A DNA stretch of 64,000 nucleotides from an uncultured delta proteobacterium (GTDB lineage: Bacteria > Myxococcota_A > Polyangia > Polyangiales > Polyangiaceae). Shown piece by piece: positions 1 through 64,000 of this stretch. The stretch spans positions 192,001-256,000 of the forward strand of contig CAVOKF010000007.1 in assembly GCA_963696385.1 (NCBI GenBank), in the 5' to 3' direction. The position numbers and the translations under genes are program-made. The first letter of the stretch is position 1. The number at the start of each line of letters is the position of its first letter. The notes under the pieces are model-generated. The model saw only the letters and a program-made list of their open reading frames with translations. It was not told where the DNA came from and did no database searches.

Positions 1-460
1 ACTGCCCACGGAACGTCAGCGACTCGTATGCGACTTGAAGCTCCTCGATCGCGACCCCGCCGTCCTTGGCATTGAGGGGTGGGGCCTTGAGCTTTTGCGG
101 CAGGCAGCGCGCGAGCACGAAATGCGCCAGGGTCGTGCCGTTTTGGGGGCTCGTGACGACGACGCTCGCGTCGTAGCGAAGTCCGGGATTCGCAAGAGCG
201 GCGGAGACCCAAGTCCACAAGTCGAAGTTGCTGCTCATGCCCCGCTTGAGGGTGAGCGTCCCGAGCACCGTCGGTCCGGCGAGGCGAACCTGCGACATGT
301 TGTTGCCGCCCTCACGGATCGTCTTGACCTCCATGCCGACCTCGAGCCCGTCGCATTCCGAAAAAGCGGCGGCGCACAAGCTCGACGAGGCGCCCGGAGC
401 GCTGATCTCGACCGAGAAGCTGAAGGCGACGAACGGATAACCCGGGATGGAGTTGGCCAT
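1..460 (-). CDS. Phage tail tube protein (T4 gp19-like, Afp1/Afp5-type), eCIS; runs to the window edge
   Basis: Not in the ORF track; translated by hand from ATG at 460: MANSIPGYPFVAFSFSVEI...AFSECDGLEVGMEVKTIREGGNN...TLTLKRGM...LWTW...KLKAPPLNAKDGGVAIEELQVAYESL, the canonical tube motifs. Confidence 0.92.
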   Translation of the reverse strand, partial: MANSIPGYPFVAFSFSVEISAPGASSSLCAAAFSECDGLEVGMEVKTIREGGNNMSQVRLAGPTVLGTLTLKRGMSSNFDLWTWVSAALANPGLRYDASVVVTSPQNGTTLAHFVLARCLPQKLKAPPLNAKDGGVAIEELQVAYESLTFRGQ

Positions 461-462
461 GG

Positions 463-3263
463 TCAACTGCTCTGCGCCACGGTGAGCTGATTTCCACTTT
501 GAATGAGCCGCACCGTCAGAAACGACAGCGGCCAGGAAGGCGCCACCTGAAGCTCGACGACGAAGCGCCCGAGATCCACGGAATTGGGGGGATTGACACT
601 GGCGTCCGTGATCACACGGTACGCGTCGCTGGCGGTCGCCCCCGCCAGCGCGCCCCGGCTGAACAGGCCGTCGAGCAGCGACGTGAACCGGCGCTGCACC
701 ATGCGCGCCAGCCGTGGGCCGTTCGGCTCGAACACGTACGCGGTCCCGAGGCTGAGCGCCGAGCGACGCAAGAGCATGAGCAGCCGTCGCACGTTGATCG
801 GCACCAGGTCCGGATCGTCGGTGAGCGTATCCGCGCTCATGGCCATCAAGCCGCGCGCTTCCGCGCGGATCCGATTGACCGGCTGCTCGTCCAGGACGGC
901 CCACACGGCGTCGGAAAGGGCCGGCGAAAGCCCGAGAATGCTGGCGTCGAGCGCCTCGTTCGCGGGTGCGATCCAGGCGCCGCGCGCGAGCGTGCGGCGC
1001 GCGTAGACGCCCGCAATCGCCCCGTCCGGCGGCGTGGTGCGGAGCGGCCCCGTCGACACGTCCCGGCCGATGATCCACGGATGGTAGACGGCGCCGTACC
1101 CGAGCGTCCGCGTGGACTGGTTGGCGCACAGGGTGCTGACGTAGGCCGCCGCATCGGCGGCGCTCTGCGATTCGGGCAGCGAAAGGATCGCGAACAGGTC
1201 GCCGCGAGCCGCGCACAGCGTCAAAAGCGCGCCCTGGACGACGGGCAACGCCGGCGCGGGGTTGTCGACGTCTTGCTTCGCCACCCAGCCCGATCCCAGA
1301 AGGACCGAGACGGCGATCGCCGCCGAGTAGCCGCTCGTGAGCGTTCCGGCCGTCGCGCTCGCGCGGACGAAGAACACACCGGGCGTGTGGCTGTAGACGA
1401 CGAGCGTGGTCTGCGCCGTCGTGTAGGTCACGACCCCGCTGCCGAATTGGGGATCCGGCGACTCCTCGACGGAGTATTGCGTGGCTCCGTCGACGGCGCC
1501 CCACGACAGGACGAACGTACCGTTCGCGTCCGGCGGCTGGGCGATGGCGACGTTGGGCAGCGAAAGCGCCCGCTGCGCGCAGGCGTAGAAGGCGCCGTCG
1601 TTGCCGGGAACGACGGGCTGCGCCAGGGCGCCCTCCGGCGCCGACGGCGACGAGGCCGCGGTCCAGCCCGGCAACGTGGCGTCCGGCACGGCGATGATCG
1701 TGGCCTCGTCGACGCCGAGGGCCGCATGGATGCCCCGGAGGCGACGCGGATCGCTCGACTGGTACTGGATGAAGTTGGCCTCGGCGAGAAGCTCGGCAGC
1801 GCCGACGTTGACGAGGTCCGGATCGACGAACAGCGACGCGTCGAACGAGGACAGCCCGTCGCGTTCCAGGCTGCTCCCGGTCTGGGCAAAGGCCGGCAGT
1901 GGATAGTCGGGCGTGTACGGCATGCCGATCGGAAGGAACGTGATGTCCGGTCTGCCGCAGGCCGCGAGATCGAAGCGCGGTTCGGTCACCTCGTTCCAAA
2001 GCGGTGCGAGTTCGTCGGCGCGGTTGCGAAGCTCGACGGCTCGAGCGTCGGTGTCGGTCGTGTCGGATGTGCCGCGAAAGAGCTCCTCGTCGCTCGGCAA
2101 CGCCCAGAAGGCGTACGAATGGGAGGGATCGAACCCGAGGTCGCTGATCGGGGTCGGCGTCTCGGATCCCGTCTGGGTCTGGAGCTCGAGCCGCAGGCGT
2201 TCCACCTCCAGGCCCCCCGGCGGCGACGACACGGGCAAAGGTCCCGGCGCCGGGTCGACGAACAGGCCCTGACCGGTCAAAAGGACGGCGCCGGAAAGGG
2301 GAGGCGAGAAGAGCGCAGGAGGCGAGGCGACGGTCGGGGGGATCCCACGAGGTCCACCGCGACCACCTCCGTGACCGTGACCCACAGGTCGCCCCCGGGG
2401 AACTGGACGCCCAGCATCGTCCCGGCCGCGGGCGCGGCGCTGAGGGGCGCCGCCAAGAGCAGCTGCACGGTCCCTCCGCTGGCCTGTTGGAGCGTGGCCG
2501 CGATCCCGCCGGCGACGGTGGTGCCCATCGCGCCGGGAGGCACGCTCGCAAGGCAGGTGCGAAACCAGTTCACGTTCGGCGTTCCGTCCGCTTGGACGAC
2601 GGTCGAGAGGCTCAGGGTGGCGGCGTTCGTCTCCGTCGGAACGATCGGGTTGACGGCGCTCACCACGAACATGGCGACGCGCGTCGCGATCGCTCCGTCG
2701 TAGAAGGTGAGACGCATCAGGTCGCCGACGACGACGTCGTCGAGCGCGCTCGTGACCACGTCGAGCGAAGCGGGAAATCCCTCGAGTCCCGCCCATCCAG
2801 TCACGCCGAGCGCCAGCGGTCGGCTGACAAGGACGGTGGCCACGAGAAGATCGTCGGACCAGCTGCCTTGCGAACGCGCCATGGCGGTTGCAGGCGCAAT
2901 CGCTCCGTCCGGCGAGAGCGAGACCATCCCGCAGACGGGAAACTCGTTGGTCGCCCCATCGCCCGCGACGCGCACGACCCAGCAGCGCTGCCCGCCGTTC
3001 AGGAAGTAGGATCGCACGGCGGGCGCGAGGTATGCGTTCATCGTTGCGCCCTGGACCGGATCCCAGGCGAGCGCCGCGTCGGCGCCGAAGATCGACTCGA
3101 AGTGCGACGGATCGTCGACGGCCACGGGGATTTGCAGCGGCCCCGACGCGGAAAATCCCACGAAGAGTGCGATATCCATGCGCGGCAACACCTGGGCCAG
3201 CGGCGGCGGCAAAACCTCGAACCGCACACCGGCGGCCCGACGCGGTGAGCGCGCCATGGCCAT
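463..3263 (-). CDS. Phage tail sheath protein 2 (eCIS), split by one frameshift at about 2336-2341
   Basis: N-terminal ORF 2277-3263 (LPRMDIALFVGF..GP..PV, YLAPAVRSYFLNGGQRCWVVRVA) and C-terminal frame 463-2340 (YGAVYHPW, PPDGAIAGVYAR, WIAPANE, INVRRL, FEPN). Adding one C to the C6 run joins them as ...LVGSPPTVASPP. Confidence 0.88.
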
Positions 3264-3266
3264 GGC

Positions 3267-3734
3267 CTAGGCCACCTTCAGGTACTCGTAGGCGATCGTC
3301 AGCTCCTCCATCGCGACGTCCGTGCCCTTGGCGTTCAAAGGCCCGATCGAGTGCTTGATCGGCCGGGCGTTGCTGAGCGTCCAGGTCAGCACCGCGGAGG
3401 TCTGGTCCGACTCCGTGTTCAACGTGATCGTCACGTTGTAGACGGCCGAGGAGTCGACCGAACCGGTGCGGACCGCGTCAAACCAAGTGTACAGAGAAAG
3501 CATGCCCACGACGCCGCGTTTCAGGGTGACGTCCGTGACCTTGTTCAGGCCCGTGATCTTCTGAACGCGCAGCAAGGGATCGTTGCCGTTGCGGTACTCG
3601 TGGACCGCTACCTCCTGGGCCAGGGCGCTGCACTCCTGAAAGCCCCCGAGGGGCTGCGTGGCATCCACGCCGGAGAGGTTGAGATCGACGGTAAAGTTGA
3701 ATTGCGAGTACGGGGTCGCTCGTTGCAAGGCCAT
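3267..3734 (-). CDS. Phage tail tube protein (gp19-like), eCIS
   Basis: PYSQFNF, GGFQECSAL, EYRNGND, KITGLNKVTDVTLKRG, LNAKGTDVAMEELTIAYE. Confidence 0.95.
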   Translation of the reverse strand: MALQRATPYSQFNFTVDLNLSGVDATQPLGGFQECSALAQEVAVHEYRNGNDPLLRVQKITGLNKVTDVTLKRGVVGMLSLYTWFDAVRTGSVDSSAVYNVTITLNTESDQTSAVLTWTLSNARPIKHSIGPLNAKGTDVAMEELTIAYEYLKVA

Positions 3735-3786
3735 GGTGGGCTCCTTCCCTCAAGCTGTCACGGGGTCCGCTCTTCCGTGTCGGTGG

Positions 3787-5796
3787 CTACGAAGTCCGAT
3801 CTCCAGTCCACTGGCCGATGCGGAAGATCACGAATTCCGCCGGGCGGAGCGCGGCGACGCCGACGAGACAAACCAGCCTACCGAGGTCGAGATCTTGCTG
3901 GCTCATCGTGGTCTGATCGCACCGGACGAAGAAGGCTTGCTCGGGCTTGGTCCCGGCCAGGGCACCGGACTGCCATTCGCTCGTCAGAAACGCCGCGATC
4001 GACGCCTGCACCTTGGCCCAGAGTCTCACTCCGTTCGGTTCGAACACCGCCCACTGCGTCCCGTCGTCGATCGATCGCTCGAGGTAGGCGAAGTACCGCC
4101 GCAGGTTGACGTAGATCCAGTCGGTGTCCGAGCTGACGGTGCGCGCTCCCCAGACGAGGTACCCGCGCCCCTCGAAGAAGCGCAAGCAATTGATGCCCAG
4201 AGGGTTCAAGATGTCTTGCTGGGCCTTGTTGACGTTGACGTCGAAGCCCTGCGCGAGCGCAATGACTTCGTTGGCGGGCGCCTTGTAGACGCCTCGCGTG
4301 TTGTCGTTGTTCGCGTAGATCCCGCATATGAATCCGCTGGGCGGCAGGTAAATCGGATTGCTCGTGATCGGATCGAGCACGCGAACCCACGGGTAGTAAA
4401 GCGCGGCGTAGCTGCTGTCGAACTGACCCCGCAGCGCGCTGACCTGGTTGAGGTTCTCGCCGTTGCCGCTGTCGAGCACGGCGATCCGGTACTTCATGTT
4501 CTCGCAGTGGGCCACGAGCTCCTGCATGATCCCGAGCGCGACTCCGTAGGCCACGGAACCCGGGCCCCCGAGGTCCATTTGGTAGGTCGAGCCGGGCGCC
4601 GCGACGATCGAAATGTCCTCGATGTCCTCGAACTGAACGAGGCCGGTCTTCGGGCTCGGCACGATGTCGGTCGGATCGCCCGTTCCTTCGTAGTCCGACA
4701 AGGCGGGCAGAGCCCCGTCCGTCCCCCCCTGAAGCTGCACGGTGATCGTCCGCTGGGCCGTCGTGGAGCTGAGGGTCTGAAGCACGTTCGGCAGCGTGGC
4801 GGCGCTGCTCGGGGTGGCGGGCGACGGGTAGGCCGCAAAGAAGGCTTGCAAAAGGCCCAGGCCGTCGAGAGTTCCGTTGGGACCGGGCTGTTCGAATTTG
4901 ATGGGAAGATCCCTTCCGTAAGCTGGGTCGGGCGTGCTCGGGTTGGTTGGGTCGGGCCCGAACACGCCGACGAACGAATCGTACGCGTCGCTGGTCTGGT
5001 GCGACGGATCGAGGGCCAGATCGGTCCACGTCTGCGACGGCTGGTTGATGTCAAGCAGGGCGGTGACCGTGACCGAGAGCGTGATGACGCGGATTTCCTG
5101 ACTGGGGGAAAGCGCACCGATCGCGATCGACGCGGCCGGGCTCGCGGATGATGCGTCTTGGACGAAGAGCCAATTCTGCGCGATCGGGTCCCAGGTGGCG
5201 AGGTACGCCGGAAAGTTACTCGCGGTGGACGTGGTCGAAACGAAGCCCGGCGCCGACGAGGAGGTCGGGCGGATCATGACGACGTCGAACTCCTCGACCG
5301 ACCCCACTTGGGGCGTCCCGCTCTTGTTGAAGGAAAGTACGTTGGGGCCGACCATGAGGGTGATCTGCACCTGCATGTTCCCGTAGAGGCCCGGGTAGCG
5401 CGCGCAGAGGCTGGGACCGGTGGGCGGCGATCCGAAACCCAGCGACGCCCGAGCGAGGGTGGGGGCGGTAGCGGGATTGGAGGAAACGATTCGCGAGACG
5501 TAGAGCTGCGTGCCCCCCTGGGTGAAGAACGCCCGCGCGGCGTGCCACATGAAATTGGTAATCGACGTCGGCGGGCCGCCCGCAGCGCCGGGCTGCACCA
5601 CCTGCAACGGCTGACCGTCCCCGTAGGTGCGCTCGTAGTCATCGAGGCTGGAGATCATCTCCAGTTCGAGGTTGTAGGGGCCGTAGCGTGTGGGCCCTAT
5701 GAAGCCCGTAGTCGTCGTCCCGACGCCGGCGATGGCCTTGGTGCTCCGATAGGAGACTTCTTCGATATAGACGCCGGGAGACAGGTATTCCGCCAT
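3787..5796 (-). CDS. Phage tail sheath protein 1 (eCIS)
   Basis: MAEYLSPGVYIEE start, FFTQGG, YAALYYPW, PPSGFICGIYA, GVYKAPANE, LNPLGINCLR, VWGART, YVNLRR, FEPN, LRPAEFVIFRIGQ. Confidence 0.96.
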   Translation of the reverse strand: MAEYLSPGVYIEEVSYRSTKAIAGVGTTTTGFIGPTRYGPYNLELEMISSLDDYERTYGDGQPLQVVQPGAAGGPPTSITNFMWHAARAFFTQGGTQLYVSRIVSSNPATAPTLARASLGFGSPPTGPSLCARYPGLYGNMQVQITLMVGPNVLSFNKSGTPQVGSVEEFDVVMIRPTSSSAPGFVSTTSTASNFPAYLATWDPIAQNWLFVQDASSASPAASIAIGALSPSQEIRVITLSVTVTALLDINQPSQTWTDLALDPSHQTSDAYDSFVGVFGPDPTNPSTPDPAYGRDLPIKFEQPGPNGTLDGLGLLQAFFAAYPSPATPSSAATLPNVLQTLSSTTAQRTITVQLQGGTDGALPALSDYEGTGDPTDIVPSPKTGLVQFEDIEDISIVAAPGSTYQMDLGGPGSVAYGVALGIMQELVAHCENMKYRIAVLDSGNGENLNQVSALRGQFDSSYAALYYPWVRVLDPITSNPIYLPPSGFICGIYANNDNTRGVYKAPANEVIALAQGFDVNVNKAQQDILNPLGINCLRFFEGRGYLVWGARTVSSDTDWIYVNLRRYFAYLERSIDDGTQWAVFEPNGVRLWAKVQASIAAFLTSEWQSGALAGTKPEQAFFVRCDQTTMSQQDLDLGRLVCLVGVAALRPAEFVIFRIGQWTGDRTS

Positions 5797-5847
5797 GAAT
5801 CACCCTCACACGCGGCCAGCCGGTTGCCGCCCGCCCGCATCAATTGC

Positions 5848-5862
5848 GCCGATCTTTTGCCA
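5848..5862 (-). promoter_or_regulatory. Possible sigma54 (-24/-12) promoter for the sheath/tube operon
   Basis: Minus strand reads TGGCAAAAGATCGGC (GG-N10-GC spacing) about 50 bp upstream of the sheath ATG, within a relatively AT-rich divergent intergenic region; the -12 element is imperfect. Confidence 0.3.
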
Positions 5863-6401
5863 AAAATTCGATACGCAACGAAATATCGATTACTCGACGG
5901 ATTTCGCCGCGCCGGCTTGTTGACATTGGCCCGAACCGATGTCCACACCGATGCCCCACGACGTCCTCTCGCTATTCGAGAAACACGTCGTTTCAACTGT
6001 CGACGTTTACGACCACGCCTACTAACGACGGGGCCCAGCCCACCACACACGCGTTTGCTCTGTCAAGCGACAATCCACGGTCGGGGCCGCTTCAAAGGAT
6101 GGAACCAACGAAAGTCAACGAAGACGACCGTTTGCCCGTTCAGCCGGCGCTTTTTCGACGGGCCCTACGCGTGAAAAAATGCGCGTCACGCAAATTCAGC
6201 TGTCAACGCTTTTCCGCCCGCGAGAGGATTCCTTATGTGAAGCACGAGCCGACACATGCTCTCGACTCGTTGGGCATCCTCTTCTTACGCGGGTGGACGT
6301 CTCGCGTTCTTCCGTTGGGATTTGCGAGCGCCTGTGCAATCGTGCACCTCGACGCCGCCGTCCACGCTTGGGAGGCCGGTTGAGTCCAAAGGGGATCCGA
6401 G

Positions 6402-6995
6402 TTGGCGACGTATCACGCAATAGCGGCGATCGGTCAGGCGGTTCTCGGACTGCTGGAACAAGCACGCATCGGGTCTGAATTCGATGGCTGTGACTTCGAG
6501 CTCTATCAATCGTCCAACTTTCATGCACCGATGGACGAAGGATTGTCGCTTTTTCTGTACAACACCGTCGTCAGCACGGCACGACGCAACGTTCCAGGGA
6601 GGGTCTCACCCGACGGCCGAAGACACCGTCCGCCGCTCCCTCTCGACCTTTACTACCTACTCACTCCGTGGGCGAAGACGGCGACGGCGCAGCACCGACT
6701 CTTGGGCTGGGCCATGCGGGTGATCGATGATAGTGCGACGCTTCCCGCGTCGCTGCTCAACCACTATGGCCCGGAACCGGACACGTTCTGGCCGGACGAA
6801 ACGGTCACGCTCGTCAACGAGCCCATCTCGTTGCAAGACATCTACAACATCTGGGAGATCAACAAGCAGAACGTGCAGGTGTCGGTCGCCTACGTCGCAC
6901 GCGTCGTCTTCATCGATTCCACGGTCGACGATGTCCAGGTCCTTCCGGCGCAAGCTCGTTCGTTCGAGACCGCGAAGAAGGGCCAATCACGATGA
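6402..6995 (+). CDS. DUF4255 / Pvc16 (Afp16-like) eCIS cap/terminator protein
   Basis: AIAAIGQAVLGLL, LSLFLY, RRN, PPLPLDLYYLLTPW, QHRLLGWAMR, VSVAYVARVVFID; TTG start preceded by AGGGGA. Confidence 0.88.
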   Translation: MATYHAIAAIGQAVLGLLEQARIGSEFDGCDFELYQSSNFHAPMDEGLSLFLYNTVVSTARRNVPGRVSPDGRRHRPPLPLDLYYLLTPWAKTATAQHRLLGWAMRVIDDSATLPASLLNHYGPEPDTFWPDETVTLVNEPISLQDIYNIWEINKQNVQVSVAYVARVVFIDSTVDDVQVLPAQARSFETAKKGQSR

Positions 6996-7870
6996 CGAAT
7001 ACGGTCCGTTCCGACACCCTGGATCGCGTCGCTCCGCTGGGCGTGCGCTTTTGGGATCCCGTGGAGCACGTGTTTGTGACCGACGGCTTGGTCGTCCGTG
7101 TGCGACTCGCCGGTTCGCGGGAGAGTCGCGCGGCCAAGGCCAACGCTTCGGGTATCTTCACCGTCCAGAACCTCCCGAGGCTGGGTGCAGCGGAGGTCGG
7201 GCTCGGCGACGCTGCGTACTGGGCGAAAGTCGCGACCCTGAGTTTCGTGGTCGAGGTTCACGACTCGCACGGGCAGTTCATGCCATTTTCCTTCCCTGCG
7301 CAACTGCCCGCGCGCGGGTTGTTCGTTTGGACGTGTGCGCTCGCTTCGCCCCCCGTGTCCGGCTGGTTGGCAGACGGAGCGCCGCTTTTTTCCGCTCCGG
7401 CGCGCGCCATCGCTCCGATGCGGGCCGTGATTCGCGCCCAAATGCAAGACGCGGTCAGCGGGCAGTTCGCTGCCGGCGCGGTGCTCGGGGCCACGGTCGG
7501 CGCGGGGGAGATGGTACGCGGAGTCGCCGACGCCCAGGGGCGCGTCGCGATCGTTCTGCCTTACCCCGAGCCGCTCGATTTTCCGCTGGTCGGCGACGGT
7601 TCGCCGCCGCCCTACGCGCCGGTGGGGGGGCCCTTCTCGAGCTACACGTGGCCGGTCGTGCTTGCGGCGCAATACACGCCGGCGACGGTGCTCCCAAAAT
7701 ATCCGGATCTTTGCACAACGCTGAGCCAACCCACCGCCCAACTTTGGGGGGACACGGTCGGCACGCCTCTCGCCACGCAGACGCTGACGATGGGGGTCGA
7801 TCTGGTCGTCCGCAGCGTCGACGCGACGAACGCCCAGTCGCTGTCCGTCTTGCTCGTGAAATCCAACTGA
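6992..7870 (+). CDS. eCIS-associated hypothetical protein (beta-rich, carboxypeptidase-regulatory-like)
   Basis: ATGA overlap with the DUF4255 gene; APLGVRFWDP, LFSAPAR, GVADAQGRVAIVLPYPEP resemble proteins that follow DUF4255 in eCIS loci. Confidence 0.7.
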   Translation: MTNTVRSDTLDRVAPLGVRFWDPVEHVFVTDGLVVRVRLAGSRESRAAKANASGIFTVQNLPRLGAAEVGLGDAAYWAKVATLSFVVEVHDSHGQFMPFSFPAQLPARGLFVWTCALASPPVSGWLADGAPLFSAPARAIAPMRAVIRAQMQDAVSGQFAAGAVLGATVGAGEMVRGVADAQGRVAIVLPYPEPLDFPLVGDGSPPPYAPVGGPFSSYTWPVVLAAQYTPATVLPKYPDLCTTLSQPTAQLWGDTVGTPLATQTLTMGVDLVVRSVDATNAQSLSVLLVKSN

Positions 7871-8075
7871 TGCACGGCGGCCGCGGGTCAGTGTCTCCGT
7901 TGGTCGCGAAGCGCTGAAAGCGGTCCTTTCACTGTTTGTCCGTGCAGCCCTCGCAACACAAATCGTTCGGCAACGCCCGTGTAGGAGTCCATTTCGTGCA
8001 ATCGACTGTAATTGCATCTTCGACGCGCCCGCAGGAGATTTCGGAGGCGGCGTGTACGTTGGATAGGGTGGAGCG

Positions 8076-8552
8076 ATGAACCTTTCGGCGGCCGGCGTGA
8101 AGTTTCTCGAATCCTGCGAAGGCGTCGTGCTGAGAGTCTATCGAGACGTGTCCGGTATCCCGACGTGCGGCGTGGGCCATGTCGTGCTTCCGGAGGATGG
8201 CCTCTCCGTGGGCGACCCGATCACCCAAGCGCAGTGCGACGCGTTCCTGACCCACGATGTCGGAAAGTGCGAGGCGGCAATCAACGGTAGCGTGACCGTG
8301 CCGCTGACCCAGAATCAGTTTGACGCGCTCGTGAGCCTGACTTTCAACATCGGGGTGGGCGGGTTTCTGTCGAGCACGGTGCTCCATGACTTGAACGCGG
8401 GCAACATCGCGGACGAGAGACGCGCGTTCGAGCTCTGGGACAAGGACAGCCGCAACGGTGTGCTGGTGGTGGACGCGGCTCTGCTGGCCAGGAGGGACCG
8501 CGAAGTGGCCCTGTTCATGTCGCCGGATCCGTCGCCGACCACCGTCGCCTAA
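8076..8552 (+). CDS. Phage-type lysozyme (GH24 muramidase)
   Basis: Intact E-x8-D-x5-T triad (EGVVLRVYRDVSGIPT), GVGH, LTQNQFDALVSLTFNIG, LLARRDREVALF. Confidence 0.93.
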   Translation: MNLSAAGVKFLESCEGVVLRVYRDVSGIPTCGVGHVVLPEDGLSVGDPITQAQCDAFLTHDVGKCEAAINGSVTVPLTQNQFDALVSLTFNIGVGGFLSSTVLHDLNAGNIADERRAFELWDKDSRNGVLVVDAALLARRDREVALFMSPDPSPTTVA

Positions 8553-8706
8553 TTACGATCCTCCCTCCTTGCCATTCGACCGGCTCGATCGGACCGTCGG
8601 TTCGACGGGACGGCGCCAAGGCGCCGACGCCACGCGGCGTCGTTCTCCGATGGGGAGCCCTGTCGCGTTGGAGTCGGGCGACGGACGGATCCCAGGATTC
8701 CTCGTT

Positions 8707-9814
8707 TCAGCGTAGACGTCGAGTTTGGTCCTCCGTCAATCGGGTCTCGACGTCCGCGGCAACGAACGACGGCCCGAAACGCTCCCCAAAGAGATGCGTG
8801 TAAAGCGCGATCTCCGCATCCCGGTACCGGATCCACGCGGTCATGGCCTCCGTAACGAGTTGGGCGTGCGTCGCGTCCCCCACGAGAGAGAGAGACGGCA
8901 TGGGCGAGCGAACGGGCCGCCGCGCTGCGATCGCCCTTTTTCGGGGCGTATTGGGCCATGTTCAAGATGGCGTGAGTCCGCTCCGTCGCGAGCGCCGTTT
9001 CGCGCAAGCTGGAAGCGTTCGATTGCATCGATCCGCCGCGGTACCGATCCGCTTCGGCTTGCGCCTGTCGGTGGGCAAACGCTAGCCATGCGGCGCGCGC
9101 CTCGTCCGCCAACTGGATCCCGGTCGCGTCCAAGCGCGACCGGAGTTGCTTCTCCGCCAGCTGTCGTTGCACCTTACCCTCGTCGGCTTGCACCCCGAGG
9201 CATTGGCCGCGCGCCCATGTCGTGCTGGCAAGGTCTCTGCAAACGTCCGTCGTCGCCGAGACGCGCGCGCCGCGGGCTCTCTGCCTGAGCGCGTCCACGT
9301 CGACATCCGCGAAGCAGTCTGCCAGCAAGGATTGGGCTGCCGCCGGATCCGCGGGTCCACCTTCCCCTGCGATCCACATCGCGGCCAGAGCGATCCGATC
9401 CAGCGACGGCGACGAACCGTTGCAGTTGCCTTCGGCCAGGACTTGGCGCTGAAAGCATGCACGCGCACGCGATCGATCCTTGTCAACCCCAACGCCATCG
9501 TAAAACCGAAAGCAAGAAATGCCTGCGGCTCCCGCGTCGTCGGCTAGACGATAGAGACCCATCGCATCGGCCTCAGAACACGTTGGATCGGCGTAGCACC
9601 GCTCGGCGGCGGCCACGCGCTCCTCAGGACCCGGAACAGCCGCCGATGCCGGTGCTGCTGTCGCCGCCCGTCCGACCGTCGCTCCTTCGATGCGCGGTGC
9701 GGCCGCCGGATCCACCGATGGCGTGGCGGTGACGCGCGTACGCGGCTCGCACCTCGCCGACAAAGCACTCAGCACGGCCCCAAGAACGAGTGCCGCCAGC
9801 GGGCGCCTGCTCAT
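8707..9814 (-). CDS. Exported LprI/DUF1311 lysozyme-inhibitor-like protein with an Sel1-like segment; frameshift at about 8877-8895
   Basis: Signal peptide ending LSARC; FYDGVGVDKDRSRARACF (Sel1-like); AWLAFAHRQAQAEADRYRGGSM and, in the next frame (8707-8901), AWIRYRDAE, both DUF1311-like. The shift lies in a (CT)n repeat next to a G5 run. Confidence 0.65.
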
Positions 9815-10138
9815 GACGATCGACCGCCAGCTCAGCACCGACCGTCCGAAAGAGCAAGGCATCGTCCGTTATGCGCTGCCCATCCAGGGAATCATCTCGT
9901 CCCGGTGAGGTGTCAATTACACTCGCTTGCAATTCGACGCAGACGGTTCGTGGTCGACGAGTCAGGATGGATCAGAGCCGGGTCTTTCGTTCGGTTATGC
10001 CGGGGCGACGACAAAGTTCAGTTGCGAGCGACTGCTAAACGCACAAAATGTCTTGACGCTCGTCTCTTGAAGAGCTTCTCTCCGCGAGAGTACATCATTC
10101 GTTCAATTGTTCGATCGCTCTTGTTTTTGGGAGGGACC

Positions 10139-10300
10139 ATGCATCGTTACGACTATGAAACGTCGCTCTGGCGCGCAGCTGCGATCGCGCTTTGGGTTGC
10201 TGTCGCATTATCCGCCTGCGGAGGCTCCAGTGGGGGAGAAGGCCGCGGCAGCATCGCGCCGTCGAATTCAACGAAGGCGCCCGATTCCGGCACCGACTAG
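10139..10300 (+). CDS. Short lipoprotein-like ORF, in frame with the downstream gene across one TAG
   Basis: GGAGGG RBS; hydrophobic stretch plus lipobox LSAC-GG. Confidence 0.4.
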   Translation: MHRYDYETSLWRAAAIALWVAVALSACGGSSGGEGRGSIAPSNSTKAPDSGTD

Positions 10301-10363
10301 CACCTTGCCGACCGTCTGGCTCATGTCGAGAGTAGAACACTCAACATTGCCGAGGATTCCGCC

Positions 10364-10804
10364 ATGGCTCAAACCAATCCCATGAATGCCTCGATCAGCT
10401 TCCAGGGCAATGTCGCATGTGGAGGGAGCGCGACGCTCGTCCTAAAAGACGACGGAACATGCCTTTTCAACGGGAACTTCCATGACTCGGGCTTCGTACC
10501 ATACGGTGTGGCTTTCGCGATGGTCGTTCAGACCGACAGCGGGAAGGCATTTTCTTTCACCAAGACCGGTAAGGTCAACGGGACGACGGGAATCCTGGCC
10601 GATCCGTCAAGTAGCCGGGATTTCGGTTGGAACGACAGCGTCGTGAATCCGGCCATCCAGGCGGCGTGGCCGGATATCGTCAAGGGTTTCGACTTCCATT
10701 GGAAGGCCGACGTGAACGTAAACGTCGTCCAGGTTCTGCAAGACGTCGTGAACATAGTAAAGGACATTGTTCCCATCGTGGGAGAGGTGACCTCCGTCAT
10801 CTGA
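10364..10804 (+). CDS. Hypothetical protein (beta-rich, amphipathic C-terminal helix), lower GC
   Basis: 146 aa ORF with natural composition; GAGGA upstream. Confidence 0.7.
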   Translation: MAQTNPMNASISFQGNVACGGSATLVLKDDGTCLFNGNFHDSGFVPYGVAFAMVVQTDSGKAFSFTKTGKVNGTTGILADPSSSRDFGWNDSVVNPAIQAAWPDIVKGFDFHWKADVNVNVVQVLQDVVNIVKDIVPIVGEVTSVI

Positions 10805-10953
10805 GATGATTTCGGCGAAAATCAATTCGCGCCAGTTTTCAATCTCTGTGTGACGAATGCCTTTTGGCACGCCCATGCGCATGACATCACAAGCTGTAGC
10901 CTAGGGCGACGTTTTCGATGCAGCTCGCGAGGAACTCCTCGCTTTCTACCGCC

Positions 10954-11703
10954 CTATTCGGCTCTCGATGACCCACGCGCGCCACGTGCGTCCGCCGCCG
11001 ACTCGTCAAGGCGCGCCATCATGGTTCGAAGGCTTCCGACGCCGAGGCTTCCTGGCTGTGCCGTCGGGTTCCGGCGCGGCGTGGCAAGCGGGTTCGGCGT
11101 AGGCTCGCCGATCTTTCGCAGAGTGTTGCGATTCGTATGGTGGAACGGGTCTGCCGCGCCGGGGATGGCCATCACGGTGTCCTGCTCGTACGACCACATG
11201 CCGCCTGGATGAATCGTCACCTCGACAGTGACGCGCAGGGTCTTGAACGCGTGCTCCAAGAACGGATTGGAGACGATCCCGTTCGTCTCCGAGCCACGGA
11301 CGGCCTCGAGCTTGAACGTCTTCGCGCTTGACTCTGCGTTGCCGACCGCCATCGCGACCTGGGCGCGCGGAATGGTCAACGTGTAGAAGACCGTCCCGGT
11401 CGCCGGCTCCCAGAGCCAGTAGCCCACCTGATCGTGGAACGTCTCCACGGAGTCGGGCTTCACAATGTGGGTGTGGTAGCGGAGCCCATAGAGGAGCTGC
11501 GGGCCGTTCGTCTGCGGATCGATTGGCTGGAGCTCGTAGCGCTCGATGAAGATCTGCTGCTCGGGGCCTCCCGCGGTGGGATGAACATCTTCGCCGCGCG
11601 CGCTCGTCCAGATCCCTGCCATGCCGGTCAGCGGACCGAGGTTCTTCAGCGTGTCAACGTCACGGTCGGGCTCCGTGTAGATGTCAGCGGGAAAATCGGC
11701 CAT
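10954..11703 (-). CDS. FABP-like / nitrobindin (DUF1794) beta-barrel protein
   Basis: NLGPLTGMAGIW, QPIDPQTNGPQLLYGLRYH, FHDQVGYWLWEPATG, FHHTNRNTL. Confidence 0.85.
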   Translation of the reverse strand: MADFPADIYTEPDRDVDTLKNLGPLTGMAGIWTSARGEDVHPTAGGPEQQIFIERYELQPIDPQTNGPQLLYGLRYHTHIVKPDSVETFHDQVGYWLWEPATGTVFYTLTIPRAQVAMAVGNAESSAKTFKLEAVRGSETNGIVSNPFLEHAFKTLRVTVEVTIHPGGMWSYEQDTVMAIPGAADPFHHTNRNTLRKIGEPTPNPLATPRRNPTAQPGSLGVGSLRTMMARLDESAADARGARGSSRAE

Positions 11704-11872
11704 GGCTGACGAGAGCTTTACGTCGTCGTCGCCAAAAACGCGAGACCCACCGCGACGCCCTCGCGCGTCTCGGTCCGGACCGCCGTCGCGGAGGCCCCGC
11801 GAGGCCCCGAGACGCAACGGCCGCAGCGATTTTCGGGTGACTGGGATCGCGGCCGGCGCCAACCCCGGCGCG

Positions 11873-11980
11873 ATGCTCGCCATCCTGCAAGCCGCTATCG
11901 GCACGCTGCGCTCCGCGCTGCGGCGTCATGCGAGCCTCGTTGCGGAGAACCTCGGTGTCCGCTCCGCGGCCACGAACTGA
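11873..11980 (+). pseudogene. N-terminal remnant of an integrase-core (rve) transposase
   Basis: MLAILQAAIGTLRSALRRHASLVAENL resembles the LRSRxxLxxENLxLRQQL N-terminus of such transposases, then degenerates. Confidence 0.45.
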
Positions 11981-12096
11981 GCCTTCTTGAACCGGGGCGT
12001 TCCGTACCCGCGCCGAACCGCCTCCGCCTTGAGCCACGCGAACCGCGCCCGGTAAAATCGCGCGTACCGGACCGCTGGCTCAAGCGAGCGTGAGGT

Positions 12097-13335
12097 TTAG
12101 GCCTTCCGGGCGCGGGTCCCCTCCGGATGCTTGTACCAACCGGGGTCGTCGTAGCTCGTGATGCCTTCGCGAACCTTGAGCACGGTGAACATGCCCCCCA
12201 TCTCGATCGCGCCGAACGGCCCCGTGCCGGTCATCATCGGAAGCGTGTTTTTGGGGCGGCCCATATCCATCATGTCGCCCATTCCGGTTTGACCCATCGG
12301 CATCGCACCCGGCAAGGCGGCCCGGAGCTTGGCTTCGGCGTCGGGCGATCGCACCCCGATCAGGTTCGGCAGGTCGTGGTTCATCGCATTCATGGTGTGG
12401 TGCGATTTGTGACAGTGAACGGCCCAATCGCCGGGGTTGTCGGCGATCAATTCGATGTCGCGCGCCGCACCGACAGGCACGTTCGTCGTCACCTCGCGGA
12501 AGCGCGCGCTCGGCTGGATGGGCCCCGCGTCGGTTCCCGTGACCTCAAAGCGGTGTCCGTGAAGATGAATCGGGTGACTGTCCATGCTGAGGTTCGCAAA
12601 GCGAATCCGCACGCGGTCGCCTTTTTTGACGACGAGCGGCGCTGTGCCCGGCCACGCGCGGCTGTTGAACGTGAATGTGTTGAAATCGGTCATGACCGCG
12701 GGGTTGGGGCGTGAGGTCCCCGGTGCGATCGCCCACTCGTGAAGAAGGATGGCGAAGTCGCGATCGACCCGTGGGCCGCCGCGCGGGTGGATGATGAAAA
12801 AGCCCATCATCCCGAGCGCCATCTGCACCATCTCGTCCGAGTGAGGGTGATACAGGAGCGTGCCATGCTGGCGCAGCGTGAACTCGTACACATAGGTCTC
12901 GCCGGGATCGATGTGCGGCTGGACGAGGCCGGCGACGCCGTCCATACCGTTCGGCAACAGCACACCGTGCCAGTGCATGCTCGTTCGCTCGGGGAGCTTG
13001 TTCGTGACATAGAGCCGGACGCGGTCGCCTTCGACGACCTCGATGGTCGGGCCCGGGCATTGGCCATTGTACCCCCAACAGTCGACGACCATGCCCGGCG
13101 CGAACTCTCGCTTGACCGGCTCGGCTACGAGACGGAACTCCTTGACGCCGTCTCTCAGCGTCCAGGGCATCGTGCTGCCATTGGGCGTGATGACCGGCGC
13201 GTAGGCCCCCCCCGTCGCGACGGGCGCCGGGGTCGCGGTCGGCGGCGTTTGCCCCGCGGCGCTACGCGTGCGGAGAAGCCCGAGGCCTCCGGCCAAAAGA
13301 GTCCCGGCAGAAAGCATCCGTCGTCGCGTGATCAC
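12097..13335 (-). CDS. Tat-exported multicopper oxidase (copper resistance)
   Basis: TRRRML Tat motif; HWHG, YHPH, HPIHLHGH, HCHKSHH copper ligands; Met-rich segment. Confidence 0.93.
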   Translation of the reverse strand: MITRRRMLSAGTLLAGGLGLLRTRSAAGQTPPTATPAPVATGGAYAPVITPNGSTMPWTLRDGVKEFRLVAEPVKREFAPGMVVDCWGYNGQCPGPTIEVVEGDRVRLYVTNKLPERTSMHWHGVLLPNGMDGVAGLVQPHIDPGETYVYEFTLRQHGTLLYHPHSDEMVQMALGMMGFFIIHPRGGPRVDRDFAILLHEWAIAPGTSRPNPAVMTDFNTFTFNSRAWPGTAPLVVKKGDRVRIRFANLSMDSHPIHLHGHRFEVTGTDAGPIQPSARFREVTTNVPVGAARDIELIADNPGDWAVHCHKSHHTMNAMNHDLPNLIGVRSPDAEAKLRAALPGAMPMGQTGMGDMMDMGRPKNTLPMMTGTGPFGAIEMGGMFTVLKVREGITSYDDPGWYKHPEGTRARKA

Positions 13336-13375
13336 GGCTGCACCTCACGGTTGGGTAAGTGAGTTCGATGCGCGT

Positions 13376-14767
13376 TCATGGCTCGGCCCTCGAAGAAGGA
13401 TCCGGCGAGACGCTGGGGACGGCAGACGCAACGGCGCGCTCGAGATCGGCACGCGCGATCCAATAGTCGCGGAGCGACTCGATGAACTGCCGGTGCGCGT
13501 CGACCTCATTCTGTTTGGCGGTGAGGAGCTGGTAGGCCCCGAGAAGCATCGCGTCGTACTGCTGCTGCGACAATCTCACCGCGCCCTCCCGCAGAGGCAC
13601 CACCACCTTGGCGTACCGTGCGACGACGTCGCGCATCGCGACGAGACGCCCTCGCGCGGCGCGCACCTCGGAGCGAATGTCCACGGCCAGCGCGTTCTCG
13701 CGAGCCTGCGCCTGGCGAAGCTGGCCTTGCAGGCGCGCGATAACCGCTTGCCTCTGATCGAAGATCGGCAGATCGAGCGACACACTCGGAGTGACGGCCG
13801 TGTAGCGCTCCGGCGATCGTTCGAACGTGGCTCCCGCCGCCGGCCTTGCGATGAAGCGAAAGTTCTTCGCCATGGCGACCGCGTGCGAGAGCGCCTGCGT
13901 TTGCTCGTGTGCGGACGCGAGGTCCAAGCGCCCGCGAATCGCCTGCGCCTCGAGATGGTCGAGCGGGGGATCCGCAGGCGCGAGCTCCGGAAGGTTCGGA
14001 GGCACCTGAAACGAGGCCTCCAAACCCCACAGCCCGAGAAGCCGGGTCAGCGCCTCTCGGGCCGTCAGGACGTCCGCTTCGCTCCGGCGCACGTCCGCGC
14101 GAAGCTGCTCGTACAGGGCTTTCTGATTGACGAGGTCGAGGTCGTTGATGTTGCCCGCCGCGTGCTGGGCTTCCGCGAGGGCCACGGCCGCGTCTCCGGT
14201 CTCGAGCACGGTCTGGCGCATCGCCCGCAACTGTTGCGCGGCGACGAGCCTGTAGTACGCGACCTGGACGTCGAACGTCGTCCGAAGAACGGCATCGCCG
14301 ACGCGCAGTTTGGTCGCTTCGAGCTCAGCGGCCGCGACCTTCTTGCGCGCCGAGAGCGTCAAGACGGAGAGAAAGTCCTGGGCTACTCCGAGGCCGAATC
14401 CCGTCTGCACATCCGACCCGGCGATCGGGACGGTCACACCTGCCGAGAACGAGGGGTTCTGCAGCAGCCCGGCCTGGACGAGATCCGCTTGCGCGATGGT
14501 CAGATCCTCGTAGACGGCCTGCAGCTCTTCGTTGTTGAGGAGCGCAATCTGGACGGCTCCGTCGACCGAAAGGTCGCGGCTCGTCAGCTCGCGGATGCGG
14601 CGCGCAACCGCCTCGTCGGCGGCACCTCCCTGATTCCAGAAGATGCGGCGCCCCGTGCGCGCCTCGACGAGCTGCGCCGTATCGCGGAAGGCAGGCGCGG
14701 CCGAGGTCGAGAGGCACGCCGGCGCCAGGGCCACGATTGGCCAGAGGGCCAGCAGACCGTGACGCAT
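13376..14767 (-). CDS. TolC-family outer membrane lipoprotein (copper cluster)
   Basis: Lipobox LAPAC, AVQIALLNN, QAGLLQNP, LPIFDQ, YWIARADLERAV. Confidence 0.9.
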   Translation of the reverse strand: MRHGLLALWPIVALAPACLSTSAAPAFRDTAQLVEARTGRRIFWNQGGAADEAVARRIRELTSRDLSVDGAVQIALLNNEELQAVYEDLTIAQADLVQAGLLQNPSFSAGVTVPIAGSDVQTGFGLGVAQDFLSVLTLSARKKVAAAELEATKLRVGDAVLRTTFDVQVAYYRLVAAQQLRAMRQTVLETGDAAVALAEAQHAAGNINDLDLVNQKALYEQLRADVRRSEADVLTAREALTRLLGLWGLEASFQVPPNLPELAPADPPLDHLEAQAIRGRLDLASAHEQTQALSHAVAMAKNFRFIARPAAGATFERSPERYTAVTPSVSLDLPIFDQRQAVIARLQGQLRQAQARENALAVDIRSEVRAARGRLVAMRDVVARYAKVVVPLREGAVRLSQQQYDAMLLGAYQLLTAKQNEVDAHRQFIESLRDYWIARADLERAVASAVPSVSPDPSSRAEP

Positions 14768-15015
14768 CAGTGCGATGCTCCGGAGTTGGCCGAGGCGGGC
14801 GCCTGACCCTCGGGGTAAACCGCGGGCGCCGGCGGACTCGGACCGCCGGCGTCCCCGTTGGCGGTAGGTCGAGCGGCCGGTGAGACCTCACCCGGGGGTG
14901 GTGTTTCGGGCGCGTCCGGGTTCGACGGATTGCGCGCAGTTCGCGCGGGCAACGTTCCGTCGGCGCAGGCAGCTGCGAAGGCCCCGACGATGGCAAAAGG
15001 AAAAAGGGCGTTCAT
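14767..15015 (-). CDS. Small Pro-rich lipoprotein, first gene of the copper operon
   Basis: Lipobox AAAC, NPSNPDAPE; TGATG coupling to tolC. Confidence 0.6.
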   Translation of the reverse strand: MNALFPFAIVGAFAAACADGTLPARTARNPSNPDAPETPPPGEVSPAARPTANGDAGGPSPPAPAVYPEGQAPASANSGASH

Positions 15016-15139
15016 GGCGTGGATTCCTGAGAAAGGGGGCCGCGAGCGTCGCAACGACGAAGACTGGGGCGCGCCAAAGGCGGGAGTCTAACGCGAGCAA
15101 CGAACGGAAGCGCCGAGGGACGGACGGGGGATGGGATGC

Positions 15140-15290
15140 GTCAGGTGGTCGCGACGAGCAGGTCTTGCCGCTCGACGGCCGCAGGCCATCCGACCGAGCC
15201 GCGGAGTAGCGTTCGGCGAGCGTGCTCGGCGACACGTGCCGGACTTCTCGGAAGCCGGCTTCGCGGGCCAGCGCCAACCTCTCGCTATCG
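15140..15290 (-). pseudogene. C-terminal remnant of a SAM-dependent methyltransferase
   Basis: LAREAGFREVRHVSPSTLAERY..RSDGLRP...DLLVATT resembles an LCM-like methyltransferase C-terminus; no N-terminus is present. Confidence 0.5.
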
Positions 15291-15499
15291 CCGGTGCAGT
15301 GACGAAAAAACGAGGCCGGCAGGACCGGCGCAGGGGGGGAACGCGCATCGTCCCCGCCAGCCTCATCTTACACTGTAAGGCTCGTCCGAGAGATGTCAAA
15401 GGCCGCTACGTTGGAGCGCGGGTGAGCGCATCGTGGGCGAGTCGCTTGCGCATCCTCTCGACCACCGCGAGAATCGCGCCACCTGCGGCCGCGGCCCCG

Positions 15500-15590
15500 G
15501 CGGCTCGTGGCAAGCGCGCGCACTTCACTGCGGCATCGAAGTCGTCCACCTCGAACCACAGAAGGACCCCGTGCCCCGCTGTGCCAGTCC
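15500..15590 (-). pseudogene. VOC/glyoxalase-family fragment
   Basis: Hand translation gives GHGVLLWFEVDDFDAAVKCAR with no start or N-terminal half. Confidence 0.45.
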
Positions 15591-15651
15591 GGACGGCGAG
15601 GCGTTAGGCTCGTGACACGCGCGGAGCCGGCGGCGGGTCCGGTGGTTCGGT

Positions 15652-16038
15652 CTAGGGGGATGCGGTGCAGCCTGCCAGCACGCCACAAACCTGAAGAGCC
15701 AAAGACGACCCGCCCACGGCGCACGACTGTGTGCCGCAGGTACCTGCGTCTCCACACTCTGCATTCGTTCTGCATAGTTGCACAGGGAATGCACCGCCGC
15801 ACGACTCCTGGCAGGCCGTGCCGATCCCGACGGAAGTGTTCGTGACAAGGCAACACACGGCGCTGCCGTCATCGCAGTCCACCGCGGAAACACAAGCAAA
15901 CGCCAGGCACCCGCCGTCCCCGCCGTCACTGCACCCTGGACCCGCGTCCCTTGCGGAGTAGCCGTCGGTGCCTCCCGTGACAAGAATGCAGCCCGCGGCC
16001 ATCGAAGCCGCGAACGACATAGCCACCCCTTTTTTCAT
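15652..16038 (-). CDS. Small Cys-rich putative lipoprotein
   Basis: Lipobox AAGC; CVSAVDC..VCC..CQESC..QLCRTNAEC; TGATG overlap with the upstream gene. Confidence 0.6.
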   Translation of the reverse strand: MKKGVAMSFAASMAAGCILVTGGTDGYSARDAGPGCSDGGDGGCLAFACVSAVDCDDGSAVCCLVTNTSVGIGTACQESCGGAFPVQLCRTNAECGDAGTCGTQSCAVGGSSLALQVCGVLAGCTASP

Positions 16039-16544
16039 CAAAAACCAGTCCGCAGGGAGAGCCCCCCGCCAGACCCGATCGGCGCGACCCCGATCTGCGT
16101 TTCCGGCTGGAGGTCGCCCTGGTTGGAAAGCAGTAAAAACGCGCCCACGCCGAGGCCCACCGCGGCGAGGGCCCATGTCCCGATGTTCCATCCGGAGGTG
16201 TTCGCGATGCCAGCGTCGGCATTCAGTCCGGCGGGGGAGCAAGCCTTGCTGGCGTCGCAGTGGGCGTCCCTTACGCTCTTGTCGTGCAGCATGATGACCG
16301 ATGTCACGGCGGCGACGAACCCGGCTGACGTTCCGACCCCCATGGCGAACCAACCGCCTAGAAGCGCTCTATCGCGCGCGTCCTGAGCCCGTCGCGTCTC
16401 GACCCGGGCCGGCGAAGCGGCCGATGAAGAGGCACCCTCGGCGACCCACGTGCGCGCTGGAGCGACAGCCGGGAGGGACCCTCGAGGTGCACACGCGGCC
16501 AGCCAAGTGCAGGTCACTATCGTGCTAGAAAGGCGCTGTTTCAT
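16038..16544 (-). CDS. Hypothetical exported/membrane protein (PEGA-protein-like C-terminus)
   Basis: Lipobox LAAC, two hydrophobic helices around C-x5-C, ends GGGLSLRTGF like the gene at 30300. Confidence 0.65.
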   Translation of the reverse strand: MKQRLSSTIVTCTWLAACAPRGSLPAVAPARTWVAEGASSSAASPARVETRRAQDARDRALLGGWFAMGVGTSAGFVAAVTSVIMLHDKSVRDAHCDASKACSPAGLNADAGIANTSGWNIGTWALAAVGLGVGAFLLLSNQGDLQPETQIGVAPIGSGGGLSLRTGF

Positions 16545-16681
16545 GGGGCCAGGCCGCGCAAGTTAGCACGCGAGCGCGCGCTGCCCGACCCGAGGCGACG
16601 ACTACCGCCTCGTCGGATCCAGCCTAGACGGCGTGGGCAGAAAAGCTCGCCCACGAGCTGTCGACCGACGGGGCGGGCCCG

Positions 16682-18379
16682 TCAGGCGGAAGGGGCGACG
16701 TCGGGCCGCTCGCGTTCGGCGCTCTTGGTCTCGAAGCTGCGGCGCAGTTCGGGCAAGTTGGCGGCGAGGACGCTGAACTCTCGCTTGGGCAGGGCGAGCA
16801 CGTCCATCGCCTCGGCGCACCGCACCGTGGCATTGCGCGTCGCCATGTGAAGCAGCGCCATCTCGCCGAAGTATTCTCCGCGGGCAAGCGTAGCGAGTTT
16901 CGATCCGCCCCGGAGGACGTCGGCCTTGCCGCTCAAGATGATGTACACACGGTCTCCCACGTCGCCCTCGTGAAAGACCTCTTGGCCCGGCTCGAAGTGC
17001 TCTTGGGTGACCCCCACCGAGCTGCCGAGCCGAAGCTGAACGAGCTCGGGCGGCAGGAAGAGGTCGAGCGTCCACGAGGCGGCGATTTTCACGCGCCGCG
17101 CCCAGCCGGGGACCTTCAACAGATAGATCGTCCTCCAGAGAAACCATGCGACGAATCCGGACACCGGAATCCCGAAGACTTCGGCGACCGCCGACCGATG
17201 CCCGAGCGACCCCATTTTGCCGAGCCCCTTGAACGCGAACGCCTTGAGCGGGCCGCCGCGCAGGCGGGCGACGATGTTTTCGGCCGCCGTGCTCGCCTGG
17301 CGGATCGCGTGCTGCGCCGTCGGCGGTGCGAACCCGCCGCCGGGAGCCGGCACCATCGCGCAGTCGCCGACGGCCCAGAGGTGGTCGCTCCCTTTGAGCG
17401 CGAGCATCGCGTCGACTTCGATGCGTCCGTTCTTGGTCTTGGGCAGGGGCAGCGCGTCGACGAGCGGGTGGGCCGACGAAGGAACGGTGGAAATGATCGT
17501 CTTCGTCTCGAGGACCGTCCCGTCCGCGAGCAGCGCGCCGTCGCCGGTCGCGGCCGTCAGCCGGGCGTGCAGCAGGATTTCGACCCCGCGCTCGGTCAGA
17601 ATCCGCGCAGCGAACGCCGCCAGTTTGGCGCCCATCTCCGGCAGGATGCGATCTTGCGAGTGCACGAGCACGACGCGGATCTCCTTGGGGTCGATCCCGC
17701 GGTATTGCGCCGCCACTTCGCGCACGAAGTCGTTGAGCTCGGCGCACACCTCCACGCCCGAGAAGCCGCCGCCCGCGACGACGAACGTGAGCAGCCGCTT
17801 GCGAAGAGCCCGGTCGTGCTGCTCGATCGCGGCCTCTTCGAGGGCGCGGATCACGTGGTTGCGAAGCGTCAGCGCGTCGCTCAGCGTCTTGAACGGGAAG
17901 GCGTGCTCGGGTAGCCCTCGCAGCCCCCGAAAGTCGGTGACGGTTCCGAGCGCGAAGACCAAGTGGTCGTACGGCAAGACGTGCGGGTGCGGGTGAAAAC
18001 CGGTGCTCGTCGTGATCGTCTTGTTCTTCAGGTCGATCGATTCCACTTCCCGCACGTGGAGCTCTGTCTTCGGCAAGATGCGCCGGATCGGGCTGACGAC
18101 GTCGACGAGGCCGATCTGCCCGGAAATCACTTCGGGCAGCAGCGGCTGGAAGACGAAGTGATTTTCCTTGTTGATGAGGACGATTTCGAAGTCGTCCCGC
18201 TCGAGCGCCTCGAGCGCCGCGCACGTGTAGACGCCCGCGAACCCGCCGCCCAACACGACGACGCGCTTCTTGTTGGGGTCGTGCACGCGCACCATGACGG
18301 CGGGGCGGCGGCGTGCGCCGAGGACGAGAGCCGCGAACGCGGTGGCGACGGCGATCGTGGCGAGGACGGCGTAGGGCAT
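16682..18379 (-). CDS. ndh: Type II NADH dehydrogenase-like flavoprotein fused to a C-terminal cyclic-nucleotide-binding domain
   Basis: VVVLGGGFAG, FQPLLPEV, YDHLVFALG, VVAGGGFSGVE, WAVGDCA, PPTAQHA; C-terminal FHEGDVGDRVYIILSG and GEYFGEMALL..RNATVRC. Confidence 0.88.
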   Translation of the reverse strand: MPYAVLATIAVATAFAALVLGARRRPAVMVRVHDPNKKRVVVLGGGFAGVYTCAALEALERDDFEIVLINKENHFVFQPLLPEVISGQIGLVDVVSPIRRILPKTELHVREVESIDLKNKTITTSTGFHPHPHVLPYDHLVFALGTVTDFRGLRGLPEHAFPFKTLSDALTLRNHVIRALEEAAIEQHDRALRKRLLTFVVAGGGFSGVEVCAELNDFVREVAAQYRGIDPKEIRVVLVHSQDRILPEMGAKLAAFAARILTERGVEILLHARLTAATGDGALLADGTVLETKTIISTVPSSAHPLVDALPLPKTKNGRIEVDAMLALKGSDHLWAVGDCAMVPAPGGGFAPPTAQHAIRQASTAAENIVARLRGGPLKAFAFKGLGKMGSLGHRSAVAEVFGIPVSGFVAWFLWRTIYLLKVPGWARRVKIAASWTLDLFLPPELVQLRLGSSVGVTQEHFEPGQEVFHEGDVGDRVYIILSGKADVLRGGSKLATLARGEYFGEMALLHMATRNATVRCAEAMDVLALPKREFSVLAANLPELRRSFETKSAERERPDVAPSA

Positions 18380-18433
18380 GGGCTTCCCGTGGAGTGCGTG
18401 GTGGCGCGAGGGTGGGCTCGCAGGGCGTGCGGG

Positions 18434-21073
<2,640 letters not shown>

Positions 21074-21339
21074 CGGGGCAGGATCTCCATCACGTGACCA
21101 TCGGGGTCAAGCCGCTCGCGATCGCCGGGCGGCCCGAGGTTCGCTTGCTCTCTCATCTTGGTCCCGTCTGCTCTGACCGGGCCTACGTGTCGGCGACGAC
21201 GCGGTTACCGGCGATCGCCCGCGTAACTTTTCCGCCCGAAAGTCGTACCCGGGCTGCACGCCTGCATCGGTAGACGGGGCGAGCCCGCAAGGACGTTCGG
21301 CGAGCCACGCCCGAAACCCGAAATGAGGAGACGAGAGGG

Positions 21340-22107
21340 ATGAAGCTCCGAGGAAAAGTAGCGATCGTGACCGGCAGCAGCCAAGGCATCGGCCGGGGAA
21401 TCGCCAAGCGTTTCGCGCAAGAAGGCGCGAACGTCGTCATCAACTACAGCAAGAACCCGGAACCGGCGCGCGAAGCGCTGGCCGACGTCGAGGCGGCAGG
21501 CGGCGCCGGGTTGATGCTCAAAGCGAACCTGGGCGACGTTCCGGAGATCCAGAAGCTCGTCGAAGACGCCATCGCGCACTTCGGCGGTGTCGACATCCTC
21601 GTCAACAACGCGGGTGTCGAGAGGCACGCCGCTTTCTGGGACGTCACGGAGCAAGACTACGACGCCGTCGTCGACGTGAACTTGAAAGGCGTCTTCTTCG
21701 CGACGCAGGCGGTGGTTCGGCACCTGCGCGACGCGAAGAAGCCCGGCCGGATCGTGACCGTGAGCTCCGTGCACGAGGAGCTGCCGTTTCCGAACTTCGC
21801 CGCATATTGCGCGAGCAAGGGCGGCGTGAAGATGCTCACGCGCAACCTCGCGATCGAGCTCGCCCCGTTCGGGATCACGGTCAATGCCGTCGCTCCCGGC
21901 GCGATCGAGACACCGATCAACCGCGCCCTCTTGAACGACCCGAAGAAACTCGGCCCGCTCCTCGAGCAGATCCCGCTCGGGCGCCTCGGTCAGCCGGAAG
22001 ACGTGGCCGGCGTCGTCGCCTTCCTCGCGTCGTCGGAGGCGAGTTACGTGACGGGGAGCACGTACTTCGTCGATGGCGGACTCACCTGGAATTACCAAGA
22101 ACAATGA
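21340..22107 (+). CDS. Glucose 1-dehydrogenase-like SDR oxidoreductase
   Basis: TGSSQGIG, NNAG, SSVHE, YCASKGG, PGAIETPIN. Confidence 0.9.
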   Translation: MKLRGKVAIVTGSSQGIGRGIAKRFAQEGANVVINYSKNPEPAREALADVEAAGGAGLMLKANLGDVPEIQKLVEDAIAHFGGVDILVNNAGVERHAAFWDVTEQDYDAVVDVNLKGVFFATQAVVRHLRDAKKPGRIVTVSSVHEELPFPNFAAYCASKGGVKMLTRNLAIELAPFGITVNAVAPGAIETPINRALLNDPKKLGPLLEQIPLGRLGQPEDVAGVVAFLASSEASYVTGSTYFVDGGLTWNYQEQ

Positions 22108-22471
22108 CCGCCCATGCGGGCGAGCTCGGATGCCGTCGACTTGGAGATCCGAACGCCACCTGCCCATGATGCCTACTCGCCTTGCGGCCGCTCGTGGCCG
22201 CCGGCGACCTTTCATCCTCGTCTTGCGACCGTCCATCGGAAATGACGGGAGCCCGCGACGAAGCGGTGGGACAAAGGGCGCAAAGGAGTTCTCGCCATGT
22301 CCCGTCCCCGTCTCCTCGATGGGTCCGTCGGCGGCGGAGGCGCGGCGGTCGCCGGCGTGACGTTCTACCCGTTCGCGTCGTTCGAGCCTGCCGTGCGCGA
22401 GGCTGCGCGCTGAGTCACGCTCGCCCGTCCGAGCCCGTGACAGCGCTCGCGTCTTGCATCAGAGTGCGCCG

Positions 22472-23582
22472 ATGCCCGCCGAACCAGACCCCAGCGCCCG
22501 GCCGCGGGCCGTCCGCGCGGCGGCCCTGCACGCGCTGGGCATCGGGACCGTCCTCGCCCTGCTGTCGGGGGCCATCGTCACGCTGGCGAGCAGCGCCCCG
22601 AGCGGCGCGACGTTCGCGATCGGCGTCAGCATCGGGATGACCCAGGTCGTGGTCGTCGGAGTTACGTCGGCGGCGCTGTTCACGGCGATCGATCCGCGGC
22701 TCAAACGCATGCCAAGGCTACGCCGCTGGGCGATCCTCGTCCCCACGCTGTTCGCCCTGTCGCTTTTGGGGAGCCTGGGTGCGGGGGCCATCCTGCTCGC
22801 GACCGGTGGCTCGGGCGGCGCCGGCGCCTTCGTCGTCCGGTGGCTTCCGGGCGCCGCGATCACGTGCGTGCTGACGCTGCTGATCGGCCTGTTGGTGCTG
22901 TCGTTCGACCGATTGCGGCAGCTCCAGCGCGCGACGGCGGCCACGCTCCACCAGGCCGAGATCGACCGGGTGCGGGCCCAGCGCCTCGCGTTCGAGGCGC
23001 GCCTGGCGTCGCTCGAGTCGCGCGTGCGTCCGCACTTTCTCTTCAACTGCCTCAACGCCGCCCTCGCGCTCATCCCCGACGACGCCGGAGCGGCCGAGCG
23101 CGTCATCGAGAGGCTCTCGTCTTTGCTGCACGCATCGCTCGAAGCCGATCCGAAGCTTTTGGTACCGCTCGGGCGGGAGATGGAGCTCGTCGCCGACTAC
23201 CTCGAGATCGAGCGCGTCCGGTTCGGCGAGCGGCTGCGCTTCTCGTTCAACGTCCCCGCCGGGCTCGAGTCGACCGAGGTGCCGCTCTTCGCGGTGCAGT
23301 CCCTCGTCGAGAACAGCGTGAAGCACGCCGTCGCCCTGAGCCCCGACGGCGGCTCGGTCCGCGTCGACGCGCACGCGCGCGAGGGCCGCATCACGATCGC
23401 CGTGGGCGACGACGGCCCCGGCTTCCCGGCCGAAGCGATCGACCCGGGGCATGGACTCCACACCCTGCGCGAGCGCCTCGCGGCCCTCTTCGGCGACCGC
23501 GCGAATTTCGACTGTGGGACTCGACGAGCGCGGCAGGAGCCGGGTCGCATTCGAGGTGCCGGCCGCAGCGGAGGCGCGATGA
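22472..23582 (+). CDS. LytS-type sensor histidine kinase; apparent frameshift at about 23505-23512 fuses it to the regulator in the ORF track
   Basis: TM helices, RVRPHFLFNCLN, YLEIERVRFGERL, LVENSVKH, DDGPG, GHGL. The alternative frame TVGLDERGRSRVAFEVPAAAEAR* ends in an ATGA overlap with the regulator start. Confidence 0.82.
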
Positions 23583-24352
23583 GCCGCGTGCTGCGCGCGT
23601 TCGTGGTCGACGACGAGGCGCTCGCGGTCCGGAGGCTGCGTCGCATGCTCGAGGCGACCGGCCGCGTCACGGTGGCGGGCGACGCGACGGATCCGCGCCA
23701 GGCCGCGCGCGCCATCCGGGACGCCCGTCCCGACGTCGCGTTCCTCGATGTTGAGATGCCGGCGTTGAGCGGCCTCGTCCTGGCCTCGTCGCTCGACGTT
23801 CTTCCATGGATCGTGTTCGTCACGGCCCATGCGCGCTACGCGCTCGACGCGTTCGGCGTGGCCGCGCTCGACTACCTCGTCAAGCCCGTGCGCAAGGCCG
23901 ATCTCGACCGCGCGCTCGACAAGGTCGACCGGGCGGTCGCGGTGCCCAAGGCGGCCGCCCCGTCCGTCGCGCTCGGAGCGTCCTTGTCCACGCCGGCCCC
24001 CGCCCAGCCGGGCCGCATCGCCGCGCGCTCCGGCGCGAAGCACATCGTGCTCGATCTGGCTCACGTCACCCACTTCGGTGCCGACGCCGGGCAGACCGTC
24101 GCCTTCTGCGGCGGGGCCGGCCTCGACGTCGACGCGACCCTCAACGCCCTCGAGGCCCGGCTCGGGCCGGGCTTCCTACGCATCCACCGCGCGGTGCTCG
24201 TGAACCTGGCCTGGGTGCGCGAGGTCGAGGCGCGATCGAGCGTTGGCGCGTGCGTGCGTCTGAGCGACGACCGCGCCACGGAATTGCCCGTGGCACGCGA
24301 CCGCATCCGCGATCTGAAGGACAAGCTGGGGATCGGCGATCCGAGGGGTTGA
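23579..24352 (+). CDS. LytTR-family response regulator
   Basis: VVDDEALA, FLDVEMP, FVTAH, DYLVKP, FLRIHRAVLVNL, LPVARDR. Confidence 0.9.
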   Translation: MSRVLRAFVVDDEALAVRRLRRMLEATGRVTVAGDATDPRQAARAIRDARPDVAFLDVEMPALSGLVLASSLDVLPWIVFVTAHARYALDAFGVAALDYLVKPVRKADLDRALDKVDRAVAVPKAAAPSVALGASLSTPAPAQPGRIAARSGAKHIVLDLAHVTHFGADAGQTVAFCGGAGLDVDATLNALEARLGPGFLRIHRAVLVNLAWVREVEARSSVGACVRLSDDRATELPVARDRIRDLKDKLGIGDPRG

Positions 24353-24364
24353 CGGGACACACGC

Positions 24365-26677
24365 ATGATCATGAGGAGCATGCGAGGAAGTTTCACGCTC
24401 GCCGCCGCGGTCGCCGTCGGAGCGCTCGCGATGGGCTGGGCGCTCCGGCGGCCTCGGTCCCCGACCCCCGTCGGTGCCCCTCCGAATGATCCGGCGTACG
24501 CGACGGCCATTCAACCCGTCCTCGATCGCCGCTGTGTCCCTTGCCACGCTTGCTTCGACTCGCCTTGCCAGCTGACGATGCAGTCGTTCGAGGGCCTCGA
24601 TCGCGGCGGCAACAAGGCCGTCGTGTACCACCCCGAGCGCCCGGTTCAGGCCGCGCCGACGCGCATGTTCCAAGACGCACAGACCACGGCAGCGTGGCGG
24701 GAGCAGTTCGGATTCTTTCCGGTCGTCGATCGCGCGAGCCCCGAAGATCTCGGTCGCTCGATTCTGTGGCGCTTCGTGAAACAGCGCGTCGACGATCCCC
24801 GTGGGGGCTTCTTCGACGTCGACCACACGACAGCGTGCCCCAGCAGCGTTTCGGAGCTCGATCGCGAGCTCCACGATCACCCGGAGCGCGGGATGCCCTT
24901 CGGCCTTCCACCGCTCGATCCGAACGAGCGGGAGGCGCTCTCCGCGTGGCTGCGTCGCGGTGCGGGCGGGCTGCCGGGCCACCCCCCTGAAGACGAGGAG
25001 GCGAAGCGGGCCATGACCACGTGGGAGGCGTTCTTCAACGGAAGCGACCCGCGCTCGCCGCTCGTCTCGGCGTACCTCTTCGAGCACCTCTTCTACGCGC
25101 ACCTTTACTTCCCCGACGTGCCGGATCAGTGGTTCCGTCTCGTGCGATCGCGCACACCGAGCGGCGCGCCCATCGACGAGATCCCGACGAGACGCCCGTA
25201 CGACGACCCGGGCGCCGTACCCTTCTACTACCGCCTTCGGCGAATTCGGGAGACGCTTGTGCTCAAGACGCACGCCCCCTACGCGCTGAGCGACGAGAAG
25301 CTCGCGCGCCTTCGCGCACTGTTCTACGACTCGCCGTGGGTGGGGCACGGGTCGTGGACGCTCGATCGAGCGAGCGGGAACCCCTTCGTGACCTTCGCGG
25401 CGATTCCGACACGCGCGCGATACCAGTTTCTCCTCGACGACGCGCACTACCACGTGCAGACGTTCATTCACGGCCCCGTGTGCCGAGGACAAGCAGCACT
25501 CGACGTCATCGACGAGCACTTTCTCATCTTCTTTCTCACGCCAGAGAGCGATCCGGCGATCACGGACCCTGGGTACCTCGCGCAGATCGCCCCCGATCTC
25601 GAGCTGCCCGCCGAGAAGGGGCAGAGCATTGCCGCCTTGTCGCCCGGCTTCGATGCGAAGGAGCTCCGATACCTGCGCGCCGAGGTACCCCACGCGCGGC
25701 CTCGGACGCTCGCCGACGTGTGGCATGGGGATGGCTCAAACCCCGACGCGGTCCTCACCGTCTTTCGTCACTACGACAACGCGTTCGTGCTGCGCGGCGC
25801 CGTCGGGGGCATGCCGAAGACGGCGTGGGTGCTCGACTACCCGACGTTCGAGCGCATGTACTACGACCTCGTCGCGGGCTTCGACGTGTACGGCAACGTG
25901 ACCCACCAAGTGGCCACGCGCCAGTACATGAACTACCTGCGCATCGAGGCCGAGGGGCAGTTCTTGCGACTTCTGCCGGCGAGCGAGCGCGATCGCGTCT
26001 TCGGTGAGTGGTACCGGGGGCGCGTCGCGCGCACGCTCGGCGGCATCCACGAACGGGCCGGCGCGGGGCCCGAGACGGCCATCGCGTTCGCCGACCGCGC
26101 GCGTGCGAAAGAGGGGCTCGTCACGTTGCTGCTGACGAAGGAGCTGCCGGCGGCCGTCGTCGGTCCGCGCGAGCCGATCCAGTGGCCCGACGCGGCCTTG
26201 GCGAGCGACCCGCTCCGCGCGCGCTTCGAGCGTGCGATGCGCGACGTCGCCGGGAAGCCAGGGCCCAGTGTCGCGCCCTTTCCCGATACGGCGCTGCTTC
26301 GCGTAAAGGGCGCGAGCCAGGAGGACCTCGTGTACACGATCGCGCGAAACCGCTCGCACACCAGCGTCGAGTACATCTTCGCCGAAGGGGTCGAGCTCAA
26401 GCCCTCGGAAGACACGCTCCAGATCGTGAGCGGCATCGCGTCGAGCCGGCCGAACCTGCTGCTCGTCGTAGACGAGCTGGATCTCGACGCATTCGTCGCA
26501 GCGTGGAAGGCGCTCCGGCCGGGCGACGGAACCTGGGGCCGATTCGTCGCACGATGGGGTGCGCGACGGAGTGATCCGGCGTTCTGGAGTGCGTTCGACT
26601 TCTTCACCGCAGCAGCGCGCGCGCTCGATCCCATCGGCGCCGCCGTGTTGGACCTGTCCCGCTACGTCAATGACTGA
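24365..26677 (+). CDS. cti: Fatty acid cis/trans isomerase
   Basis: Heme motif CVPCHAC, PTRMFQDA, YLFEHLF, FRLVRSRTP, TRRPYDDPG, GPVCRGQ, LTVFRHYDNA, LVAGFDVYGN, LDLSRY. Confidence 0.93.
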   Translation: MIMRSMRGSFTLAAAVAVGALAMGWALRRPRSPTPVGAPPNDPAYATAIQPVLDRRCVPCHACFDSPCQLTMQSFEGLDRGGNKAVVYHPERPVQAAPTRMFQDAQTTAAWREQFGFFPVVDRASPEDLGRSILWRFVKQRVDDPRGGFFDVDHTTACPSSVSELDRELHDHPERGMPFGLPPLDPNEREALSAWLRRGAGGLPGHPPEDEEAKRAMTTWEAFFNGSDPRSPLVSAYLFEHLFYAHLYFPDVPDQWFRLVRSRTPSGAPIDEIPTRRPYDDPGAVPFYYRLRRIRETLVLKTHAPYALSDEKLARLRALFYDSPWVGHGSWTLDRASGNPFVTFAAIPTRARYQFLLDDAHYHVQTFIHGPVCRGQAALDVIDEHFLIFFLTPESDPAITDPGYLAQIAPDLELPAEKGQSIAALSPGFDAKELRYLRAEVPHARPRTLADVWHGDGSNPDAVLTVFRHYDNAFVLRGAVGGMPKTAWVLDYPTFERMYYDLVAGFDVYGNVTHQVATRQYMNYLRIEAEGQFLRLLPASERDRVFGEWYRGRVARTLGGIHERAGAGPETAIAFADRARAKEGLVTLLLTKELPAAVVGPREPIQWPDAALASDPLRARFERAMRDVAGKPGPSVAPFPDTALLRVKGASQEDLVYTIARNRSHTSVEYIFAEGVELKPSEDTLQIVSGIASSRPNLLLVVDELDLDAFVAAWKALRPGDGTWGRFVARWGARRSDPAFWSAFDFFTAAARALDPIGAAVLDLSRYVND

Positions 26678-26709
26678 GGGCCCCCTAGAGGCGGCCCGGG
26701 GGAATCTCA

Positions 26710-28302
26710 ATGCGAGTTTGTCCTTGCGATTCGATCCGCGACGCTCTGAGCTGGGCGCTTTTTTTGACCTTCGCCGAGGGCGTCAGCGCGTGCGGCGCGC
26801 CCGCGCGAGATGGGTCCGTATCCTCCGACGCGTCAACGCTCGCCGATGCAACCGTGCCCACCGACGCAGGCGCAACCCACGCGGGAAACGACGGAGGCCC
26901 GGCCTCCCCGGCGGACGCGACGATCGCGGACGCGCAACCGATGTGCGATGCAGGGGCCTGTGCGGCGTGCCCTGCCGGTCTATCGACGACGATCGCCGGC
27001 CGAGTCCTCGACCCCGCTGCCGCCAACCCCGTGAGCGGCGTTGTCGTCTTTGTCCCGGATCCGGCGGCCGCTCTTCCTGACCTATCCACCCCTCCGGCCG
27101 CGACCTGCGGGTGCGATGCACTCTATCCGTCATCGGTGCTCGCAGTCGCTACGACCGGCGTGGACGGGAGCTTCACGCTCGCCGACGTGCCGGCAGCGGC
27201 GATCGGCACGTCGGGATCCCTGTCGGTCGTCGTTCAACTCGGCAAATGGCGGATGGAGTCCCAGGTCCAAGGCGTCACGCCGTGCTCGGGCCAATCGATC
27301 GCCGATTTGCGATTGCCCGCGAGCGACTCCGAGGGGAGTCTCCCCGATATCGCGATCTCGACGGGCGGCGCCGACTCGCTCGAGTGCTTGCTGCTCCGGA
27401 TCGGCATCAGTCCAAGCGAGTACATGGGCGGCGGAGCCGGTGGAAGCCAACACGTCCACATATTTCGCGGATTCAACGGCGCCGACACGCTCCCGGCAGC
27501 GCCCGAGTCGTATGCCGCGCTTTACGACTCGCTGGCAGACCTCACTGCGCACGACCTCGTGCTCCTGTCCTGCGAGGGTCGCGAGACGACTGGGGGAACC
27601 CCAGGCATCCCCATGACCGGGCAAGCTCAGCAGAATCTATACGACTATATCCAAGCGGGCGGCCGAGCGTTCGCCGGTCACTTTCACGACGCCTGGTTCC
27701 GGCCCACGGACGATGGTGGAGCCCAAGGATTTGCGTCGAGCGACGTCGCCGACTCGGGCGTGCGCGTCGGCACATTTCAGGGCAACGCGTCGAACCCGGA
27801 GATGATTAACGACAGCCTGTCGTTTCCGGTCGACATCCTTACCGCCGAACCGGACGGGGCGCCGTTTCCGGAAGGGGTCGCGTTTCTTCAGTGGCTCACC
27901 GGCGTCGACGCGTCGAGCGGCGACCAGGTTGCCGAGTGGTTCGTGCGCGACAACGTCGTCACGCTCAACCAACCGCCCGCGAAGCAGTGGGCTCGCCTCG
28001 ACCCGAGCGTCACCCAGGCCTCCGTGCCAGGCTCCCCGCAGTACTTCTCGATCGATCTCGGCCGCAGCGCGACAAGTGTGCCGTGCGGCCGCATCGTTTA
28101 CAGCGACCTTCACGTGAGCGGCCCTCCCGGGCTTGCCGCGCCCGGCGTGCCGCCCGACTATCCCGATGCCGGCCCCGGCGGAGGCGGCACCGTGCCCGAC
28201 CAGTGCGCGGCGCACCCGCTGACGGCGCAAGAAAAGATGCTGGAGTTCATGTTGTTCAATCTGTCGTCTTGCCTTCAGCCTTCGGCGCCACCGCTGCGCT
28301 AA
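26710..28302 (+). CDS. Myxobacterial lipoprotein with carboxypeptidase-regulatory-like domain
   Basis: Lipobox VSAC, DAG linker, TTIAGRVLDP, VVQLGKWR, IAISTGGADSLECLL, CGRIVYSDLHVS, QEKMLEFMLFNLSSC. Confidence 0.8.
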   Translation: MRVCPCDSIRDALSWALFLTFAEGVSACGAPARDGSVSSDASTLADATVPTDAGATHAGNDGGPASPADATIADAQPMCDAGACAACPAGLSTTIAGRVLDPAAANPVSGVVVFVPDPAAALPDLSTPPAATCGCDALYPSSVLAVATTGVDGSFTLADVPAAAIGTSGSLSVVVQLGKWRMESQVQGVTPCSGQSIADLRLPASDSEGSLPDIAISTGGADSLECLLLRIGISPSEYMGGGAGGSQHVHIFRGFNGADTLPAAPESYAALYDSLADLTAHDLVLLSCEGRETTGGTPGIPMTGQAQQNLYDYIQAGGRAFAGHFHDAWFRPTDDGGAQGFASSDVADSGVRVGTFQGNASNPEMINDSLSFPVDILTAEPDGAPFPEGVAFLQWLTGVDASSGDQVAEWFVRDNVVTLNQPPAKQWARLDPSVTQASVPGSPQYFSIDLGRSATSVPCGRIVYSDLHVSGPPGLAAPGVPPDYPDAGPGGGGTVPDQCAAHPLTAQEKMLEFMLFNLSSCLQPSAPPLR

Positions 28303-28788
28303 AGCGCGTTCGATCCTTCGCGGCGAAACCGTTCAGGGTGGCGCTCCAGGTAGGCCAGCGCCAAGGTGCAGCCCCATGAAGGAGTCCCAGAGGCACAGGT
28401 CGCCCGCACGACGCGTCCGATCGCGACCCATGGATCGCATATCGCATAAGCGAGTTACGACGGCTCAGCCATTGTGGCGCGATTCCGTTTCGGGACGGTT
28501 CGGACCGCCAGGATGGCTACCTCATGGACGAACCGACGCAGCCCGATCGCGTTGTCGAGCCCGGCGCGCTCGCCGAGAAGGCTCACGTCGAACGCTTCCC
28601 ATAGGGGGTTATTTCCTGGGGATTCCCGGACACGACGTGGGCTTGGGCGCCGATTGCGCCAAACGGGCGAATGCGAACATTGTCTGTCGTGGGTCTCGAC
28701 GAGGGTTCAAATTTGTGTTTGCAATAACGGTGCGGGCCGGGGTCGGGCCCATCGCCGCTCCGGACGGTCAGGAAGGTGCAGCAAGGAA

Positions 28789-30309
28789 GTGGCGCAGGAC
28801 GCTCCCGGACAAGTTGCTGGCGTGACCTTGGGCGAGATCCTCGCGGGCAAGTACCGCGTGGAGCGCGTCCTGGGGATCGGGGGTGTGGGAGCCGTCGTCG
28901 CTGCCCATGACCTGCACCTCGATCAGACGGTGGCCCTCAAGTTTCTGCTCCCCGAAGCGCTCGGAAACGCGGACGCGGTGTCGCGCTTCGTCCGCGAGGC
29001 GCGCGCGGCGGTGAAGATCCGAAGCGAACACGTGGCTCGCGTGATCGACGTGAGCACGCTTCCGAACGGCGCCCCGTACATCGTCATGGAGTACCTCGAT
29101 GGCGGGGACCTGGCCCACTGGCTCACCGAGCGCGGCCCTTTGCCTATCGAGCAAGCGGTCGAGTTCGTCCTTTACGCCGCCGTCGCGGTGGCCGAGGCGC
29201 ACGCGCTCGGTATCGTTCATCGGGATCTGAAGCCCGCGAACCTATTTTGCGTGCGGCGTTCGGACGGACAGCTTTCGATCAAGGTCTTGGACTTCGGCAT
29301 CTCGAAGATCACCGGCCGCACGGAATCGGTCGCTAGCAACCTGAGGGCCGAGGGGCACGGCTTGACCCAGGCGTCGACAGTGATGGGGTCGCCTCACTAC
29401 ATGTCGCCCGAACAGATGCGCTCGTCCAAGGACGTCGACGCGCAGACGGATATCTGGGCTCTCGGCGTGACTCTCTTCGAGCTATTGACCGGCCGCCCGC
29501 CCTTCCAGGCGGACTCACTCACCGAGCTGGCGATCACCGTTGCAAACGACCCGCAACCGGCCATGAGGACCTTCCGGCCCGACGCGCCGATCGGGCTGGA
29601 AACGGTCATCGCCCATTGTCTGAAAAAGGACCCTCGCCAGCGTTACCGCAACGTGGCCGAGTTCGCGCGGGCACTTCAGCCGTTCGGTCCCAAGCGGGCC
29701 AAGGCCTGCGTCGAGCGCATCTCCGGGATCATTCAGGCAGCGGGCCTTTCAATGAGCGCGCTGCCGGTTCCGCTCTCTCGACCCGGTTCGGCAGTCCAGG
29801 TGTCGGCGGAATCGGTGGCGCCCCTAGGTAGAACGACGGCCGACAAGGGGCGTCGTCGAGGCTCGTTTGGGCCGCCTCTCGTCGCGGCGGGCGTGGGCCT
29901 CGCGTTGGTCGGCGCGGCGGTCTTCGCACGTCGGCCCAAATACCGCACCGAGCACGCCGCGGCCGCGCAAGCGGAAATCCGCCTCCCCTTGTCGCACACC
30001 GCGGTCGGTCCTGTGGAGCCGTATGACGCTCCGCCTCCGCAAGCCGTGCCAATCGAGACTCTGCCGCCCGCTCCGCCGACGTGGTCCGCAGAGGTCGCCG
30101 CTCCCCCGAGACCCGCTCCGTCCAAGACGAATCCGCCCGCGGGCGGCCGGGCCGTCGTCGTGCCGCCCCCACCCGCGACTGCGTCACGGGCGGCCCCGAC
30201 CGCACCGGCTCCCGCCAAATCGACGCCTTCACCCCCGGCCGCGAAGTGCGACCCGCCCTATTACTTTGACACCCGGGGCAACCGGCTCTTCAAGAAGGAA
30301 TGTCTGTGA
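28789..30309 (+). CDS. Hanks-type Ser/Thr protein kinase with TM helix and Pro-rich tail
   Basis: GIGGVG, VALK, HRDLKPANL, DFG, GSPHYMSPEQ, DIWALG; ends CDPPYYFD..FKKECL; GTG start chosen by alignment logic. Confidence 0.95.
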   Translation: MAQDAPGQVAGVTLGEILAGKYRVERVLGIGGVGAVVAAHDLHLDQTVALKFLLPEALGNADAVSRFVREARAAVKIRSEHVARVIDVSTLPNGAPYIVMEYLDGGDLAHWLTERGPLPIEQAVEFVLYAAVAVAEAHALGIVHRDLKPANLFCVRRSDGQLSIKVLDFGISKITGRTESVASNLRAEGHGLTQASTVMGSPHYMSPEQMRSSKDVDAQTDIWALGVTLFELLTGRPPFQADSLTELAITVANDPQPAMRTFRPDAPIGLETVIAHCLKKDPRQRYRNVAEFARALQPFGPKRAKACVERISGIIQAAGLSMSALPVPLSRPGSAVQVSAESVAPLGRTTADKGRRRGSFGPPLVAAGVGLALVGAAVFARRPKYRTEHAAAAQAEIRLPLSHTAVGPVEPYDAPPPQAVPIETLPPAPPTWSAEVAAPPRPAPSKTNPPAGGRAVVVPPPPATASRAAPTAPAPAKSTPSPPAAKCDPPYYFDTRGNRLFKKECL

Positions 30310-31244
30310 GAGCGACAAGGCCGGGCTTGCTCCTGGTTGCGCCAATCGCGGTTCTCTCCGCGTTCGGGTCGGCCCCCGTTCGAGCCGACCCGAACCTCAC
30401 CAAGGACCAGTGCGTCGACTCGAATGGCGAGGGACAAGAACTTCGACGGGAAGGCCAGTTCTCGGTCGCAAGAGGAAAGTTTCTCCTCTGCGCGAACCAG
30501 TCTTGCCCGGCGATTGTCCGTGACGACTGCACCAAGCGGCTCGACGAGCTCGAGAAGGCTCAGCCCACCCTCGCTTTCCAAGTCAAGGACGCATCGGGTG
30601 CGGACGTGAGTGCGGTGAAGGTCACGGTCGACCGCAAAGTGTTGACCGACGCCTTGGACGGCACTTCGCTGCGGGTCGATGCCGGACGGCACGTCTTCAC
30701 ATTCGAGATCGCCGGGCAGCCGCCAATCCTCCGAACACTCGTCATCACGGAAGGAGTGAAGGGGCGTCGCGAAGTGGTGACGATGGGTGCGGCCCCCTTC
30801 GTGGCACCGATGCCCACGACCGGCGCTTCCCCGGCCGCGACACCCCGGTCGGATGCCGGGCGGCCTGCGGCGGCCGGAACGATGGGGACGCGGGAAATGC
30901 TGGGGACGGTGACGGGCGGTGTTGGGCTGGCGGGCTTGGCGGTTGGAGGCGTGTTCGGACTGTTGACCCTTTCGGAGAAAAAAAAGCAGCAAAATGACTG
31001 CCCGAACTTTGCCTCCTGCACAAGCAGCGGCCATTCCAGCGCCGTCACCGATCACTCGAACGGGATGACCGACGCGACGATCTCGACGACCGCGTTTATT
31101 GCCGGGGCCGCGCTGCTGGTCGGCGGCGCGGTGCTTGTGTTCACTGCGGGAGGCGCCAGAGATCAGCCAGCAACCACCGGGGTGCTCGTTTCGCCGGGCG
31201 TTGTACCCGGTGGCGGGGGGATGTTGCTCAGGGGAGTGTTCTGA
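30300..31244 (+). CDS. PEGA-like exported protein coupled to the kinase
   Basis: Signal peptide, CVDSN..GQELRREG..CANQSCP, PEGA-like VTVD..VDAGRHVF, C-terminal GGGMLLRGVF. Confidence 0.75.
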   Translation: MSVRATRPGLLLVAPIAVLSAFGSAPVRADPNLTKDQCVDSNGEGQELRREGQFSVARGKFLLCANQSCPAIVRDDCTKRLDELEKAQPTLAFQVKDASGADVSAVKVTVDRKVLTDALDGTSLRVDAGRHVFTFEIAGQPPILRTLVITEGVKGRREVVTMGAAPFVAPMPTTGASPAATPRSDAGRPAAAGTMGTREMLGTVTGGVGLAGLAVGGVFGLLTLSEKKKQQNDCPNFASCTSSGHSSAVTDHSNGMTDATISTTAFIAGAALLVGGAVLVFTAGGARDQPATTGVLVSPGVVPGGGGMLLRGVF

Positions 31245-31247
31245 GGC

Positions 31248-32300
31248 ATGGGGCCGCCGCGACTTGTGTTTGCTGCCCCGATGGTCATTGCCGGTTGCGC
31301 GGGCATCATCGGGTTTCCCGACGTGCCGGATAGTGGAGACACCGGCGACGCCAGCGGGACTACCCGTGACACGGCGCACGCCTGCGATGGCGCCGGGTGT
31401 GACGACACCGTCGACGATTCGAGCGGCGCATGGACCGATGCGACGATCGAAGCGCCGGTCACGGGGGGTGGCGACGACTCGGTAGCCGACGCGCCCATGG
31501 GCAACGCGACGAGCAGCGAGTCGAGCGGCGGCGAGTCGGCGACCGGCGTGAGCGTTTCCGACGCGTCGACCGAGCCCGAAGCGACGGCCGACGATGGCGC
31601 CCTCGATGCGGCGGACAGCGCGCCGGAAGAATCCGATGCCACGGCCCAGGACAGCAGCCTCGACCTCGGTCTCGTGGCTCTCTACCACTTCGACGAAACG
31701 AGTGGCACCACCTCGGCCGATTCGTCGGGCAACGGCAATACGGCGACGATGGAGAACGGCGCGACGTTCTCGCCGGGGGTGCGCGGCAACGCGGCAACGT
31801 TCAACGGCACGGACCAATACGTGATGCTGCCGATCGGCATCGTCAGCGCATTGACGAACTTCTCGATCTCGGCGTGGATCTACCAGACCCGAGGCGCCGT
31901 GGGCTTCGGCGACCGCCTCTTCGACTTCGGCACCGGAAAGACCGTCAATATGTTCATCACCACCGATGGAGACGCGTTGCGTTATGCCGTGACCCGGGGC
32001 GGCCACCCGGATGAAGAAACGCTGCTGACGAGCGGTATTCTTCCCCTGAACAGCTGGCAGCACCTCGCCGTCACCCAAGCTGCTGCGACGGCCACCCTCT
32101 ATCACAATGGGGCCGCGGTCGTTCAAAGCACAGCTACGACGCTCGATCCGGCGGCCCTGGGCGTCACCACGCAGAACTGGATTGGGCGCTCACAGTACGT
32201 CTCGGATCATTATCTCGAGGGGGAGGTCGACGAATTTCGCATTTACAATCGGGCGCTGAGCGCCGCGGAGGTCATGGACCTCTACGTGGAACGAAGGTAA
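31248..32300 (+). CDS. LamG-domain lipoprotein
   Basis: Lipobox IAGC, acidic linker, LVALYHFDE, FSISAWI, WQHLAVT, GEVDEFRIYNRALS. Confidence 0.88.
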   Translation: MGPPRLVFAAPMVIAGCAGIIGFPDVPDSGDTGDASGTTRDTAHACDGAGCDDTVDDSSGAWTDATIEAPVTGGGDDSVADAPMGNATSSESSGGESATGVSVSDASTEPEATADDGALDAADSAPEESDATAQDSSLDLGLVALYHFDETSGTTSADSSGNGNTATMENGATFSPGVRGNAATFNGTDQYVMLPIGIVSALTNFSISAWIYQTRGAVGFGDRLFDFGTGKTVNMFITTDGDALRYAVTRGGHPDEETLLTSGILPLNSWQHLAVTQAAATATLYHNGAAVVQSTATTLDPAALGVTTQNWIGRSQYVSDHYLEGEVDEFRIYNRALSAAEVMDLYVERR

Positions 32301-32659
32301 GGCGCCCCGCCGAGTGCGCCTGTCCCGATATCCGGGCGACACGCGCGTGTGCTTCTTCACGTCCACCGCGGCACTCCAGGCCGAGCGCACGCACGCCGTC
32401 GCGGAAGTCGCCCGCGTCGCCATACCGGCAATGGGGGTCTCGTCCTAACGAACAGCGAGTCGTACGCATCGCCGTTTGAAACGGTCCTACGGGTATGGGC
32501 TGGCGACCAGTCGGGAAGCATCTGGGGTGTGTCCCACCGCCGCTTCCCCGTGAAGTCGTGAAATCGAGTGCAATGGCTTCCGCTCCGCTGGTGAGGCAAT
32601 CTAGTTGCTAACCGTCTTGGGCTCCGTTTGGAGCCAAGCACTCGCGATTCGTCCTGGCT

Positions 32660-33502
32660 GTGACCCGTCTTGACCTCCCACGCTCACGCTTTGCCACGAT
32701 GGACGAGCCGTGGCTGGCGGCGCGTCGTCACTCTCGTTCGGCCTCTGAGCAGGTGTACGCAATCCTCGGACTCCTCGGAGCCATCGTAGTCGTCGTCCTG
32801 GGCGACGCCGCGGCTCGCGCTCAGTCCGGACCCGAAGGCGACGCCAGCGCGGTGGGCGCGGCCGATTGGCGTGAGCAGGTCGCTCGCCTCGAGGCCGGAT
32901 ACCGCGGCGTCGTCCTCACTCGGTTTGCGCCAGACGAATACCTTTCTGGCCCTTCGCTGACCGTTTCGCGCACCGTCTATGCGCAAGGCCCCTTTGCCTT
33001 CGCACCCGGCATTTCATGGGACTACGGTGCCGTCACCTTTGGCCGCATCAATTACGACTACGAGGCAACGGCGCTTCACGTAAACCGATTCATGCTGCCT
33101 CTCGAGGCACGCATGCACTTCGGGCCCTGGGGATACGTGTTTGCGCGCGTGGCCCCGGGTCTTGCATGGAATCATGCCGAAGCCCGTGAGTCGGTGACGG
33201 TCGACACACTCGCGGGCCCGGTCGTCATTGCGCCAGCGCCGTTGAAGACGTCACTCTGGGTGTTCACTGTGGATGCGAGCGCCGGCTATACGATCCCCGT
33301 TGCGCCGCTTCCCAATCGCCCCGGACGATCCATGCGAGTGTGGCTCCAGGGCGACGTGGGGTATTCGTGGGTCGCCAACGAGAATCTGATCCTCGCGCCC
33401 GCGACGTCGGTCGAAGAGCCCACGACCCCAGGTCTCGCCCTGTTGTGGCTCGGGGCTCTGCGTGGCCCATTTTTCCGATTTGCGTTCGCCGTCAGCTACT
33501 GA
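32660..33502 (+). CDS. Putative outer-membrane beta-barrel protein
   Basis: Signal-like hydrophobic segment, alternating beta strands, C-terminal FRFAFAVSY; start uncertain. Confidence 0.65.
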   Translation: MTRLDLPRSRFATMDEPWLAARRHSRSASEQVYAILGLLGAIVVVVLGDAAARAQSGPEGDASAVGAADWREQVARLEAGYRGVVLTRFAPDEYLSGPSLTVSRTVYAQGPFAFAPGISWDYGAVTFGRINYDYEATALHVNRFMLPLEARMHFGPWGYVFARVAPGLAWNHAEARESVTVDTLAGPVVIAPAPLKTSLWVFTVDASAGYTIPVAPLPNRPGRSMRVWLQGDVGYSWVANENLILAPATSVEEPTTPGLALLWLGALRGPFFRFAFAVSY

Positions 33503-33924
33503 ACGGGCTTTGAACAGACGCAGCGTCTTGGCTAGTTTGCCGATCCGCCGAAAATTCGCTGCGGGGGACAGCGCTGTATTCGCGCACGGTGTTCGCCGTC
33601 GTGGCCTTACTCGCCGCCGCAGGGGCCGACTGTTTCGCTCGCGACGGTCGTTGCACACACCGAGACCGCCTTGCTCCGACACGCACTCACCGTGCTGCAC
33701 CGGTCGGTCACCCGACCGCACGTGACGGGGCTCGACGGATCGTCCTAGCGGCACCCGCCGCCATCACGCCCACACGTTATCCTTGGAACGGCGAAGCGAT
33801 TGGAGCGTGTCGGCCGACGAGAGCCGAAACCGCGCCGTTGGGTGCCTGCCTAACGGCCGAGTGGTTACCAACCGCGTGAACGGATGGGAATGTTGCGCGA
33901 GAGCAAGTCGCAGGAGACGGACGG

Positions 33925-35562
33925 ATGAGCTCACGTGTTCGCGTCCTGATGGTTGGTTTGGGCTTGGCGAGCGCCGTCGTGTCGTGCGGATCGTCCGGCA
34001 ACGGCGCGGCCACGTCAGACGGTGGGTCGGAGTCGGCCTCCGCCTCGGCCGACTCCGACGGCAGTACCGGTACCAGCGTCATGCCCTCTGAAGCAACGTC
34101 GGACAGCGCCGCCCCCTCGAACGACGCGACGGCGTCGGACACCGTCGCCTCCTCGAGCGACGCCTCGGCGTCGGGTAGCTCCTCCTCCTCGAACAGCGCC
34201 GCTTCCTCGAACAGCTCCGCGTCGTCGGGTAGCGCCCCGGAGTCCGGCATCGACGCAGGAGCGGATGCGGTCGCTGCACCGGGGATCGATGCGACGACGG
34301 ATGCCCCGGTCCACGACGCGTCGGACCCACCAGACGTCTCGCAGAGCACAACCCCCGATTCTGCGCCGGCGCCCGCCGGGGGGGCGGCCTTGCTGGCCAC
34401 TGGCGATACCCGAAGCGTGACCGAACCCACTTATCCAGCCGTCTGCTCCACGCTAAGCGCACAGTTCACGATAAGCGATCGGAGTTCGCCTCCGAGCAGC
34501 GACGACACCGACCGGATCCAGGCCGCGTTGACCGCGTGTGAGGGGACCGGGCAAAGCGTCGTCCTCGCGATGTCCGGAACGAACGACGCGTTTTACTCGG
34601 GCACGCTCACCGTCAACGGAGAAGCCCTCGTCGTCGACGCAGGAGTGACGCTCTTTGGAAACAACAGTTACACGGGCGAGCTCCTCGCCATACGAGGGGT
34701 GAACTCCGCTCTCATGGGACCGGGCTCGGTGGATGGGCGGGGAGATCTCATCAGCGGCATCCCGCGCCTGATTCAGGCCAGTAATATCACCAACTTTACC
34801 GTATATAACGTGACGATCGAGCACTCGGGGAAGGAGCACCTTTATGTTCAGGGCGGAAACGGCTTCACGGCATGGAATCTGACGGTCGCGACACCCGCGA
34901 ACACCAAGAACACGGACGGGATCGACATCGACAGCCTCACGAATGCCACCGTCTACGGCTCGTCGATTTCGGATGGGGATGACGGCATTGCCATCAAGAC
35001 GAACGCGGCCGCCACGTCGAATATCACCGTCGAGAACAACACATTCCACGGCACGCACGGCATGTCCATCGGCAGTCAGACGTTCGACGGCGTCGTCAAC
35101 GTACTCTGGAAAGGCAATACCGTGTACGGCACTGACCCATGGGGGAACACTTCGACGAACAACAACGGCATCAACATCAAGACGGATGTGGACTGCGGCG
35201 GAACGGTTCGTCAGGTAACTTACCTGGACACGTGCATGACCGGGGTGAAGCATCTTCTCGTCTTCAACACCAGCTACGGAAGCTGCACCGGCACGATGGG
35301 CACCCCGTACTTCACGGACATCGTCGTCGATGGGGTATACGGAACGGACTCGGCCTCGGGCGCCTATTCTGAATTCGAAGGATACAGCGCCGCCTTTCCG
35401 CTCGGCCTCACACTGGAAAACGTGAACCTCGATGTCACGACGCAGCAAAACTCGCAGTACGCCAACGTCGCCCTTTACCAATCCAACCTCATTCCGTCGG
35501 GAACCGGCGTAGTGACACAACAGCGTACGGGAAGCGGGTCCGTCCCTACGTGCTCGTTCTGA
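33925..35562 (+). CDS. GH28 polygalacturonase lipoprotein with Ser-rich linker
   Basis: Lipobox VVSC; NTDGID, GDD, HGMSIGS and a NIKT variant of RIK. Confidence 0.9.
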   Translation: MSSRVRVLMVGLGLASAVVSCGSSGNGAATSDGGSESASASADSDGSTGTSVMPSEATSDSAAPSNDATASDTVASSSDASASGSSSSSNSAASSNSSASSGSAPESGIDAGADAVAAPGIDATTDAPVHDASDPPDVSQSTTPDSAPAPAGGAALLATGDTRSVTEPTYPAVCSTLSAQFTISDRSSPPSSDDTDRIQAALTACEGTGQSVVLAMSGTNDAFYSGTLTVNGEALVVDAGVTLFGNNSYTGELLAIRGVNSALMGPGSVDGRGDLISGIPRLIQASNITNFTVYNVTIEHSGKEHLYVQGGNGFTAWNLTVATPANTKNTDGIDIDSLTNATVYGSSISDGDDGIAIKTNAAATSNITVENNTFHGTHGMSIGSQTFDGVVNVLWKGNTVYGTDPWGNTSTNNNGINIKTDVDCGGTVRQVTYLDTCMTGVKHLLVFNTSYGSCTGTMGTPYFTDIVVDGVYGTDSASGAYSEFEGYSAAFPLGLTLENVNLDVTTQQNSQYANVALYQSNLIPSGTGVVTQQRTGSGSVPTCSF

Positions 35563-35844
35563 CACGAGCGCCGCTGAGCGTGCGCGTGCTCGGTGCGATG
35601 CTTCACGACCTTCCCGGTTCGAGCCACGGGTAGCGACGTCGCTCTCCTCGCGTCCGCTCGGCGAGATGAGCGAGGCGGCGCACCCCGACGCGCTACTCGA
35701 GGCGCTGCCGCTCGACCAAATCTGCCTTCCGGCCCGTCCAGAGACAGGCGGGAAGCGCTGCAACGCTTCGCTCGACGATCGACCTCCGGTCGATCGCGAA
35801 TGCACCTGAGCGTATGGTAGCCTCTAGGAGGCCGAATCGCGTGG

Positions 35845-36636
35845 GTGCGCATGTCCAGGGACTTCTCCACGATCTCGCCTTCGGCGAAGTCGCTGCTCAT
35901 GGTGAAAGCGCAGACGTCGCTGCCCTTCGCGCGCCAAGCCGCCGAGCTTCTCTGCGGCGCAAGCGCCGTGGAGCAGGCCGCGCGCGAGATGGCCTCGACC
36001 CCCTGGGGCGTCGGCAGGACGCACCACTTCGAACGGCGTGCTCGGAGCATCGATGCAGCCATCGAGGGGCTCGGCTCGACGCGCATCTTGGAACTCGCCG
36101 CCGGCCTCTCCTTTCGCGGGCTGGACATGGCTGCACGGCGCGACCCCGTGTTCTACGTGGACACGGACCTGCCCGAGATGATCGCGATGAAGACGGACCT
36201 CGTGCGGCGCCTGCATCCTGAACCGCTTCGGGGCACGCTCCTCGTGAAACCGTTGAACGCGCTTGATGCGGACGCGTTCCGCGCGTGCGTCGACCTGCTG
36301 CCCGCCGGCCCCATCGCCGTCGTGCAGGAGGGGTTGCTCATGTACCTCGACGACGCGGAGAAGGCAGCACTCGCGGGACATGTGCGGGCGGCTCTGCTTG
36401 CATGCGGTGGCTCGTGGGTCACCGCCGACGTGTACGTGCGCAGCGCGGTTCAGCCGCAGCGAGACGAACGCGCCGCCAAGTTCCTGGAAGCGCATAAGGT
36501 CGAGGAGAAGAAGTTCGGCGACTTCGCAGCCGCGAGCACATTCTTCCAGGCGAACGGATTTGCGGTCCTCCAGCGTCTCGCGCCGGCAGCCGACCCATGG
36601 CCAGTTCGCCAGACGTGGGTGCTCGAAGCGAGGTAG
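35845..36636 (+). CDS. Class I SAM-dependent methyltransferase (LCM-like)
   Basis: ILELAAGLS, YVDTDLP, EGLLMYL, WVTAD. Confidence 0.85.
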   Translation: MRMSRDFSTISPSAKSLLMVKAQTSLPFARQAAELLCGASAVEQAAREMASTPWGVGRTHHFERRARSIDAAIEGLGSTRILELAAGLSFRGLDMAARRDPVFYVDTDLPEMIAMKTDLVRRLHPEPLRGTLLVKPLNALDADAFRACVDLLPAGPIAVVQEGLLMYLDDAEKAALAGHVRAALLACGGSWVTADVYVRSAVQPQRDERAAKFLEAHKVEEKKFGDFAAASTFFQANGFAVLQRLAPAADPWPVRQTWVLEAR

Positions 36637-36798
36637 CGGCCGGCCGCGCAGCGCATTGGGGGCGTTCGTTGCTCTCGCGGGGGACACCTTCCACGCTTCA
36701 GCGTGCAAGGCTCAAATCGGTTCGCCGTTTTAGCTTTAGCGACAACGAGGTACAGGCCCACCCCATCGCTTCGGGATGCCACCTGCTAGCCTTCTTGA

Positions 36799-37644
36799 AT
36801 GCGTCTTGCCCTTTCCTTCTTTGCGGCAGCCGCCGTGCTTGCGGGGTGCTCGGCCTCGCCCGGCCCGCCGGCCGAGACCGATTGCAACCCGCTCGCAACA
36901 CACCCCACCACGCTGGCGACGATCTTGGGCGTGGGCAAGGATCAAGGCGGCACGCTGTATGCGGCGGATCAAGGCGGGGTCGCCGCCGAGCCATCCATTG
37001 TCCGGGTGTTCGTAGCGAATGCGGGTTCGCTCGTCCGTCAGGACGTGATTGGGGCTGGCTCCATCGGGAGCAGCGAGGATATCGAGACATTCGAGAGCCC
37101 GGACGATTTGACACCACCACGGGATCTCGCCATTCAAATCGCAGGCGACAAAGCCACGTCCATGACGCTCGGCCCCGAGGGCTCCGCCAAGGCTGACCTC
37201 GAAGGAATCGACGCAGGTGCAGCCATGGCACTCACCCTCGTCGCCGACGACGCCGTGCAGGGGCTACCCGCGATTGATTTGCCGGGGGCCGTGAGCTATG
37301 TCGCGGACGCCGCCGATGGGGAGGCCATCGTCGTGACGGCCCCGCTGGAAAACGATCTCGGGAGCGCGGCGTTCCATCTTTTCTACGGAACGCCGGGCGC
37401 CATGGTTGAGCGACGCATCGTAGATTTCGACCAGTCGCTCAGTGGCTATCCAACGATACGGTTCGCCGTCGGATCCCAGACCTACGTAATGGCCATCTCG
37501 TCGGTTCCCTTCGACGGTGGCTTCGGGGAGGCCCCCGGGCCCGTAACCCTCGTCACCGGCGACGGCGGCGGCGTCACATTCACCCTGCGCCTGCCGACGC
37601 CAACGACTCTCGCCAGCTTCACCTTCACCTGCCTCGAGAACTAG
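36799..37644 (+). CDS. Hypothetical lipoprotein
   Basis: Lipobox LAGC; 281 aa with natural codon bias. Confidence 0.75.
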   Translation: MRLALSFFAAAAVLAGCSASPGPPAETDCNPLATHPTTLATILGVGKDQGGTLYAADQGGVAAEPSIVRVFVANAGSLVRQDVIGAGSIGSSEDIETFESPDDLTPPRDLAIQIAGDKATSMTLGPEGSAKADLEGIDAGAAMALTLVADDAVQGLPAIDLPGAVSYVADAADGEAIVVTAPLENDLGSAAFHLFYGTPGAMVERRIVDFDQSLSGYPTIRFAVGSQTYVMAISSVPFDGGFGEAPGPVTLVTGDGGGVTFTLRLPTPTTLASFTFTCLEN

Positions 37645-37711
37645 TGAGCGTGGTGATCCGAGAGTGAGCTTCTTGTACGTTCTCGGGCGGTAAGGACGGG
37701 CGCCAGCGGCA

Positions 37712-40711
37712 ATGACCCCTTCGCAATGGCCCTCCGGTCCGCTCCACCCGGCTCAGCGTCGCTACCTCGCCGAGGACCTCATGCGGCGCCGGCGTTCCGA
37801 CGAACAGCGGCGGTACGCTGCGCCGCAGCGCGCGGCGAAGATCGACGCGAACCCGCACCAGGTCGCAGCCGTCATCTTTGCTCTCGCGCGCGTTCGCGAA
37901 GGGGGCTGCATTTTGGCCGACGAGGTCGGGCTCGGTAAGACGATCGAAGCGGGTCTCGTCATCGCCCAGCTCCTCGCCGAAGGCGCCCGTCGCGTCCTCT
38001 TGGTCGCGCCCAAGCCGCTTCTCGGGCAGTGGGGGCAGGAACTGTTCCAGCTCTTCGACATCCAGGTGCGAGAAGGACAGGCGCGGCCGGGCGGGTTCGA
38101 CGGGGATGGAGTATTTCTGGTGGGCCGCGAGACCGCCGGCAGCGAGAGAGGACGCGACGCTTTACTGGCCGCCGAGCCTTTCGATCTGTGCGTCATCGAC
38201 GAGGCACACGAGATCTTTGCCGGAGTCTACAAGCGCTTCGACAAGTTCGGCGCGTACGTCGACGATGCCCTTCAGGCCCGAACGGCCGGGCGCGTGCGCG
38301 AGACCCTGCTTGCGTCACGCACGCCCGTCCTGCTGCTGACGGCGACCCCGATTCAGAACAGCCTGACGGAACTCTGGGGACTCATTCAATACGTGGATCC
38401 CCTGGGAACCCTGCTCGGAGATCTGCCGACCTTCCGGGCCGTTTTCTGCGGGGCCGACGATCGCCACCTCGCTCCGGGCCAGGAGCAAGAGCTGAGAAGT
38501 CGGATCCGCGGGGTCCTGCAGAGGACCTTGCGCCGTCAGGCGCAGGATTTTCTCGAGAAACCGTTCGTCAGTCGGGAGGCGCGGTTGTTCGAGTACGCGA
38601 TGAGTCCGAGAGAGCGCGGACTCTACGACGACGTGACCCGCTATCTCTTGCAGCCCGGGATCCTGGCGTTCGAGGGGAGCCACCGGCAGCTGCTGCTTCT
38701 TGGGTTTCACCGACGGATGGCGTCGTCCACGCGGGCGCTCGCGGCGAGTCTCGAGCGCGTTGCGGCTCGCCTTCGCCGGATGCTCGCAGGTGACGACACC
38801 CCGAGCGGAGCCGACGAGGATCTTCGCAGTGTGGTCGCCGACCTGGAGGGCGAAGACCTCGACATTCGGGACGAAATCTCGGCGAGCCCGAGCGACGTGG
38901 ACTCGAGAACGCGCGCTCCGGACCCGGAAGCGGTCCGTCAGGAACTGCACCGCGTCGAGAGCTTCATCGAGCGCGCCCAGTCGCTCGAGGGCGAAGACAG
39001 CAAGTTTCGAGCTCTCCTCCAAGCGTTGCACTTCGTGACCGAGCGAGCCGAGAAGGGTCAAGGCACCGCCAAGATCGTCATCTTCACCGAGTCGCTCGTC
39101 ACCCAGGACTACTTGCGCACTCGTCTGATGGAAAGCCGTTTGGTCACCGATGCCGAGATCACCCTGTTCCGGGGCACCAACGACTCCAAACGCGCGCAGG
39201 CCGCGCTCGAGCGATGGCGCCAGGAGGTTCCGCAAGACGAAGGACTCCATCCAAGCCTCGACATCGCGACGCGGCTCGCGCTCGTGCACGAATTCAAGAC
39301 GCGCCCGAAGGGCGTCTTCATCTCGACCGAGGCGGGCGGCAAGGGACTGAACCTGCAGTTCTGCGACACGATCGTGAACTACGATTTGCCGTGGAACCCT
39401 CAGCGCATCGAGCAGCGGATCGGCCGCTGTCACCGCTACGGACAGCAGAGCGGCGTGACGGTCATCAATTTCCTCGCCAAGGACAACGAAGCGCAGCGGC
39501 TCACGTTCGAAATTCTCAGCCAGAAGCTCGAACTGTTCGGCACCGTGCTCGACGCGTCCGACCAGGTGCTGCACCGGTCCGACGCGGCTCGGGGCGAAGT
39601 GCTCGTCAGCGCGCTCGGCGCCGAATTCGAAGCGGAGTTGCGTCGGATCTACGAGCGGGCCCGGTCGCTCGACGAGGTCGCGGCGGAGCTCCGTGCGCTG
39701 CGCGACCGAGTGGCTGAAGAGCGCCGGCGCTTCGAGGAGACGCACGATCGCACCGCCAGCCTCATCGAGGAGCATCTCGACGAGGATCTGCGGCGGGTTT
39801 TCCGTTCGCACAAGCAGGACTTGCCTCGCGCCCTTGCGGATCTCGACCGACATCTGCTGACGGTCGTGCTCGGGTATCTCGACAGCACGTCGATTGCCTA
39901 CGAGCGCGTGAAGCTTGGCGAGGACGATCTGTTGCGCATCGGGCCGGATCCGAGTCTACCGAGCGACTTGTGCGAGGGAATCACCGCGGCCGTCGGCGCT
40001 TCGAAGGAACACGCCTCGCTGCACCTGCGCCACCCCCTGGTCGTCGCCGCCGTGGCCGAGGCGCGTGCATCGACGTCGCCGATGGCGGCGACCGTCGCTT
40101 TGGCCCGCGGCGCGCCGCAGGCTTTGCGCCGGCTTGCGGGCAAACGCGCGCGGCTGCGACTCGTCAAGGTGTCCTTCGATGGCTTCGAGTCCATCGAGCA
40201 GCTCGTGCCGGTCGTCGTACTGGAGGGCGGCGAAAGGATCGGCGTCGCCGAGGGCGACGCGTTGCTGCGAGCGAGCATGCGGGAATCCGTCGTGGCCAAC
40301 CTCTCGATCGAAGAAGACATGGTCGCGGATGCGACCGACGAAACGCTCTTCGATCTTCTCTCGTCGGTCGACGCCGCGGAGCACGGGCGATTCGAAGGCG
40401 CGCAGCGGCAGGCCGAGCGCTTTCTCGACGATCGGCTCCTGGTGCTGCGCAGACGCCGGGGGATTCTCGCGGAACGGCTCAGGGAGGCGAAGCGCAAGCG
40501 AGACGGTGCGACCGGGTCCGAATCGCGGTCGGAGGCAGAAGTCGCTCTCGCGGCCGCCGAGGTCGCGCTCGAAGAGGTCGAGGCCGCGATCGATCGGCTC
40601 GAGCAGCATGACGACGACACGTTTCGAGCGTTCCAAGAACACATCCATCAGCGCCGCTATTCGCAGCCGCGCGTGGACCACCTTTTCGATCTCGATCTGG
40701 TGATCGAATGA
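37712..40711 (+). CDS. SNF2-family helicase/translocase with C-terminal coiled coil
   Basis: ANPHQ, ADEVGLGKT, VIDEAH, LLTATP, IFTES, GLNLQF, NYDLPWNPQRIEQRIGRCHRYGQ. Confidence 0.95.
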   Translation: MTPSQWPSGPLHPAQRRYLAEDLMRRRRSDEQRRYAAPQRAAKIDANPHQVAAVIFALARVREGGCILADEVGLGKTIEAGLVIAQLLAEGARRVLLVAPKPLLGQWGQELFQLFDIQVREGQARPGGFDGDGVFLVGRETAGSERGRDALLAAEPFDLCVIDEAHEIFAGVYKRFDKFGAYVDDALQARTAGRVRETLLASRTPVLLLTATPIQNSLTELWGLIQYVDPLGTLLGDLPTFRAVFCGADDRHLAPGQEQELRSRIRGVLQRTLRRQAQDFLEKPFVSREARLFEYAMSPRERGLYDDVTRYLLQPGILAFEGSHRQLLLLGFHRRMASSTRALAASLERVAARLRRMLAGDDTPSGADEDLRSVVADLEGEDLDIRDEISASPSDVDSRTRAPDPEAVRQELHRVESFIERAQSLEGEDSKFRALLQALHFVTERAEKGQGTAKIVIFTESLVTQDYLRTRLMESRLVTDAEITLFRGTNDSKRAQAALERWRQEVPQDEGLHPSLDIATRLALVHEFKTRPKGVFISTEAGGKGLNLQFCDTIVNYDLPWNPQRIEQRIGRCHRYGQQSGVTVINFLAKDNEAQRLTFEILSQKLELFGTVLDASDQVLHRSDAARGEVLVSALGAEFEAELRRIYERARSLDEVAAELRALRDRVAEERRRFEETHDRTASLIEEHLDEDLRRVFRSHKQDLPRALADLDRHLLTVVLGYLDSTSIAYERVKLGEDDLLRIGPDPSLPSDLCEGITAAVGASKEHASLHLRHPLVVAAVAEARASTSPMAATVALARGAPQALRRLAGKRARLRLVKVSFDGFESIEQLVPVVVLEGGERIGVAEGDALLRASMRESVVANLSIEEDMVADATDETLFDLLSSVDAAEHGRFEGAQRQAERFLDDRLLVLRRRRGILAERLREAKRKRDGATGSESRSEAEVALAAAEVALEEVEAAIDRLEQHDDDTFRAFQEHIHQRRYSQPRVDHLFDLDLVIE

Positions 40712-41868
40712 CCGGCGGCGGGGAGGACGACATCGTGCTGAAGCTTCTTCACACTGCAGACTGGCATCTGGGCAGGCGGTTCCGCAGCTTCCGGGAGGAC
40801 CAGGCCATCAAGCTTTCGAGGGCCCGGCTCGATGTTCTCGACCGAATTTTCCTTGCGGCCGAGCGCTCCGCGGTCGACGCTGTGCTTTGCGCCGGCGACC
40901 TGTTCGACGAGCCCAACCCGGAGCCGGAGTGGTGGGAGCAGGTCGCGCTGCGGCTGGAAAAGCGCAAGTGGGACCATCGTCCCGTGTTTCTCTTGCCCGG
41001 CAACCACGATCCGCTCGTTGCCGACTCGGTCTGGGCCAAGGAGGCCTTTCGCAAGCGTCTGCCCGAATGGGTCCACATCGTCGACCGGGAGGACTTCGAG
41101 TTTCCGCTTTCGAATCGCGCCGTGCTCTACGCGGTGCCCTGCGCATCCCCGGCTGGGGCGCGCGACCCGACCCAGTCCATCCCCCAACGCGCGCCCGGCG
41201 ACGATCGCATCCGGATCGGCATGGTGCACGGCAGCACGTTCGACGCGAACGACTGGCAGCGCAATTTCCCGATCGCGGCCGATGCGGTGCTGTCCCGCGG
41301 TCTGGACTATCTCGCGATTGGCGACACGCACGGATTTCGGTTCGTTCCGCCCGACCGAAAGCATCCCCCGACGATCTACCCGGGCACCCCGGAGCCAACC
41401 GCTTTCGACGAGAAGGATCCGGGCTCGGTCGCCGTGGTCTTCATCAACCGGCAGCGGCTCGCCACGGTGCGGGCCGAACGCGTCGCGCGCTGGACGTGGG
41501 AGGAGGTATGGGTGCGCTCGCCCGCCGAAATGCGCGCTCTCGGCAAGCGAACGGATTTGGCGGATCGGGTCCTCCGGCTCCGCGTCGAAATGCGGGTGTC
41601 GGCGCCCGAGTACGAGGAGATGGAGCGGCTCTTCGAGGATCTTCAGGGAACGATCGCCAGGAGCGGCACAGTCGGCGTTTTGGACCTCGATCGGCAAGGC
41701 CTCGAGCTCGAGACGGCAGACGTCGAACGCTACTGCGACGACCTGCCGGACGTCCTGCAGTCGACGGTGCGAAGGCTCAAGATCGCGGCCGACGACCCGC
41801 TGCAGCGGTCGGTCGCGCAGCGTGCGCTTTATCACCTCTACCGGGTCTCTCGGAAGAAGGCCTCCTGA
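40708..41868 (+). CDS. Mre11/SbcD-like metallophosphoesterase nuclease
   Basis: LHTADWHLG, AGDLFD, LPGNHD, MVHGS, YLAIGDTH, YPGTPE. Confidence 0.93.
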   Translation: MTGGGEDDIVLKLLHTADWHLGRRFRSFREDQAIKLSRARLDVLDRIFLAAERSAVDAVLCAGDLFDEPNPEPEWWEQVALRLEKRKWDHRPVFLLPGNHDPLVADSVWAKEAFRKRLPEWVHIVDREDFEFPLSNRAVLYAVPCASPAGARDPTQSIPQRAPGDDRIRIGMVHGSTFDANDWQRNFPIAADAVLSRGLDYLAIGDTHGFRFVPPDRKHPPTIYPGTPEPTAFDEKDPGSVAVVFINRQRLATVRAERVARWTWEEVWVRSPAEMRALGKRTDLADRVLRLRVEMRVSAPEYEEMERLFEDLQGTIARSGTVGVLDLDRQGLELETADVERYCDDLPDVLQSTVRRLKIAADDPLQRSVAQRALYHLYRVSRKKAS

Positions 41869-44800
41869 TGCGCTTCATCCGGCTCGTCGTCGAGGCATTT
41901 CGGGCCATCGAGCACGCGGAGGTCCACTTGGGTGCCGGCTTGAACGTGCTCTATGGGCCGAACGATCTCGGCAAGTCGACGCTGGCGGCCGCCCTCCGTG
42001 CGGCGCTGCTCGTGCGCCCGGACGCCGCGGAGGCAACCCAATTCCACTCGTGGTTCACCGACGCGACTCCTCGGGTCGCGCTCTCGTTCGTGACCGGAGA
42101 CGACCGTTACTGGACCGTCCGCAAGGGCTTCGGCGACGGGTCGACCAAGGCCGCCGAGCTTCTGTCCTCGAAGGACGGATCGTCCTTCGTCTTCGAATGC
42201 CGCGGACGGGAGGTCGAGGAGCGCCTTCGCGCTCTGCTCGGGTGGGGAATCCCGGCGCCGGGCGGCAAGGCCGGGCCCCGAGGGGTCCCGATCACGTTCC
42301 TCGAAAACGCGCTTCTCGCGGCACAGACCGACGTCGATTCGATTTTGGCAGCCAGTCTTGCCACGGACCCGGATCCGACCGGCAAGATCCGCTTGTCCAA
42401 GGCTCTCGCCACGCTCGCGCAAGATCCGCTGTTCAAGAAGGTGCTCGACGCCGCTCAGCGCGAGGTGGAGGAGTGCTTCACGCGCACGGGCCAACGCAGC
42501 CGCGCCCAGACATCCCGGTTCACCAAGACGGCGAATGTCATCCATACGCTGCAGGGCGAGCTCGAGGATCGGCAGCGCCGCGTCGCGGACTCGGCCGCCA
42601 TCGAAGAGCGGGTGCGGTTGCTTCGTGAACGACGCGATCGGGCCGAGCTAGGCTTGGCGGAACGTGCCGCCGCCCTTTCGGCCGTGCGCGATCGGCTCAA
42701 GCGTTCGCAGGACCGACAAGAGCTCGCGGCGCGCCTCGAGGCGGCCAAGACTGCGCTCTCGGAGATCGACAGCGAGGCCGCGACGGTCGGCGCCCTCGAC
42801 GCCGAGATCGAAAGACTCGCCAAGCAGGTGAAGTCTCGCGAAGAAGATCGGACGCGTACGACGCGCGACCTGGAGATCGCAACCGCCGCCGTTCGCGACG
42901 CGCAGGAGCGACTCCGGGTGGCGACGAGCGAGGGTGCGGCCCGCCAACGAGAGCTCTTGCGATCGCAACTCGCGGAGCAGGCTGCCGTTGTCGGCGCGGA
43001 TCGGCAAGCCGCCGAGAACCGAAAGGCGAGCCTCCTCGCGGCACTCCAGGCGATCGACGCGGCCCGGCGAGATCGAGATGCGGCCGCCAGCGCGCGCACG
43101 GAGCGGGACCGGTTTCTCGCACGTCTCGAAGCCGCGCGCGCGTCGCTTTTGGCAATCGACCAAGAGCTCGAGCTCGCACGAGCGACGCTCGCGTACGGAC
43201 GGTTGCGTGCCGCCCTGTCGGCGGCGGACGAGGCGGCCAAAGCGAAGAAAGCCGCTGCCAACGGTACTCGCGAGGCCGAGCAGAAAATGGCGCAAGCGGC
43301 GTCCTTCGACGAGCACGCGCGCGCGATGGAGGTCGATCTCGCGGCCCGACAGCGGGTGTTGCCGACCGGGGATCAGGCCACGGCGCTCGCAGCCATGGAA
43401 CGGCAGCTCGAGGTGGCGGAAGCGGCTCTCGGCGGCGGCGTGAGCGTCGTCCTGCGGCCCCGCAAGGCCGTGACCGTGCAGGCCCGCGTCGACGACGAGG
43501 GGGCCGTCGACCCCGTCGACCTCGCCATCGAACGGACGCTCGAGGCCGAGCGCAGCGTGCACCTCTCGGTCGCCGATCTCGTCGACATCGAGGTCACGGC
43601 GGGCGCGGCGGACCAGCGACGAGCCGTCGACAAGCTTCGCCTTCGACGCAAAAAGGAGCTTGTCCCGGTACTCCAACGAGCCGGACTCAACACGTTGCAC
43701 GACGTCGCAACCGCCCTCGGCGCCATGGCGAAAGATCATGCAACGGCCGAGGCAATCCGGAAAAAGGCGGCGGATCTTCGCAACGACGCGGCGAAGCTTC
43801 TCGAGCGTGCCGAGGAGCAGACCGAGCAGGCCGCGAGGCTCTCGAGCCGCGCCGACGGGCTCGAGGCTCGCAAAGCCGCACTGGGCAAGACAGCCCCGGC
43901 GGTTTTGGAGCAGCGGTTGGCCGCGCTCGGGACACACTGGGAGGCGCCGGCCGAGGCGCTGCACGCGAAACGTTCGAACGAGCAACGCACGGCAGCGGCA
44001 GCGACGCGAACGGCCGAGCAGGACGCCGAGCGGGCCGAGTACCAGGTCGCGGAGGCGGATCGGCGAACCGCGGAACGGGTCGCAAGGTCCGAAGCGGCCT
44101 TGGCGACCGCCCAATCCTCGGACCCCGGGCCTTTACTCGCTCGGATCGAGCGGGAGCTCGAATCGTTCGGCAAGCGCGAAGCGGATATCGCGGCGAAGCG
44201 CCAGGCGCTGGAGACGGCTCCGAACGACGATGTCGACCAAGCCGAGCGGGCGATTGCGGCCGCCGAGCACAGTCTGGCTGCGGCGAAGCCGGCGCACGAT
44301 GACGCCGTGCAGGCGGTCGAAACGTCGAGAGCGGAATGCAACACGCGAACGGGGGAGGCCAATCTCCGTCGCCTCCGACTCCATGGCATGGACCGGGCTG
44401 CCGCCGCGGCGCTCGTCGAGCAGCGTACACGCGAGTGGGCGGCGCTGCCGGTCGAGAAGAATGTGTCCGAGGCCGACGTCGTGGCGGCCGAGCAAGACGC
44501 AGCGGCCGCGAACCGGGAACTCGATTCGGCGAAAGAGGAACTCTACAAGAGCGAGGGCGCTCTGACCAAGGTCGGTGGCAACACGGTGCGCGAAGATTTG
44601 GAGCGAATCCAGGAAGCCCTTACCGCCGAATTCGCTCGGCAGCGGGAGATGGAGACCGATGCCGATGCGTGGAAGCTGCTCCGCGACACCCTGCGCGATG
44701 TCGAAGATGACGAGGGCGCCCACCTCGGACGTGCACTCGCAGGACCCGTGTCGAAAAAGTTCGAGGAATTGACGGCGGGCCGTTACCGGGATCTCCGGCT

Positions 44801-45209
44801 CGATGCGGCACTCAAGACGGAGGCGCTGGGTCTGAGTGAGTCGTCTGCGACGGGTGCGGACGTCCTTTCGGCGCTCTCGGTCGGCACACGCCATCAACTC
44901 GCGACGCTCATTCGCCTCACCGTCGCGGCGCAGTTGAAAAGCGCGATCGTGCTCGACGATCACCTGGTCCACACCGACCCGGTGCGACTCGCATGGTTTC
45001 AGGACGTGTTGATGAAGACCGCGCTGAATACGCAGGTCGTGGTTCTCACCTGCCGGCCGGAGGATTACCTCACAACGGATGACCTCGCCGGGGAAGGCAC
45101 CGAACGCGACATCGCCGGAGGTGCGGTGCGGGTCATCGACGGGGCTCGCGTGATCCAGCGCTGGGCGGACGTGTCTTCGCGATCGTCGCGCCCACTGCCC
45201 GTCGAGTGA
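41868..45209 (+). CDS. Rad50/SbcC-like (YhaN-type) SMC ABC ATPase
   Basis: TGATG-coupled start at 41868; Walker A GPNDLGKST, long coiled coils, signature LSVGTRHQ, Walker B IVLDD, QVVVLTC. Confidence 0.92.
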   Translation: MRFIRLVVEAFRAIEHAEVHLGAGLNVLYGPNDLGKSTLAAALRAALLVRPDAAEATQFHSWFTDATPRVALSFVTGDDRYWTVRKGFGDGSTKAAELLSSKDGSSFVFECRGREVEERLRALLGWGIPAPGGKAGPRGVPITFLENALLAAQTDVDSILAASLATDPDPTGKIRLSKALATLAQDPLFKKVLDAAQREVEECFTRTGQRSRAQTSRFTKTANVIHTLQGELEDRQRRVADSAAIEERVRLLRERRDRAELGLAERAAALSAVRDRLKRSQDRQELAARLEAAKTALSEIDSEAATVGALDAEIERLAKQVKSREEDRTRTTRDLEIATAAVRDAQERLRVATSEGAARQRELLRSQLAEQAAVVGADRQAAENRKASLLAALQAIDAARRDRDAAASARTERDRFLARLEAARASLLAIDQELELARATLAYGRLRAALSAADEAAKAKKAAANGTREAEQKMAQAASFDEHARAMEVDLAARQRVLPTGDQATALAAMERQLEVAEAALGGGVSVVLRPRKAVTVQARVDDEGAVDPVDLAIERTLEAERSVHLSVADLVDIEVTAGAADQRRAVDKLRLRRKKELVPVLQRAGLNTLHDVATALGAMAKDHATAEAIRKKAADLRNDAAKLLERAEEQTEQAARLSSRADGLEARKAALGKTAPAVLEQRLAALGTHWEAPAEALHAKRSNEQRTAAAATRTAEQDAERAEYQVAEADRRTAERVARSEAALATAQSSDPGPLLARIERELESFGKREADIAAKRQALETAPNDDVDQAERAIAAAEHSLAAAKPAHDDAVQAVETSRAECNTRTGEANLRRLRLHGMDRAAAAALVEQRTREWAALPVEKNVSEADVVAAEQDAAAANRELDSAKEELYKSEGALTKVGGNTVREDLERIQEALTAEFARQREMETDADAWKLLRDTLRDVEDDEGAHLGRALAGPVSKKFEELTAGRYRDLRLDAALKTEALGLSESSATGADVLSALSVGTRHQLATLIRLTVAAQLKSAIVLDDHLVHTDPVRLAWFQDVLMKTALNTQVVVLTCRPEDYLTTDDLAGEGTERDIAGGAVRVIDGARVIQRWADVSSRSSRPLPVE

Positions 45210-45304
45210 CGCTCGCAGGTCACTCGGCTACAGAAAGCCAATCTCGGCGAACAGCATGCCGGGGCCGTATGCAGACGCCCCGAGCTCCGCGGTATGGTGT
45301 GACG

Positions 45305-46141
45305 ATGGATGAGACCGCCGACCCGATCGCGTATTGGAACGGACCCGCGGGCGAGCGTTGGGCGCGCGAGCAAGAAGCGATCGATCGAGCTTTTGCGGCG
45401 TTCAGCGCCAAGCTCTTCGATCGCGCGACGCTGCGCCCGGGCGCTCGTGTCCTCGACGTGGGCTGCGGATGCGGGACGACTACGCTCGCCGCGGCCGACG
45501 CGGTGGGACCGGGGGGCGCGGTCGTGGGAATCGACGTGTCGACGCCGATGGTGGCACGAGCGCGCGAACGCTCGACCGGGCGGCCGAACGTTTCGTACGT
45601 CTTGGCCGACGCAGCCGAGCATGGATTCGAGACTCCGTTCGACGCCATCGTGTCGCGTTTCGGAGTGATGTTCTTCCGGCGCCCGGTACCGGCCTTCCGG
45701 CGGATGCGCGAAGCGCTGCGATCGGGCGGCACCCTGGCGTTCGTGTGCTGGCGCGCGGCGAACGAAAACGAATGGGTTCGCGTTGCCCGGGACTCCGTCG
45801 ACTTGCTTCTTCCTGCCGAACCCGCCGAATCGGCGGATGAGCCGGGGCCATTCGCGTTCGCAGACTCTGGCCGCGTGGCGGCAATCCTCGACGAAGCGTC
45901 ATTTACGAACGTCGCAGTCGTTGCCTTCGACGCCGATGTCGTCCTTTCGCAGCAGGGGCTTGGTGAAGCCGCGCGCTTCGCCATGACTACGGGGCCGACG
46001 GCGCGCCGGTTGCGGGACGCCGACGATGACACGAAGGCCCGGGTCCGCGTGGCGCTCGAGGCGCGATTGCGGCCTTTCGTCAGGGGCGAGCGCATCGCCC
46101 TGCGCGGCTCGGTCTGGGTGGTGAGCGCCACGAGAAGCTGA
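45305..46141 (+). CDS. Class I SAM-dependent methyltransferase
   Basis: YWNGPAGERW, VLDVGCGCG, SRFGVMFF, PGPFAFAD. Confidence 0.9.
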   Translation: MDETADPIAYWNGPAGERWAREQEAIDRAFAAFSAKLFDRATLRPGARVLDVGCGCGTTTLAAADAVGPGGAVVGIDVSTPMVARARERSTGRPNVSYVLADAAEHGFETPFDAIVSRFGVMFFRRPVPAFRRMREALRSGGTLAFVCWRAANENEWVRVARDSVDLLLPAEPAESADEPGPFAFADSGRVAAILDEASFTNVAVVAFDADVVLSQQGLGEAARFAMTTGPTARRLRDADDDTKARVRVALEARLRPFVRGERIALRGSVWVVSATRS

Positions 46142-46286
46142 CTCGCCCGAGAGATTCGGAAAGCCACCGGGACGAGGATGCCCCAGGGGCTCTCGCGGGC
46201 TAGGACGCCGCGTCCCGCCGAGTCGCTGAAATGACGGAAATGCGCGCATTATCCATGCGGCACAGGCCATGCACTGAACTCCACGC

Positions 46287-46610
46287 ATGAACGCCTTTCA
46301 AGGATCTCGCGCCTTACGTTCCGGCTTCGTCGCGGCCATGCTGTTTTTTGCCCTTTGGATGGGGGCCCCGCGGACTGCGGCCGCTCAAGTCATCGACGTC
46401 GCGCCGCCAGCCCTCCGCCTGGAGGTCGCCCCTCTTCGCCCTTCCCCGAATCACTTTTGGATCCCCGGCTATTGGGGATGGGGACCGCGCGGTCACGTGT
46501 GGTACGGAGGGCGCTGGGAGCTCGAGCGACGCGGCAGCCATTGGGCGGCTGCTCGTTGGACTCACGAGGGTCGACGATGGCATTTTTCTCCCGGGCGCTT
46601 TCGACGGTAA
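46287..46610 (+). CDS. YXWGXW-repeat secreted protein
   Basis: Signal peptide, APPALRLE, FWIPGYWGW, VWYGGRW, HWAAARW. Confidence 0.82.
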   Translation: MNAFQGSRALRSGFVAAMLFFALWMGAPRTAAAQVIDVAPPALRLEVAPLRPSPNHFWIPGYWGWGPRGHVWYGGRWELERRGSHWAAARWTHEGRRWHFSPGRFRR

Positions 46611-46722
46611 AAGCTCCCGGCGCGCAAGCGGGGCGGGCCCCGCCGGGCCACCGGCGGCTCGATCTGCGCGGTGAGCTCTTTGGGACGCCTCCGGACACTG
46701 GGGTGGCCCAAGGAGAAGCCCT

Positions 46723-48438
46723 TTGCACCCCAAGCGTACGCGGCCTTCCGCCGATCGGCTTCACGCGGCAGCGGCGCTTGCGATCGGTGCGACGACGCTG
46801 CTCCTTGGCTGCGGCAACTCGGCAAGCGGGCAAGCGCAGCCGACCCCCACACCGAGCTCCGTCGACGCGAGCGGCAGTCCGGCAGCTCCCGGCAGCGACG
46901 CGGCTGCGAGCCGCAGCGCCAGCACGGCAACGAACGGTAGTTCGAGCAGCACGGCATCAAGCGGGGCTGCACCCGCGAGCGGCCCGAGCGGCAGTGACGC
47001 GGCAAGCGGCTCGAGTGACGCGACGACCGGTGGCGGCCCGAACGGCAACGACGCCGCAAGCGATGGCGGGTCGAGCGACGCCGCCGGTGATGGCTCGAGC
47101 GCGACCGGCCCCGCCGTCGACGGCGCGGCGGTAGCCACCGGCTGGGGCACGATCCACAACGACTTCTTCTGGTACGACCAAGACGGAAACCTGATCAATA
47201 CCCGAAGTGGCAAGATCCGTCAGTTTGGCAATCTTTATTACTGGTATGGCGGAGCCCCCGGCGCGGCCGATCAGAACCTGTATACCTCGCCCGACTTCAT
47301 CCATTGGACCTACAAGGGCGTGGTCTTCCATTCGCCCGTCGAAGCCAATCGACTGGACGTCCTGTACAATGCCGCGACCCAGACGTACGTGATGTTTTTG
47401 AAGTACGACGGAGATTCGGCGTATTTGGGAATAGCGACCTCTCCGACTCCGGACGGAACGTTCACCTTTCAGAGCCAAACGCTGGTCGATGGGTACACCA
47501 TCGGCGACATGTCGATGTTCGAGGACGACGACGGTCAAGCCTATCTGGCGTACGTGTGGTGGGAAACCGGTCCCAATCGCGAGCACGGAATCTACCGGAT
47601 GTCCGCCGACTATTTGACTTTGGCAGAGCGGGTCTACCTGTGGAACATCCCCAGTCGAGAGGCTCCCCACATTTTCAAGCGAAATGGAGTGTACTATTAT
47701 GGGACTTCCCGTACCGCCGGCATCAACCCGACGGCTACGGAATATTACATGGCAACGAACTTGGCCGGCCCCTGGTCGGCGGCGACGAACCTGACCACGC
47801 CGGGCTCCACCACCTCGTATCAAACGCAGTGTGACTTCGTGTTTCCCGTTGCGGGCACGCAAGGCACGTATTTCCTGTACGACGGCGATCGATGGCTGCC
47901 CACCGGGGGAAGCGAAGGCGACTACGTATGGCTGCCGCTCGCGTTCGATGACGCCGGCCTACCGTCGATGAACTATTATCAGGATTGGGACTTCAACCTT
48001 GGCACCGGGACGTGGCGGACGTTCGATTTGACACGAGACCTGGCACTCGGCAAGACGGCTACGGCCTCCTCGGACGACGGTACGAACCTGCCTGCAAGCG
48101 TGACGACGGCCACGACCTACCTGACCTACGCCGCGACCCGCTGGGAGAGCGAGGCCACCGATCCGCAATGGATCATGGTGGACCTCGGAGCCCCCACTCA
48201 AGTCGATCGAGTCATTCTCAAGTGGTATTTGGACTACGCGAAGGCGTTTGAAATCCAGGTGTCGACCGACGCGACGACCTGGACCTCCGTATACACGACG
48301 ACGATCGGCGCATCGTATTCGGTCACCGACGTCACGTTCGCCGAAACCTCTGCGCGGTACGTCCGGATGCTCGGAACCCAAAGGGGCACCACGAATGGCT
48401 ATTCGCTTTTTGCTTTCATGGTTCTCGACGACCCTTGA
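46723..48438 (+). CDS. GH43 glycosidase lipoprotein with C-terminal discoidin/CBM32 domain
   Basis: Lipobox LLGC, Ser-rich linker, YYWYG, DMSMFEDDDG, REAPHIFKRNG, YVWLPL; LALGKTATASS, WIMVDLG, RYVRM. Confidence 0.88.
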   Translation: MHPKRTRPSADRLHAAAALAIGATTLLLGCGNSASGQAQPTPTPSSVDASGSPAAPGSDAAASRSASTATNGSSSSTASSGAAPASGPSGSDAASGSSDATTGGGPNGNDAASDGGSSDAAGDGSSATGPAVDGAAVATGWGTIHNDFFWYDQDGNLINTRSGKIRQFGNLYYWYGGAPGAADQNLYTSPDFIHWTYKGVVFHSPVEANRLDVLYNAATQTYVMFLKYDGDSAYLGIATSPTPDGTFTFQSQTLVDGYTIGDMSMFEDDDGQAYLAYVWWETGPNREHGIYRMSADYLTLAERVYLWNIPSREAPHIFKRNGVYYYGTSRTAGINPTATEYYMATNLAGPWSAATNLTTPGSTTSYQTQCDFVFPVAGTQGTYFLYDGDRWLPTGGSEGDYVWLPLAFDDAGLPSMNYYQDWDFNLGTGTWRTFDLTRDLALGKTATASSDDGTNLPASVTTATTYLTYAATRWESEATDPQWIMVDLGAPTQVDRVILKWYLDYAKAFEIQVSTDATTWTSVYTTTIGASYSVTDVTFAETSARYVRMLGTQRGTTNGYSLFAFMVLDDP

Positions 48439-48471
48439 CCCAAGCCGAGCCCCACGCGAGCGCTCTCCGCG

Positions 48472-49425
48472 CTACGGATCTCCGGCAGCCGCCGTGAAGT
48501 GAACGACGAGGTCCGACCCACCGGACGCGAACGCCACGCTACCGTCGAGACCGCCCGCGCCCAACCGCATGTCGAATGTCGTATCGACATTCGGTGTGGC
48601 CGTGCATCCGCTCGACCCGCACGTGCATACCTGGGGCTGCGGCGGATTGTCGCAGAGGACGACTTTGCCGCAGTTCATCGTGAGGTCCGGGCCGCCGTCA
48701 GGATTGTGGAGCGCGCAAAGGCTGGACGCCATGAAACCCGCATCCACGCCGCCGACGACGGACACCTGCCAATCTGGCGCGCAGCCATACGCGCAAGGAT
48801 TCAGGGGCGCGTAGCTGTACGAGGTTTGCAGCGCGCACCACGGCTTGTACTCTTCGAGCGAATTGACGCCGAATCGCAAACGCGTGCCGTCGAACTGAAC
48901 GTCTTCCACGGTATAGGCAAAGCCCTCGGCAACCTCTCCGACGAGCTTGCCCAAGCCATTCGATGCCGTGGGTTCGACGGTTGGGAATACAGGGATGGGG
49001 ATCGCGCCGGTCGGCATTCCGACCGGCCAGTAGCCGACGGTCGGGTCCACGGCAGGCAGGGACGCCGGACCCTGACCGAACGCGATCGTCGCGGCGATCG
49101 CCCCATCCGCCTCGGCGGTGAAGCTGAGCTGCAGGGCATCCGATCCGGAGGGGAAAGTGTAGTTCTCGACGTATCCGGTCCATCCCCCCAGAAGGGGGGC
49201 CAAGCTGGATCCCGCGTCCGTAGGGCCTGCATCGGTCCCCGCAGGGCCCGGTTGCACACAGGTTGCGACGCTGGCGTCCGCCGCGACCGGACTGGCGGCG
49301 TCCGGCGCGTTGTCGATGCCGTTCGCGTCGGCTTCGGGGCTTGCTGTCGAGCTGAGATAGATGTCTTTGCCCCCGCACGCGCTCGAGAAGGCGAAGAGTG
49401 CGAGGAAGGTCAGTCTGTTTTTCAT
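48472..49425 (-). CDS. Cys-rich lipoprotein, last gene of the ECF cassette
   Basis: Lipobox SSAC, WTGYVENY, WCALQTSY, CTCGSSGC. Confidence 0.75.
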   Translation of the reverse strand: MKNRLTFLALFAFSSACGGKDIYLSSTASPEADANGIDNAPDAASPVAADASVATCVQPGPAGTDAGPTDAGSSLAPLLGGWTGYVENYTFPSGSDALQLSFTAEADGAIAATIAFGQGPASLPAVDPTVGYWPVGMPTGAIPIPVFPTVEPTASNGLGKLVGEVAEGFAYTVEDVQFDGTRLRFGVNSLEEYKPWCALQTSYSYAPLNPCAYGCAPDWQVSVVGGVDAGFMASSLCALHNPDGGPDLTMNCGKVVLCDNPPQPQVCTCGSSGCTATPNVDTTFDMRLGAGGLDGSVAFASGGSDLVVHFTAAAGDP

Positions 49426-49471
49426 TGGCGCATCACCCATGAATAACGATTGGGTCGTCCGCGTGGGCCCT

Positions 49472-50155
49472 TCACGGAATGGATGCGATGGCCGAGCGGA
49501 CCGTGTGGCCGAAGAGGCTTTCCGGCCAGCGATCGCCGAACGCCCGCGCCCGGTCGCGCGCTTCGCGATAGCGGCCCGCGCGCACCAGAGCCTGGATTTC
49601 GAGCGCGTCACGCTCTTCGGCCAAGATCGCTTTGGGAAATCGGGAACGGTGCGCCGCAAGGTTCTCGAGCGCGCGGTCGGGGATCTCGGCGACGAGCGCC
49701 GCGCGCGCGTCGTCGAGCAAGCGCCGTTCGGCCTCGAGCTGCGATTGCTCTTGTGGCCCCGGCGGGCCTGCGCTGGCCGGGCCGGTCATCGCGGGGTTCG
49801 GCACCATGGCGGTCGCGCTCGCGACTTCGGTCGGCGCCGGCCCGGCACTCTGGACCGCTGTCGGCGCCGGCGGTTCGACGTAGACAACCCGCGGCGGAGG
49901 CGCCCGCTCGAGCACACCGGCGAGCGCGGCGCCGGCCATCCCGCCCAAAGCGAACGTCGCCACCGGCCAAGCGATGCCGCCGCGCCATCCTCGGACCCGG
50001 CCACCGTGCCCGCCGCCGCCTCCGGCGCGCCGAATCTCGGGGATCGCGATTTCGAGCTTCGCCCGAACGCGGGCTTGCGCCCCGGGCGGAGGTGAGCCGT
50101 CTGCCGAGAGCTCTTCGAGCTCGAATGGCCTAAGGGGCGGGATGGAATCAGCCAC
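49472..50155 (-). CDS. Putative anti-sigma factor (TM + Pro linker + TPR-like C-terminus)
   Basis: Lies directly after the sigma-factor 3' end; LEAERRLLDDARAAL..H..RFP..LAEER pattern. Confidence 0.72.
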   Translation of the reverse strand: MADSIPPLRPFELEELSADGSPPPGAQARVRAKLEIAIPEIRRAGGGGGHGGRVRGWRGGIAWPVATFALGGMAGAALAGVLERAPPPRVVYVEPPAPTAVQSAGPAPTEVASATAMVPNPAMTGPASAGPPGPQEQSQLEAERRLLDDARAALVAEIPDRALENLAAHRSRFPKAILAEERDALEIQALVRAGRYREARDRARAFGDRWPESLFGHTVRSAIASIP

Positions 50156-50244
50156 GATGCACCTCTCGCGCGGCGAGCGTCTTGACCGCAAAGGCAAGCT
50201 GTTCGCGGGCCAGACGCAACCGCGAATAGGCCGTGTTCAGGGGA
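50148..50244 (-). pseudogene. 3' fragment of the ECF sigma factor (region 4.2)
   Basis: PLNTAYSRLRLAREQLAFAVKTLAAREVHRG* continues the ORF from 54473 exactly once the IS and one TSD copy are removed. Confidence 0.93.
50239..50244 (+). repeat. IS target-site duplication AGGGGA (left copy; right copy 54010-54015)
   Basis: Identical hexamer immediately outside both IS ends. Confidence 0.92.
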
Positions 50245-50352
50245 TGTAGACGGACGCGTAAATCCGCGGGAAAGGCGACGTGGAAGCAGTGCGCGGCCGA
50301 TCCCGGCGCTACCTCCTGAGGAAGGCGGCGCCGGGCAGCGGACGAGAATGGC

Positions 50353-50646
50353 TCAGCGAGGGAGGGGCTTGTCGTGGTGGTTGTGGTCACGCCCGTCGAC
50401 GACGTTCTGCTCGGCGAGTCGATATTGGCGGATATGCCTGCGTAAAGCGCGCATGGCATTGAGGAGGTCGCGAGTGGGGGGATGATTGGCGCCGCCGCGT
50501 GTCGACGAGGAGGGGTCGGGGCCGATGGCGAGAAAGCGGCGAGCCGCGATGAGTGCAGCGTCGAGCACGAAGAGCGGACCGAGTTCGGGCGCCAAGACGA
50601 TGTCCCACTCGGAGGGCGCAACGAGCCGCTGGCGCGGCGGCGTCAC
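50353..50646 (-). CDS. IS accessory ORF downstream of istB (97 aa, helical)
   Basis: GTGA overlap with the istB stop; APELGPLFVLDAALIAARRFL...LRRHIRQYR. Confidence 0.65.
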   Translation of the reverse strand: MTPPRQRLVAPSEWDIVLAPELGPLFVLDAALIAARRFLAIGPDPSSSTRGGANHPPTRDLLNAMRALRRHIRQYRLAEQNVVDGRDHNHHDKPLPR

Positions 50647-51428
50647 ACGCGCCTCCGGGCGGAGGCGCCTCGCGAGCGGGGCCTGGGTTGCGGAGGCGGT
50701 GGGGAGTTGCCCGGCTTTTGCCGGTAGGAGTCGGCATCGATGTCGATGGTGTGCAGATGCTGGGTGAAGCGATCGATGAGAGCGACGAGGCAGGCGGCGC
50801 CGGGGAATACGCCCCCCCATTCCTTGAAGGCCAAGTTGGTCGAGATGATGGTGGAGGCTCGTTCATGGCGCCGGCTGATGATCTGGAAGAAGAGGTCGAC
50901 GGCGCGCTTGTCTACGGGCACATATCCAAGTTCGTCGCATACGAGAAGATCGACATTGGTATAGCGCTTCATGCGTCGCTCGACGGCGGGCAGCGACTCC
51001 TGTTTCAAGAGATCGGCGAGCGCCGAAACGACCGGGGTAAAGCAGACGGTCATGCCGGCGCTGAGCGCGGCGAGGCATACGTTCTGCGCAAGCATGGTCT
51101 TACCCACACCGCTTGGGCCGCGAAAAAGGACGTTCTCGCGGCGCTCCACGAAGCCCAAGCCGAGGACATTCTCGCATAGGGCGCGGTCGATCTTGCGCGG
51201 ATGGCTCCAGTCGAAACGGTCCATCGTCGTGTGCGCCCCCACCGTCGCCATCTTGGTGCGGGTGGCGAGATTGCGTGCTTCACGCTGCCGGCGCTCCATT
51301 TCGACCAGCAGCTCGACGACCTGCACGTGCGAGAGGCGGTTGGCGGTCGCGTGCGACAGCAGTGCCTCGAGCTGCTCGCGCGACGCGCAGAAGCCGATGG
51401 CCCGGAGCTCGTCGACGACGTCGCTCAC
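50643..51428 (-). CDS. istB: IS21 helper AAA+ ATPase IstB
   Basis: GPSGVGKT, LLVCDELGY, STNLAFKEW, ALIDR, SYR. Confidence 0.96.
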   Translation of the reverse strand: MSDVVDELRAIGFCASREQLEALLSHATANRLSHVQVVELLVEMERRQREARNLATRTKMATVGAHTTMDRFDWSHPRKIDRALCENVLGLGFVERRENVLFRGPSGVGKTMLAQNVCLAALSAGMTVCFTPVVSALADLLKQESLPAVERRMKRYTNVDLLVCDELGYVPVDKRAVDLFFQIISRRHERASTIISTNLAFKEWGGVFPGAACLVALIDRFTQHLHTIDIDADSYRQKPGNSPPPPQPRPRSRGASARRRV

Positions 51429-52906
51429 GACTCACCCCGCTTTCGGTCGTAGGAACCGAGGTCGTGGGGCACCACGATGGCGTCGACGACGTGCGCGCCG
51501 AGCACGATATCCACCGGCATGGGCCGGTCGGTTCGCTGCCGCTCTTGCTCGCAGAGAAGGGCCAGCGCGCCGATGTCGTGCGTGCCGCGCTCGCCCATGA
51601 CGCGCACGGCGTAACCGAAGATCTCCAGCCCGTAGAGTGTGAAGAGCTTGCGCGCATGCCCGGTCATGAAGTTGATGTTTCGTCCCTGCTCGACCCAGCG
51701 TTCGTAAAGCACCGAGAGCTCGGGCACGGCGCCGAGCAGCTGGTCGCGTATCGTGATGGCCTCGGCTCGTGGCCGCCCCTCGCAGAGGGCGCGGCGATGC
51801 GCGGGGTCGTCGATGCGCTGACCGCGTCCCCACGAGCGTCGGTGGCGCGCCACCTCTTTCTCCCCATCGAGAAGCCGCACGTGATCGTCGTCCGCCACGA
51901 GCGTCAGCGTCGCGCTCGCGTACTTCGGCGGCGCCGAGTAGCGGTTGGTCCCGAGCCGTACGCTCGCCGTCTTGTCGACGGCGACAGGCAACACCAGGTC
52001 CGCCGTCGGCATCGGATTGGGCAGCGGCATCAGGCGCTCCTTCTCCTCGGCGAAGACCTCGCCCACGCTGCGGCTGGCGAGGGTTGGGTGGCGACGCGTC
52101 ATCACGACCGATTCGATGTGGCGCCGCAGGCCGAGGTTTCCTATCTCCAGACTCGGGATCGAACGGCCCGCGAAGAATCCTTCTTTGAGCTCGCGTATGG
52201 CTCTTTCGACTCCGCCCTTGTCTTCGGGCGTCCGCACGCGCGCGAGCACTGGTTTGACGCGAAGCTGTCCGGCGAGCTCGATGATCCCGGAGTGAAGCCG
52301 CGCGGCGCGACCATGGCGCTCGATCACGACGATCTTGGGGTTGTCGAAGAGAAGCTGCCGTGGCACGCCACCGAAGAAGCTCAGCGCGCGCAGGATCGAG
52401 CGCCGGAGCGATTCCGCCGTCATATCGAGCACCAACTCCGCGTACCGCATTCGCGAATACGCCAAAAGCATCACGAAGACCCAGAGCGCCCGCATCCCTC
52501 CCATGACGGAGAGCTGCCCCACGTGACCCCAGTCCACTTGCCCTTGCTCGCCCGGCAGGCGCTCGCAGACCAGGTACGCCTTGCTCGCCGCGCGCGGACG
52601 GATGCCTTTGACGAAGCGCTCGACGAGCTTTGCGCTGCCCCGAAACCCGCGCTCGGCGATCATCGTGCGCAGCCGCGTCGCGCGCAGCCGTGGATACCTC
52701 TCGATCTGCTCGAGGATGAAGCCCTTGTACGCGTCGAGCTTGCTCGGCCGAGGCTCGCGCGCGGGCTGTCCAGTGGCGTCCTGGGCGAGCACGCGCGTGA
52801 CGACGTCGTGGTGCACCCCCAGCTCGGCGGCCACCGTGCCTTCGGGCCACTTCTCGGCCTGCACGAGCCGAAGGATCTCGCTCTCGCACTCTTTGCTGAC
52901 TGTCAT
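51425..52906 (-). CDS. istA: IS21 transposase IstA
   Basis: HTH N-terminus, PSKLDAYK, DDE residues in QVDWG / FDNPK / KGGVE, TNRYSAP. Confidence 0.96.
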   Translation of the reverse strand: MTVSKECESEILRLVQAEKWPEGTVAAELGVHHDVVTRVLAQDATGQPAREPRPSKLDAYKGFILEQIERYPRLRATRLRTMIAERGFRGSAKLVERFVKGIRPRAASKAYLVCERLPGEQGQVDWGHVGQLSVMGGMRALWVFVMLLAYSRMRYAELVLDMTAESLRRSILRALSFFGGVPRQLLFDNPKIVVIERHGRAARLHSGIIELAGQLRVKPVLARVRTPEDKGGVERAIRELKEGFFAGRSIPSLEIGNLGLRRHIESVVMTRRHPTLASRSVGEVFAEEKERLMPLPNPMPTADLVLPVAVDKTASVRLGTNRYSAPPKYASATLTLVADDDHVRLLDGEKEVARHRRSWGRGQRIDDPAHRRALCEGRPRAEAITIRDQLLGAVPELSVLYERWVEQGRNINFMTGHARKLFTLYGLEIFGYAVRVMGERGTHDIGALALLCEQERQRTDRPMPVDIVLGAHVVDAIVVPHDLGSYDRKRGES

Positions 52907-53277
52907 GGCGACACCCCCTGCAAGCAGACCTGCCGCAGATCACCGAAGCAGCCCAATCCCCCCAGACGGCCCGCGCGACGGCGATGCGCCGGACCGCGCA
53001 GCATCACCTCCACGTCGAAATGCAGATTGCGCACGCCGAAGCCCAGCGCGTCCTCCAGCCGCAATGCAGACATAGATTCCTCGGTATCCGCACAGAGAAC
53101 AACGCAGAGCGGGCGCTGCTGCCAGAGCGCCAGCCCCTCGAGCAGCGTGGAGGCCGCCCGCGGATGCGCCGACGCCGATGGGCCCAACACCGCCCGCATC
53201 CGTTCCTCGCGCCCCTCCATCATCAGGATCCGCGTCGCCTCGCGCCGGGGATCCATCGTCACCGTCCATCGATTCAT
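52903..53277 (-). CDS. IS accessory ORF upstream of istA
   Basis: ATGA-coupled to istA; MNRWTVTMDP..TRILMMEG..HPRAASTLLEGLALW..PLCVVLCAD. Confidence 0.65.
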   Translation of the reverse strand: MNRWTVTMDPRREATRILMMEGREERMRAVLGPSASAHPRAASTLLEGLALWQQRPLCVVLCADTEESMSALRLEDALGFGVRNLHFDVEVMLRGPAHRRRAGRLGGLGCFGDLRQVCLQGVSP

Positions 53278-53702
53278 CGGTCCTGCTCCTGGCCGCCTCG
53301 GTCGCCGCCTCCGGGTTGGAGGCGAGCGCCGCGCCGCGCGAGCGCACAACACGCGAATCGGCACTCCCACCAGAAGGGGGATCCGTTACGACCTGCCCAT
53401 CCGTTCCCGGCGCGACCGGCGCCACCACGCCCCGCTGCCGAGCCTTGCGGCCTCGCCGGCCCGGATGTGCTTGGCGAAACCAGTGCTGCCGGTCGCGGTT
53501 GTTCTGCCGACCCTCCACCGTCGTCGCTTCCAACCGCCGCGCCGTGCGACAGAATCCGCGCGCGCCCTACCCCTTGGCACGCCTCGCTGCAGTAGCGGCG
53601 CTCGCCGAACCGATCGCACCTGGCGCACGCGTAGAACCCCTCGCCGCAGGCCCCACAGCACGCAAAACGAAGCGGCTGCTCGACTCCCTCATGCTCGTGC
53701 AC
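52940..53702 (-). CDS. IS accessory Zn-finger protein, probably frameshifted at about 53550
   Basis: N-terminal CGAC..CARCDR..RYCSEAC; a +1 shift continues RTARRLE..GRQNNRDRQ..VTDPPS..RCSLCG. Confidence 0.55.
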
Positions 53703-54009
53703 GCGTCCATTCCACGGACGCGTGATGCGCACGGGTTGACCCGGCGCTTGCTCTCAGGCACCGTCCGCGGCGTCCAGAGCCGCGTCCGCGTCTGGGCCGA
53801 AGGCTCGGGGTTGCCGCCCTGGGCCTTCACTCTTTTGTGCGTCCATTTCGTCGCGCCTTCTACGCCAGCACGCGCGCCGACACGAGCGGGGACCCTTCCC
53901 GCCGGCTCTCACGCAAGAGGATGGCCTTTGCGACCCGTCCTGAACGAATGCTCGGGCGTCCTACGCCCTGACGCGTCCCGGATCAGGCGGTTCTTCGCGT
54001 CGCTCTACA

Positions 54010-54473
54010 AGGGGAATCTCCAACGTCTCGGCAATCTCGCCGACAGGCACACCGTCGACGTAGTGCAGGACGAGCACGGCCCGACGCTCCAGATCCATCG
54101 CATCGAGCGCGGCACGCACGAGCTGGCCGCGCTCGGCTTCGACCATCCGCTCATCGACGGGCTGGGTCGGGTCTCGGGCTTCGACGTGCACGCCGTTCAG
54201 TTCGAGGCGGTGTCGCGCCAGGCGTCGGTAATCGGAGGCCAGGCGGTAGGCGAACCCGAAGAGCCAAGGACGGATTGGCCGCGTCGGGTCGTAGTCGGCA
54301 AGGCGCGCATGCACGCGGAGAAACACGTCGTGACAGAGGTCTTCGATCTCGGCTTCTCGCACGCCGAGTCGGCGCAACGTGCTCCATACGTAGCCGAACT
54401 GCTCGTCGAAGATGGCGCCCAAGTCGGGCCTTGCCGGCTGCGCGCTCGCGGACACTTCCACCATTGGGTCCAC
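54010..54473 (-). pseudogene. ECF sigma-70 factor, 5' part, interrupted by IS21
   Basis: FGYVWSTLRRLGV, EDLCHDVFL, RPWLFGFA, RAVLVLH, EIAETLEIPL then IS sequence. Confidence 0.93.
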
Positions 54474-54485
54474 GAGCGACTTCCT

Positions 54486-55496
54486 TCACAGGAAAAACGT
54501 CGAGAAGCCCACCCCGAAGTCGTACGTGAGGGGCCAAGTGGACCACACCGGCCTTGTCTGACCATCGAACAGGAAAAACTCTCGGTGGGTCAGATCGTAC
54601 AGCGCGTCCCCCCGTAGGTGGACGGTCACGGCGCGGCTGAGTGGCCATTCGAGCCCGATCCGGCCGCCTGAGGCCGCGAACAGCCGGTCCTGCGTGTGGG
54701 GCTGACGGCCTCCTTCACCCCAGACGACGAGGCTTCCGATCTCGCCGAGGGGGCACGCAAACGCCGGCCCGAGATGGGCGCACGCGACGACCGCGCCGGC
54801 GAAAACCGAAGATTGGACAATCGCGTCCGCACTCCCTTGGGTGGAGCGCGTCGAGAGATCGCCCATCGCTTCGACCTGGATCGACCCGAACCCGCGGCGC
54901 GTCCCCGCGAACAACGCGATCCCCGGTGCCCAGGTCGGGGCCGTCCCGCCCGCCACGAGGGCGTCGGCGCCGATCCTCCAGAGGGGGGCGACCTGCGGTG
55001 GCGCACGAGACGTGTCGGCGTGGAGTGGGGCCTGGGCGGGCGCAGCAGGTGCTTGGGGCTGCGGAGCGAACGCGGGCACGTCGGAGCTTGGCGCCGGCGC
55101 TGGCGCAACCGGCGGAGATGCCACGGGGTCGGCGGCGTCGAGCGCGATGCTAATGGCGAGAGCCGTTGCATCGAACAGGCTCGCGCACCCGTCGCGGTCG
55201 GACGTGATCTGGCGCGTCCCGCGGTCGATGCCTTGTTCGTCGACGAGCTGCACGCGCGCGTTCAACCGCCCGTGTTCCCTCCAGACCTGGACGACCACCG
55301 CGCCCTTCGCCCACGGGAAGAACGGATCGTAGCCGAACCGGGTCGCCACGGCCGCGCGAAGGGAGGCCTCGTCGGGACACGCCATGGCATCGGCGGACCG
55401 CGTGTACACGAGCCGCGTCGAAGGGCTCGCGCGGGCGCTCGCGGCAACCGCCAGAGTCACCATCACGACCGCCGCGCCGATCCGCATCGCAAACAT
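54486..55496 (-). CDS. Exported protein with C-terminal beta-barrel-like region, first gene of the ECF cassette
   Basis: Signal peptide, CPDEASLRAAVATRFGYDPF, Pro linker, beta strands ending STFFL. Confidence 0.75.
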   Translation of the reverse strand: MFAMRIGAAVVMVTLAVAASARASPSTRLVYTRSADAMACPDEASLRAAVATRFGYDPFFPWAKGAVVVQVWREHGRLNARVQLVDEQGIDRGTRQITSDRDGCASLFDATALAISIALDAADPVASPPVAPAPAPSSDVPAFAPQPQAPAAPAQAPLHADTSRAPPQVAPLWRIGADALVAGGTAPTWAPGIALFAGTRRGFGSIQVEAMGDLSTRSTQGSADAIVQSSVFAGAVVACAHLGPAFACPLGEIGSLVVWGEGGRQPHTQDRLFAASGGRIGLEWPLSRAVTVHLRGDALYDLTHREFFLFDGQTRPVWSTWPLTYDFGVGFSTFFL

Positions 55497-55829
55497 CCTA
55501 AACCAAGCATCCCGCAGGTGAGCGGCCTGTCGTCGGACCACGCCGTCGTACGAAGCCCATCCCAGGCTACGAGTCCGCCGTGAAGGCGGTGGGCGGGAGT
55601 CTTTCTGGCGCCACGGCGCGAACGTGGCAAACCCAAGTCGTCCCGCGCAACGGCGTGGCGAGCCGGCTGGGCGTGCTCGACGTAGGCGCTAGGCGGCCGA
55701 TGGTGGGGCAGGACTCGTCCGAAAGGACGTGGCTCTGGTGCCGGTCTGGGCGTTCCTCGTCCGATTCTCGGGTGCACGGCGGCCTTCCGGAGGTACGCTC
55801 GAATAGGAACCGAGGAGCTAGGAAGTCCG

Positions 55830-56476
55830 ATGCCGACGTGGCGACGTGCCCCTATCGAATCGATCGGGATCGGGCTCGTGGTCGCCGCCGCGCTCTTGCC
55901 GGATCGCGCCGCTTCCGCTCAGACGCCTGCCTCGGTCGGCTCGCAGACGACAACGCCGCCGGCGGCGCCCTCCGGTGACGACCTGGGTTACGTCCCCCCC
56001 TTTTCCGGATCCGTGCTGGCTGCGCCGATGCGCTTGACACTCGAGGGCAGCATCTCTCCCAGGGCGGGCGGGTTCCCCCAGTGCGCCTCCCTCGAGGATG
56101 ACGTCGGCAACTCCGTGGGAGGCATTCCCGTTCAGCACTACACCGATTGGCGGCTCACCCCTCACCTCGTCTTGAGCGTGTTCACCCAGCTCGGTTGCCC
56201 CATCGACGCCGGCATGGGCGCGGTGGTCACGTACACCGTTCCTATTCGGCCGTCGGTGGCATGGGTCTTCGCAGCCGGCGCCTACGCGGCCCCCGCGCAG
56301 TTTCCATTGTACGGCGGGATGCAGCCGGCGCTCTCGCTGGCGTTGAAGGGCGCGAGCGCGCGGTCTCGACTCGAACGGATATCGTTTGGAAGGCTGCGGA
56401 CGGACACCCGTACAACGTGGGCGTGCAGGTTCTGGGGCAGAGCAGGCAGCAGATCACGTTCGGAGCCGGCTTCTGA
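55830..56476 (+). CDS. Exported hypothetical protein, frameshifted at about 56345-56365
   Basis: Signal peptide; the alternative frame finishes TRTDIVWK..NVGVQVLG..ITFGAGF*, an OMP-like terminal Phe. Confidence 0.55.
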
Positions 56477-56597
56477 AATCCCCCAGGGGCCCGTCACCTC
56501 GCGAACACGCGGAGCCCCGGGAAAGAACGTAGCAAGCTTCCGGCAGTCGTCGACCTTCATCGCGATCGGCAGGAGCGTATATATACTCACCGTCGCC

Positions 56598-56963
56598 GTG
56601 GACCCTTCTCGGAACGACAGCTTCGCCCGCGGAGCGCTTCTCTTCGACTCAGGCGCGTTCTTCGAGGCCCACGAGGCGTGGGAGACGGACTGGCTCGTCG
56701 AGACAGACCCGACGCAACGGCGGTTTCTTCAAGGACTCATCCAAGTTGCCGCAGGCTTCCACAAGCTTCTGGCAAGGGGATCCGTCGACTCCGCCTCTCG
56801 CCTGCTCGCCAAGGGCATCGCCAAGCTCGACGCGTGTCCGCCACATGTTGGTTGCACGGATGTCGCAACGTTCCGCGACGGGGTTCGCGCCTGGGCTCAC
56901 GAGCTCGCCGCCGGTCGCTTCGATCACGCGGCCATCCCGAAGGTAGGCACGAGCACGCTGTAG
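56598..56963 (+). CDS. DUF309 domain protein
   Basis: GALLFDSGAFFEAHEAWE, FLQGLIQVAAG. Confidence 0.85.
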   Translation: MDPSRNDSFARGALLFDSGAFFEAHEAWETDWLVETDPTQRRFLQGLIQVAAGFHKLLARGSVDSASRLLAKGIAKLDACPPHVGCTDVATFRDGVRAWAHELAAGRFDHAAIPKVGTSTL

Positions 56964-57121
56964 GCTCCGTGGCCGAACGCATCGCACGCACCGTGAGGAG
57001 TCCGCAAGCGTGATCGGAAACGGTCATGACGTAAAGGTCGCGGAAAAGCGGGCCGCACCCACAGTTCGTGATCATGGATGATCTTGCCATTCGTCGCAGC
57101 ACGGTCGACGTTGCGGCCACC

Positions 57122-57724
57122 ATGGAGGACAAAGCGCCTCTGGTTCTCATCGTTGAGAGCGACGCCGGCCTGCGCTCGGACTACTGCAGATGGCTCGCCG
57201 AGGAAGGCTACCGAGTCTTGGTGGCGGCGAACGGCCTGGAGGCGCTGGAACTCACGCGGATGCATCAGCCGCTGCTCGTGCTGATGAACCTGGACCTTCC
57301 GGGCCTGGACGGCTGGGAGGCGACTCGCGTACTTCGCCGCGATCCCTGGCTGCGCGCGATCCACGTTGTCGCTCTGACCGGCAGCGCTGCAAAGACGAGG
57401 GAATGCGACGGGCGATCGGCGGGGTGCGACGCCGCGCTTCGAAGCCCGATTCAACGACAGGCCCTGATCGAACTGGTCGGACGGTTTGCCATCGCGCGAA
57501 CATCACGTCCATGCGCCGACGACGATGACCACGATCCCAAGGGTGGCCACATTCCAGACCAGCGACCGGACGACCGGAACGCCCAGTGCGTAGAGCGGGA
57601 CGTACGCGAGCCGGGCCCAAACATACATCCGACGTCCGATCACCGTGGCGCCCTCGTCGTGGCCCCTGAGACTCGCCACCAGCACGGCCGCGAGGATCCT
57701 TCGGCGCGTCCGTCTCGCGGATAG
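57122..57724 (+). CDS. Atypical single-domain response regulator (pseudo-receiver); 3' end uncertain
   Basis: VLIVESD, GYRV, ANGLEAL, VLMNLDLPGLDG, VALT, AGCDAALRSP. Confidence 0.75.
   Translation: MEDKAPLVLIVESDAGLRSDYCRWLAEEGYRVLVAANGLEALELTRMHQPLLVLMNLDLPGLDGWEATRVLRRDPWLRAIHVVALTGSAAKTRECDGRSAGCDAALRSPIQRQALIELVGRFAIARTSRPCADDDDHDPKGGHIPDQRPDDRNAQCVERDVREPGPNIHPTSDHRGALVVAPETRHQHGREDPSARPSRG
57503..57700 (-). pseudogene. C-terminal half of a MAPEG-family membrane protein
   Basis: LAAVLV...YVWARLAYVPLYALGVPVVRSLVW; upstream sequence is not MAPEG-like. Confidence 0.7.
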
Positions 57725-57995
57725 GGAGCCGAGCATTGGCGCCGCGAGAACGGCCGGGATGCGGCTGTTTCGTTCGGCGGTGGCTCGCTCTCTCGTGGAG
57801 GCGCGCGCCTGTCGTGACGCGTTCGAGGCCGACGTGCTGGCGGGCGCGTTTTTCGTCGCTCTCGAGACGGCCATCGAGCACTGGGCCGCAACCGATGCCG
57901 CTCTTCCACTGCGCCACTTCATTCAGCGTGCACTTCGCGACTTGGCGCTGTTCGGAAGGCAGGCGCGCAGGCCCAAACCAAGCAACGGGCGATAG
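57693..57995 (+). pseudogene. C-terminal half of a TetR-family regulator (no HTH)
   Basis: RVRLADREPSI...EADVLAGAFFVALETAIEHWAA...LRHFIQRAL. Confidence 0.55.
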
Positions 57996-58053
57996 AGCAA
58001 GGGATGCGCGGTCGGTTTCGGTGCTCGAAATCGTCGGCTCGATGCGTGGCCAA

Positions 58054-58863
58054 CTACGGTGTGCATAGCCCTACGTTGCAGGCGTCGCCCGGCGGACACA
58101 CCTCGCCGCAGGTTCCGCAGTTGTTCGGGTCGGTCAGCTCATCGACGCAAGCTCCGCTGCACGCCGTGTCACCCTTCGGGCAGGCGCAAGCGCCGTTCGT
58201 GCAGGTAGCTCCATCGGGGCACGGGTTGCCGCAGGCGCCGCAGTTGTCGGGGTCGCTCGTGAGATCCGTGCAGGCTTGACCCAGGCACGTCGTGCAAACG
58301 GTCTGCCCCGCCGGACAGTCGCACACGCCGTTCACGCAATTCGCGCCAGCCGCGCACGTCGCCCCGCAAGCGCCGCAATTTTCCGGATCGACAGAGCTAT
58401 TGACGCATTGTTGAGGCGAGCCACAAGCGATCTGCGTACGCTCTGGCCCGCACGGAACACACAGACCGCCCTTGCAGACCAAGGCGGCGGAACACGTGGC
58501 TCCGCACATGCCGCAATTATCGGGATCGATCATCGTGTCTGTGCAGCCAAAGCCGCAATCGGTGTTCCCGATCGGGCATTCGCAAACGCCAGCCGTGCAT
58601 GCATCATCGGGTGCGCAAGCGTTGCCGCAGACTCCGCAGTTACTCGGGTCGGTCAAGAGACTCGTGCAGAGGCCGGAGCATAGCGTCTCCACGGTCGCGC
58701 ACTCGGTCCGTGGCATGGGCATCGATGCCGCTTCGGTGCTCGCCGGCAGATTGGCGTCAACCACTTGCGCAGGCGCTGGCCCCCCATCGTCGACGAGCGG
58801 AGCAATGTGTCCGCCACACGCGACGGCGAATGGGATGAACAAAAGTGCGACGAAGCTCCGCAT
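58054..58863 (-). CDS. Cys-rich repeat lipoprotein (MXAN_6577/Stigma1-like)
   Basis: Lipobox AVAC; five DPxNCGxCGxxC repeats. Confidence 0.88.
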   Translation of the reverse strand: MRSFVALLFIPFAVACGGHIAPLVDDGGPAPAQVVDANLPASTEAASMPMPRTECATVETLCSGLCTSLLTDPSNCGVCGNACAPDDACTAGVCECPIGNTDCGFGCTDTMIDPDNCGMCGATCSAALVCKGGLCVPCGPERTQIACGSPQQCVNSSVDPENCGACGATCAAGANCVNGVCDCPAGQTVCTTCLGQACTDLTSDPDNCGACGNPCPDGATCTNGACACPKGDTACSGACVDELTDPNNCGTCGEVCPPGDACNVGLCTP

Positions 58864-59201
58864 GGCCGCCTCCGTCATTGCGTCGGACAGCATCCCACCG
58901 TAACGCTGGAGCTCGAAGAGGCGCGGTTCATCGTTATGGCATCGACGGGATTCTTTCGTTCCACCCGGTTCGGCCGTCGTCTCCAAAAGCAGGCTCCGAT
59001 AATCGCTCCGGGAAGCGGTTTTGCAAGGTCCTCGGATGGGCGGGTTACCGGTGTCGACCTCGTTGCCGATAACGCAACGCGTCGGCAATTCTCGCGTACC
59101 CGTCAAGGCACAGCTCCTTCGGGCGGCGGTTCGAGGCTATTCCCACCCCTCGGTGATGCGCACCTCGAAGGGCGCCCCAGCATTGCGCGCTCCGCAAGGA
59201 C

Positions 59202-60596
59202 TCAGCGCGGGCTCCGATCCGAGAGGAGCTTCGGCAAGTTCATCGCCGCCGGCGGGGCAAAGCGCTTCATGCGCTCGCGGGAGGCGGTCACGCGCGGATC
59301 GTTTCGGTGGGCAGCGATCCCGCTCGTGGGTTGGAGGCGGCTCGCCTTGTTCCATGTCGCGAGGGGTGGATGGGCGGCGATCCTGCTCGTGACGCCCATC
59401 GTGGCGAGAAACGCGGTCAGATAGTCCTCGTTCTTGTCCCAGTACGAGATGGAGGGGCACAGGTCGTTCTTCGCCTCGTCGCTCTCGACCGTGGCCTCGA
59501 CCATGCCGAGCATCGCGAACTGGTAGCACGCGAACCCCCATATGAAGGGCTGGATTGTGACGCGTCCGGGATCGAAGATGGGGCGGCGCGGGGGGCTCGG
59601 AAGCCCTCGCGCCGCGCAGTGGACGTGGACCGTCCGTTCGTCGGTCGGCACCCGCCCTCGGTCGAGCACGATCTCGTCACGCTCGATTCGGCGCACGTGA
59701 CCCATGCGGACCACGCCGTCGATCCGGCGGAGAAGCCCGATCTCGGCCTCGCTCACGATGGCGCCGCGAAGCATGGTCGGCGCCACCTCGGGGTCGATCC
59801 GGAGAAACACGCTCTCCGATTCCAGCCGGGCGAAGAGCTCATCCACCGACCTGGCCTGAGCCATCGCCTCGATCTGGATCGCGGTGCCGCGCAGGAGATC
59901 CGGCAGGAGCGTGTGCGGCTGTTGGAACCGGCGATTGAGCCACCAACCTTCGCGCGGTCTGACCCACCGAATGGCCGTAGCCGGAACGCCACGCTCGAGA
60001 AGCCAGACGCAAGCGTCAAGCGCGGTCTTGCCCGCTCCGATGATCACGAAGCGCTCGGGCGGCTGTTCGAGGCGAGTGAGCTCGCTCGGCGTCATGCAGC
60101 GAACGCCGTCAGCCACCTCGAATGGCGGAGGGGTCGTCGCCGGGATCGTTCCCTCGCCGTACGTCGTGTCGACTAGCTTGCGGCGCACGTGCACCTGACA
60201 CGACGCGCCGGTGAGCCTGGAGACGAAGCGGTGCTCCCCAACGTAATCGCTACACGGGAAGTACCGGACCCGCCCGGTGGGCAGGAAGTGCCGGTGCATG
60301 ACGTGCTCGTAATAGCCACGCAGCTCGTCCGGGCCCGCCAGCTCGTAGAAGCCCGCGTTGGTCCCGGTTGTGTCGATGGCATCATGCCCGAGCGGCACGG
60401 AGTCGACTCCGTAGAGCGCGGATGGCTGATGGAGTCGAACGAACGGATAGGCGTCGACCCAATGGCCTCCGGGCGCATGCCGGCGGTCGACCACTGCGAC
60501 GGTCGCGTTCGAGTGCGCGAGAAGCGCGTCGGTGAACGCCATCCCCGCAGCCCCGGCGCCCACGACGAGGTAATCGGTCTCAAGCTCCGCGTGCAC
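59202..60596 (-). CDS. FAD/NAD(P)-binding oxidoreductase
   Basis: DYLVVGAGAAG, PGGHWVDAYPFVRLHQPS, IIGAGKTALD. Confidence 0.88.
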   Translation of the reverse strand: MHAELETDYLVVGAGAAGMAFTDALLAHSNATVAVVDRRHAPGGHWVDAYPFVRLHQPSALYGVDSVPLGHDAIDTTGTNAGFYELAGPDELRGYYEHVMHRHFLPTGRVRYFPCSDYVGEHRFVSRLTGASCQVHVRRKLVDTTYGEGTIPATTPPPFEVADGVRCMTPSELTRLEQPPERFVIIGAGKTALDACVWLLERGVPATAIRWVRPREGWWLNRRFQQPHTLLPDLLRGTAIQIEAMAQARSVDELFARLESESVFLRIDPEVAPTMLRGAIVSEAEIGLLRRIDGVVRMGHVRRIERDEIVLDRGRVPTDERTVHVHCAARGLPSPPRRPIFDPGRVTIQPFIWGFACYQFAMLGMVEATVESDEAKNDLCPSISYWDKNEDYLTAFLATMGVTSRIAAHPPLATWNKASRLQPTSGIAAHRNDPRVTASRERMKRFAPPAAMNLPKLLSDRSPR

Positions 60597-60697
60597 CGGG
60601 AAAGCCTACCTTCCCGTCGCTAGGCGCACGGCGGACGCTGTCGCACGCTCAGCATTTCGATTGCGGGCATCGGGTCACTCGGACGCTATACTGAAGC

Positions 60698-60940
60698 ATG
60701 GCTCGCACGGCTTCCGACATTAGAGCGGATCGGCGAAGGGCGACCTGGAGCGGCGCCAAAGCCGGTTCCTTTGCGGAACTGAACGAGAAGGGGTTGGATT
60801 TCTGGGCCAACGCAGAGCCGTCCACCAAGCTGCAGGCCATGTGGGATGCCATCGTCGAAGCCTGGATCATCAGTGGGAAGAATGGACCTCCACCCCGATT
60901 TCAAGGATCTGCTTTCGGCGTTAGCCGACACGAACGCTGA
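60698..60940 (+). CDS. Small hypothetical protein paired with the nucleotidyltransferase
   Basis: 80 aa, LDFWA..PSTKLQAMW..PPRFQ; overlaps the next gene. Confidence 0.7.
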   Translation: MARTASDIRADRRRATWSGAKAGSFAELNEKGLDFWANAEPSTKLQAMWDAIVEAWIISGKNGPPPRFQGSAFGVSRHER

Positions 60941-61349
60941 GTACCTGGTCGTGGGCGGATGGGCCGTCGGTTACCATGCCGAGCCACGCTTTACGAAGGA
61001 CCTTGATCTGTTCATCGGCCCCTCGGACCAAAACCTTGAGGCGGTAGCGCGTGCGCTCGCGCAGTTCGGGGCCCCGGCGGCGATCGTCGAGACCCTTCGT
61101 GGCCTCGGGCCCGACGAGTTCATGTTTCTCGGGGCGTCGCCGGTGCGCGTCGACCTTCTGCGGCGCATCGATGGCATCGCGTTCGCTGAAGCGTACGCGC
61201 GCCGGATTAGGGTGAATTGGGACGGCGTCGCCGTCTCGCTGGTCTGCCTCGATGACTTGGTCGCAGCAAAGCGCGCTGCCGGTCGTGAACGGGACCTGCG
61301 CGATCTCAAGCAGCTTGAGGCCGCGCGAACGCGGAGACGCGGCGGGTAA
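60882..61349 (+). CDS. Minimal nucleotidyltransferase (DUF6036-like)
   Basis: YLVVGGWAV, RFTKDLDLFI, RVDLL, LVAAKRAAGRERDLRD. Confidence 0.85.
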   Translation: MDLHPDFKDLLSALADTNAEYLVVGGWAVGYHAEPRFTKDLDLFIGPSDQNLEAVARALAQFGAPAAIVETLRGLGPDEFMFLGASPVRVDLLRRIDGIAFAEAYARRIRVNWDGVAVSLVCLDDLVAAKRAAGRERDLRDLKQLEAARTRRRGG

Positions 61350-61860
61350 ACCGAGCCCGAACTACGCTCAGCCAGGGTCGAGCGAAAGCGTCGGAGGCTG
61401 TCGTGCCCGGGTGCGGTGCTCGGCGTATGTGGAGGCGAAATGATGGGCGGGAAGACGTCGCCGTACGACGCTGGCGCCGTCGTTACGTACTTCCACCAGA
61501 CGCTGAACGCATCGGGCTTTCTGAAGCTCAGCGACTGAGCGGCGTGACCCTGCGTAGCCGAGAGCCCCCAAGAGGCGCAAGAGCCTTGTCGTACTGCCAA
61601 CCGTGTTCTCGTCTGGCCCGCTCGGCCTCTCCGCCGTCGCCCCCTTGCGGCAAACCGTCAGTGAAGCGGCGGCCCTCCGAGAACCGGTCGGCAAGGTGCG
61701 CGACAAAATGCTTCCATGGACCCTCCGCAGCTTGCCGAGCCGCCGGCTTGGCGCCCTCGGGGACACCGGGAGTGCGGGCAAACCATCGCCGCAAGTAAAT
61801 CCCGAACGCCTCCGACAGGAGCTCGAGGTCGTGGTGATCGCGTGCCCGGAGAGGCTTTCG

Positions 61861-62073
61861 CTACGCCTTCTCCATCGCTTCACCGTCTTCAACCACTTGC
61901 TCGACCGCGGGCGGTGGTGGGGGGGGAGGGGCGATCTGAGGACCGAACCCGGCGCCCAACCCGATCGCCAGCGCGCCCCATGTACGCCACAGGACGCGCC
62001 GGGCGCGCGACGCTATCGCGATCGCGCGACGCAACCACGCGATGACGTGGTCACGTCGAGTTCCTCTCGACAT
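61861..62073 (-). CDS. Small hypothetical peptide with poly-Pro
   Basis: GAGGAGAG-type RBS, LAIGLGAGFGPQIAPPPPPPP. Confidence 0.45.
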   Translation of the reverse strand: MSRGTRRDHVIAWLRRAIAIASRARRVLWRTWGALAIGLGAGFGPQIAPPPPPPPAVEQVVEDGEAMEKA

Positions 62074-62121
62074 GCTCTCTCTCCTCTGCTGTTGGGCGAA
62101 CGACGAGGGGCGTCGCGGCTC

Positions 62122-62424
62122 TCAGCAGAGGAGCGAGCAGTGACGAAGGTACTTCCGAGAACTCAGCGCCCGTGGCGATTGAAGCTGCGCGAGAGGGCGC
62201 GCGTCGTCAGACCACACGACCGGCGTCGTCGGGGTCGGTCGCGACAGGACTCGCGATGCGCTCGGCGAGGTCTCTTCCGTGGCATACGGCGCCTCGGCAG
62301 CGAAGCGCGTGGCGGCGACCAGCACGACGTCGTCGAAGACGCCCGGTACCGCTGGCACGGGTGGCGCCAGAACGAACGCCAGAACGAACGCCAGACACGC
62401 GACGAGCAGTCGCGCCACACGCAT
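62122..62424 (-). CDS. Small hypothetical exported protein ending KYLRHCSLLC
   Basis: Hydrophobic N-terminus partly encoded by a 12-bp tandem repeat (about 62366-62395); His/Cys C-terminus. Confidence 0.5.
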   Translation of the reverse strand: MRVARLLVACLAFVLAFVLAPPVPAVPGVFDDVVLVAATRFAAEAPYATEETSPSASRVLSRPTPTTPVVWSDDARPLAQLQSPRALSSRKYLRHCSLLC

Positions 62425-62713
62425 CCAACGGCGCGACGGACTGCTCACAGCGAGCAGTGTAGTACGCAGCCGCCGTCGCCGATATCCGAGGCAGGGCCCG
62501 GACTTTTTCGCCGGATCTGGTCGGTCAAAAAAACGTCGGAGCCCTGCTCACGTAAGCGTACGCTTTGCAAGCGCGCTCGGCACGGCATTGGACCCAGCTC
62601 GCCGGGCAGCGCCATCCGTGTCGCTCGTGACGTCGCGAGCGGCATGCGCGTGAAGCGGTCGGGAGGGCTCCCGATCTTCAGTTGGCCACGGGCCCGAACG
62701 ATCTTCGGACAAC

Positions 62714-63553
62714 GTGCGGACCCTCGAAGAGGAAATCGCCAGGCTCCCGGGGATCGAGAAGCTGAAGAACAGGCCCGTCATTTGGAACGAGGAGGTCGGA
62801 GACAAGATCGCCAAGCAGTTCGCGGAGAAGAGCAAGATCCCGACCCTCGCATTCATCGACCCCTGGGGCTACAAGGGTCTGACGTTGCGCCTCGTCGATG
62901 CCTTCCTGCGGGACTGGGGCTGCGACTGCATCTTCTTCTTCAACTACGCGCGCATCAACGCAGGGCTCAGCAACCCAATGGTTCGCGAACACATGGGCGC
63001 GCTGTTCGGGGCAGAGAAAGCAGAAGCCCTGAGCCGAGTGCTGGAGCCTCTCGGGCCTGCCGCGCGAGAGGCCACGATCGTCGAGGCCCTCAGTCAGGCG
63101 CTCAAGGGATATGGGCATCGGTTCGTGTTGCCCTTCTGCTTCAAGAGTGACGCGGGCACCCGCACGAAGCACCACCTAATTCTCGTGACCAAACATTTCA
63201 GGGGCTACGCGGTGATGAAGGACATCATGGTCACCGCCAGTTCAACCCGCGAGCAGGGGGTTCCAAGCTTCAGCTACAGCCCTGCGGACAGCTCGGCTCA
63301 GCAACTCCTCTTCGAGCTGAATCGACCGCTCGATGAGCTTCGGGCGAGACTCCTTCGCGACTTCGCTGGGCAGACGGTGACGATGCGCGCCATTTACGAG
63401 AAGCACTCCGTGGACCGCGCGTACCTCGCCAAGAATCATAAGGACGTGCTGACGGCGATGGAAAGCGATGGGGCCATTAAGACCAGCGGGCGAAAATCCA
63501 AGCGGGGCTTCGCGGACAACATCGTCGTCATCTTCCCGCACGGAGGGCGCTGA
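62714..63553 (+). CDS. tcmP: Three-Cys-motif partner protein TcmP (methyltransferase-like + wHTH), 5'-truncated
   Basis: [46 protein letters not shown]-coupled to DUF5131; N-terminal motif region missing from this frame. Confidence 0.8.
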
Positions 63554-64000
63554 TGGGACTCGGGTCCGGAATCGAGTGGACGGAGTCCACGTGGAACCCA
63601 GTTACGGGGTGCGACAAGATCAGCCCCGGCTGCAAATTTTGCTACGCAGAGCGCATGGCGGAGCGGCTCCAGGCCATGGGCCAGCCGAACTACAAGAACG
63701 GCTTCGACCTGACGCTCCAACCCCGGATGCTGGGGCTGCCGCTGACGTGGAGGAAGCCGCAGACGATCTTCGTGAATTCCATGAGCGACTTGTTTCACGA
63801 GGACGTGCCTCTCTCGTTCATCAAGCAGGTCTTCGACGTGATGCGACGTGCCCACTGGCATCGGTTTCAGGTGCTCACCAAACGCGCATCGCGTCTGGCG
63901 ACTCTCGACAAAGACCTGACGTGGGCTTCGAACATCTGGATGGGTGTCAGCGTGGAAAGCGCCCGATATGTGGACCGCATCGACGACCTCCGCCGTACCG
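63553..64000 (+). CDS. DUF5131 (phage Gp37/Gp68, three-Cys radical-SAM-like) protein, runs off the window
   Basis: Hand translation: [33 protein letters not shown]...[11 protein letters not shown]...FQVLTKR...[10 protein letters not shown]. Confidence 0.93.

Follow-up and report, generated by a model that had tools for sequence, protein, structure and literature searches.

The SbcCD or Mre11-Rad50 complex is the textbook nuclease of DNA ends, and SNF2 ATPases are the textbook example of DNA-translocating remodellers; in eukaryotes, SNF2 remodellers have been reported to aid end resection. Related bacterial proteins have been described in both repair and defence. The SbcE protein of B. subtilis is presented in one report as SbcC-like, distinguished by a unique central domain and active in break repair (PMC2811018). 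HmaA is described as a Snf2 helicase with a fused nuclease that defends against T4, the Hma system comprising this helicase with its PD-(D/E)xK nuclease, the methylase HmaB and the ATPase HmaC (PMC11232893), and for Lamassu the sensing of viral DNA ends has been reported (PMC12663957). We found in the literature neither an obligate pairing of a SNF2 protein with SbcCD-type proteins in bacteria nor a description of the three-gene locus analysed here, which lies in a window (the whole stretch of DNA under analysis) of 64,000 nucleotides.

The locus comprises, on the forward strand, genes for a RapA/DrmD-like SNF2-family ATPase (37712..40711; 999 aa; ATG at 37712, TGA at 40709-40711), a Mre11/SbcD-type metallophosphoesterase nuclease (40708..41868; 386 aa; ATG at 40708, TGA at 41866-41868) and a Rad50/SbcC-like ABC ATPase with a long coiled coil and no zinc hook (41868..45209; 1113 aa; ATG at 41868-41870, stop at 45207-45209). 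A previous, sequence-only reading of this DNA had described the genes as joined by ATGA and TGATG overlaps and as encoding the main catalytic motifs. Both overlaps can be read directly in the ORFs, the first at 40708..40711 (+ strand; SNF2 stop and nuclease start) and the second at 41866..41870 (+ strand; nuclease stop and ATPase start, with a shared A); the catalytic motifs of all three proteins are intact and invariant in orthologue alignments. The GC3 of the trio genes is 0.72-0.81 and the GC content of the genome is 66%. The further statement that no DNA methyltransferase is adjacent needs rewording: a class I SAM methyltransferase gene (ATG 45305 to 46141) begins 95 nt 3' of the trio, but its product matches no DNA-methylase family, and in other loci the gene is not kept next to the trio.

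The trio is a strict unit, co-conserved both ways. The SNF2 gene lies upstream of the nuclease gene in 19/19 nuclease orthologue loci and the ATPase gene lies downstream in 18/19, the exception (L038) being a truncated copy; in the reverse direction, nuclease and ATPase genes accompany all six SNF2 orthologue loci having downstream sequence. Whether the SNF2 gene is conserved with its two partners was a point on which the sequence-only reading hung, and among the loci examined the association is strict in either direction. None of 22 loci of SNF2 paralogues (29-42% identity) carries the nuclease and ATPase genes. The gene order is repeated in three in-genus loci and in G436 and G438. The 4-nt SNF2/nuclease overlap recurs in at least seven other loci (L015, L016, L020, L022, L024, L028 and L038), as does a nuclease/ATPase overlap of 1-4 nt (L015, L022, L023, L027, L032, L033 and L035). 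There are single-ORF forms of nuclease and ATPase (P0123 and P0126-P0128) and of SNF2 and nuclease (P0125, P0129 and P0131), which, given gene overlaps of 1-4 nt, may reflect frameshift errors in sequencing. As the nuclease goes by 'DNA repair exonuclease SbcCD nuclease subunit' in source databases, the three genes might be taken for unrelated neighbours, or for an ordinary SbcCD with a helicase gene beside it by chance. We regard this as scarcely credible. Strict co-occurrence, from the nuclease to SNF2 and ATPase and from SNF2 to nuclease and ATPase, contradicts it, and the overlapping stop and start codons, an SbcD score under the cut-off, the lack of CxxC in the ATPase and a patchy distribution all speak against it.

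The nuclease matches Metallophos (1.1e-13) and the sbcd family TIGR00619 (3.3e-17), the latter at 63.1 bits, under the curated cut-off of 77.65; against NF008206 it scores 41.3 bits and does not reach the cut-off of 450. Among solved structures, its profile matches T. maritima Mre11/SbcD best (6.5e-18), followed by E. coli SbcD (8.7e-14), with an alignment that spans the first ~100 residues only. The metal-ligand motifs D18/H20, D64, N99-H100, H174 and D206/H208 are present and invariant in orthologue alignments; for D18, H20, D64, N99, H100, H174 and H208 this holds in 18 sequences. Motif V, for which GHxH is the usual form, is GDTH.

The ATPase matches AAA_23 of Pfam (6e-9), and among solved structures its sequence comes closest to T. 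maritima Rad50 (E 0.006). Orthologues keep the Walker A, signature, Walker B and D-loop motifs, and GPNDLGKST (30-38), LSVGT (1003-1007) and IVLDD (1027-1031) are invariant in their alignments; Walker B is DD rather than DE, with TC[RH]P at the H-loop position. The structure model has heads at 1-215 and 976-1098 and coiled coil at 217-520 and 581-969, and Foldseek matches this model to Smc5/6, MukB, JetC and Rad50. At the apex of the coiled coil, where a Rad50 zinc hook or an SMC hinge would lie, the modelled secondary structure shows a small beta domain of six strands (aa 525-577; 43440..43598, + strand). This domain has no Pfam match, and its hydrophobic pattern is kept in 14 orthologues, none of which (0/14) has any CxxC.

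Both sequence and fold place the nuclease and the ATPase closest, among proteins of solved structure, to SbcCD/Mre11-Rad50. The likeness consists of a calcineurin-type phosphoesterase with Mre11 metal-ligand motifs, translationally coupled to an ABC ATPase with a head split by a long antiparallel coiled coil. Unlike SbcCD, the trio has a nuclease that falls below the SbcD cut-off, an ATPase with an apex beta domain instead of a CxxC hook and with the Walker B and H-loop variants given above, an obligatory SNF2 partner, and an accessory, horizontally transferred distribution. A second likeness is with SbcE-SbcF (YhaN-YhaO), in which an SbcC-like ATPase without a hook and with a central domain of its own (PMC2811018) goes with a Metallophos partner. 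The B. subtilis proteins were compared by description only, and the ATPase of the window (P0003) gives no match to Pfam AAA_27 at E<=0.01. Two-gene nuclease and ATPase relatives without SNF2, at 26-35% identity, occur in G031, G033, a Methanobacteriaceae MAG and Faecousia, and also in 97 plasmid records, Rhizobium megaplasmids included; AAA_27 (PF13514) is carried by several of these two-gene-relative ATPases and by fused forms. The SNF2 gene is thus what sets the trio clade apart from the wider group of 'DNA repair exonuclease + AAA ATPase' pairs, being specific to that clade.

The SNF2 protein matches SNF2-rel_dom (8.6e-21) and Helicase_C (1.9e-16) of Pfam and has an ATPase core at about aa 45-690, in which the motifs GLGKT (73-77), DEAH (163-166) and QRIGRCHRYGQ (568-578) are invariant across orthologue alignments. 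The sequence-only reading had likened it to the SNF2 proteins of DISARM and of loci linked to restriction-modification. This likeness holds: DrmD models are its best family matches (PADLOC, 3.7e-117; NCBIfam, 4.7e-117), and its nearest paralogues in the phylum have an N6_N4 DNA methylase gene next downstream in 5/14 loci, which otherwise ties this SNF2 lineage to defence loci linked to modification. However, its score of 392.2 bits against DISARM_DrmD_b (NF038318) is below the cut-off of 950 and that of 211.2 bits against NF038317 is below 610. Unlike DISARM class 1, the trio is accompanied by no DrmC and, in the 23 window ORFs, the 124 flanking ORFs of 18 loci and a PADLOC scan, by no DrmA, DrmB (DUF1998) or DNA methyltransferase. 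The protein also matches BrxH (1.4e-57) and HmaA (6.6e-48, helicase part only), but, unlike Hma, the trio has its nuclease as a separate Mre11-type protein, with no fused PD-(D/E)xK domain and no methylase. In overall fold, C-terminal domain included, the SNF2 model resembles RapA. E. coli RapA is the top Foldseek match (E 1.6e-24, ~1070 columns), a VIA-align comparison with RapA 8spg aligned 719 residues (Z 19.5; model 9-999 against chain 121-966), and RapA is the sole solved structure that aligns across the whole protein, through residue 999. The RapA_C-like C-terminal domain (aa 695-999; 39794..40708, + strand) is modelled as a beta-rich module, a long helical hairpin and a terminal strand (pLDDT 77-93); the nearest ESM Atlas clusters bear RapA_C (score 0.95), and Pfam gives no match to this region at E<=1, RapA_C included. 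Unlike RapA, the protein does not have the N-terminal ~120 residues, scores 125.9 bits against a cut-off of 576 (NCBIfam NF003426), and has nuclease and ATPase genes rather than transcription genes as genomic partners.

The trio resembles Lamassu and Wadjet in coupling a long coiled-coil ABC ATPase to a nuclease, and JetC is among the fold matches of the ATPase. However, this is a general SMC fold match only; JetA, JetB and JetD are absent from the trio, Jet models are absent from the best 25 of the 28 PADLOC matches of the ATPase, and the nuclease is a Metallophos protein and not a Toprim JetD. LmuB matches are weak (best, 2.7e-6; 24 bits; residues 14-98), and there is no LmuA or LmuC. Unlike either system, the trio has a SNF2 motor and a Mre11-type nuclease that is probably the direct effector on DNA. 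The claim that the trio matches no named system has held, with a nuclease that matches no PADLOC model, an ATPase with P-loop-level PADLOC matches only, among the matches listed, and a SNF2 protein at 392 against 950 bits.

In its distribution the cassette is accessory and horizontally mobile: 6/30 other genomes of the genus carry it, the remaining 24 being without it, and so do 7/400 genomes of a phylum survey. In G003, the genes that flank the trio in the window are present with 89-91% DNA identity, and the trio, at 51-53% protein identity, is sited elsewhere; in G436, homology to the window is confined to 37704-45150. Sister pairs in the tree join Acidobacteriota with Verrucomicrobiota (support 100), Gammaproteobacteria (95) and Rokubacteria (97). 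A remnant in G008 is broken by an IS66 transposase. With its patchy occurrence, cross-phylum pairs and decayed copies, the cassette is not a core repair locus inherited vertically, which the sequence-only reading had named as a possible outcome. A separate housekeeping sbcCD had also been suggested as something to look for; the cassette is not a housekeeping SbcCD substitute, because none of the 31 genus genomes has an SbcD match over the curated cut-off.

In another reading, the cassette is cargo that serves a mobile element and not the host; it might process or protect the DNA ends of that element in transfer or replication, or counter host nucleases. One locus (L022) adjoins genes for conjugation (TrwC relaxase, type IV coupling protein and VirB11-type ATPase), L034 has an integrase and L029 a transposase as neighbour, and an IS21 is found 5 kb downstream of the trio in the window. 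We nevertheless consider this improbable: conjugation genes are near the trio in only 1/18 loci, no flanking repeats were found, the homology between G000 and G436 ends at the trio edges with no element backbone, and no orthologue was found among 2.9 million viral contigs or 72,556 plasmids. These viral and plasmid collections are also where a mobile defence cassette might be expected, and the absence of orthologues from them is an observation against immunity as the best explanation.

Strong PADLOC or Pfam defence neighbours lie at most four genes away in 7/18 loci (L015, L022, L026, L029, L030, L035 and L036), and a PDC-S37/Hhe-like helicase-nuclease gene is directly upstream of the SNF2 gene in five loci. 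For the defence-island enrichment that the sequence-only reading proposed as a check, defence genes flank 7-8/18 loci, as a raw count with no background rate for comparison. Roughly half of the loci have defence or mobile-element neighbours, again as a raw count, and in about half (e.g., L014, L024, L025, L031 and the window) the neighbours are metabolic or unannotated. The inference of anti-phage or anti-plasmid activity draws on these neighbours and is offset by the viral and plasmid searches and by a repair role that still competes with it. We hold immunity to be plausible, with the chances evenly poised, but unproven, because the count of defence neighbours is a raw one.

The main rival is accessory break repair. 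The trio may be a double-strand-break repair or recombination module, with end processing like that of SbcCD or SbcE and a SNF2 protein that clears end-bound proteins, such as Ku or nucleoid proteins, or drives resection, acquired horizontally by large-genome soil bacteria without canonical SbcCD. Among solved structures the nuclease and ATPase are closest to Mre11/SbcD and Rad50, no genus genome has an SbcD match over the cut-off, a Ku gene lies three genes from the trio in L023, and across the loci examined the trio keeps no methyltransferase or other self-marking gene as a conserved companion. The lack of orthologues on the phage contigs and plasmids searched and the reported break-repair role of SbcE (PMC2811018) point the same way. 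However, 24/30 other genus genomes do without the trio, the cassette decays by IS insertion or truncation and transfers between phyla, defence genes adjoin 7/18 loci, and the SNF2 lineage is otherwise linked to methylases; we think repair rather unlikely. The repair function of SbcCD and SbcE, the characterised proteins nearest to the trio, and the Ku gene near the trio in L023 are observations that weigh against the immune role as well.

The trio forms one accessory, horizontally mobile cassette, and its products most likely work jointly, as a nuclease machine driven by ATP, on DNA ends or unusual DNA structures; we hold this explanation as a whole, immune role included, to be an even bet. 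Complex formation, substrate and immune role are inferred, and the mechanism proposed here follows from the protein families. A dimer of the Rad50/SbcC-like ATPase would join the Mre11/SbcD-like nuclease in an SbcCD-type clamp, with arms joined at the apex through the beta domain and no zinc hook, and this clamp may recognise and cut free, hairpin or protein-blocked DNA ends. The RapA/DrmD-like SNF2 subunit would be a double-strand DNA translocase or protein-stripping motor that either delivers the clamp to its substrate or removes bound proteins to let the nuclease act. The most likely role would be to restrict foreign DNA, as it enters in linear form or replicates, independently of methylation, with a circular chromosome spared for want of free ends. 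In its fullest form, to which we give slightly less than an even chance, immunity would mean a new and widespread methylation-independent system in which a RapA/DrmD-type SNF2 motor is coupled to a hook-less Rad50-Mre11 nuclease clamp that seeks out and destroys phage or plasmid DNA ends, a bridge from SbcCD-type repair to the SMC-based defence of Lamassu and Wadjet, spread by horizontal transfer in at least five phyla of soil bacteria.

A coupled, co-inherited and at times fused SNF2, Mre11-like and Rad50-like cassette would be a compact bacterial model of a translocase helping an end-sensing clamp. If immune, it would add a defence family in which DNA ends or topology, and not methylation, separate self from non-self. 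For the question of how Rad50-like arms are joined, the apex domain without a hook is of structural interest. Near-identical DNA is present in sequencing runs of 14 studies, with no RNA run among those listed, and the cassette is common in soil, peat and wetland metagenomes, which hold more than 120 protein clusters at >=65% identity.

The trio occupies the forward strand as three open reading frames: an SNF2 ATPase gene (P0001; 37712-40711, +, 999 aa), an Mre11/SbcD-type nuclease gene (P0002; 40708-41868, +, 386 aa) and a Rad50/SbcC-like ATPase gene (P0003; 41868-45209, +, 1113 aa). The source genome (G000) measures 6.9 Mb in 8 contigs with 66% GC. The sequence-only reading had described genes joined by ATGA and TGATG overlaps and bearing the main catalytic motifs, and both statements were borne out. 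Read directly, the junctions are gaATGAcc at 40708-40711 and ccTGATGcg at 41866-41870, so that each start codon overlaps the stop of the preceding gene, and catalytic motifs are present in all three proteins, where they vary little or not at all across alignments of 18, 14 and 18 orthologues. The trio encodes three intact enzymes. Third-position GC is 0.72-0.81, and base composition is the same as that of the surrounding window. A scan of 36500-46500 found no promoter-like sites and eight terminator-like sites (6.5 expected); there were no Rfam matches in 30000-52000, and flanking repeats around the trio were confined to short, low-identity pairs.

The three genes are one unit, always encoded together and translationally coupled. 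A pattern scan for the nuclease, with one genome per species, returned 582 relatives, 80 of which were kept; 19 of these are full-length orthologues (L020-L038; 49-62% identity), while the others match N-terminal SbcD motifs only. By tblastn, the SNF2 gene lies directly upstream of the nuclease in all 19 orthologue loci and the ATPase gene directly downstream in 18. The exception, from a Vicinamibacterales MAG (L038:9914-10627), is a truncated cassette with an intact SNF2 gene, a nuclease that stops after about residue 153 and other ORFs in place of the ATPase gene. Loci within the genus (L014-L016 and those of G436 and G438) have the same order, and overlapping junctions were found again in other trio loci. 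From the SNF2 side, a search of 400 phylum genomes gave a bimodal result, with orthologues (49-55% identity, ≥845 bits) in at least 7 genomes and paralogues only (29-42% identity) in at least a further 29. The nuclease and ATPase genes stand beside the SNF2 orthologue in 6/6 loci with downstream sequence (L114 ends at a contig edge) versus 0/22 paralogue loci. Separate conservation of the SNF2 gene, named in the sequence-only reading as a ground for refutation, is thus contradicted from both sides. Fused ORFs also exist in a collection of 5.8 billion proteins, joining either nuclease and ATPase (P0123, 1510 aa; P0126-P0128) or SNF2 and nuclease (P0125, 1371 aa with both parts full length; P0129; P0131), and P0124 is a deletion fusion; some of these may be frameshift errors because the genes overlap by 1-4 nt. 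There is no fourth conserved gene, as neither the upstream 281-aa ORF of the window nor the downstream methyltransferase recurs at other loci.

That methyltransferase bears on the earlier remark that no DNA methyltransferase is adjacent, which holds for DNA-methylase families, none of which matched, but not for methyltransferases in general. A class I SAM methyltransferase gene (45305-46141, +; Methyltransf_25 6.2e-19, Methyltransf_11) lies 95 nt downstream of the trio, has a generic match to PADLOC mad2 (1.9e-25) and does not occur at any other trio locus examined. A GTG at 45206 would overlap the ATPase stop; the methyltransferase domain begins well after the ATG at 45305.

P0001 is an SNF2-family ATPase (SNF2-rel_dom 8.6e-21, Helicase_C 1.9e-16). 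Its best family models are those of DrmD of DISARM (PADLOC PDLC02619, 3.7e-117; NCBIfam NF038318, 392 bits), in line with the resemblance to DISARM proposed earlier, although the NF038318 cut-off is 950 bits and P0001 is therefore not a DrmD equivalog; assignment of the trio to DISARM was rejected, this score being one of the tests. An N6_N4 DNA methylase gene lies directly downstream of the SNF2 paralogue in 5 of 14 loci examined. These methylase-linked paralogues, among the nearest in the phylum (L115, L117, L118, L121 and L126; 29-42% identity), belong to DISARM class 1-like or Hma-like loci. The AlphaFold model of P0001 (mean pLDDT 75.9) is nearest to Escherichia coli RapA, with Foldseek E values of 1.6e-24 to 3.2e-17 over about 1070-1096 columns and, against RapA entry 8spg, a VIA-align Z of 19.5 (rmsd 9.2, 719 residues aligned; model 9-999, chain 121-966). 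The VIA-align list consists mostly of SNF2 core matches, and RapA alone runs through the C-terminal domain. The C-terminal 300 residues are confidently modelled, and the nearest ESM Atlas clusters carry RapA_C (score 0.95). Pfam found nothing meaningful at E≤1 in this domain, in the C-terminal part of the nuclease or in the apex domain of the ATPase.

The nuclease belongs to the calcineurin-type phosphoesterases (Metallophos 1.1e-13) and is closest to SbcD/Mre11. A search with a profile built from 18 family members recovers Thermotoga maritima Mre11/SbcD (6.5e-18) and E. coli SbcD (8.7e-14), as well as archaeal and eukaryotic Mre11, and the profile's match to solved relatives is confined to residues 11-103. 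P0003 is an AAA_23/SMC_N-type ABC ATPase by Pfam, with T. maritima Rad50 as its sole solved relative by sequence (E 0.006, residues 1-88). Its model (mean pLDDT 74.1) has a split head (1-215 and 976-1098), antiparallel coiled-coil arms of about 300 residues and, at the apex, a six-strand beta domain (525-577); the fold matches Smc5/6, MukB, JetC and Rad50 by Foldseek. Walker B reads hhLDD and the H-loop position TC[RH]P. A CxxC motif was found nowhere in any of 14 ATPase orthologues; there is thus no zinc hook. Canonical SbcCD was rejected as an identity for the trio, given the missing CxxC and a score for P0002 of 63.1 bits against the TIGR00619 cut-off of 77.65.

Two-gene pairs that lack an SNF2 gene, with a nuclease relative at 26-35% identity and a shorter SMC-like ATPase (680-891 aa), occur in two further genomes (G031 and G033), a Methanobacteriaceae MAG and Faecousia, and on plasmid record H1, the one inspected of 97 matched records. 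One such pair on a Rhizobium megaplasmid is annotated as 'DNA repair exonuclease' and 'AAA family ATPase'. Several of the ATPases match Pfam AAA_27, the YhaN-type family. Bacillus subtilis SbcE (YhaN) is described in PMC2811018 as a repair protein that resembles SbcC but has a central domain of its own. By these similarities the trio is best seen as an SbcE/SbcF-like pair to which an SNF2 gene of DrmD/RapA-like type would have been added. Its closest characterised relatives have a repair pedigree, which argues against a role in immunity; accessory break repair, a possible but less probable function, would fit it.

Other named systems fared no better than DISARM and SbcCD: Lamassu, Wadjet, Hma and RapA were rejected by membership tests, the nuclease matched none of 5027 PADLOC v2 models and the ATPase gave P-loop matches only. 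The key classification of ABC ATPases in conflict systems is that of Krishnan et al. 2020. In a full-text literature search whose scope excluded that classification, which could list the neighbourhood, no operon of SNF2, SbcD-like and SbcC-like genes was described; the earlier failure to match the trio to a named system therefore stands within this scope. A term search of the BREX-diversity paper PMC12839542 returned neither SbcC nor Mre11. We rate the trio as a machine of the Mre11/Rad50 type whose SNF2 partner is obligate and whose apex is novel.

Family knowledge suggests how such a machine might work. The ATPase and nuclease would form an SbcCD-like clamp that binds DNA ends in an ATP-dependent manner and cleaves close to ends that are free, hairpin or protein-blocked; instead of a zinc hook, the apex beta domain presumably joins both arms. 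The SNF2 subunit may translocate on duplex DNA or strip proteins from it, an activity that the titles of entries 6bog and 8t0l ascribe to RapA for RNA polymerase, and this motor action could deliver or expose the substrate to the nuclease.

The trio is accessory, mobile and decaying. The seven top SbcD-family matches among 31 genomes of the genus are all trio nucleases (G000, G003, G007, G013, G014, G436 and G438), which places the cassette in 6 of 30 other genomes, the unpublished G010 and G434 being counted as non-carriers. A separate housekeeping sbcCD had been proposed as a check, and none of the 31 genomes reaches the SbcD cut-off of TIGR00619. A second, weaker SbcD-like phosphoesterase (29-41 bits) is sporadic in the genus (G008, G010, G013, G014, G017, G018, G020, G022 and G024) and absent from G000; its open frames are mostly about 530-570 aa (range 254-756). 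The copy in G438, a 72%-complete assembly, is split over several reading frames. In G008 a decayed trio (L218; G008:C2:348000-364000) is reduced to SNF2 residues 1-93 plus fragments, broken by frameshifts, of ATPase residues 612-1113, with an IS66 transposase between the remnants, a second IS66 copy outside and a PIN-domain gene adjacent. G003 has the window's flanking genes on other contigs, at 89-91% DNA identity, while its trio lies among different genes and shares 51-53% protein identity with that of the window; the trio of G436 is 83% identical in protein, and homology spans the three genes only (37704-45150). These comparisons are evidence for independent acquisition. Orthologue hosts include Myxococcota, Acidobacteriota, Gammaproteobacteria, Rokubacteria and Verrucomicrobiota. 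In a quick maximum-likelihood analysis of 29 nucleases (L038, L114, L218 and L221 left out; SH-aLRT support only), the tree pairs one Chthoniobacterales with one Bryobacteraceae sequence (100; branch lengths 0.07-0.10) and one Rokubacteria with one Bryobacteraceae sequence (97), groups two Gammaproteobacteria with a Vicinamibacterales sequence (95) and puts the genus's own copies in at least two separate clades. A vertically inherited core repair locus, which the sequence-only reading had allowed for, is contradicted by carriage in 6/30 other genus and at least 7/400 phylum genomes, the cross-phylum pairs and the decayed copies.

The family is abundant in metagenomes, which yielded 2422 matches, with more than 120 clusters at ≥65% identity; at 50% clustering 517 representatives had E≤1e-30, about 35 of them above 300 bits. 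Sequencing runs from 14 studies, on soil, peat and wetland, contain near-identical DNA; no RNA run was among those listed. Among viral contigs there were 150 relatives (best 23-47% identity over partial lengths) and no orthologues, and the 97 matched plasmid records, all at ≤32.5% identity, likewise held none. The lack of viral or plasmid orthologues would not suit service to a mobile element, a role that we consider improbable.

In the window the trio has glycoside hydrolases, small-molecule methyltransferases, unannotated ORFs and, 5 kb downstream, an IS21 element as neighbours. We surveyed the four nearest ORFs per side at 18 other loci (129 ORFs; Pfam on 124, PADLOC on 84). A PDC-S37/Hhe-like SF1 helicase with an MTES_1575 nuclease was found at L022 (4.3e-54), L036 (3.5e-68) and L015 (8.5e-160), the last also with AbiV. 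Further neighbours were a Ppl-like ATPase and a Schlafen-domain protein (L026), a type II restriction enzyme (2e-103) with an ISL3 transposase fragment (L029), a PDC-M38A/AbiLi-like ATPase (L030), HmaA-like SNF2 and HmaB-like methylase (L035), an integrase (L034), TrwC relaxase, coupling protein and VirB11 (L022), UvrD with PD-(D/E)xK (L037) and Ku (L023). Four loci (L014, L024, L025 and L031) have ordinary, metabolic neighbours, and no conserved partner emerged among the flanking ORFs of the 18 loci, though genes of defence or of mobile elements were common among them. A specific defence family is present at 7 of 18 loci, or 8 with a generic UvrD match, a raw count that is no more than suggestive of enrichment; of the conservation and defence-island enrichment proposed for checking, the first is strict and the second goes no further than this. 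A role in immunity against foreign DNA would fit a cassette that is patchily distributed, transferred and decaying, that has defence genes as neighbours and whose SNF2 protein is kin to methylase-linked ones. Against it stand the rawness of the neighbour count, the absence of viral and plasmid orthologues and the repair pedigree, and we put immunity at even odds.

By tblastn, at least 5 of 33 trio loci have the PDC-S37/Hhe-like gene immediately upstream of the SNF2 gene, a minimum since flanks are short at many loci. It encodes a large SF1 helicase (DUF4011, AAA_11, AAA_12, MTES_1575 nuclease) in two phyla (L015:13265-17698, L016:6542-8128, L221:14104-18559, L022:1402-6009 and L036:1541-6700), on the same strand as the trio in three of the five loci, and could be either a fourth component that is optional or a neighbour that recurs in defence islands.

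Several other features of the window were observed. The IS21-family element (50643-52906, -) encodes IstB (261 aa) and an IstA-type transposase (493 aa), and copies of its end (50245-50500), 99-100% identical, lie on contigs C4, C5 and C7 of G000. A repeat of about 250 bp (33524-33773), which recurs three more times on C7 at 87% identity and also in several other genus genomes, has no Rfam match and could be a miniature mobile element. An intergenic stretch of about 220 bp (46410-46629), also without an Rfam match, has 92% identical copies at G000:C7:1433834-1434054 and C6:105424-105644. Finally, the region 22454-26677 (+) encodes a fused histidine kinase/receiver/LytTR protein (632 aa) and, after it, a fatty acid cis/trans isomerase (770 aa, CTI 9e-200).

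Follow-up and report, generated by a model that had tools for sequence, protein, structure and literature searches.

An IS21-family insertion sequence of a myxobacterial genome with three conserved accessory genes, two of them overprinted

The stretch of DNA analysed here (the window, 64,000 nucleotides from an uncultured member of the Polyangiaceae) harbors on its minus strand, at positions 50245-54009, a 3,765-bp copy of a recently active IS21-family insertion sequence, and this element belongs to a clade with accessory genes in its transposition module. Its five genes are ordered ORF1, ORF2, istA, istB and ORF5, with ORF2 lying inside ORF1 in another frame. It is probable, at roughly 0.72, that the five-gene anatomy, the mobility and the dual coding are as described below and that the extra ORFs are genes of the transposition module, the specific roles of these genes lying outside that figure. 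Elements in the IS21 family have been described as possessing two ORFs only (PMC10122671), and the five conserved genes found here do not fit that definition. The element resembles canonical IS21, IS5376 and IS100 in that the gene of the IstA DDE transposase is followed and overlapped by that of the IstB AAA+ helper, and in its TG-type inverted repeats and short target duplication; compared with canonical IS21, it packs five genes into 3.77 kb, and members of its wider clade have four genes in 3.25-3.4 kb.

The termini consist of a left inverted repeat (TGTAGAGCGACGCGAAGAACC, 53989..54009, minus strand), read from the sequence and from own-genome copies, and a right one (reverse complement TGTAGACGGACGCGTAAATCC, 50245..50265, minus strand), whose terminus is identical in the own-genome copies that reach the right end. 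Both begin with TGT and match at 16 of 21 bases; this short and imperfect pair was not among the 25 longest of 272 inverted pairs in a repeat search. The target-site duplication AGGGGA (plus strand) is located at 50239..50244, the right flank in element orientation, and at 54010..54015, the left flank. A whole-genome search gave eight matches, two of them weak, and the copies comprise three of full length including that of the window (3763-3765 bp), one split by an insert of about 1 kb and one fragment of 637 nt. Because the other copies in the same genome show identical termini, the element boundaries are independently fixed. Duplications of 6 bp (tcccct, aggtgg, ggtgag and ggcgct) are present in all four copies that have both ends, within the 4-8 bp usual for IS21-family elements, and only 11 differences separate the three full copies. 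The 3.77-kb unit thus transposes as one piece and generates 6-bp duplications, and these copies, with the same ends and separate duplications, bear out the sequence-only reading of this DNA as a five-gene IS21 unit bounded by inverted repeats and a target duplication. A near-identical element occurs in DNA runs from at least eight other studies, and RNA-library contigs of two studies span it, although such libraries may hold DNA and transcription is therefore not proven by them. Motifs of the GACGNG type, candidates for the sub-terminal transposase-binding repeats of the family, are by eye spaced at about 17-23 nt in the first 90 nt or so of the left end and occur twice at the right end. No common motif was found at the four insertion sites in the genome, which speaks against sequence-specific targeting. 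Additionally, a conserved leader stem-loop (53798..53829, minus strand) lies 97 nt upstream of the ORF1 start and at 94-122 nt upstream in most lineages; five of its nine consensus pairs (15 sequences) show compensatory changes.

The core genes are those expected of the family, a DDE transposase gene and an adjoining AAA+ helper gene after it, and both proteins exceed the NCBI IS21 equivalog cut-offs. istA (51425..52906, minus strand, 493 aa) encodes a protein matching NF033546 (210.1 bits, cut-off 160), PF00665 (rve) and PF22483 (Mu-transposase C-terminal), in which D125, D188 and E234, invariant across 30 sequences, form the putative catalytic triad. istB (50643..51428, minus strand, 261 aa), which overlaps istA by GTGA, encodes the AAA+ helper ATPase with matches to PF01695 (E 5e-53) and NF038214 (203.9 bits, cut-off 200). 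IstA and IstB are intact in the window copy, where the four junctions are all 4-bp overlaps, in order ATGA, ATGA, GTGA and GTGA. All five genes were found in this order in 11 metagenome loci, and even between deeply diverged loci the accessory genes keep the same placement with respect to istA and istB. The earlier suggestion that the three extra genes are integral parts of the element and not passengers is upheld by this fixed order, by their occurrence only with IS21 sequence in the loci examined and by a check of conservation and dN/dS, in which ORF1, ORF2 and ORF5 were conserved among relatives and under purifying selection.

ORF1 (52940..53732, minus strand) encodes a zinc-ribbon, arginine-rich protein of 263 aa if intact, with relatives of 242-263 aa. 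The Zn-finger ORF of 152 aa as read in the window copy (53732-53274, minus strand) is a frameshifted version of it; the sequence-only reading had picked out a real conserved gene, in a copy broken by an extra T. This 1-nt insertion, at 53554, is missing from the two other full own-genome copies when aligned, and one letter fewer is found at the site in the DNA contig of X6 and in the RNA-library contigs of X15 and X16; the extra T extends a T run and so may be an assembly error. The window copy, with its broken ORF1, still bears a clean target duplication, which means that ORF1 is dispensable in cis, that it was broken after insertion or that the T is an assembly error. Six invariant cysteines (C26, C29, C48, C52, C211 and C214) suggest two zinc sites, an N-terminal ribbon and a C-terminal C-x2-C. 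The N-terminal domain shows dN/dS of 0.09-0.35 in 12 of 13 pairs with an estimate, and values of 0.48 and 0.62 in two diverged pairs. A Pfam search of four ORF1 proteins, with E allowed up to 1, gave nothing but one chance-level MC1 match. From its sequence features, the odds appear about even that ORF1 acts as a cofactor or regulator of the element, as an arginine-rich protein that binds zinc and nucleic acid. Tn7 and Tn5053-type modules combine a DDE transposase, an AAA+ regulator and a zinc-ribbon target selector (TniQ/TnsD), and the present element resembles them in its DDE transposase, an AAA+ partner of similar broad kind and an extra zinc-ribbon protein. It differs from them in that no TniQ match and no structural match at Z >= 5 were obtained (best Z for ORF1, 4.4), and in its insertion sites without a motif; by the domain search and the insertion sites, ORF1 does not qualify as a TniQ/TnsD-type selector. 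The ORF1 gene is mostly absent from the annotations seen, whose gene tables describe themselves as incomplete.

ORF2 (52903..53277, minus strand, 124 aa) lies within the 3' half of ORF1, so that the Zn-finger and 124-aa ORFs, correctly placed before istA by the first reading, are an overprinted pair and not consecutive genes. A Shine-Dalgarno-like sequence and an ATG of its own precede and open it, and at its end the stop shares the ATGA with the start of istA. Its relatives number 133, with 637 cluster representatives at 50% identity, nearly all of about 120 aa. Of 37 genome loci, over which IstA identity falls from 96% to about 41%, 33 have ORF2 immediately 5' of istA; in other, more distant genomes of the phylum, it accompanies both ORF1 and istA at 14 of the 18 loci (30-46% identity). 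Its dN/dS is 0.09-0.5 in unsaturated pairs. The AF2 model (pLDDT 78.5, pTM 0.75) has a predicted b1-b2-b3-a1-b4-a2-b5-a3 topology, which is that of an RNase H-like fold. Comparison of the model by VIA-align with ASKHA kinase, YqgF, RuvX, TerL nuclease and resolvase chains gave Z of 9.7-8.0, including, for YqgF/RuvX and viral resolvase, 9.0 with 7w89 (112 residues at rmsd 3.2), 8.6 with 7ess and 8.5 with 5e6f; values of 8-10 barely exceed the tool's stated background. Foldseek gave E of about 4e-4 and TM of about 0.45. This predicted topology is shared with RuvC, YqgF (RuvX) and the poxvirus resolvase, from which ORF2 differs by identities of 7-13%, a first carboxylate that is not conserved and the lack of a profile match: it falls in no Pfam or NCBIfam family, and no solved structure was recovered at E up to 1. 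Profile comparison with IstA also detected no similarity. The putative acidic set is incomplete, since D or E occupies position 9 in just 71 of 99 sequences (47, 99/99; 64, 88/99; 113, 98/99), and it is unlikely that ORF2 is itself a nuclease. That ORF2 acts on or beside IstA at DNA ends or branches is possible but less likely than not; as an RNase H-fold protein it would be a partner co-produced with IstA.

ORF5 (50353..50646, minus strand, 97 aa) starts with a GTG that overlaps the istB stop (GTGA). Thus, the 4-bp joints of the first reading are all present in the window copy, whereas the istB/ORF5 overlap is restricted to the closest relatives; elsewhere the start lies tens of bases past the end of the istB match. 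The protein has a conserved core of about 80 aa and a variable acidic tail; 25 of the 26 proteins that passed the search are relatives of 85-110 aa, and 19 alignment columns are invariant. ORF5 is confined to one subclade, lies downstream of istB in 28 of 31 metagenome loci and shows dN/dS of 0.23-0.79. Two ORF5 loci without istB are of sufficient length to be assessed, and both derive from the element by internal deletion; one of them (L048) keeps an intact ORF5 between both element ends. The SSB-Ct motif is given as DDDIPF (PMC5872125). Mimicry of such an SSB tail was rejected for the window ORF5, which ends in DKPLPR and not in an acidic P-F or aromatic end; 16 of 44 distinct C-termini of the family end in F. 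It is suggested only tentatively that ORF5 is a small adaptor working with IstB or with host replication and repair proteins.

Among 72,556 plasmids the nearest IstA shows at most 39.8% identity. The accessory-gene clade is wider than this element: ORF1 and a small post-istB ORF are found in proteobacterial relatives. The ORF1 HMM detected, at 62-74 bits, ORFs adjoining istA on its 5' side in Aromatoleum, Methylotuvimicrobium and Burkholderia thailandensis plasmids, and 18 plasmid records hold an ORF of this kind. Such a homologue adjoins istA in the plasmid IS21 relatives of Aromatoleum aromaticum EbN1, Alicycliphilus denitrificans BC, Burkholderia thailandensis and Methylotuvimicrobium alcaliphilum, and what the copies of Aromatoleum and Alicycliphilus have in common is a unit of exactly 3,386 bp, bounded by inverted repeats with TGT ends and comprising ORF1, istA, istB and a small ORF. 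The proteobacterial homologues resemble ORF1 in the zinc ribbon, basic helices and C-x2-C tail, and ORF1, being common to these relatives, is judged the oldest accessory gene. Unlike the myxobacterial element, the proteobacterial relatives possess neither ORF2 nor the leader hairpin, and the linker of their ORF1 is short. Their small ORF (63-71 aa) overlaps the istB stop by 4 bp and ends in DEIPF, DDPSF or RDPPF, hence in F in 3 of 3 cases, compared with KPLPR in the window ORF5; its link to ORF5 is weak by sequence (HMM E 0.008-0.28, three sequences). A further parallel is IS66, whose three-ORF elements (tnpA-tnpB-tnpC) carry small accessory ORFs of obscure role with 4-bp coupling to the following transposase gene. 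The likeness is in this coupling of accessory ORFs by 4-bp overlaps; IS66 differs in having another transposase family and accessory genes side by side without overprinting, and ORF1, ORF2 and ORF5 do not match the IS66 accessory families in Pfam.

ORF1 and ORF2 represent genuine dual coding, with about 330 nt in common, two frames and selection on both, because the ORF1 frame is kept open and two third positions are fixed as T. Across 27 loci (8,013 nt) the ORF1 frame within ORF2 has a single stop where synonymous shuffles predict 35.9. A competing account is that only one frame is real, the other arising incidentally from high G+C and from the conservation of the first, since long spurious ORFs are abundant in 70% G+C DNA and the per-locus shuffle probability of an open ORF1 frame is 0.02-0.52. 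In istA and istB, too, this frame shows only about half of the stops predicted by shuffles, the observed rate being about 3.1 per kb, and the ORF1 part overlapping ORF2, taken as a whole, has dN/dS >= 1 in its own frame and is mostly predicted disordered. Correction by the istA/istB ratio nevertheless leaves an expectation of about 17 stops, or about 25 by their empirical rate, against the one observed, although the joint probability is overstated since related loci are not independent. The position of the ORF1 stop is also conserved: in 25 of 27 loci it precedes that of ORF2 by 34-70 nt. The ORF1-tail C-x2-C (TGT TCT CTG TGC, 53090..53101, minus strand) lies over ORF2 codons 59-63, and codons 59 and 62 have T as third base in 34 of 34 dereplicated sequences (mean T3 11.5%), which keeps C-x2-C invariant in ORF1; the tail pattern C-x2-C-G...F/W-V/L-R...PLRR also occurs in proteobacterial ORF1 proteins without ORF2. 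ORF2 for its part is invariant at 12 columns across 99 sequences, its substitutions are protein-like and its fold is predicted with confidence, and its dS is below that of istA and istB in one clade. Both frames are thus open, and the constraint on them exceeds that expected from a single coding frame, selection on the ORF1 overlap being concentrated on frame openness and C-x2-C, and the single-frame account is highly improbable. Very improbable too is that ORF1 forms an optional N-terminal extension of IstA, with stop readthrough giving a zinc-ribbon-IstA fusion of altered activity. IS21 and other elements make two transposase forms, ORF1 and istA share a frame in essentially all loci, a single stop (in a few loci, two) and 30-66 in-frame nucleotides lie between them, and 21 of 25 loci use TGA as this stop. 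The common frame is, however, a matter of geometry, ORF1 being one base ahead of ORF2 and ORF2 overlapping istA by ATGA. TAA (3) and TAG (1) stops are found as well, no fused open frame was seen in some 70 loci, and the Aromatoleum ORF1 passes the istA start in another frame (open to 2514, istA ATG at 2501). IstA synthesis is probably tied to translation of ORF1 and ORF2, because the stop of ORF1 lies 30-66 nt ahead of the istA ATG and that of ORF2 falls on it.

Apart from the frames themselves, the extra ORFs could be passenger cargo for the host or for upkeep of the element (e.g., addiction or defence) with no part in transposition. None of the three has a known transposition-related domain, ORF5 is limited to its subclade with a gap after istB in most relatives, and ORF5 survives intact in the L048 deletion derivative. 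Cargo genes, however, usually vary between related elements, whereas ORF1 and ORF2 stay at the istA start as IstA identity falls from 96% to about 30-40%, with ORF1 extending into Proteobacteria, and the ORF2/istA ATGA overlap is found in 15 of 16 loci checked. Additionally, searches of Pfam, NCBIfam, PADLOC and PHROGs gave no match for any of the three, the last two speaking against cargo, and in the loci examined none was seen away from IS21 sequence. Cargo is therefore improbable, and genes of the transposition module are the preferred reading.

A broader picture, unlikely to hold in all its parts, would be a wide and hitherto undescribed IS21 clade with extra subunits. ORF1 would be an ancient two-zinc cofactor, and ORF2 would have arisen inside it by overprinting in the myxobacterial lineage, its middle over the ancestral ORF1 tail motif, and turned into a folded RNase H-like protein serving IstA, for example at the non-transferred strand or at branched intermediates. 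ORF5 and its proteobacterial post-istB counterparts would carry an SSB-tail-like acidic C-terminus through which host proteins of replication restart or repair may be brought to the strand-transfer complex.

IS21, described as a system of two genes, is a structural model for transposases under the control of a dedicated AAA+ ATPase. No description of these accessory genes in print was found. In practice, ORF1 is mostly overlooked in the annotations seen. The ORF1/ORF2 pair would be useful for studying the origin of overlapping genes: it is a clean example from bacteria of dual coding that is long (about 330 nt) and conserved (with ORF2 identity down to about 30%), and relatives without the second gene are available for comparison. 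Conserved extra genes in a clade spanning Myxococcota and Proteobacteria would point to hitherto unrecognised cofactors of IS21 transposition in regulation, DNA processing or links to host factors.

The stretch from 50245 to 54009 (minus strand) is a 3,765-bp element of the IS21 family that carries five genes and moves as a single unit, a difference from the canonical IS21 elements, which are described as two-gene systems in passages of PMC10122671. As read in the window copy, it comprises a cysteine-rich ORF of 152 aa (53732–53274), a 124-aa ORF (ORF2, 53277–52903), istA (52906–51425) encoding the DDE transposase, istB (51428–50643) encoding the AAA+ helper ATPase, and ORF5 (50646–50353), which has 97 aa and starts at a GTG, all on the minus strand and all joined by 4-bp start/stop overlaps, of which the sequence-only reading had pointed out the three from ORF2 to ORF5. 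IstA (NF033546, 210.1 bits with a cut-off of 160) and IstB (NF038214, 203.9 bits with a cut-off of 200) both exceed the NCBI curated IS21 thresholds and contain the expected Pfam domains. The element ends, TGTAGAGCGACGCGAAGAACC and TGTAGACGGACGCGTAAATCC, match at 16 of 21 bases and are followed on either flank by AGGGGA; this short and imperfect pair is absent from the 25 longest of the 272 inverted pairs in the repeat search. The element's own genome, of 6.9 Mb in 8 contigs, contains three copies of full length, another that is interrupted by an insert of about 1 kb, and a 637-nt fragment, which together with two weak matches account for the 8 matches of the search. The copies begin and end with the same bases throughout, so that the boundaries are certain, and they carry separate 6-bp duplications (tcccct, aggtgg, ggtgag and ggcgct). 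The proposal of an element bounded by inverted repeats and a target duplication is thereby confirmed. Only 11 positions in total differ in an alignment of the three full copies, which indicates recent movement. No motif common to the four own-genome insertion sites was found, and sequence-specific target selection by the element is thus unlikely. The window copy itself is inserted within an ECF sigma-factor gene (53961–54473 and 50148–50244, both on the minus strand), in region 4: the matches to Sigma70_r2 and Sigma70_r4_2 end at the insertion point, the latter breaking at profile position 39 of 54, and the C-terminal ...NTAYSRLRLAREQL... of the sigma factor resumes beyond the far end of the element.

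The first gene (ORF1) is longer than the sequence-only reading had it, since the "Zn-finger ORF" of 152 aa is a frameshift product. When this ORF was used as query, only three proteins matched (242–263 aa), over its first third alone, and these run on in the frame of a 197-aa ORF of the window (53533–52940). Alignment of the own-genome full copies revealed an extra T at 53554 that is unique to the window copy. A peat-metagenome DNA contig has one base fewer at this position and otherwise shows one differing letter and one gap over 3,510 nt, and RNA-library contigs of two studies are likewise one base short. As the extra T is confined to the window copy, the intact ORF1 encodes 263 aa. The site is a run of T lengthened by that base, which may be an assembly error. 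A second private 1-nt insertion, a G at 50304, is located in the non-coding stretch 3' of ORF5; as with the T at 53554, it may have arisen by mutation or in the assembly.

ORF1 and ORF2 had been read as consecutive genes; instead, ORF2 is nested in the 3' half of ORF1, the two are overprinted in different frames, and the overlap is truly dual-coding. The overlap was examined in 27 loci whose ORF2 is complete. In 25 of them the ORF1 frame, already open upstream of ORF2, continues without interruption to a stop located 34–70 nt before that of ORF2; the exceptions are a degraded copy with an early stop and a frameshifted copy without one. Over 8,013 nt of ORF2, the ORF1 frame contains 1 stop compared to 35.9 expected from synonymous-codon shuffling and the third frame 102 compared to 85.5, counts whose significance is overstated by the non-independence of related loci, although third positions are largely saturated at these distances. 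The same frame in the same loci served as control and gave 91 stops versus 194.2 expected for istA and 35 versus 74.0 for istB; the expectation for ORF2 is about 17 after context correction, or about 25 at the empirical 3.1 per kb. Fixed bases point in the same direction: after dereplication at 95%, codons 59 (Val) and 62 (Cys, Ser or Val) of ORF2 both have T as their third base in all 34 sequences, although T occupies only 11.5% of third positions overall, and these two T's make both cysteines of the C-x2-C in the ORF1 frame. Invariant residues in 24 aligned ORF1 proteins include C26, C29, C48, C52, C211 and C214; the conservation of C36 is about 90%, and C, H or D stands at position 39. Such a pattern would fit two putative zinc sites, with one linking the tail to the N-terminal domain. 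In one clade, ORF2 dS is below that of istA and istB (0.13 versus 0.47 and 0.57, or 0.20 versus 0.32 and 0.40, for example), an effect not seen in every pair. The overlapping part of ORF1 shows a dN/dS of at least 1 in its own frame and is mostly predicted to be disordered; selection on it concerns mainly its openness and the tail motif.

ORF2 starts at an ATG of its own, preceded in many loci by a GGAG-like sequence 8–10 nt away, and its stop overlaps the istA start as ATGA in 15 of 16 loci and as GTGA in one. The ORF1 stop (TGA in 21, TAA in 3 and TAG in 1 of 25 loci) lies 30–66 nt 5' of the istA start, and ORF1 and istA share a reading frame as a consequence of the ORF1/ORF2 and ORF2/istA overlaps. 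With the ORF2 stop placed on the istA start and the ORF1 stop just upstream, IstA translation is plausibly coupled to the termination of both upstream genes. Further upstream, a GC-rich stem-loop (GAAGGCC...GGCCTTC, window 53798–53829, minus strand) is found 94–122 nt 5' of ORF1 in most myxobacterial lineages (leaders of loci L015–L060); it comprises 9 consensus pairs in 15 sequences, 5 of the 9 with compensatory changes, and was absent from the three proteobacterial loci in which it was looked for. This candidate leader structure may shield the operon from transcription that enters from outside, or may be a regulatory or binding site.

The three accessory genes occupy fixed positions in the operon and are under selection. 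ORF2 has 133 relatives at 49–96% identity, nearly all of 105–133 aa and none with a Pfam domain; its profile gave 637 matches at E ≤ 0.001 and 299 at E ≤ 1e-10 among 1.84 billion representatives, nearly all of them stand-alone proteins of about 120 aa. An IstA match lies 3' of ORF2 in 33 of 37 loci from species-representative genomes (mostly Polyangiaceae/Polyangia MAGs, plus Polyangium fumosum DSM 14668), where full-length IstA matches range from 96% down to 47% identity and one partial match has 41%, and the four remaining loci are truncated or deleted copies. MAGs labelled Gemmatimonadota, Actinomycetes, Acidobacteriota, Elusimicrobiota, Planctomycetota and Gaiellaceae were not taken as host range because all of these matches are on contigs of 2.6–4.1 kb. 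Within the phylum, ORF2 is present in 17 of 401 sampled genomes (15 of 254 genera), and profile searches showed the order ORF1-ORF2-istA in 14 of 18 loci taken from other phylum genomes, at ORF2 identities of 30–46% in these more distant loci. ORF5 has, besides one spurious match, 25 relatives of 85–110 aa, whose alignment shows 19 invariant columns, a conserved core of about 80 aa and a variable acidic tail. An IstB match precedes it in 28 of 31 metagenome loci (the exceptions are two internal-deletion derivatives and one fragment at a locus end), and all five genes appear in full order in 11 of the 31, with IstA identities of 55–95%. Distant elements lacking ORF5 are 3.25–3.3 kb long and end about 130 nt past istB; since the ORF5 profile matched nothing in them, ORF5 is an addition of one subclade. 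Nei–Gojobori dN/dS for unsaturated pairs is, among the pairs listed, 0.09–0.5 for ORF2, 0.23–0.79 for ORF5, 0.11–0.26 for istA and 0.06–0.23 for istB, and the ORF1 N-terminal domain (residues 20–100) gave 0.09–0.35 in 12 of 13 pairs with an estimate, with diverged pairs at 0.48 and 0.62. PADLOC and PHROGs returned no match for the accessory proteins. The suggestion that the extra ORFs are integral components and not passengers thus holds in that they are kept in place across relatives, but for ORF5 it is restricted to one subclade.

Incomplete and derived copies were also observed. L006 (contig C2:36430–37056 of the own genome) is the 637-nt left-end fragment, with 98% identity and 2 gaps, and ends inside ORF1. 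At L005 (499–1500, contig C5 of the own genome), the insert of about 1,002 bp lies inside istA of another element copy. Its terminal inverted repeats are perfect over 12 bp (TTCAGCGGCGCC), and its duplication is 8 bp long (AGGACGCC); no convincing long ORF was found in it, and it resembles a non-autonomous element from a different family. Two loci harbor internal-deletion derivatives: in L048 (4703–5405) element positions 1–291 are joined to 3353–3765, which gives a derivative of about 0.7 kb with both ends, leader and ORF5 intact, and L049 (2364–3576) retains istA fragments and ORF5. In L028 (4504–5172) a lone ORF2 (49% identity) is accompanied by a truncated ORF1, with no istA within 5 kb downstream, and this locus is probably a decayed element copy.

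Among 72,556 plasmids, the nearest IstA has at most 39.8% identity and no ORF2 was found. The ORFs directly upstream of istA in Aromatoleum, Burkholderia thailandensis and Methylotuvimicrobium match the ORF1 profile at 74, 70 and 63 bits respectively, and the ORF1-like zinc-ribbon genes of the three proteobacterial plasmid loci (L097 2086–2514, L098 3474–3935 and L099 3330–3941) end in the same tail, C-x2-C-G...F/W-V/L-R...PLRR. An ORF1-like ORF was detected by tblastn in 18 plasmid records (Burkholderia, Paraburkholderia, Caballeronia, Cupriavidus, Rhizobium and others), mostly without an annotated feature in gene tables that describe themselves as incomplete; in Methylotuvimicrobium the annotation covers only the last 63 codons, under the name of hypothetical protein. 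Because the tail is present without ORF2 in these relatives, it is a genuine protein motif, and the middle of ORF2 overwrites it in Myxococcota; ORF2 may have arisen by overprinting, or Proteobacteria may have lost it. In Aromatoleum and Alicycliphilus the copies have exactly 3,386 bp in common, with TGT ends and different flanks, which makes this four-ORF unit an insertion sequence in itself, and neither the ORF2 nor the ORF5 profile matched in the Aromatoleum locus. In the proteobacterial elements, an ORF of 63–71 aa overlaps the istB stop by 4 bp. These small ORFs end in DFNDEIPF, FDDPSF or RDPPF, similar to the C-terminal hexapeptide of SSB, quoted as DDDIPF in the abstract of PMC5872125. 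Their sequence similarity to ORF5 is weak; of the 44 distinct C-termini known from ORF5 proteins, 16 have a final F that follows acidic residues, but the clade of the window copy ends in KPLPR. An SSB-tail-like C-terminus in both groups is for now a lead only.

The AlphaFold2 model of ORF2 (99 sequences, pLDDT 78.5, pTM 0.75) has the topology b1-b2-b3-a1-b4-a2-b5-a3. Foldseek gave weak matches only (E about 4e-4, TM about 0.45) to NTPDase, RuvC, YqgF and ribosomal protein S11, and the ORF2 profile had no match among the sequences of solved structures. VIA-align found a pantothenate kinase domain (Z 9.7), YqgF (7w89, Z 9.0, rmsd 3.2 over 112 residues), TerL nuclease (9.0), RuvX (8.6), and poxvirus resolvase and the Cas12 RuvC domain (8.5), all of which have the RNase H-like fold in common, at scores (Z 8–10) that are barely over background according to the tool's note. 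Nothing pointed to ORF2 being a copy of the DDE core (hhalign probability of 0.2% with IstA). Its acidic residues stand where RNase H-like enzymes carry theirs: E47 occurs in all 99 sequences and D113 in nearly all, with D or E at position 64 in 88 and at position 9 in 71. Nuclease activity is therefore not a constant of the family, and it is possible in the clade of the window copy. The ORF1 model has an overall pLDDT of 55.7, with residues 20–100 confident (beta hairpins and two long helices), the tail near C-x2-C moderate (54–76) and the remainder disordered; the structure search gave nothing at Z ≥ 5, only helical-hairpin matches. The ESM Atlas yielded no usable match for ORF5. We infer that ORF1 is a putative zinc-dependent nucleic-acid-binding cofactor or regulator; ORF2 would be, from its model, an RNase H-fold partner co-produced with IstA, and ORF5 a putative adaptor to IstB or host factors.

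A near-identical element is found in peat, wetland and soil DNA runs of at least 8 other studies. At about 97% identity, RNA-library contigs span the entire element in one run and most of its length in a second; DNA may be present in libraries of this kind, the contigs show neither transcription nor strand nor transcript ends, and the stretches left uncovered in X16 and X17 are uninformative. The literature searched, to which ISfinder did not belong, holds no description of extra ORFs in IS21 elements. An IS21 element of five genes, two of them overprinted, is relevant both to transposition specialists and to students of overlapping genes.
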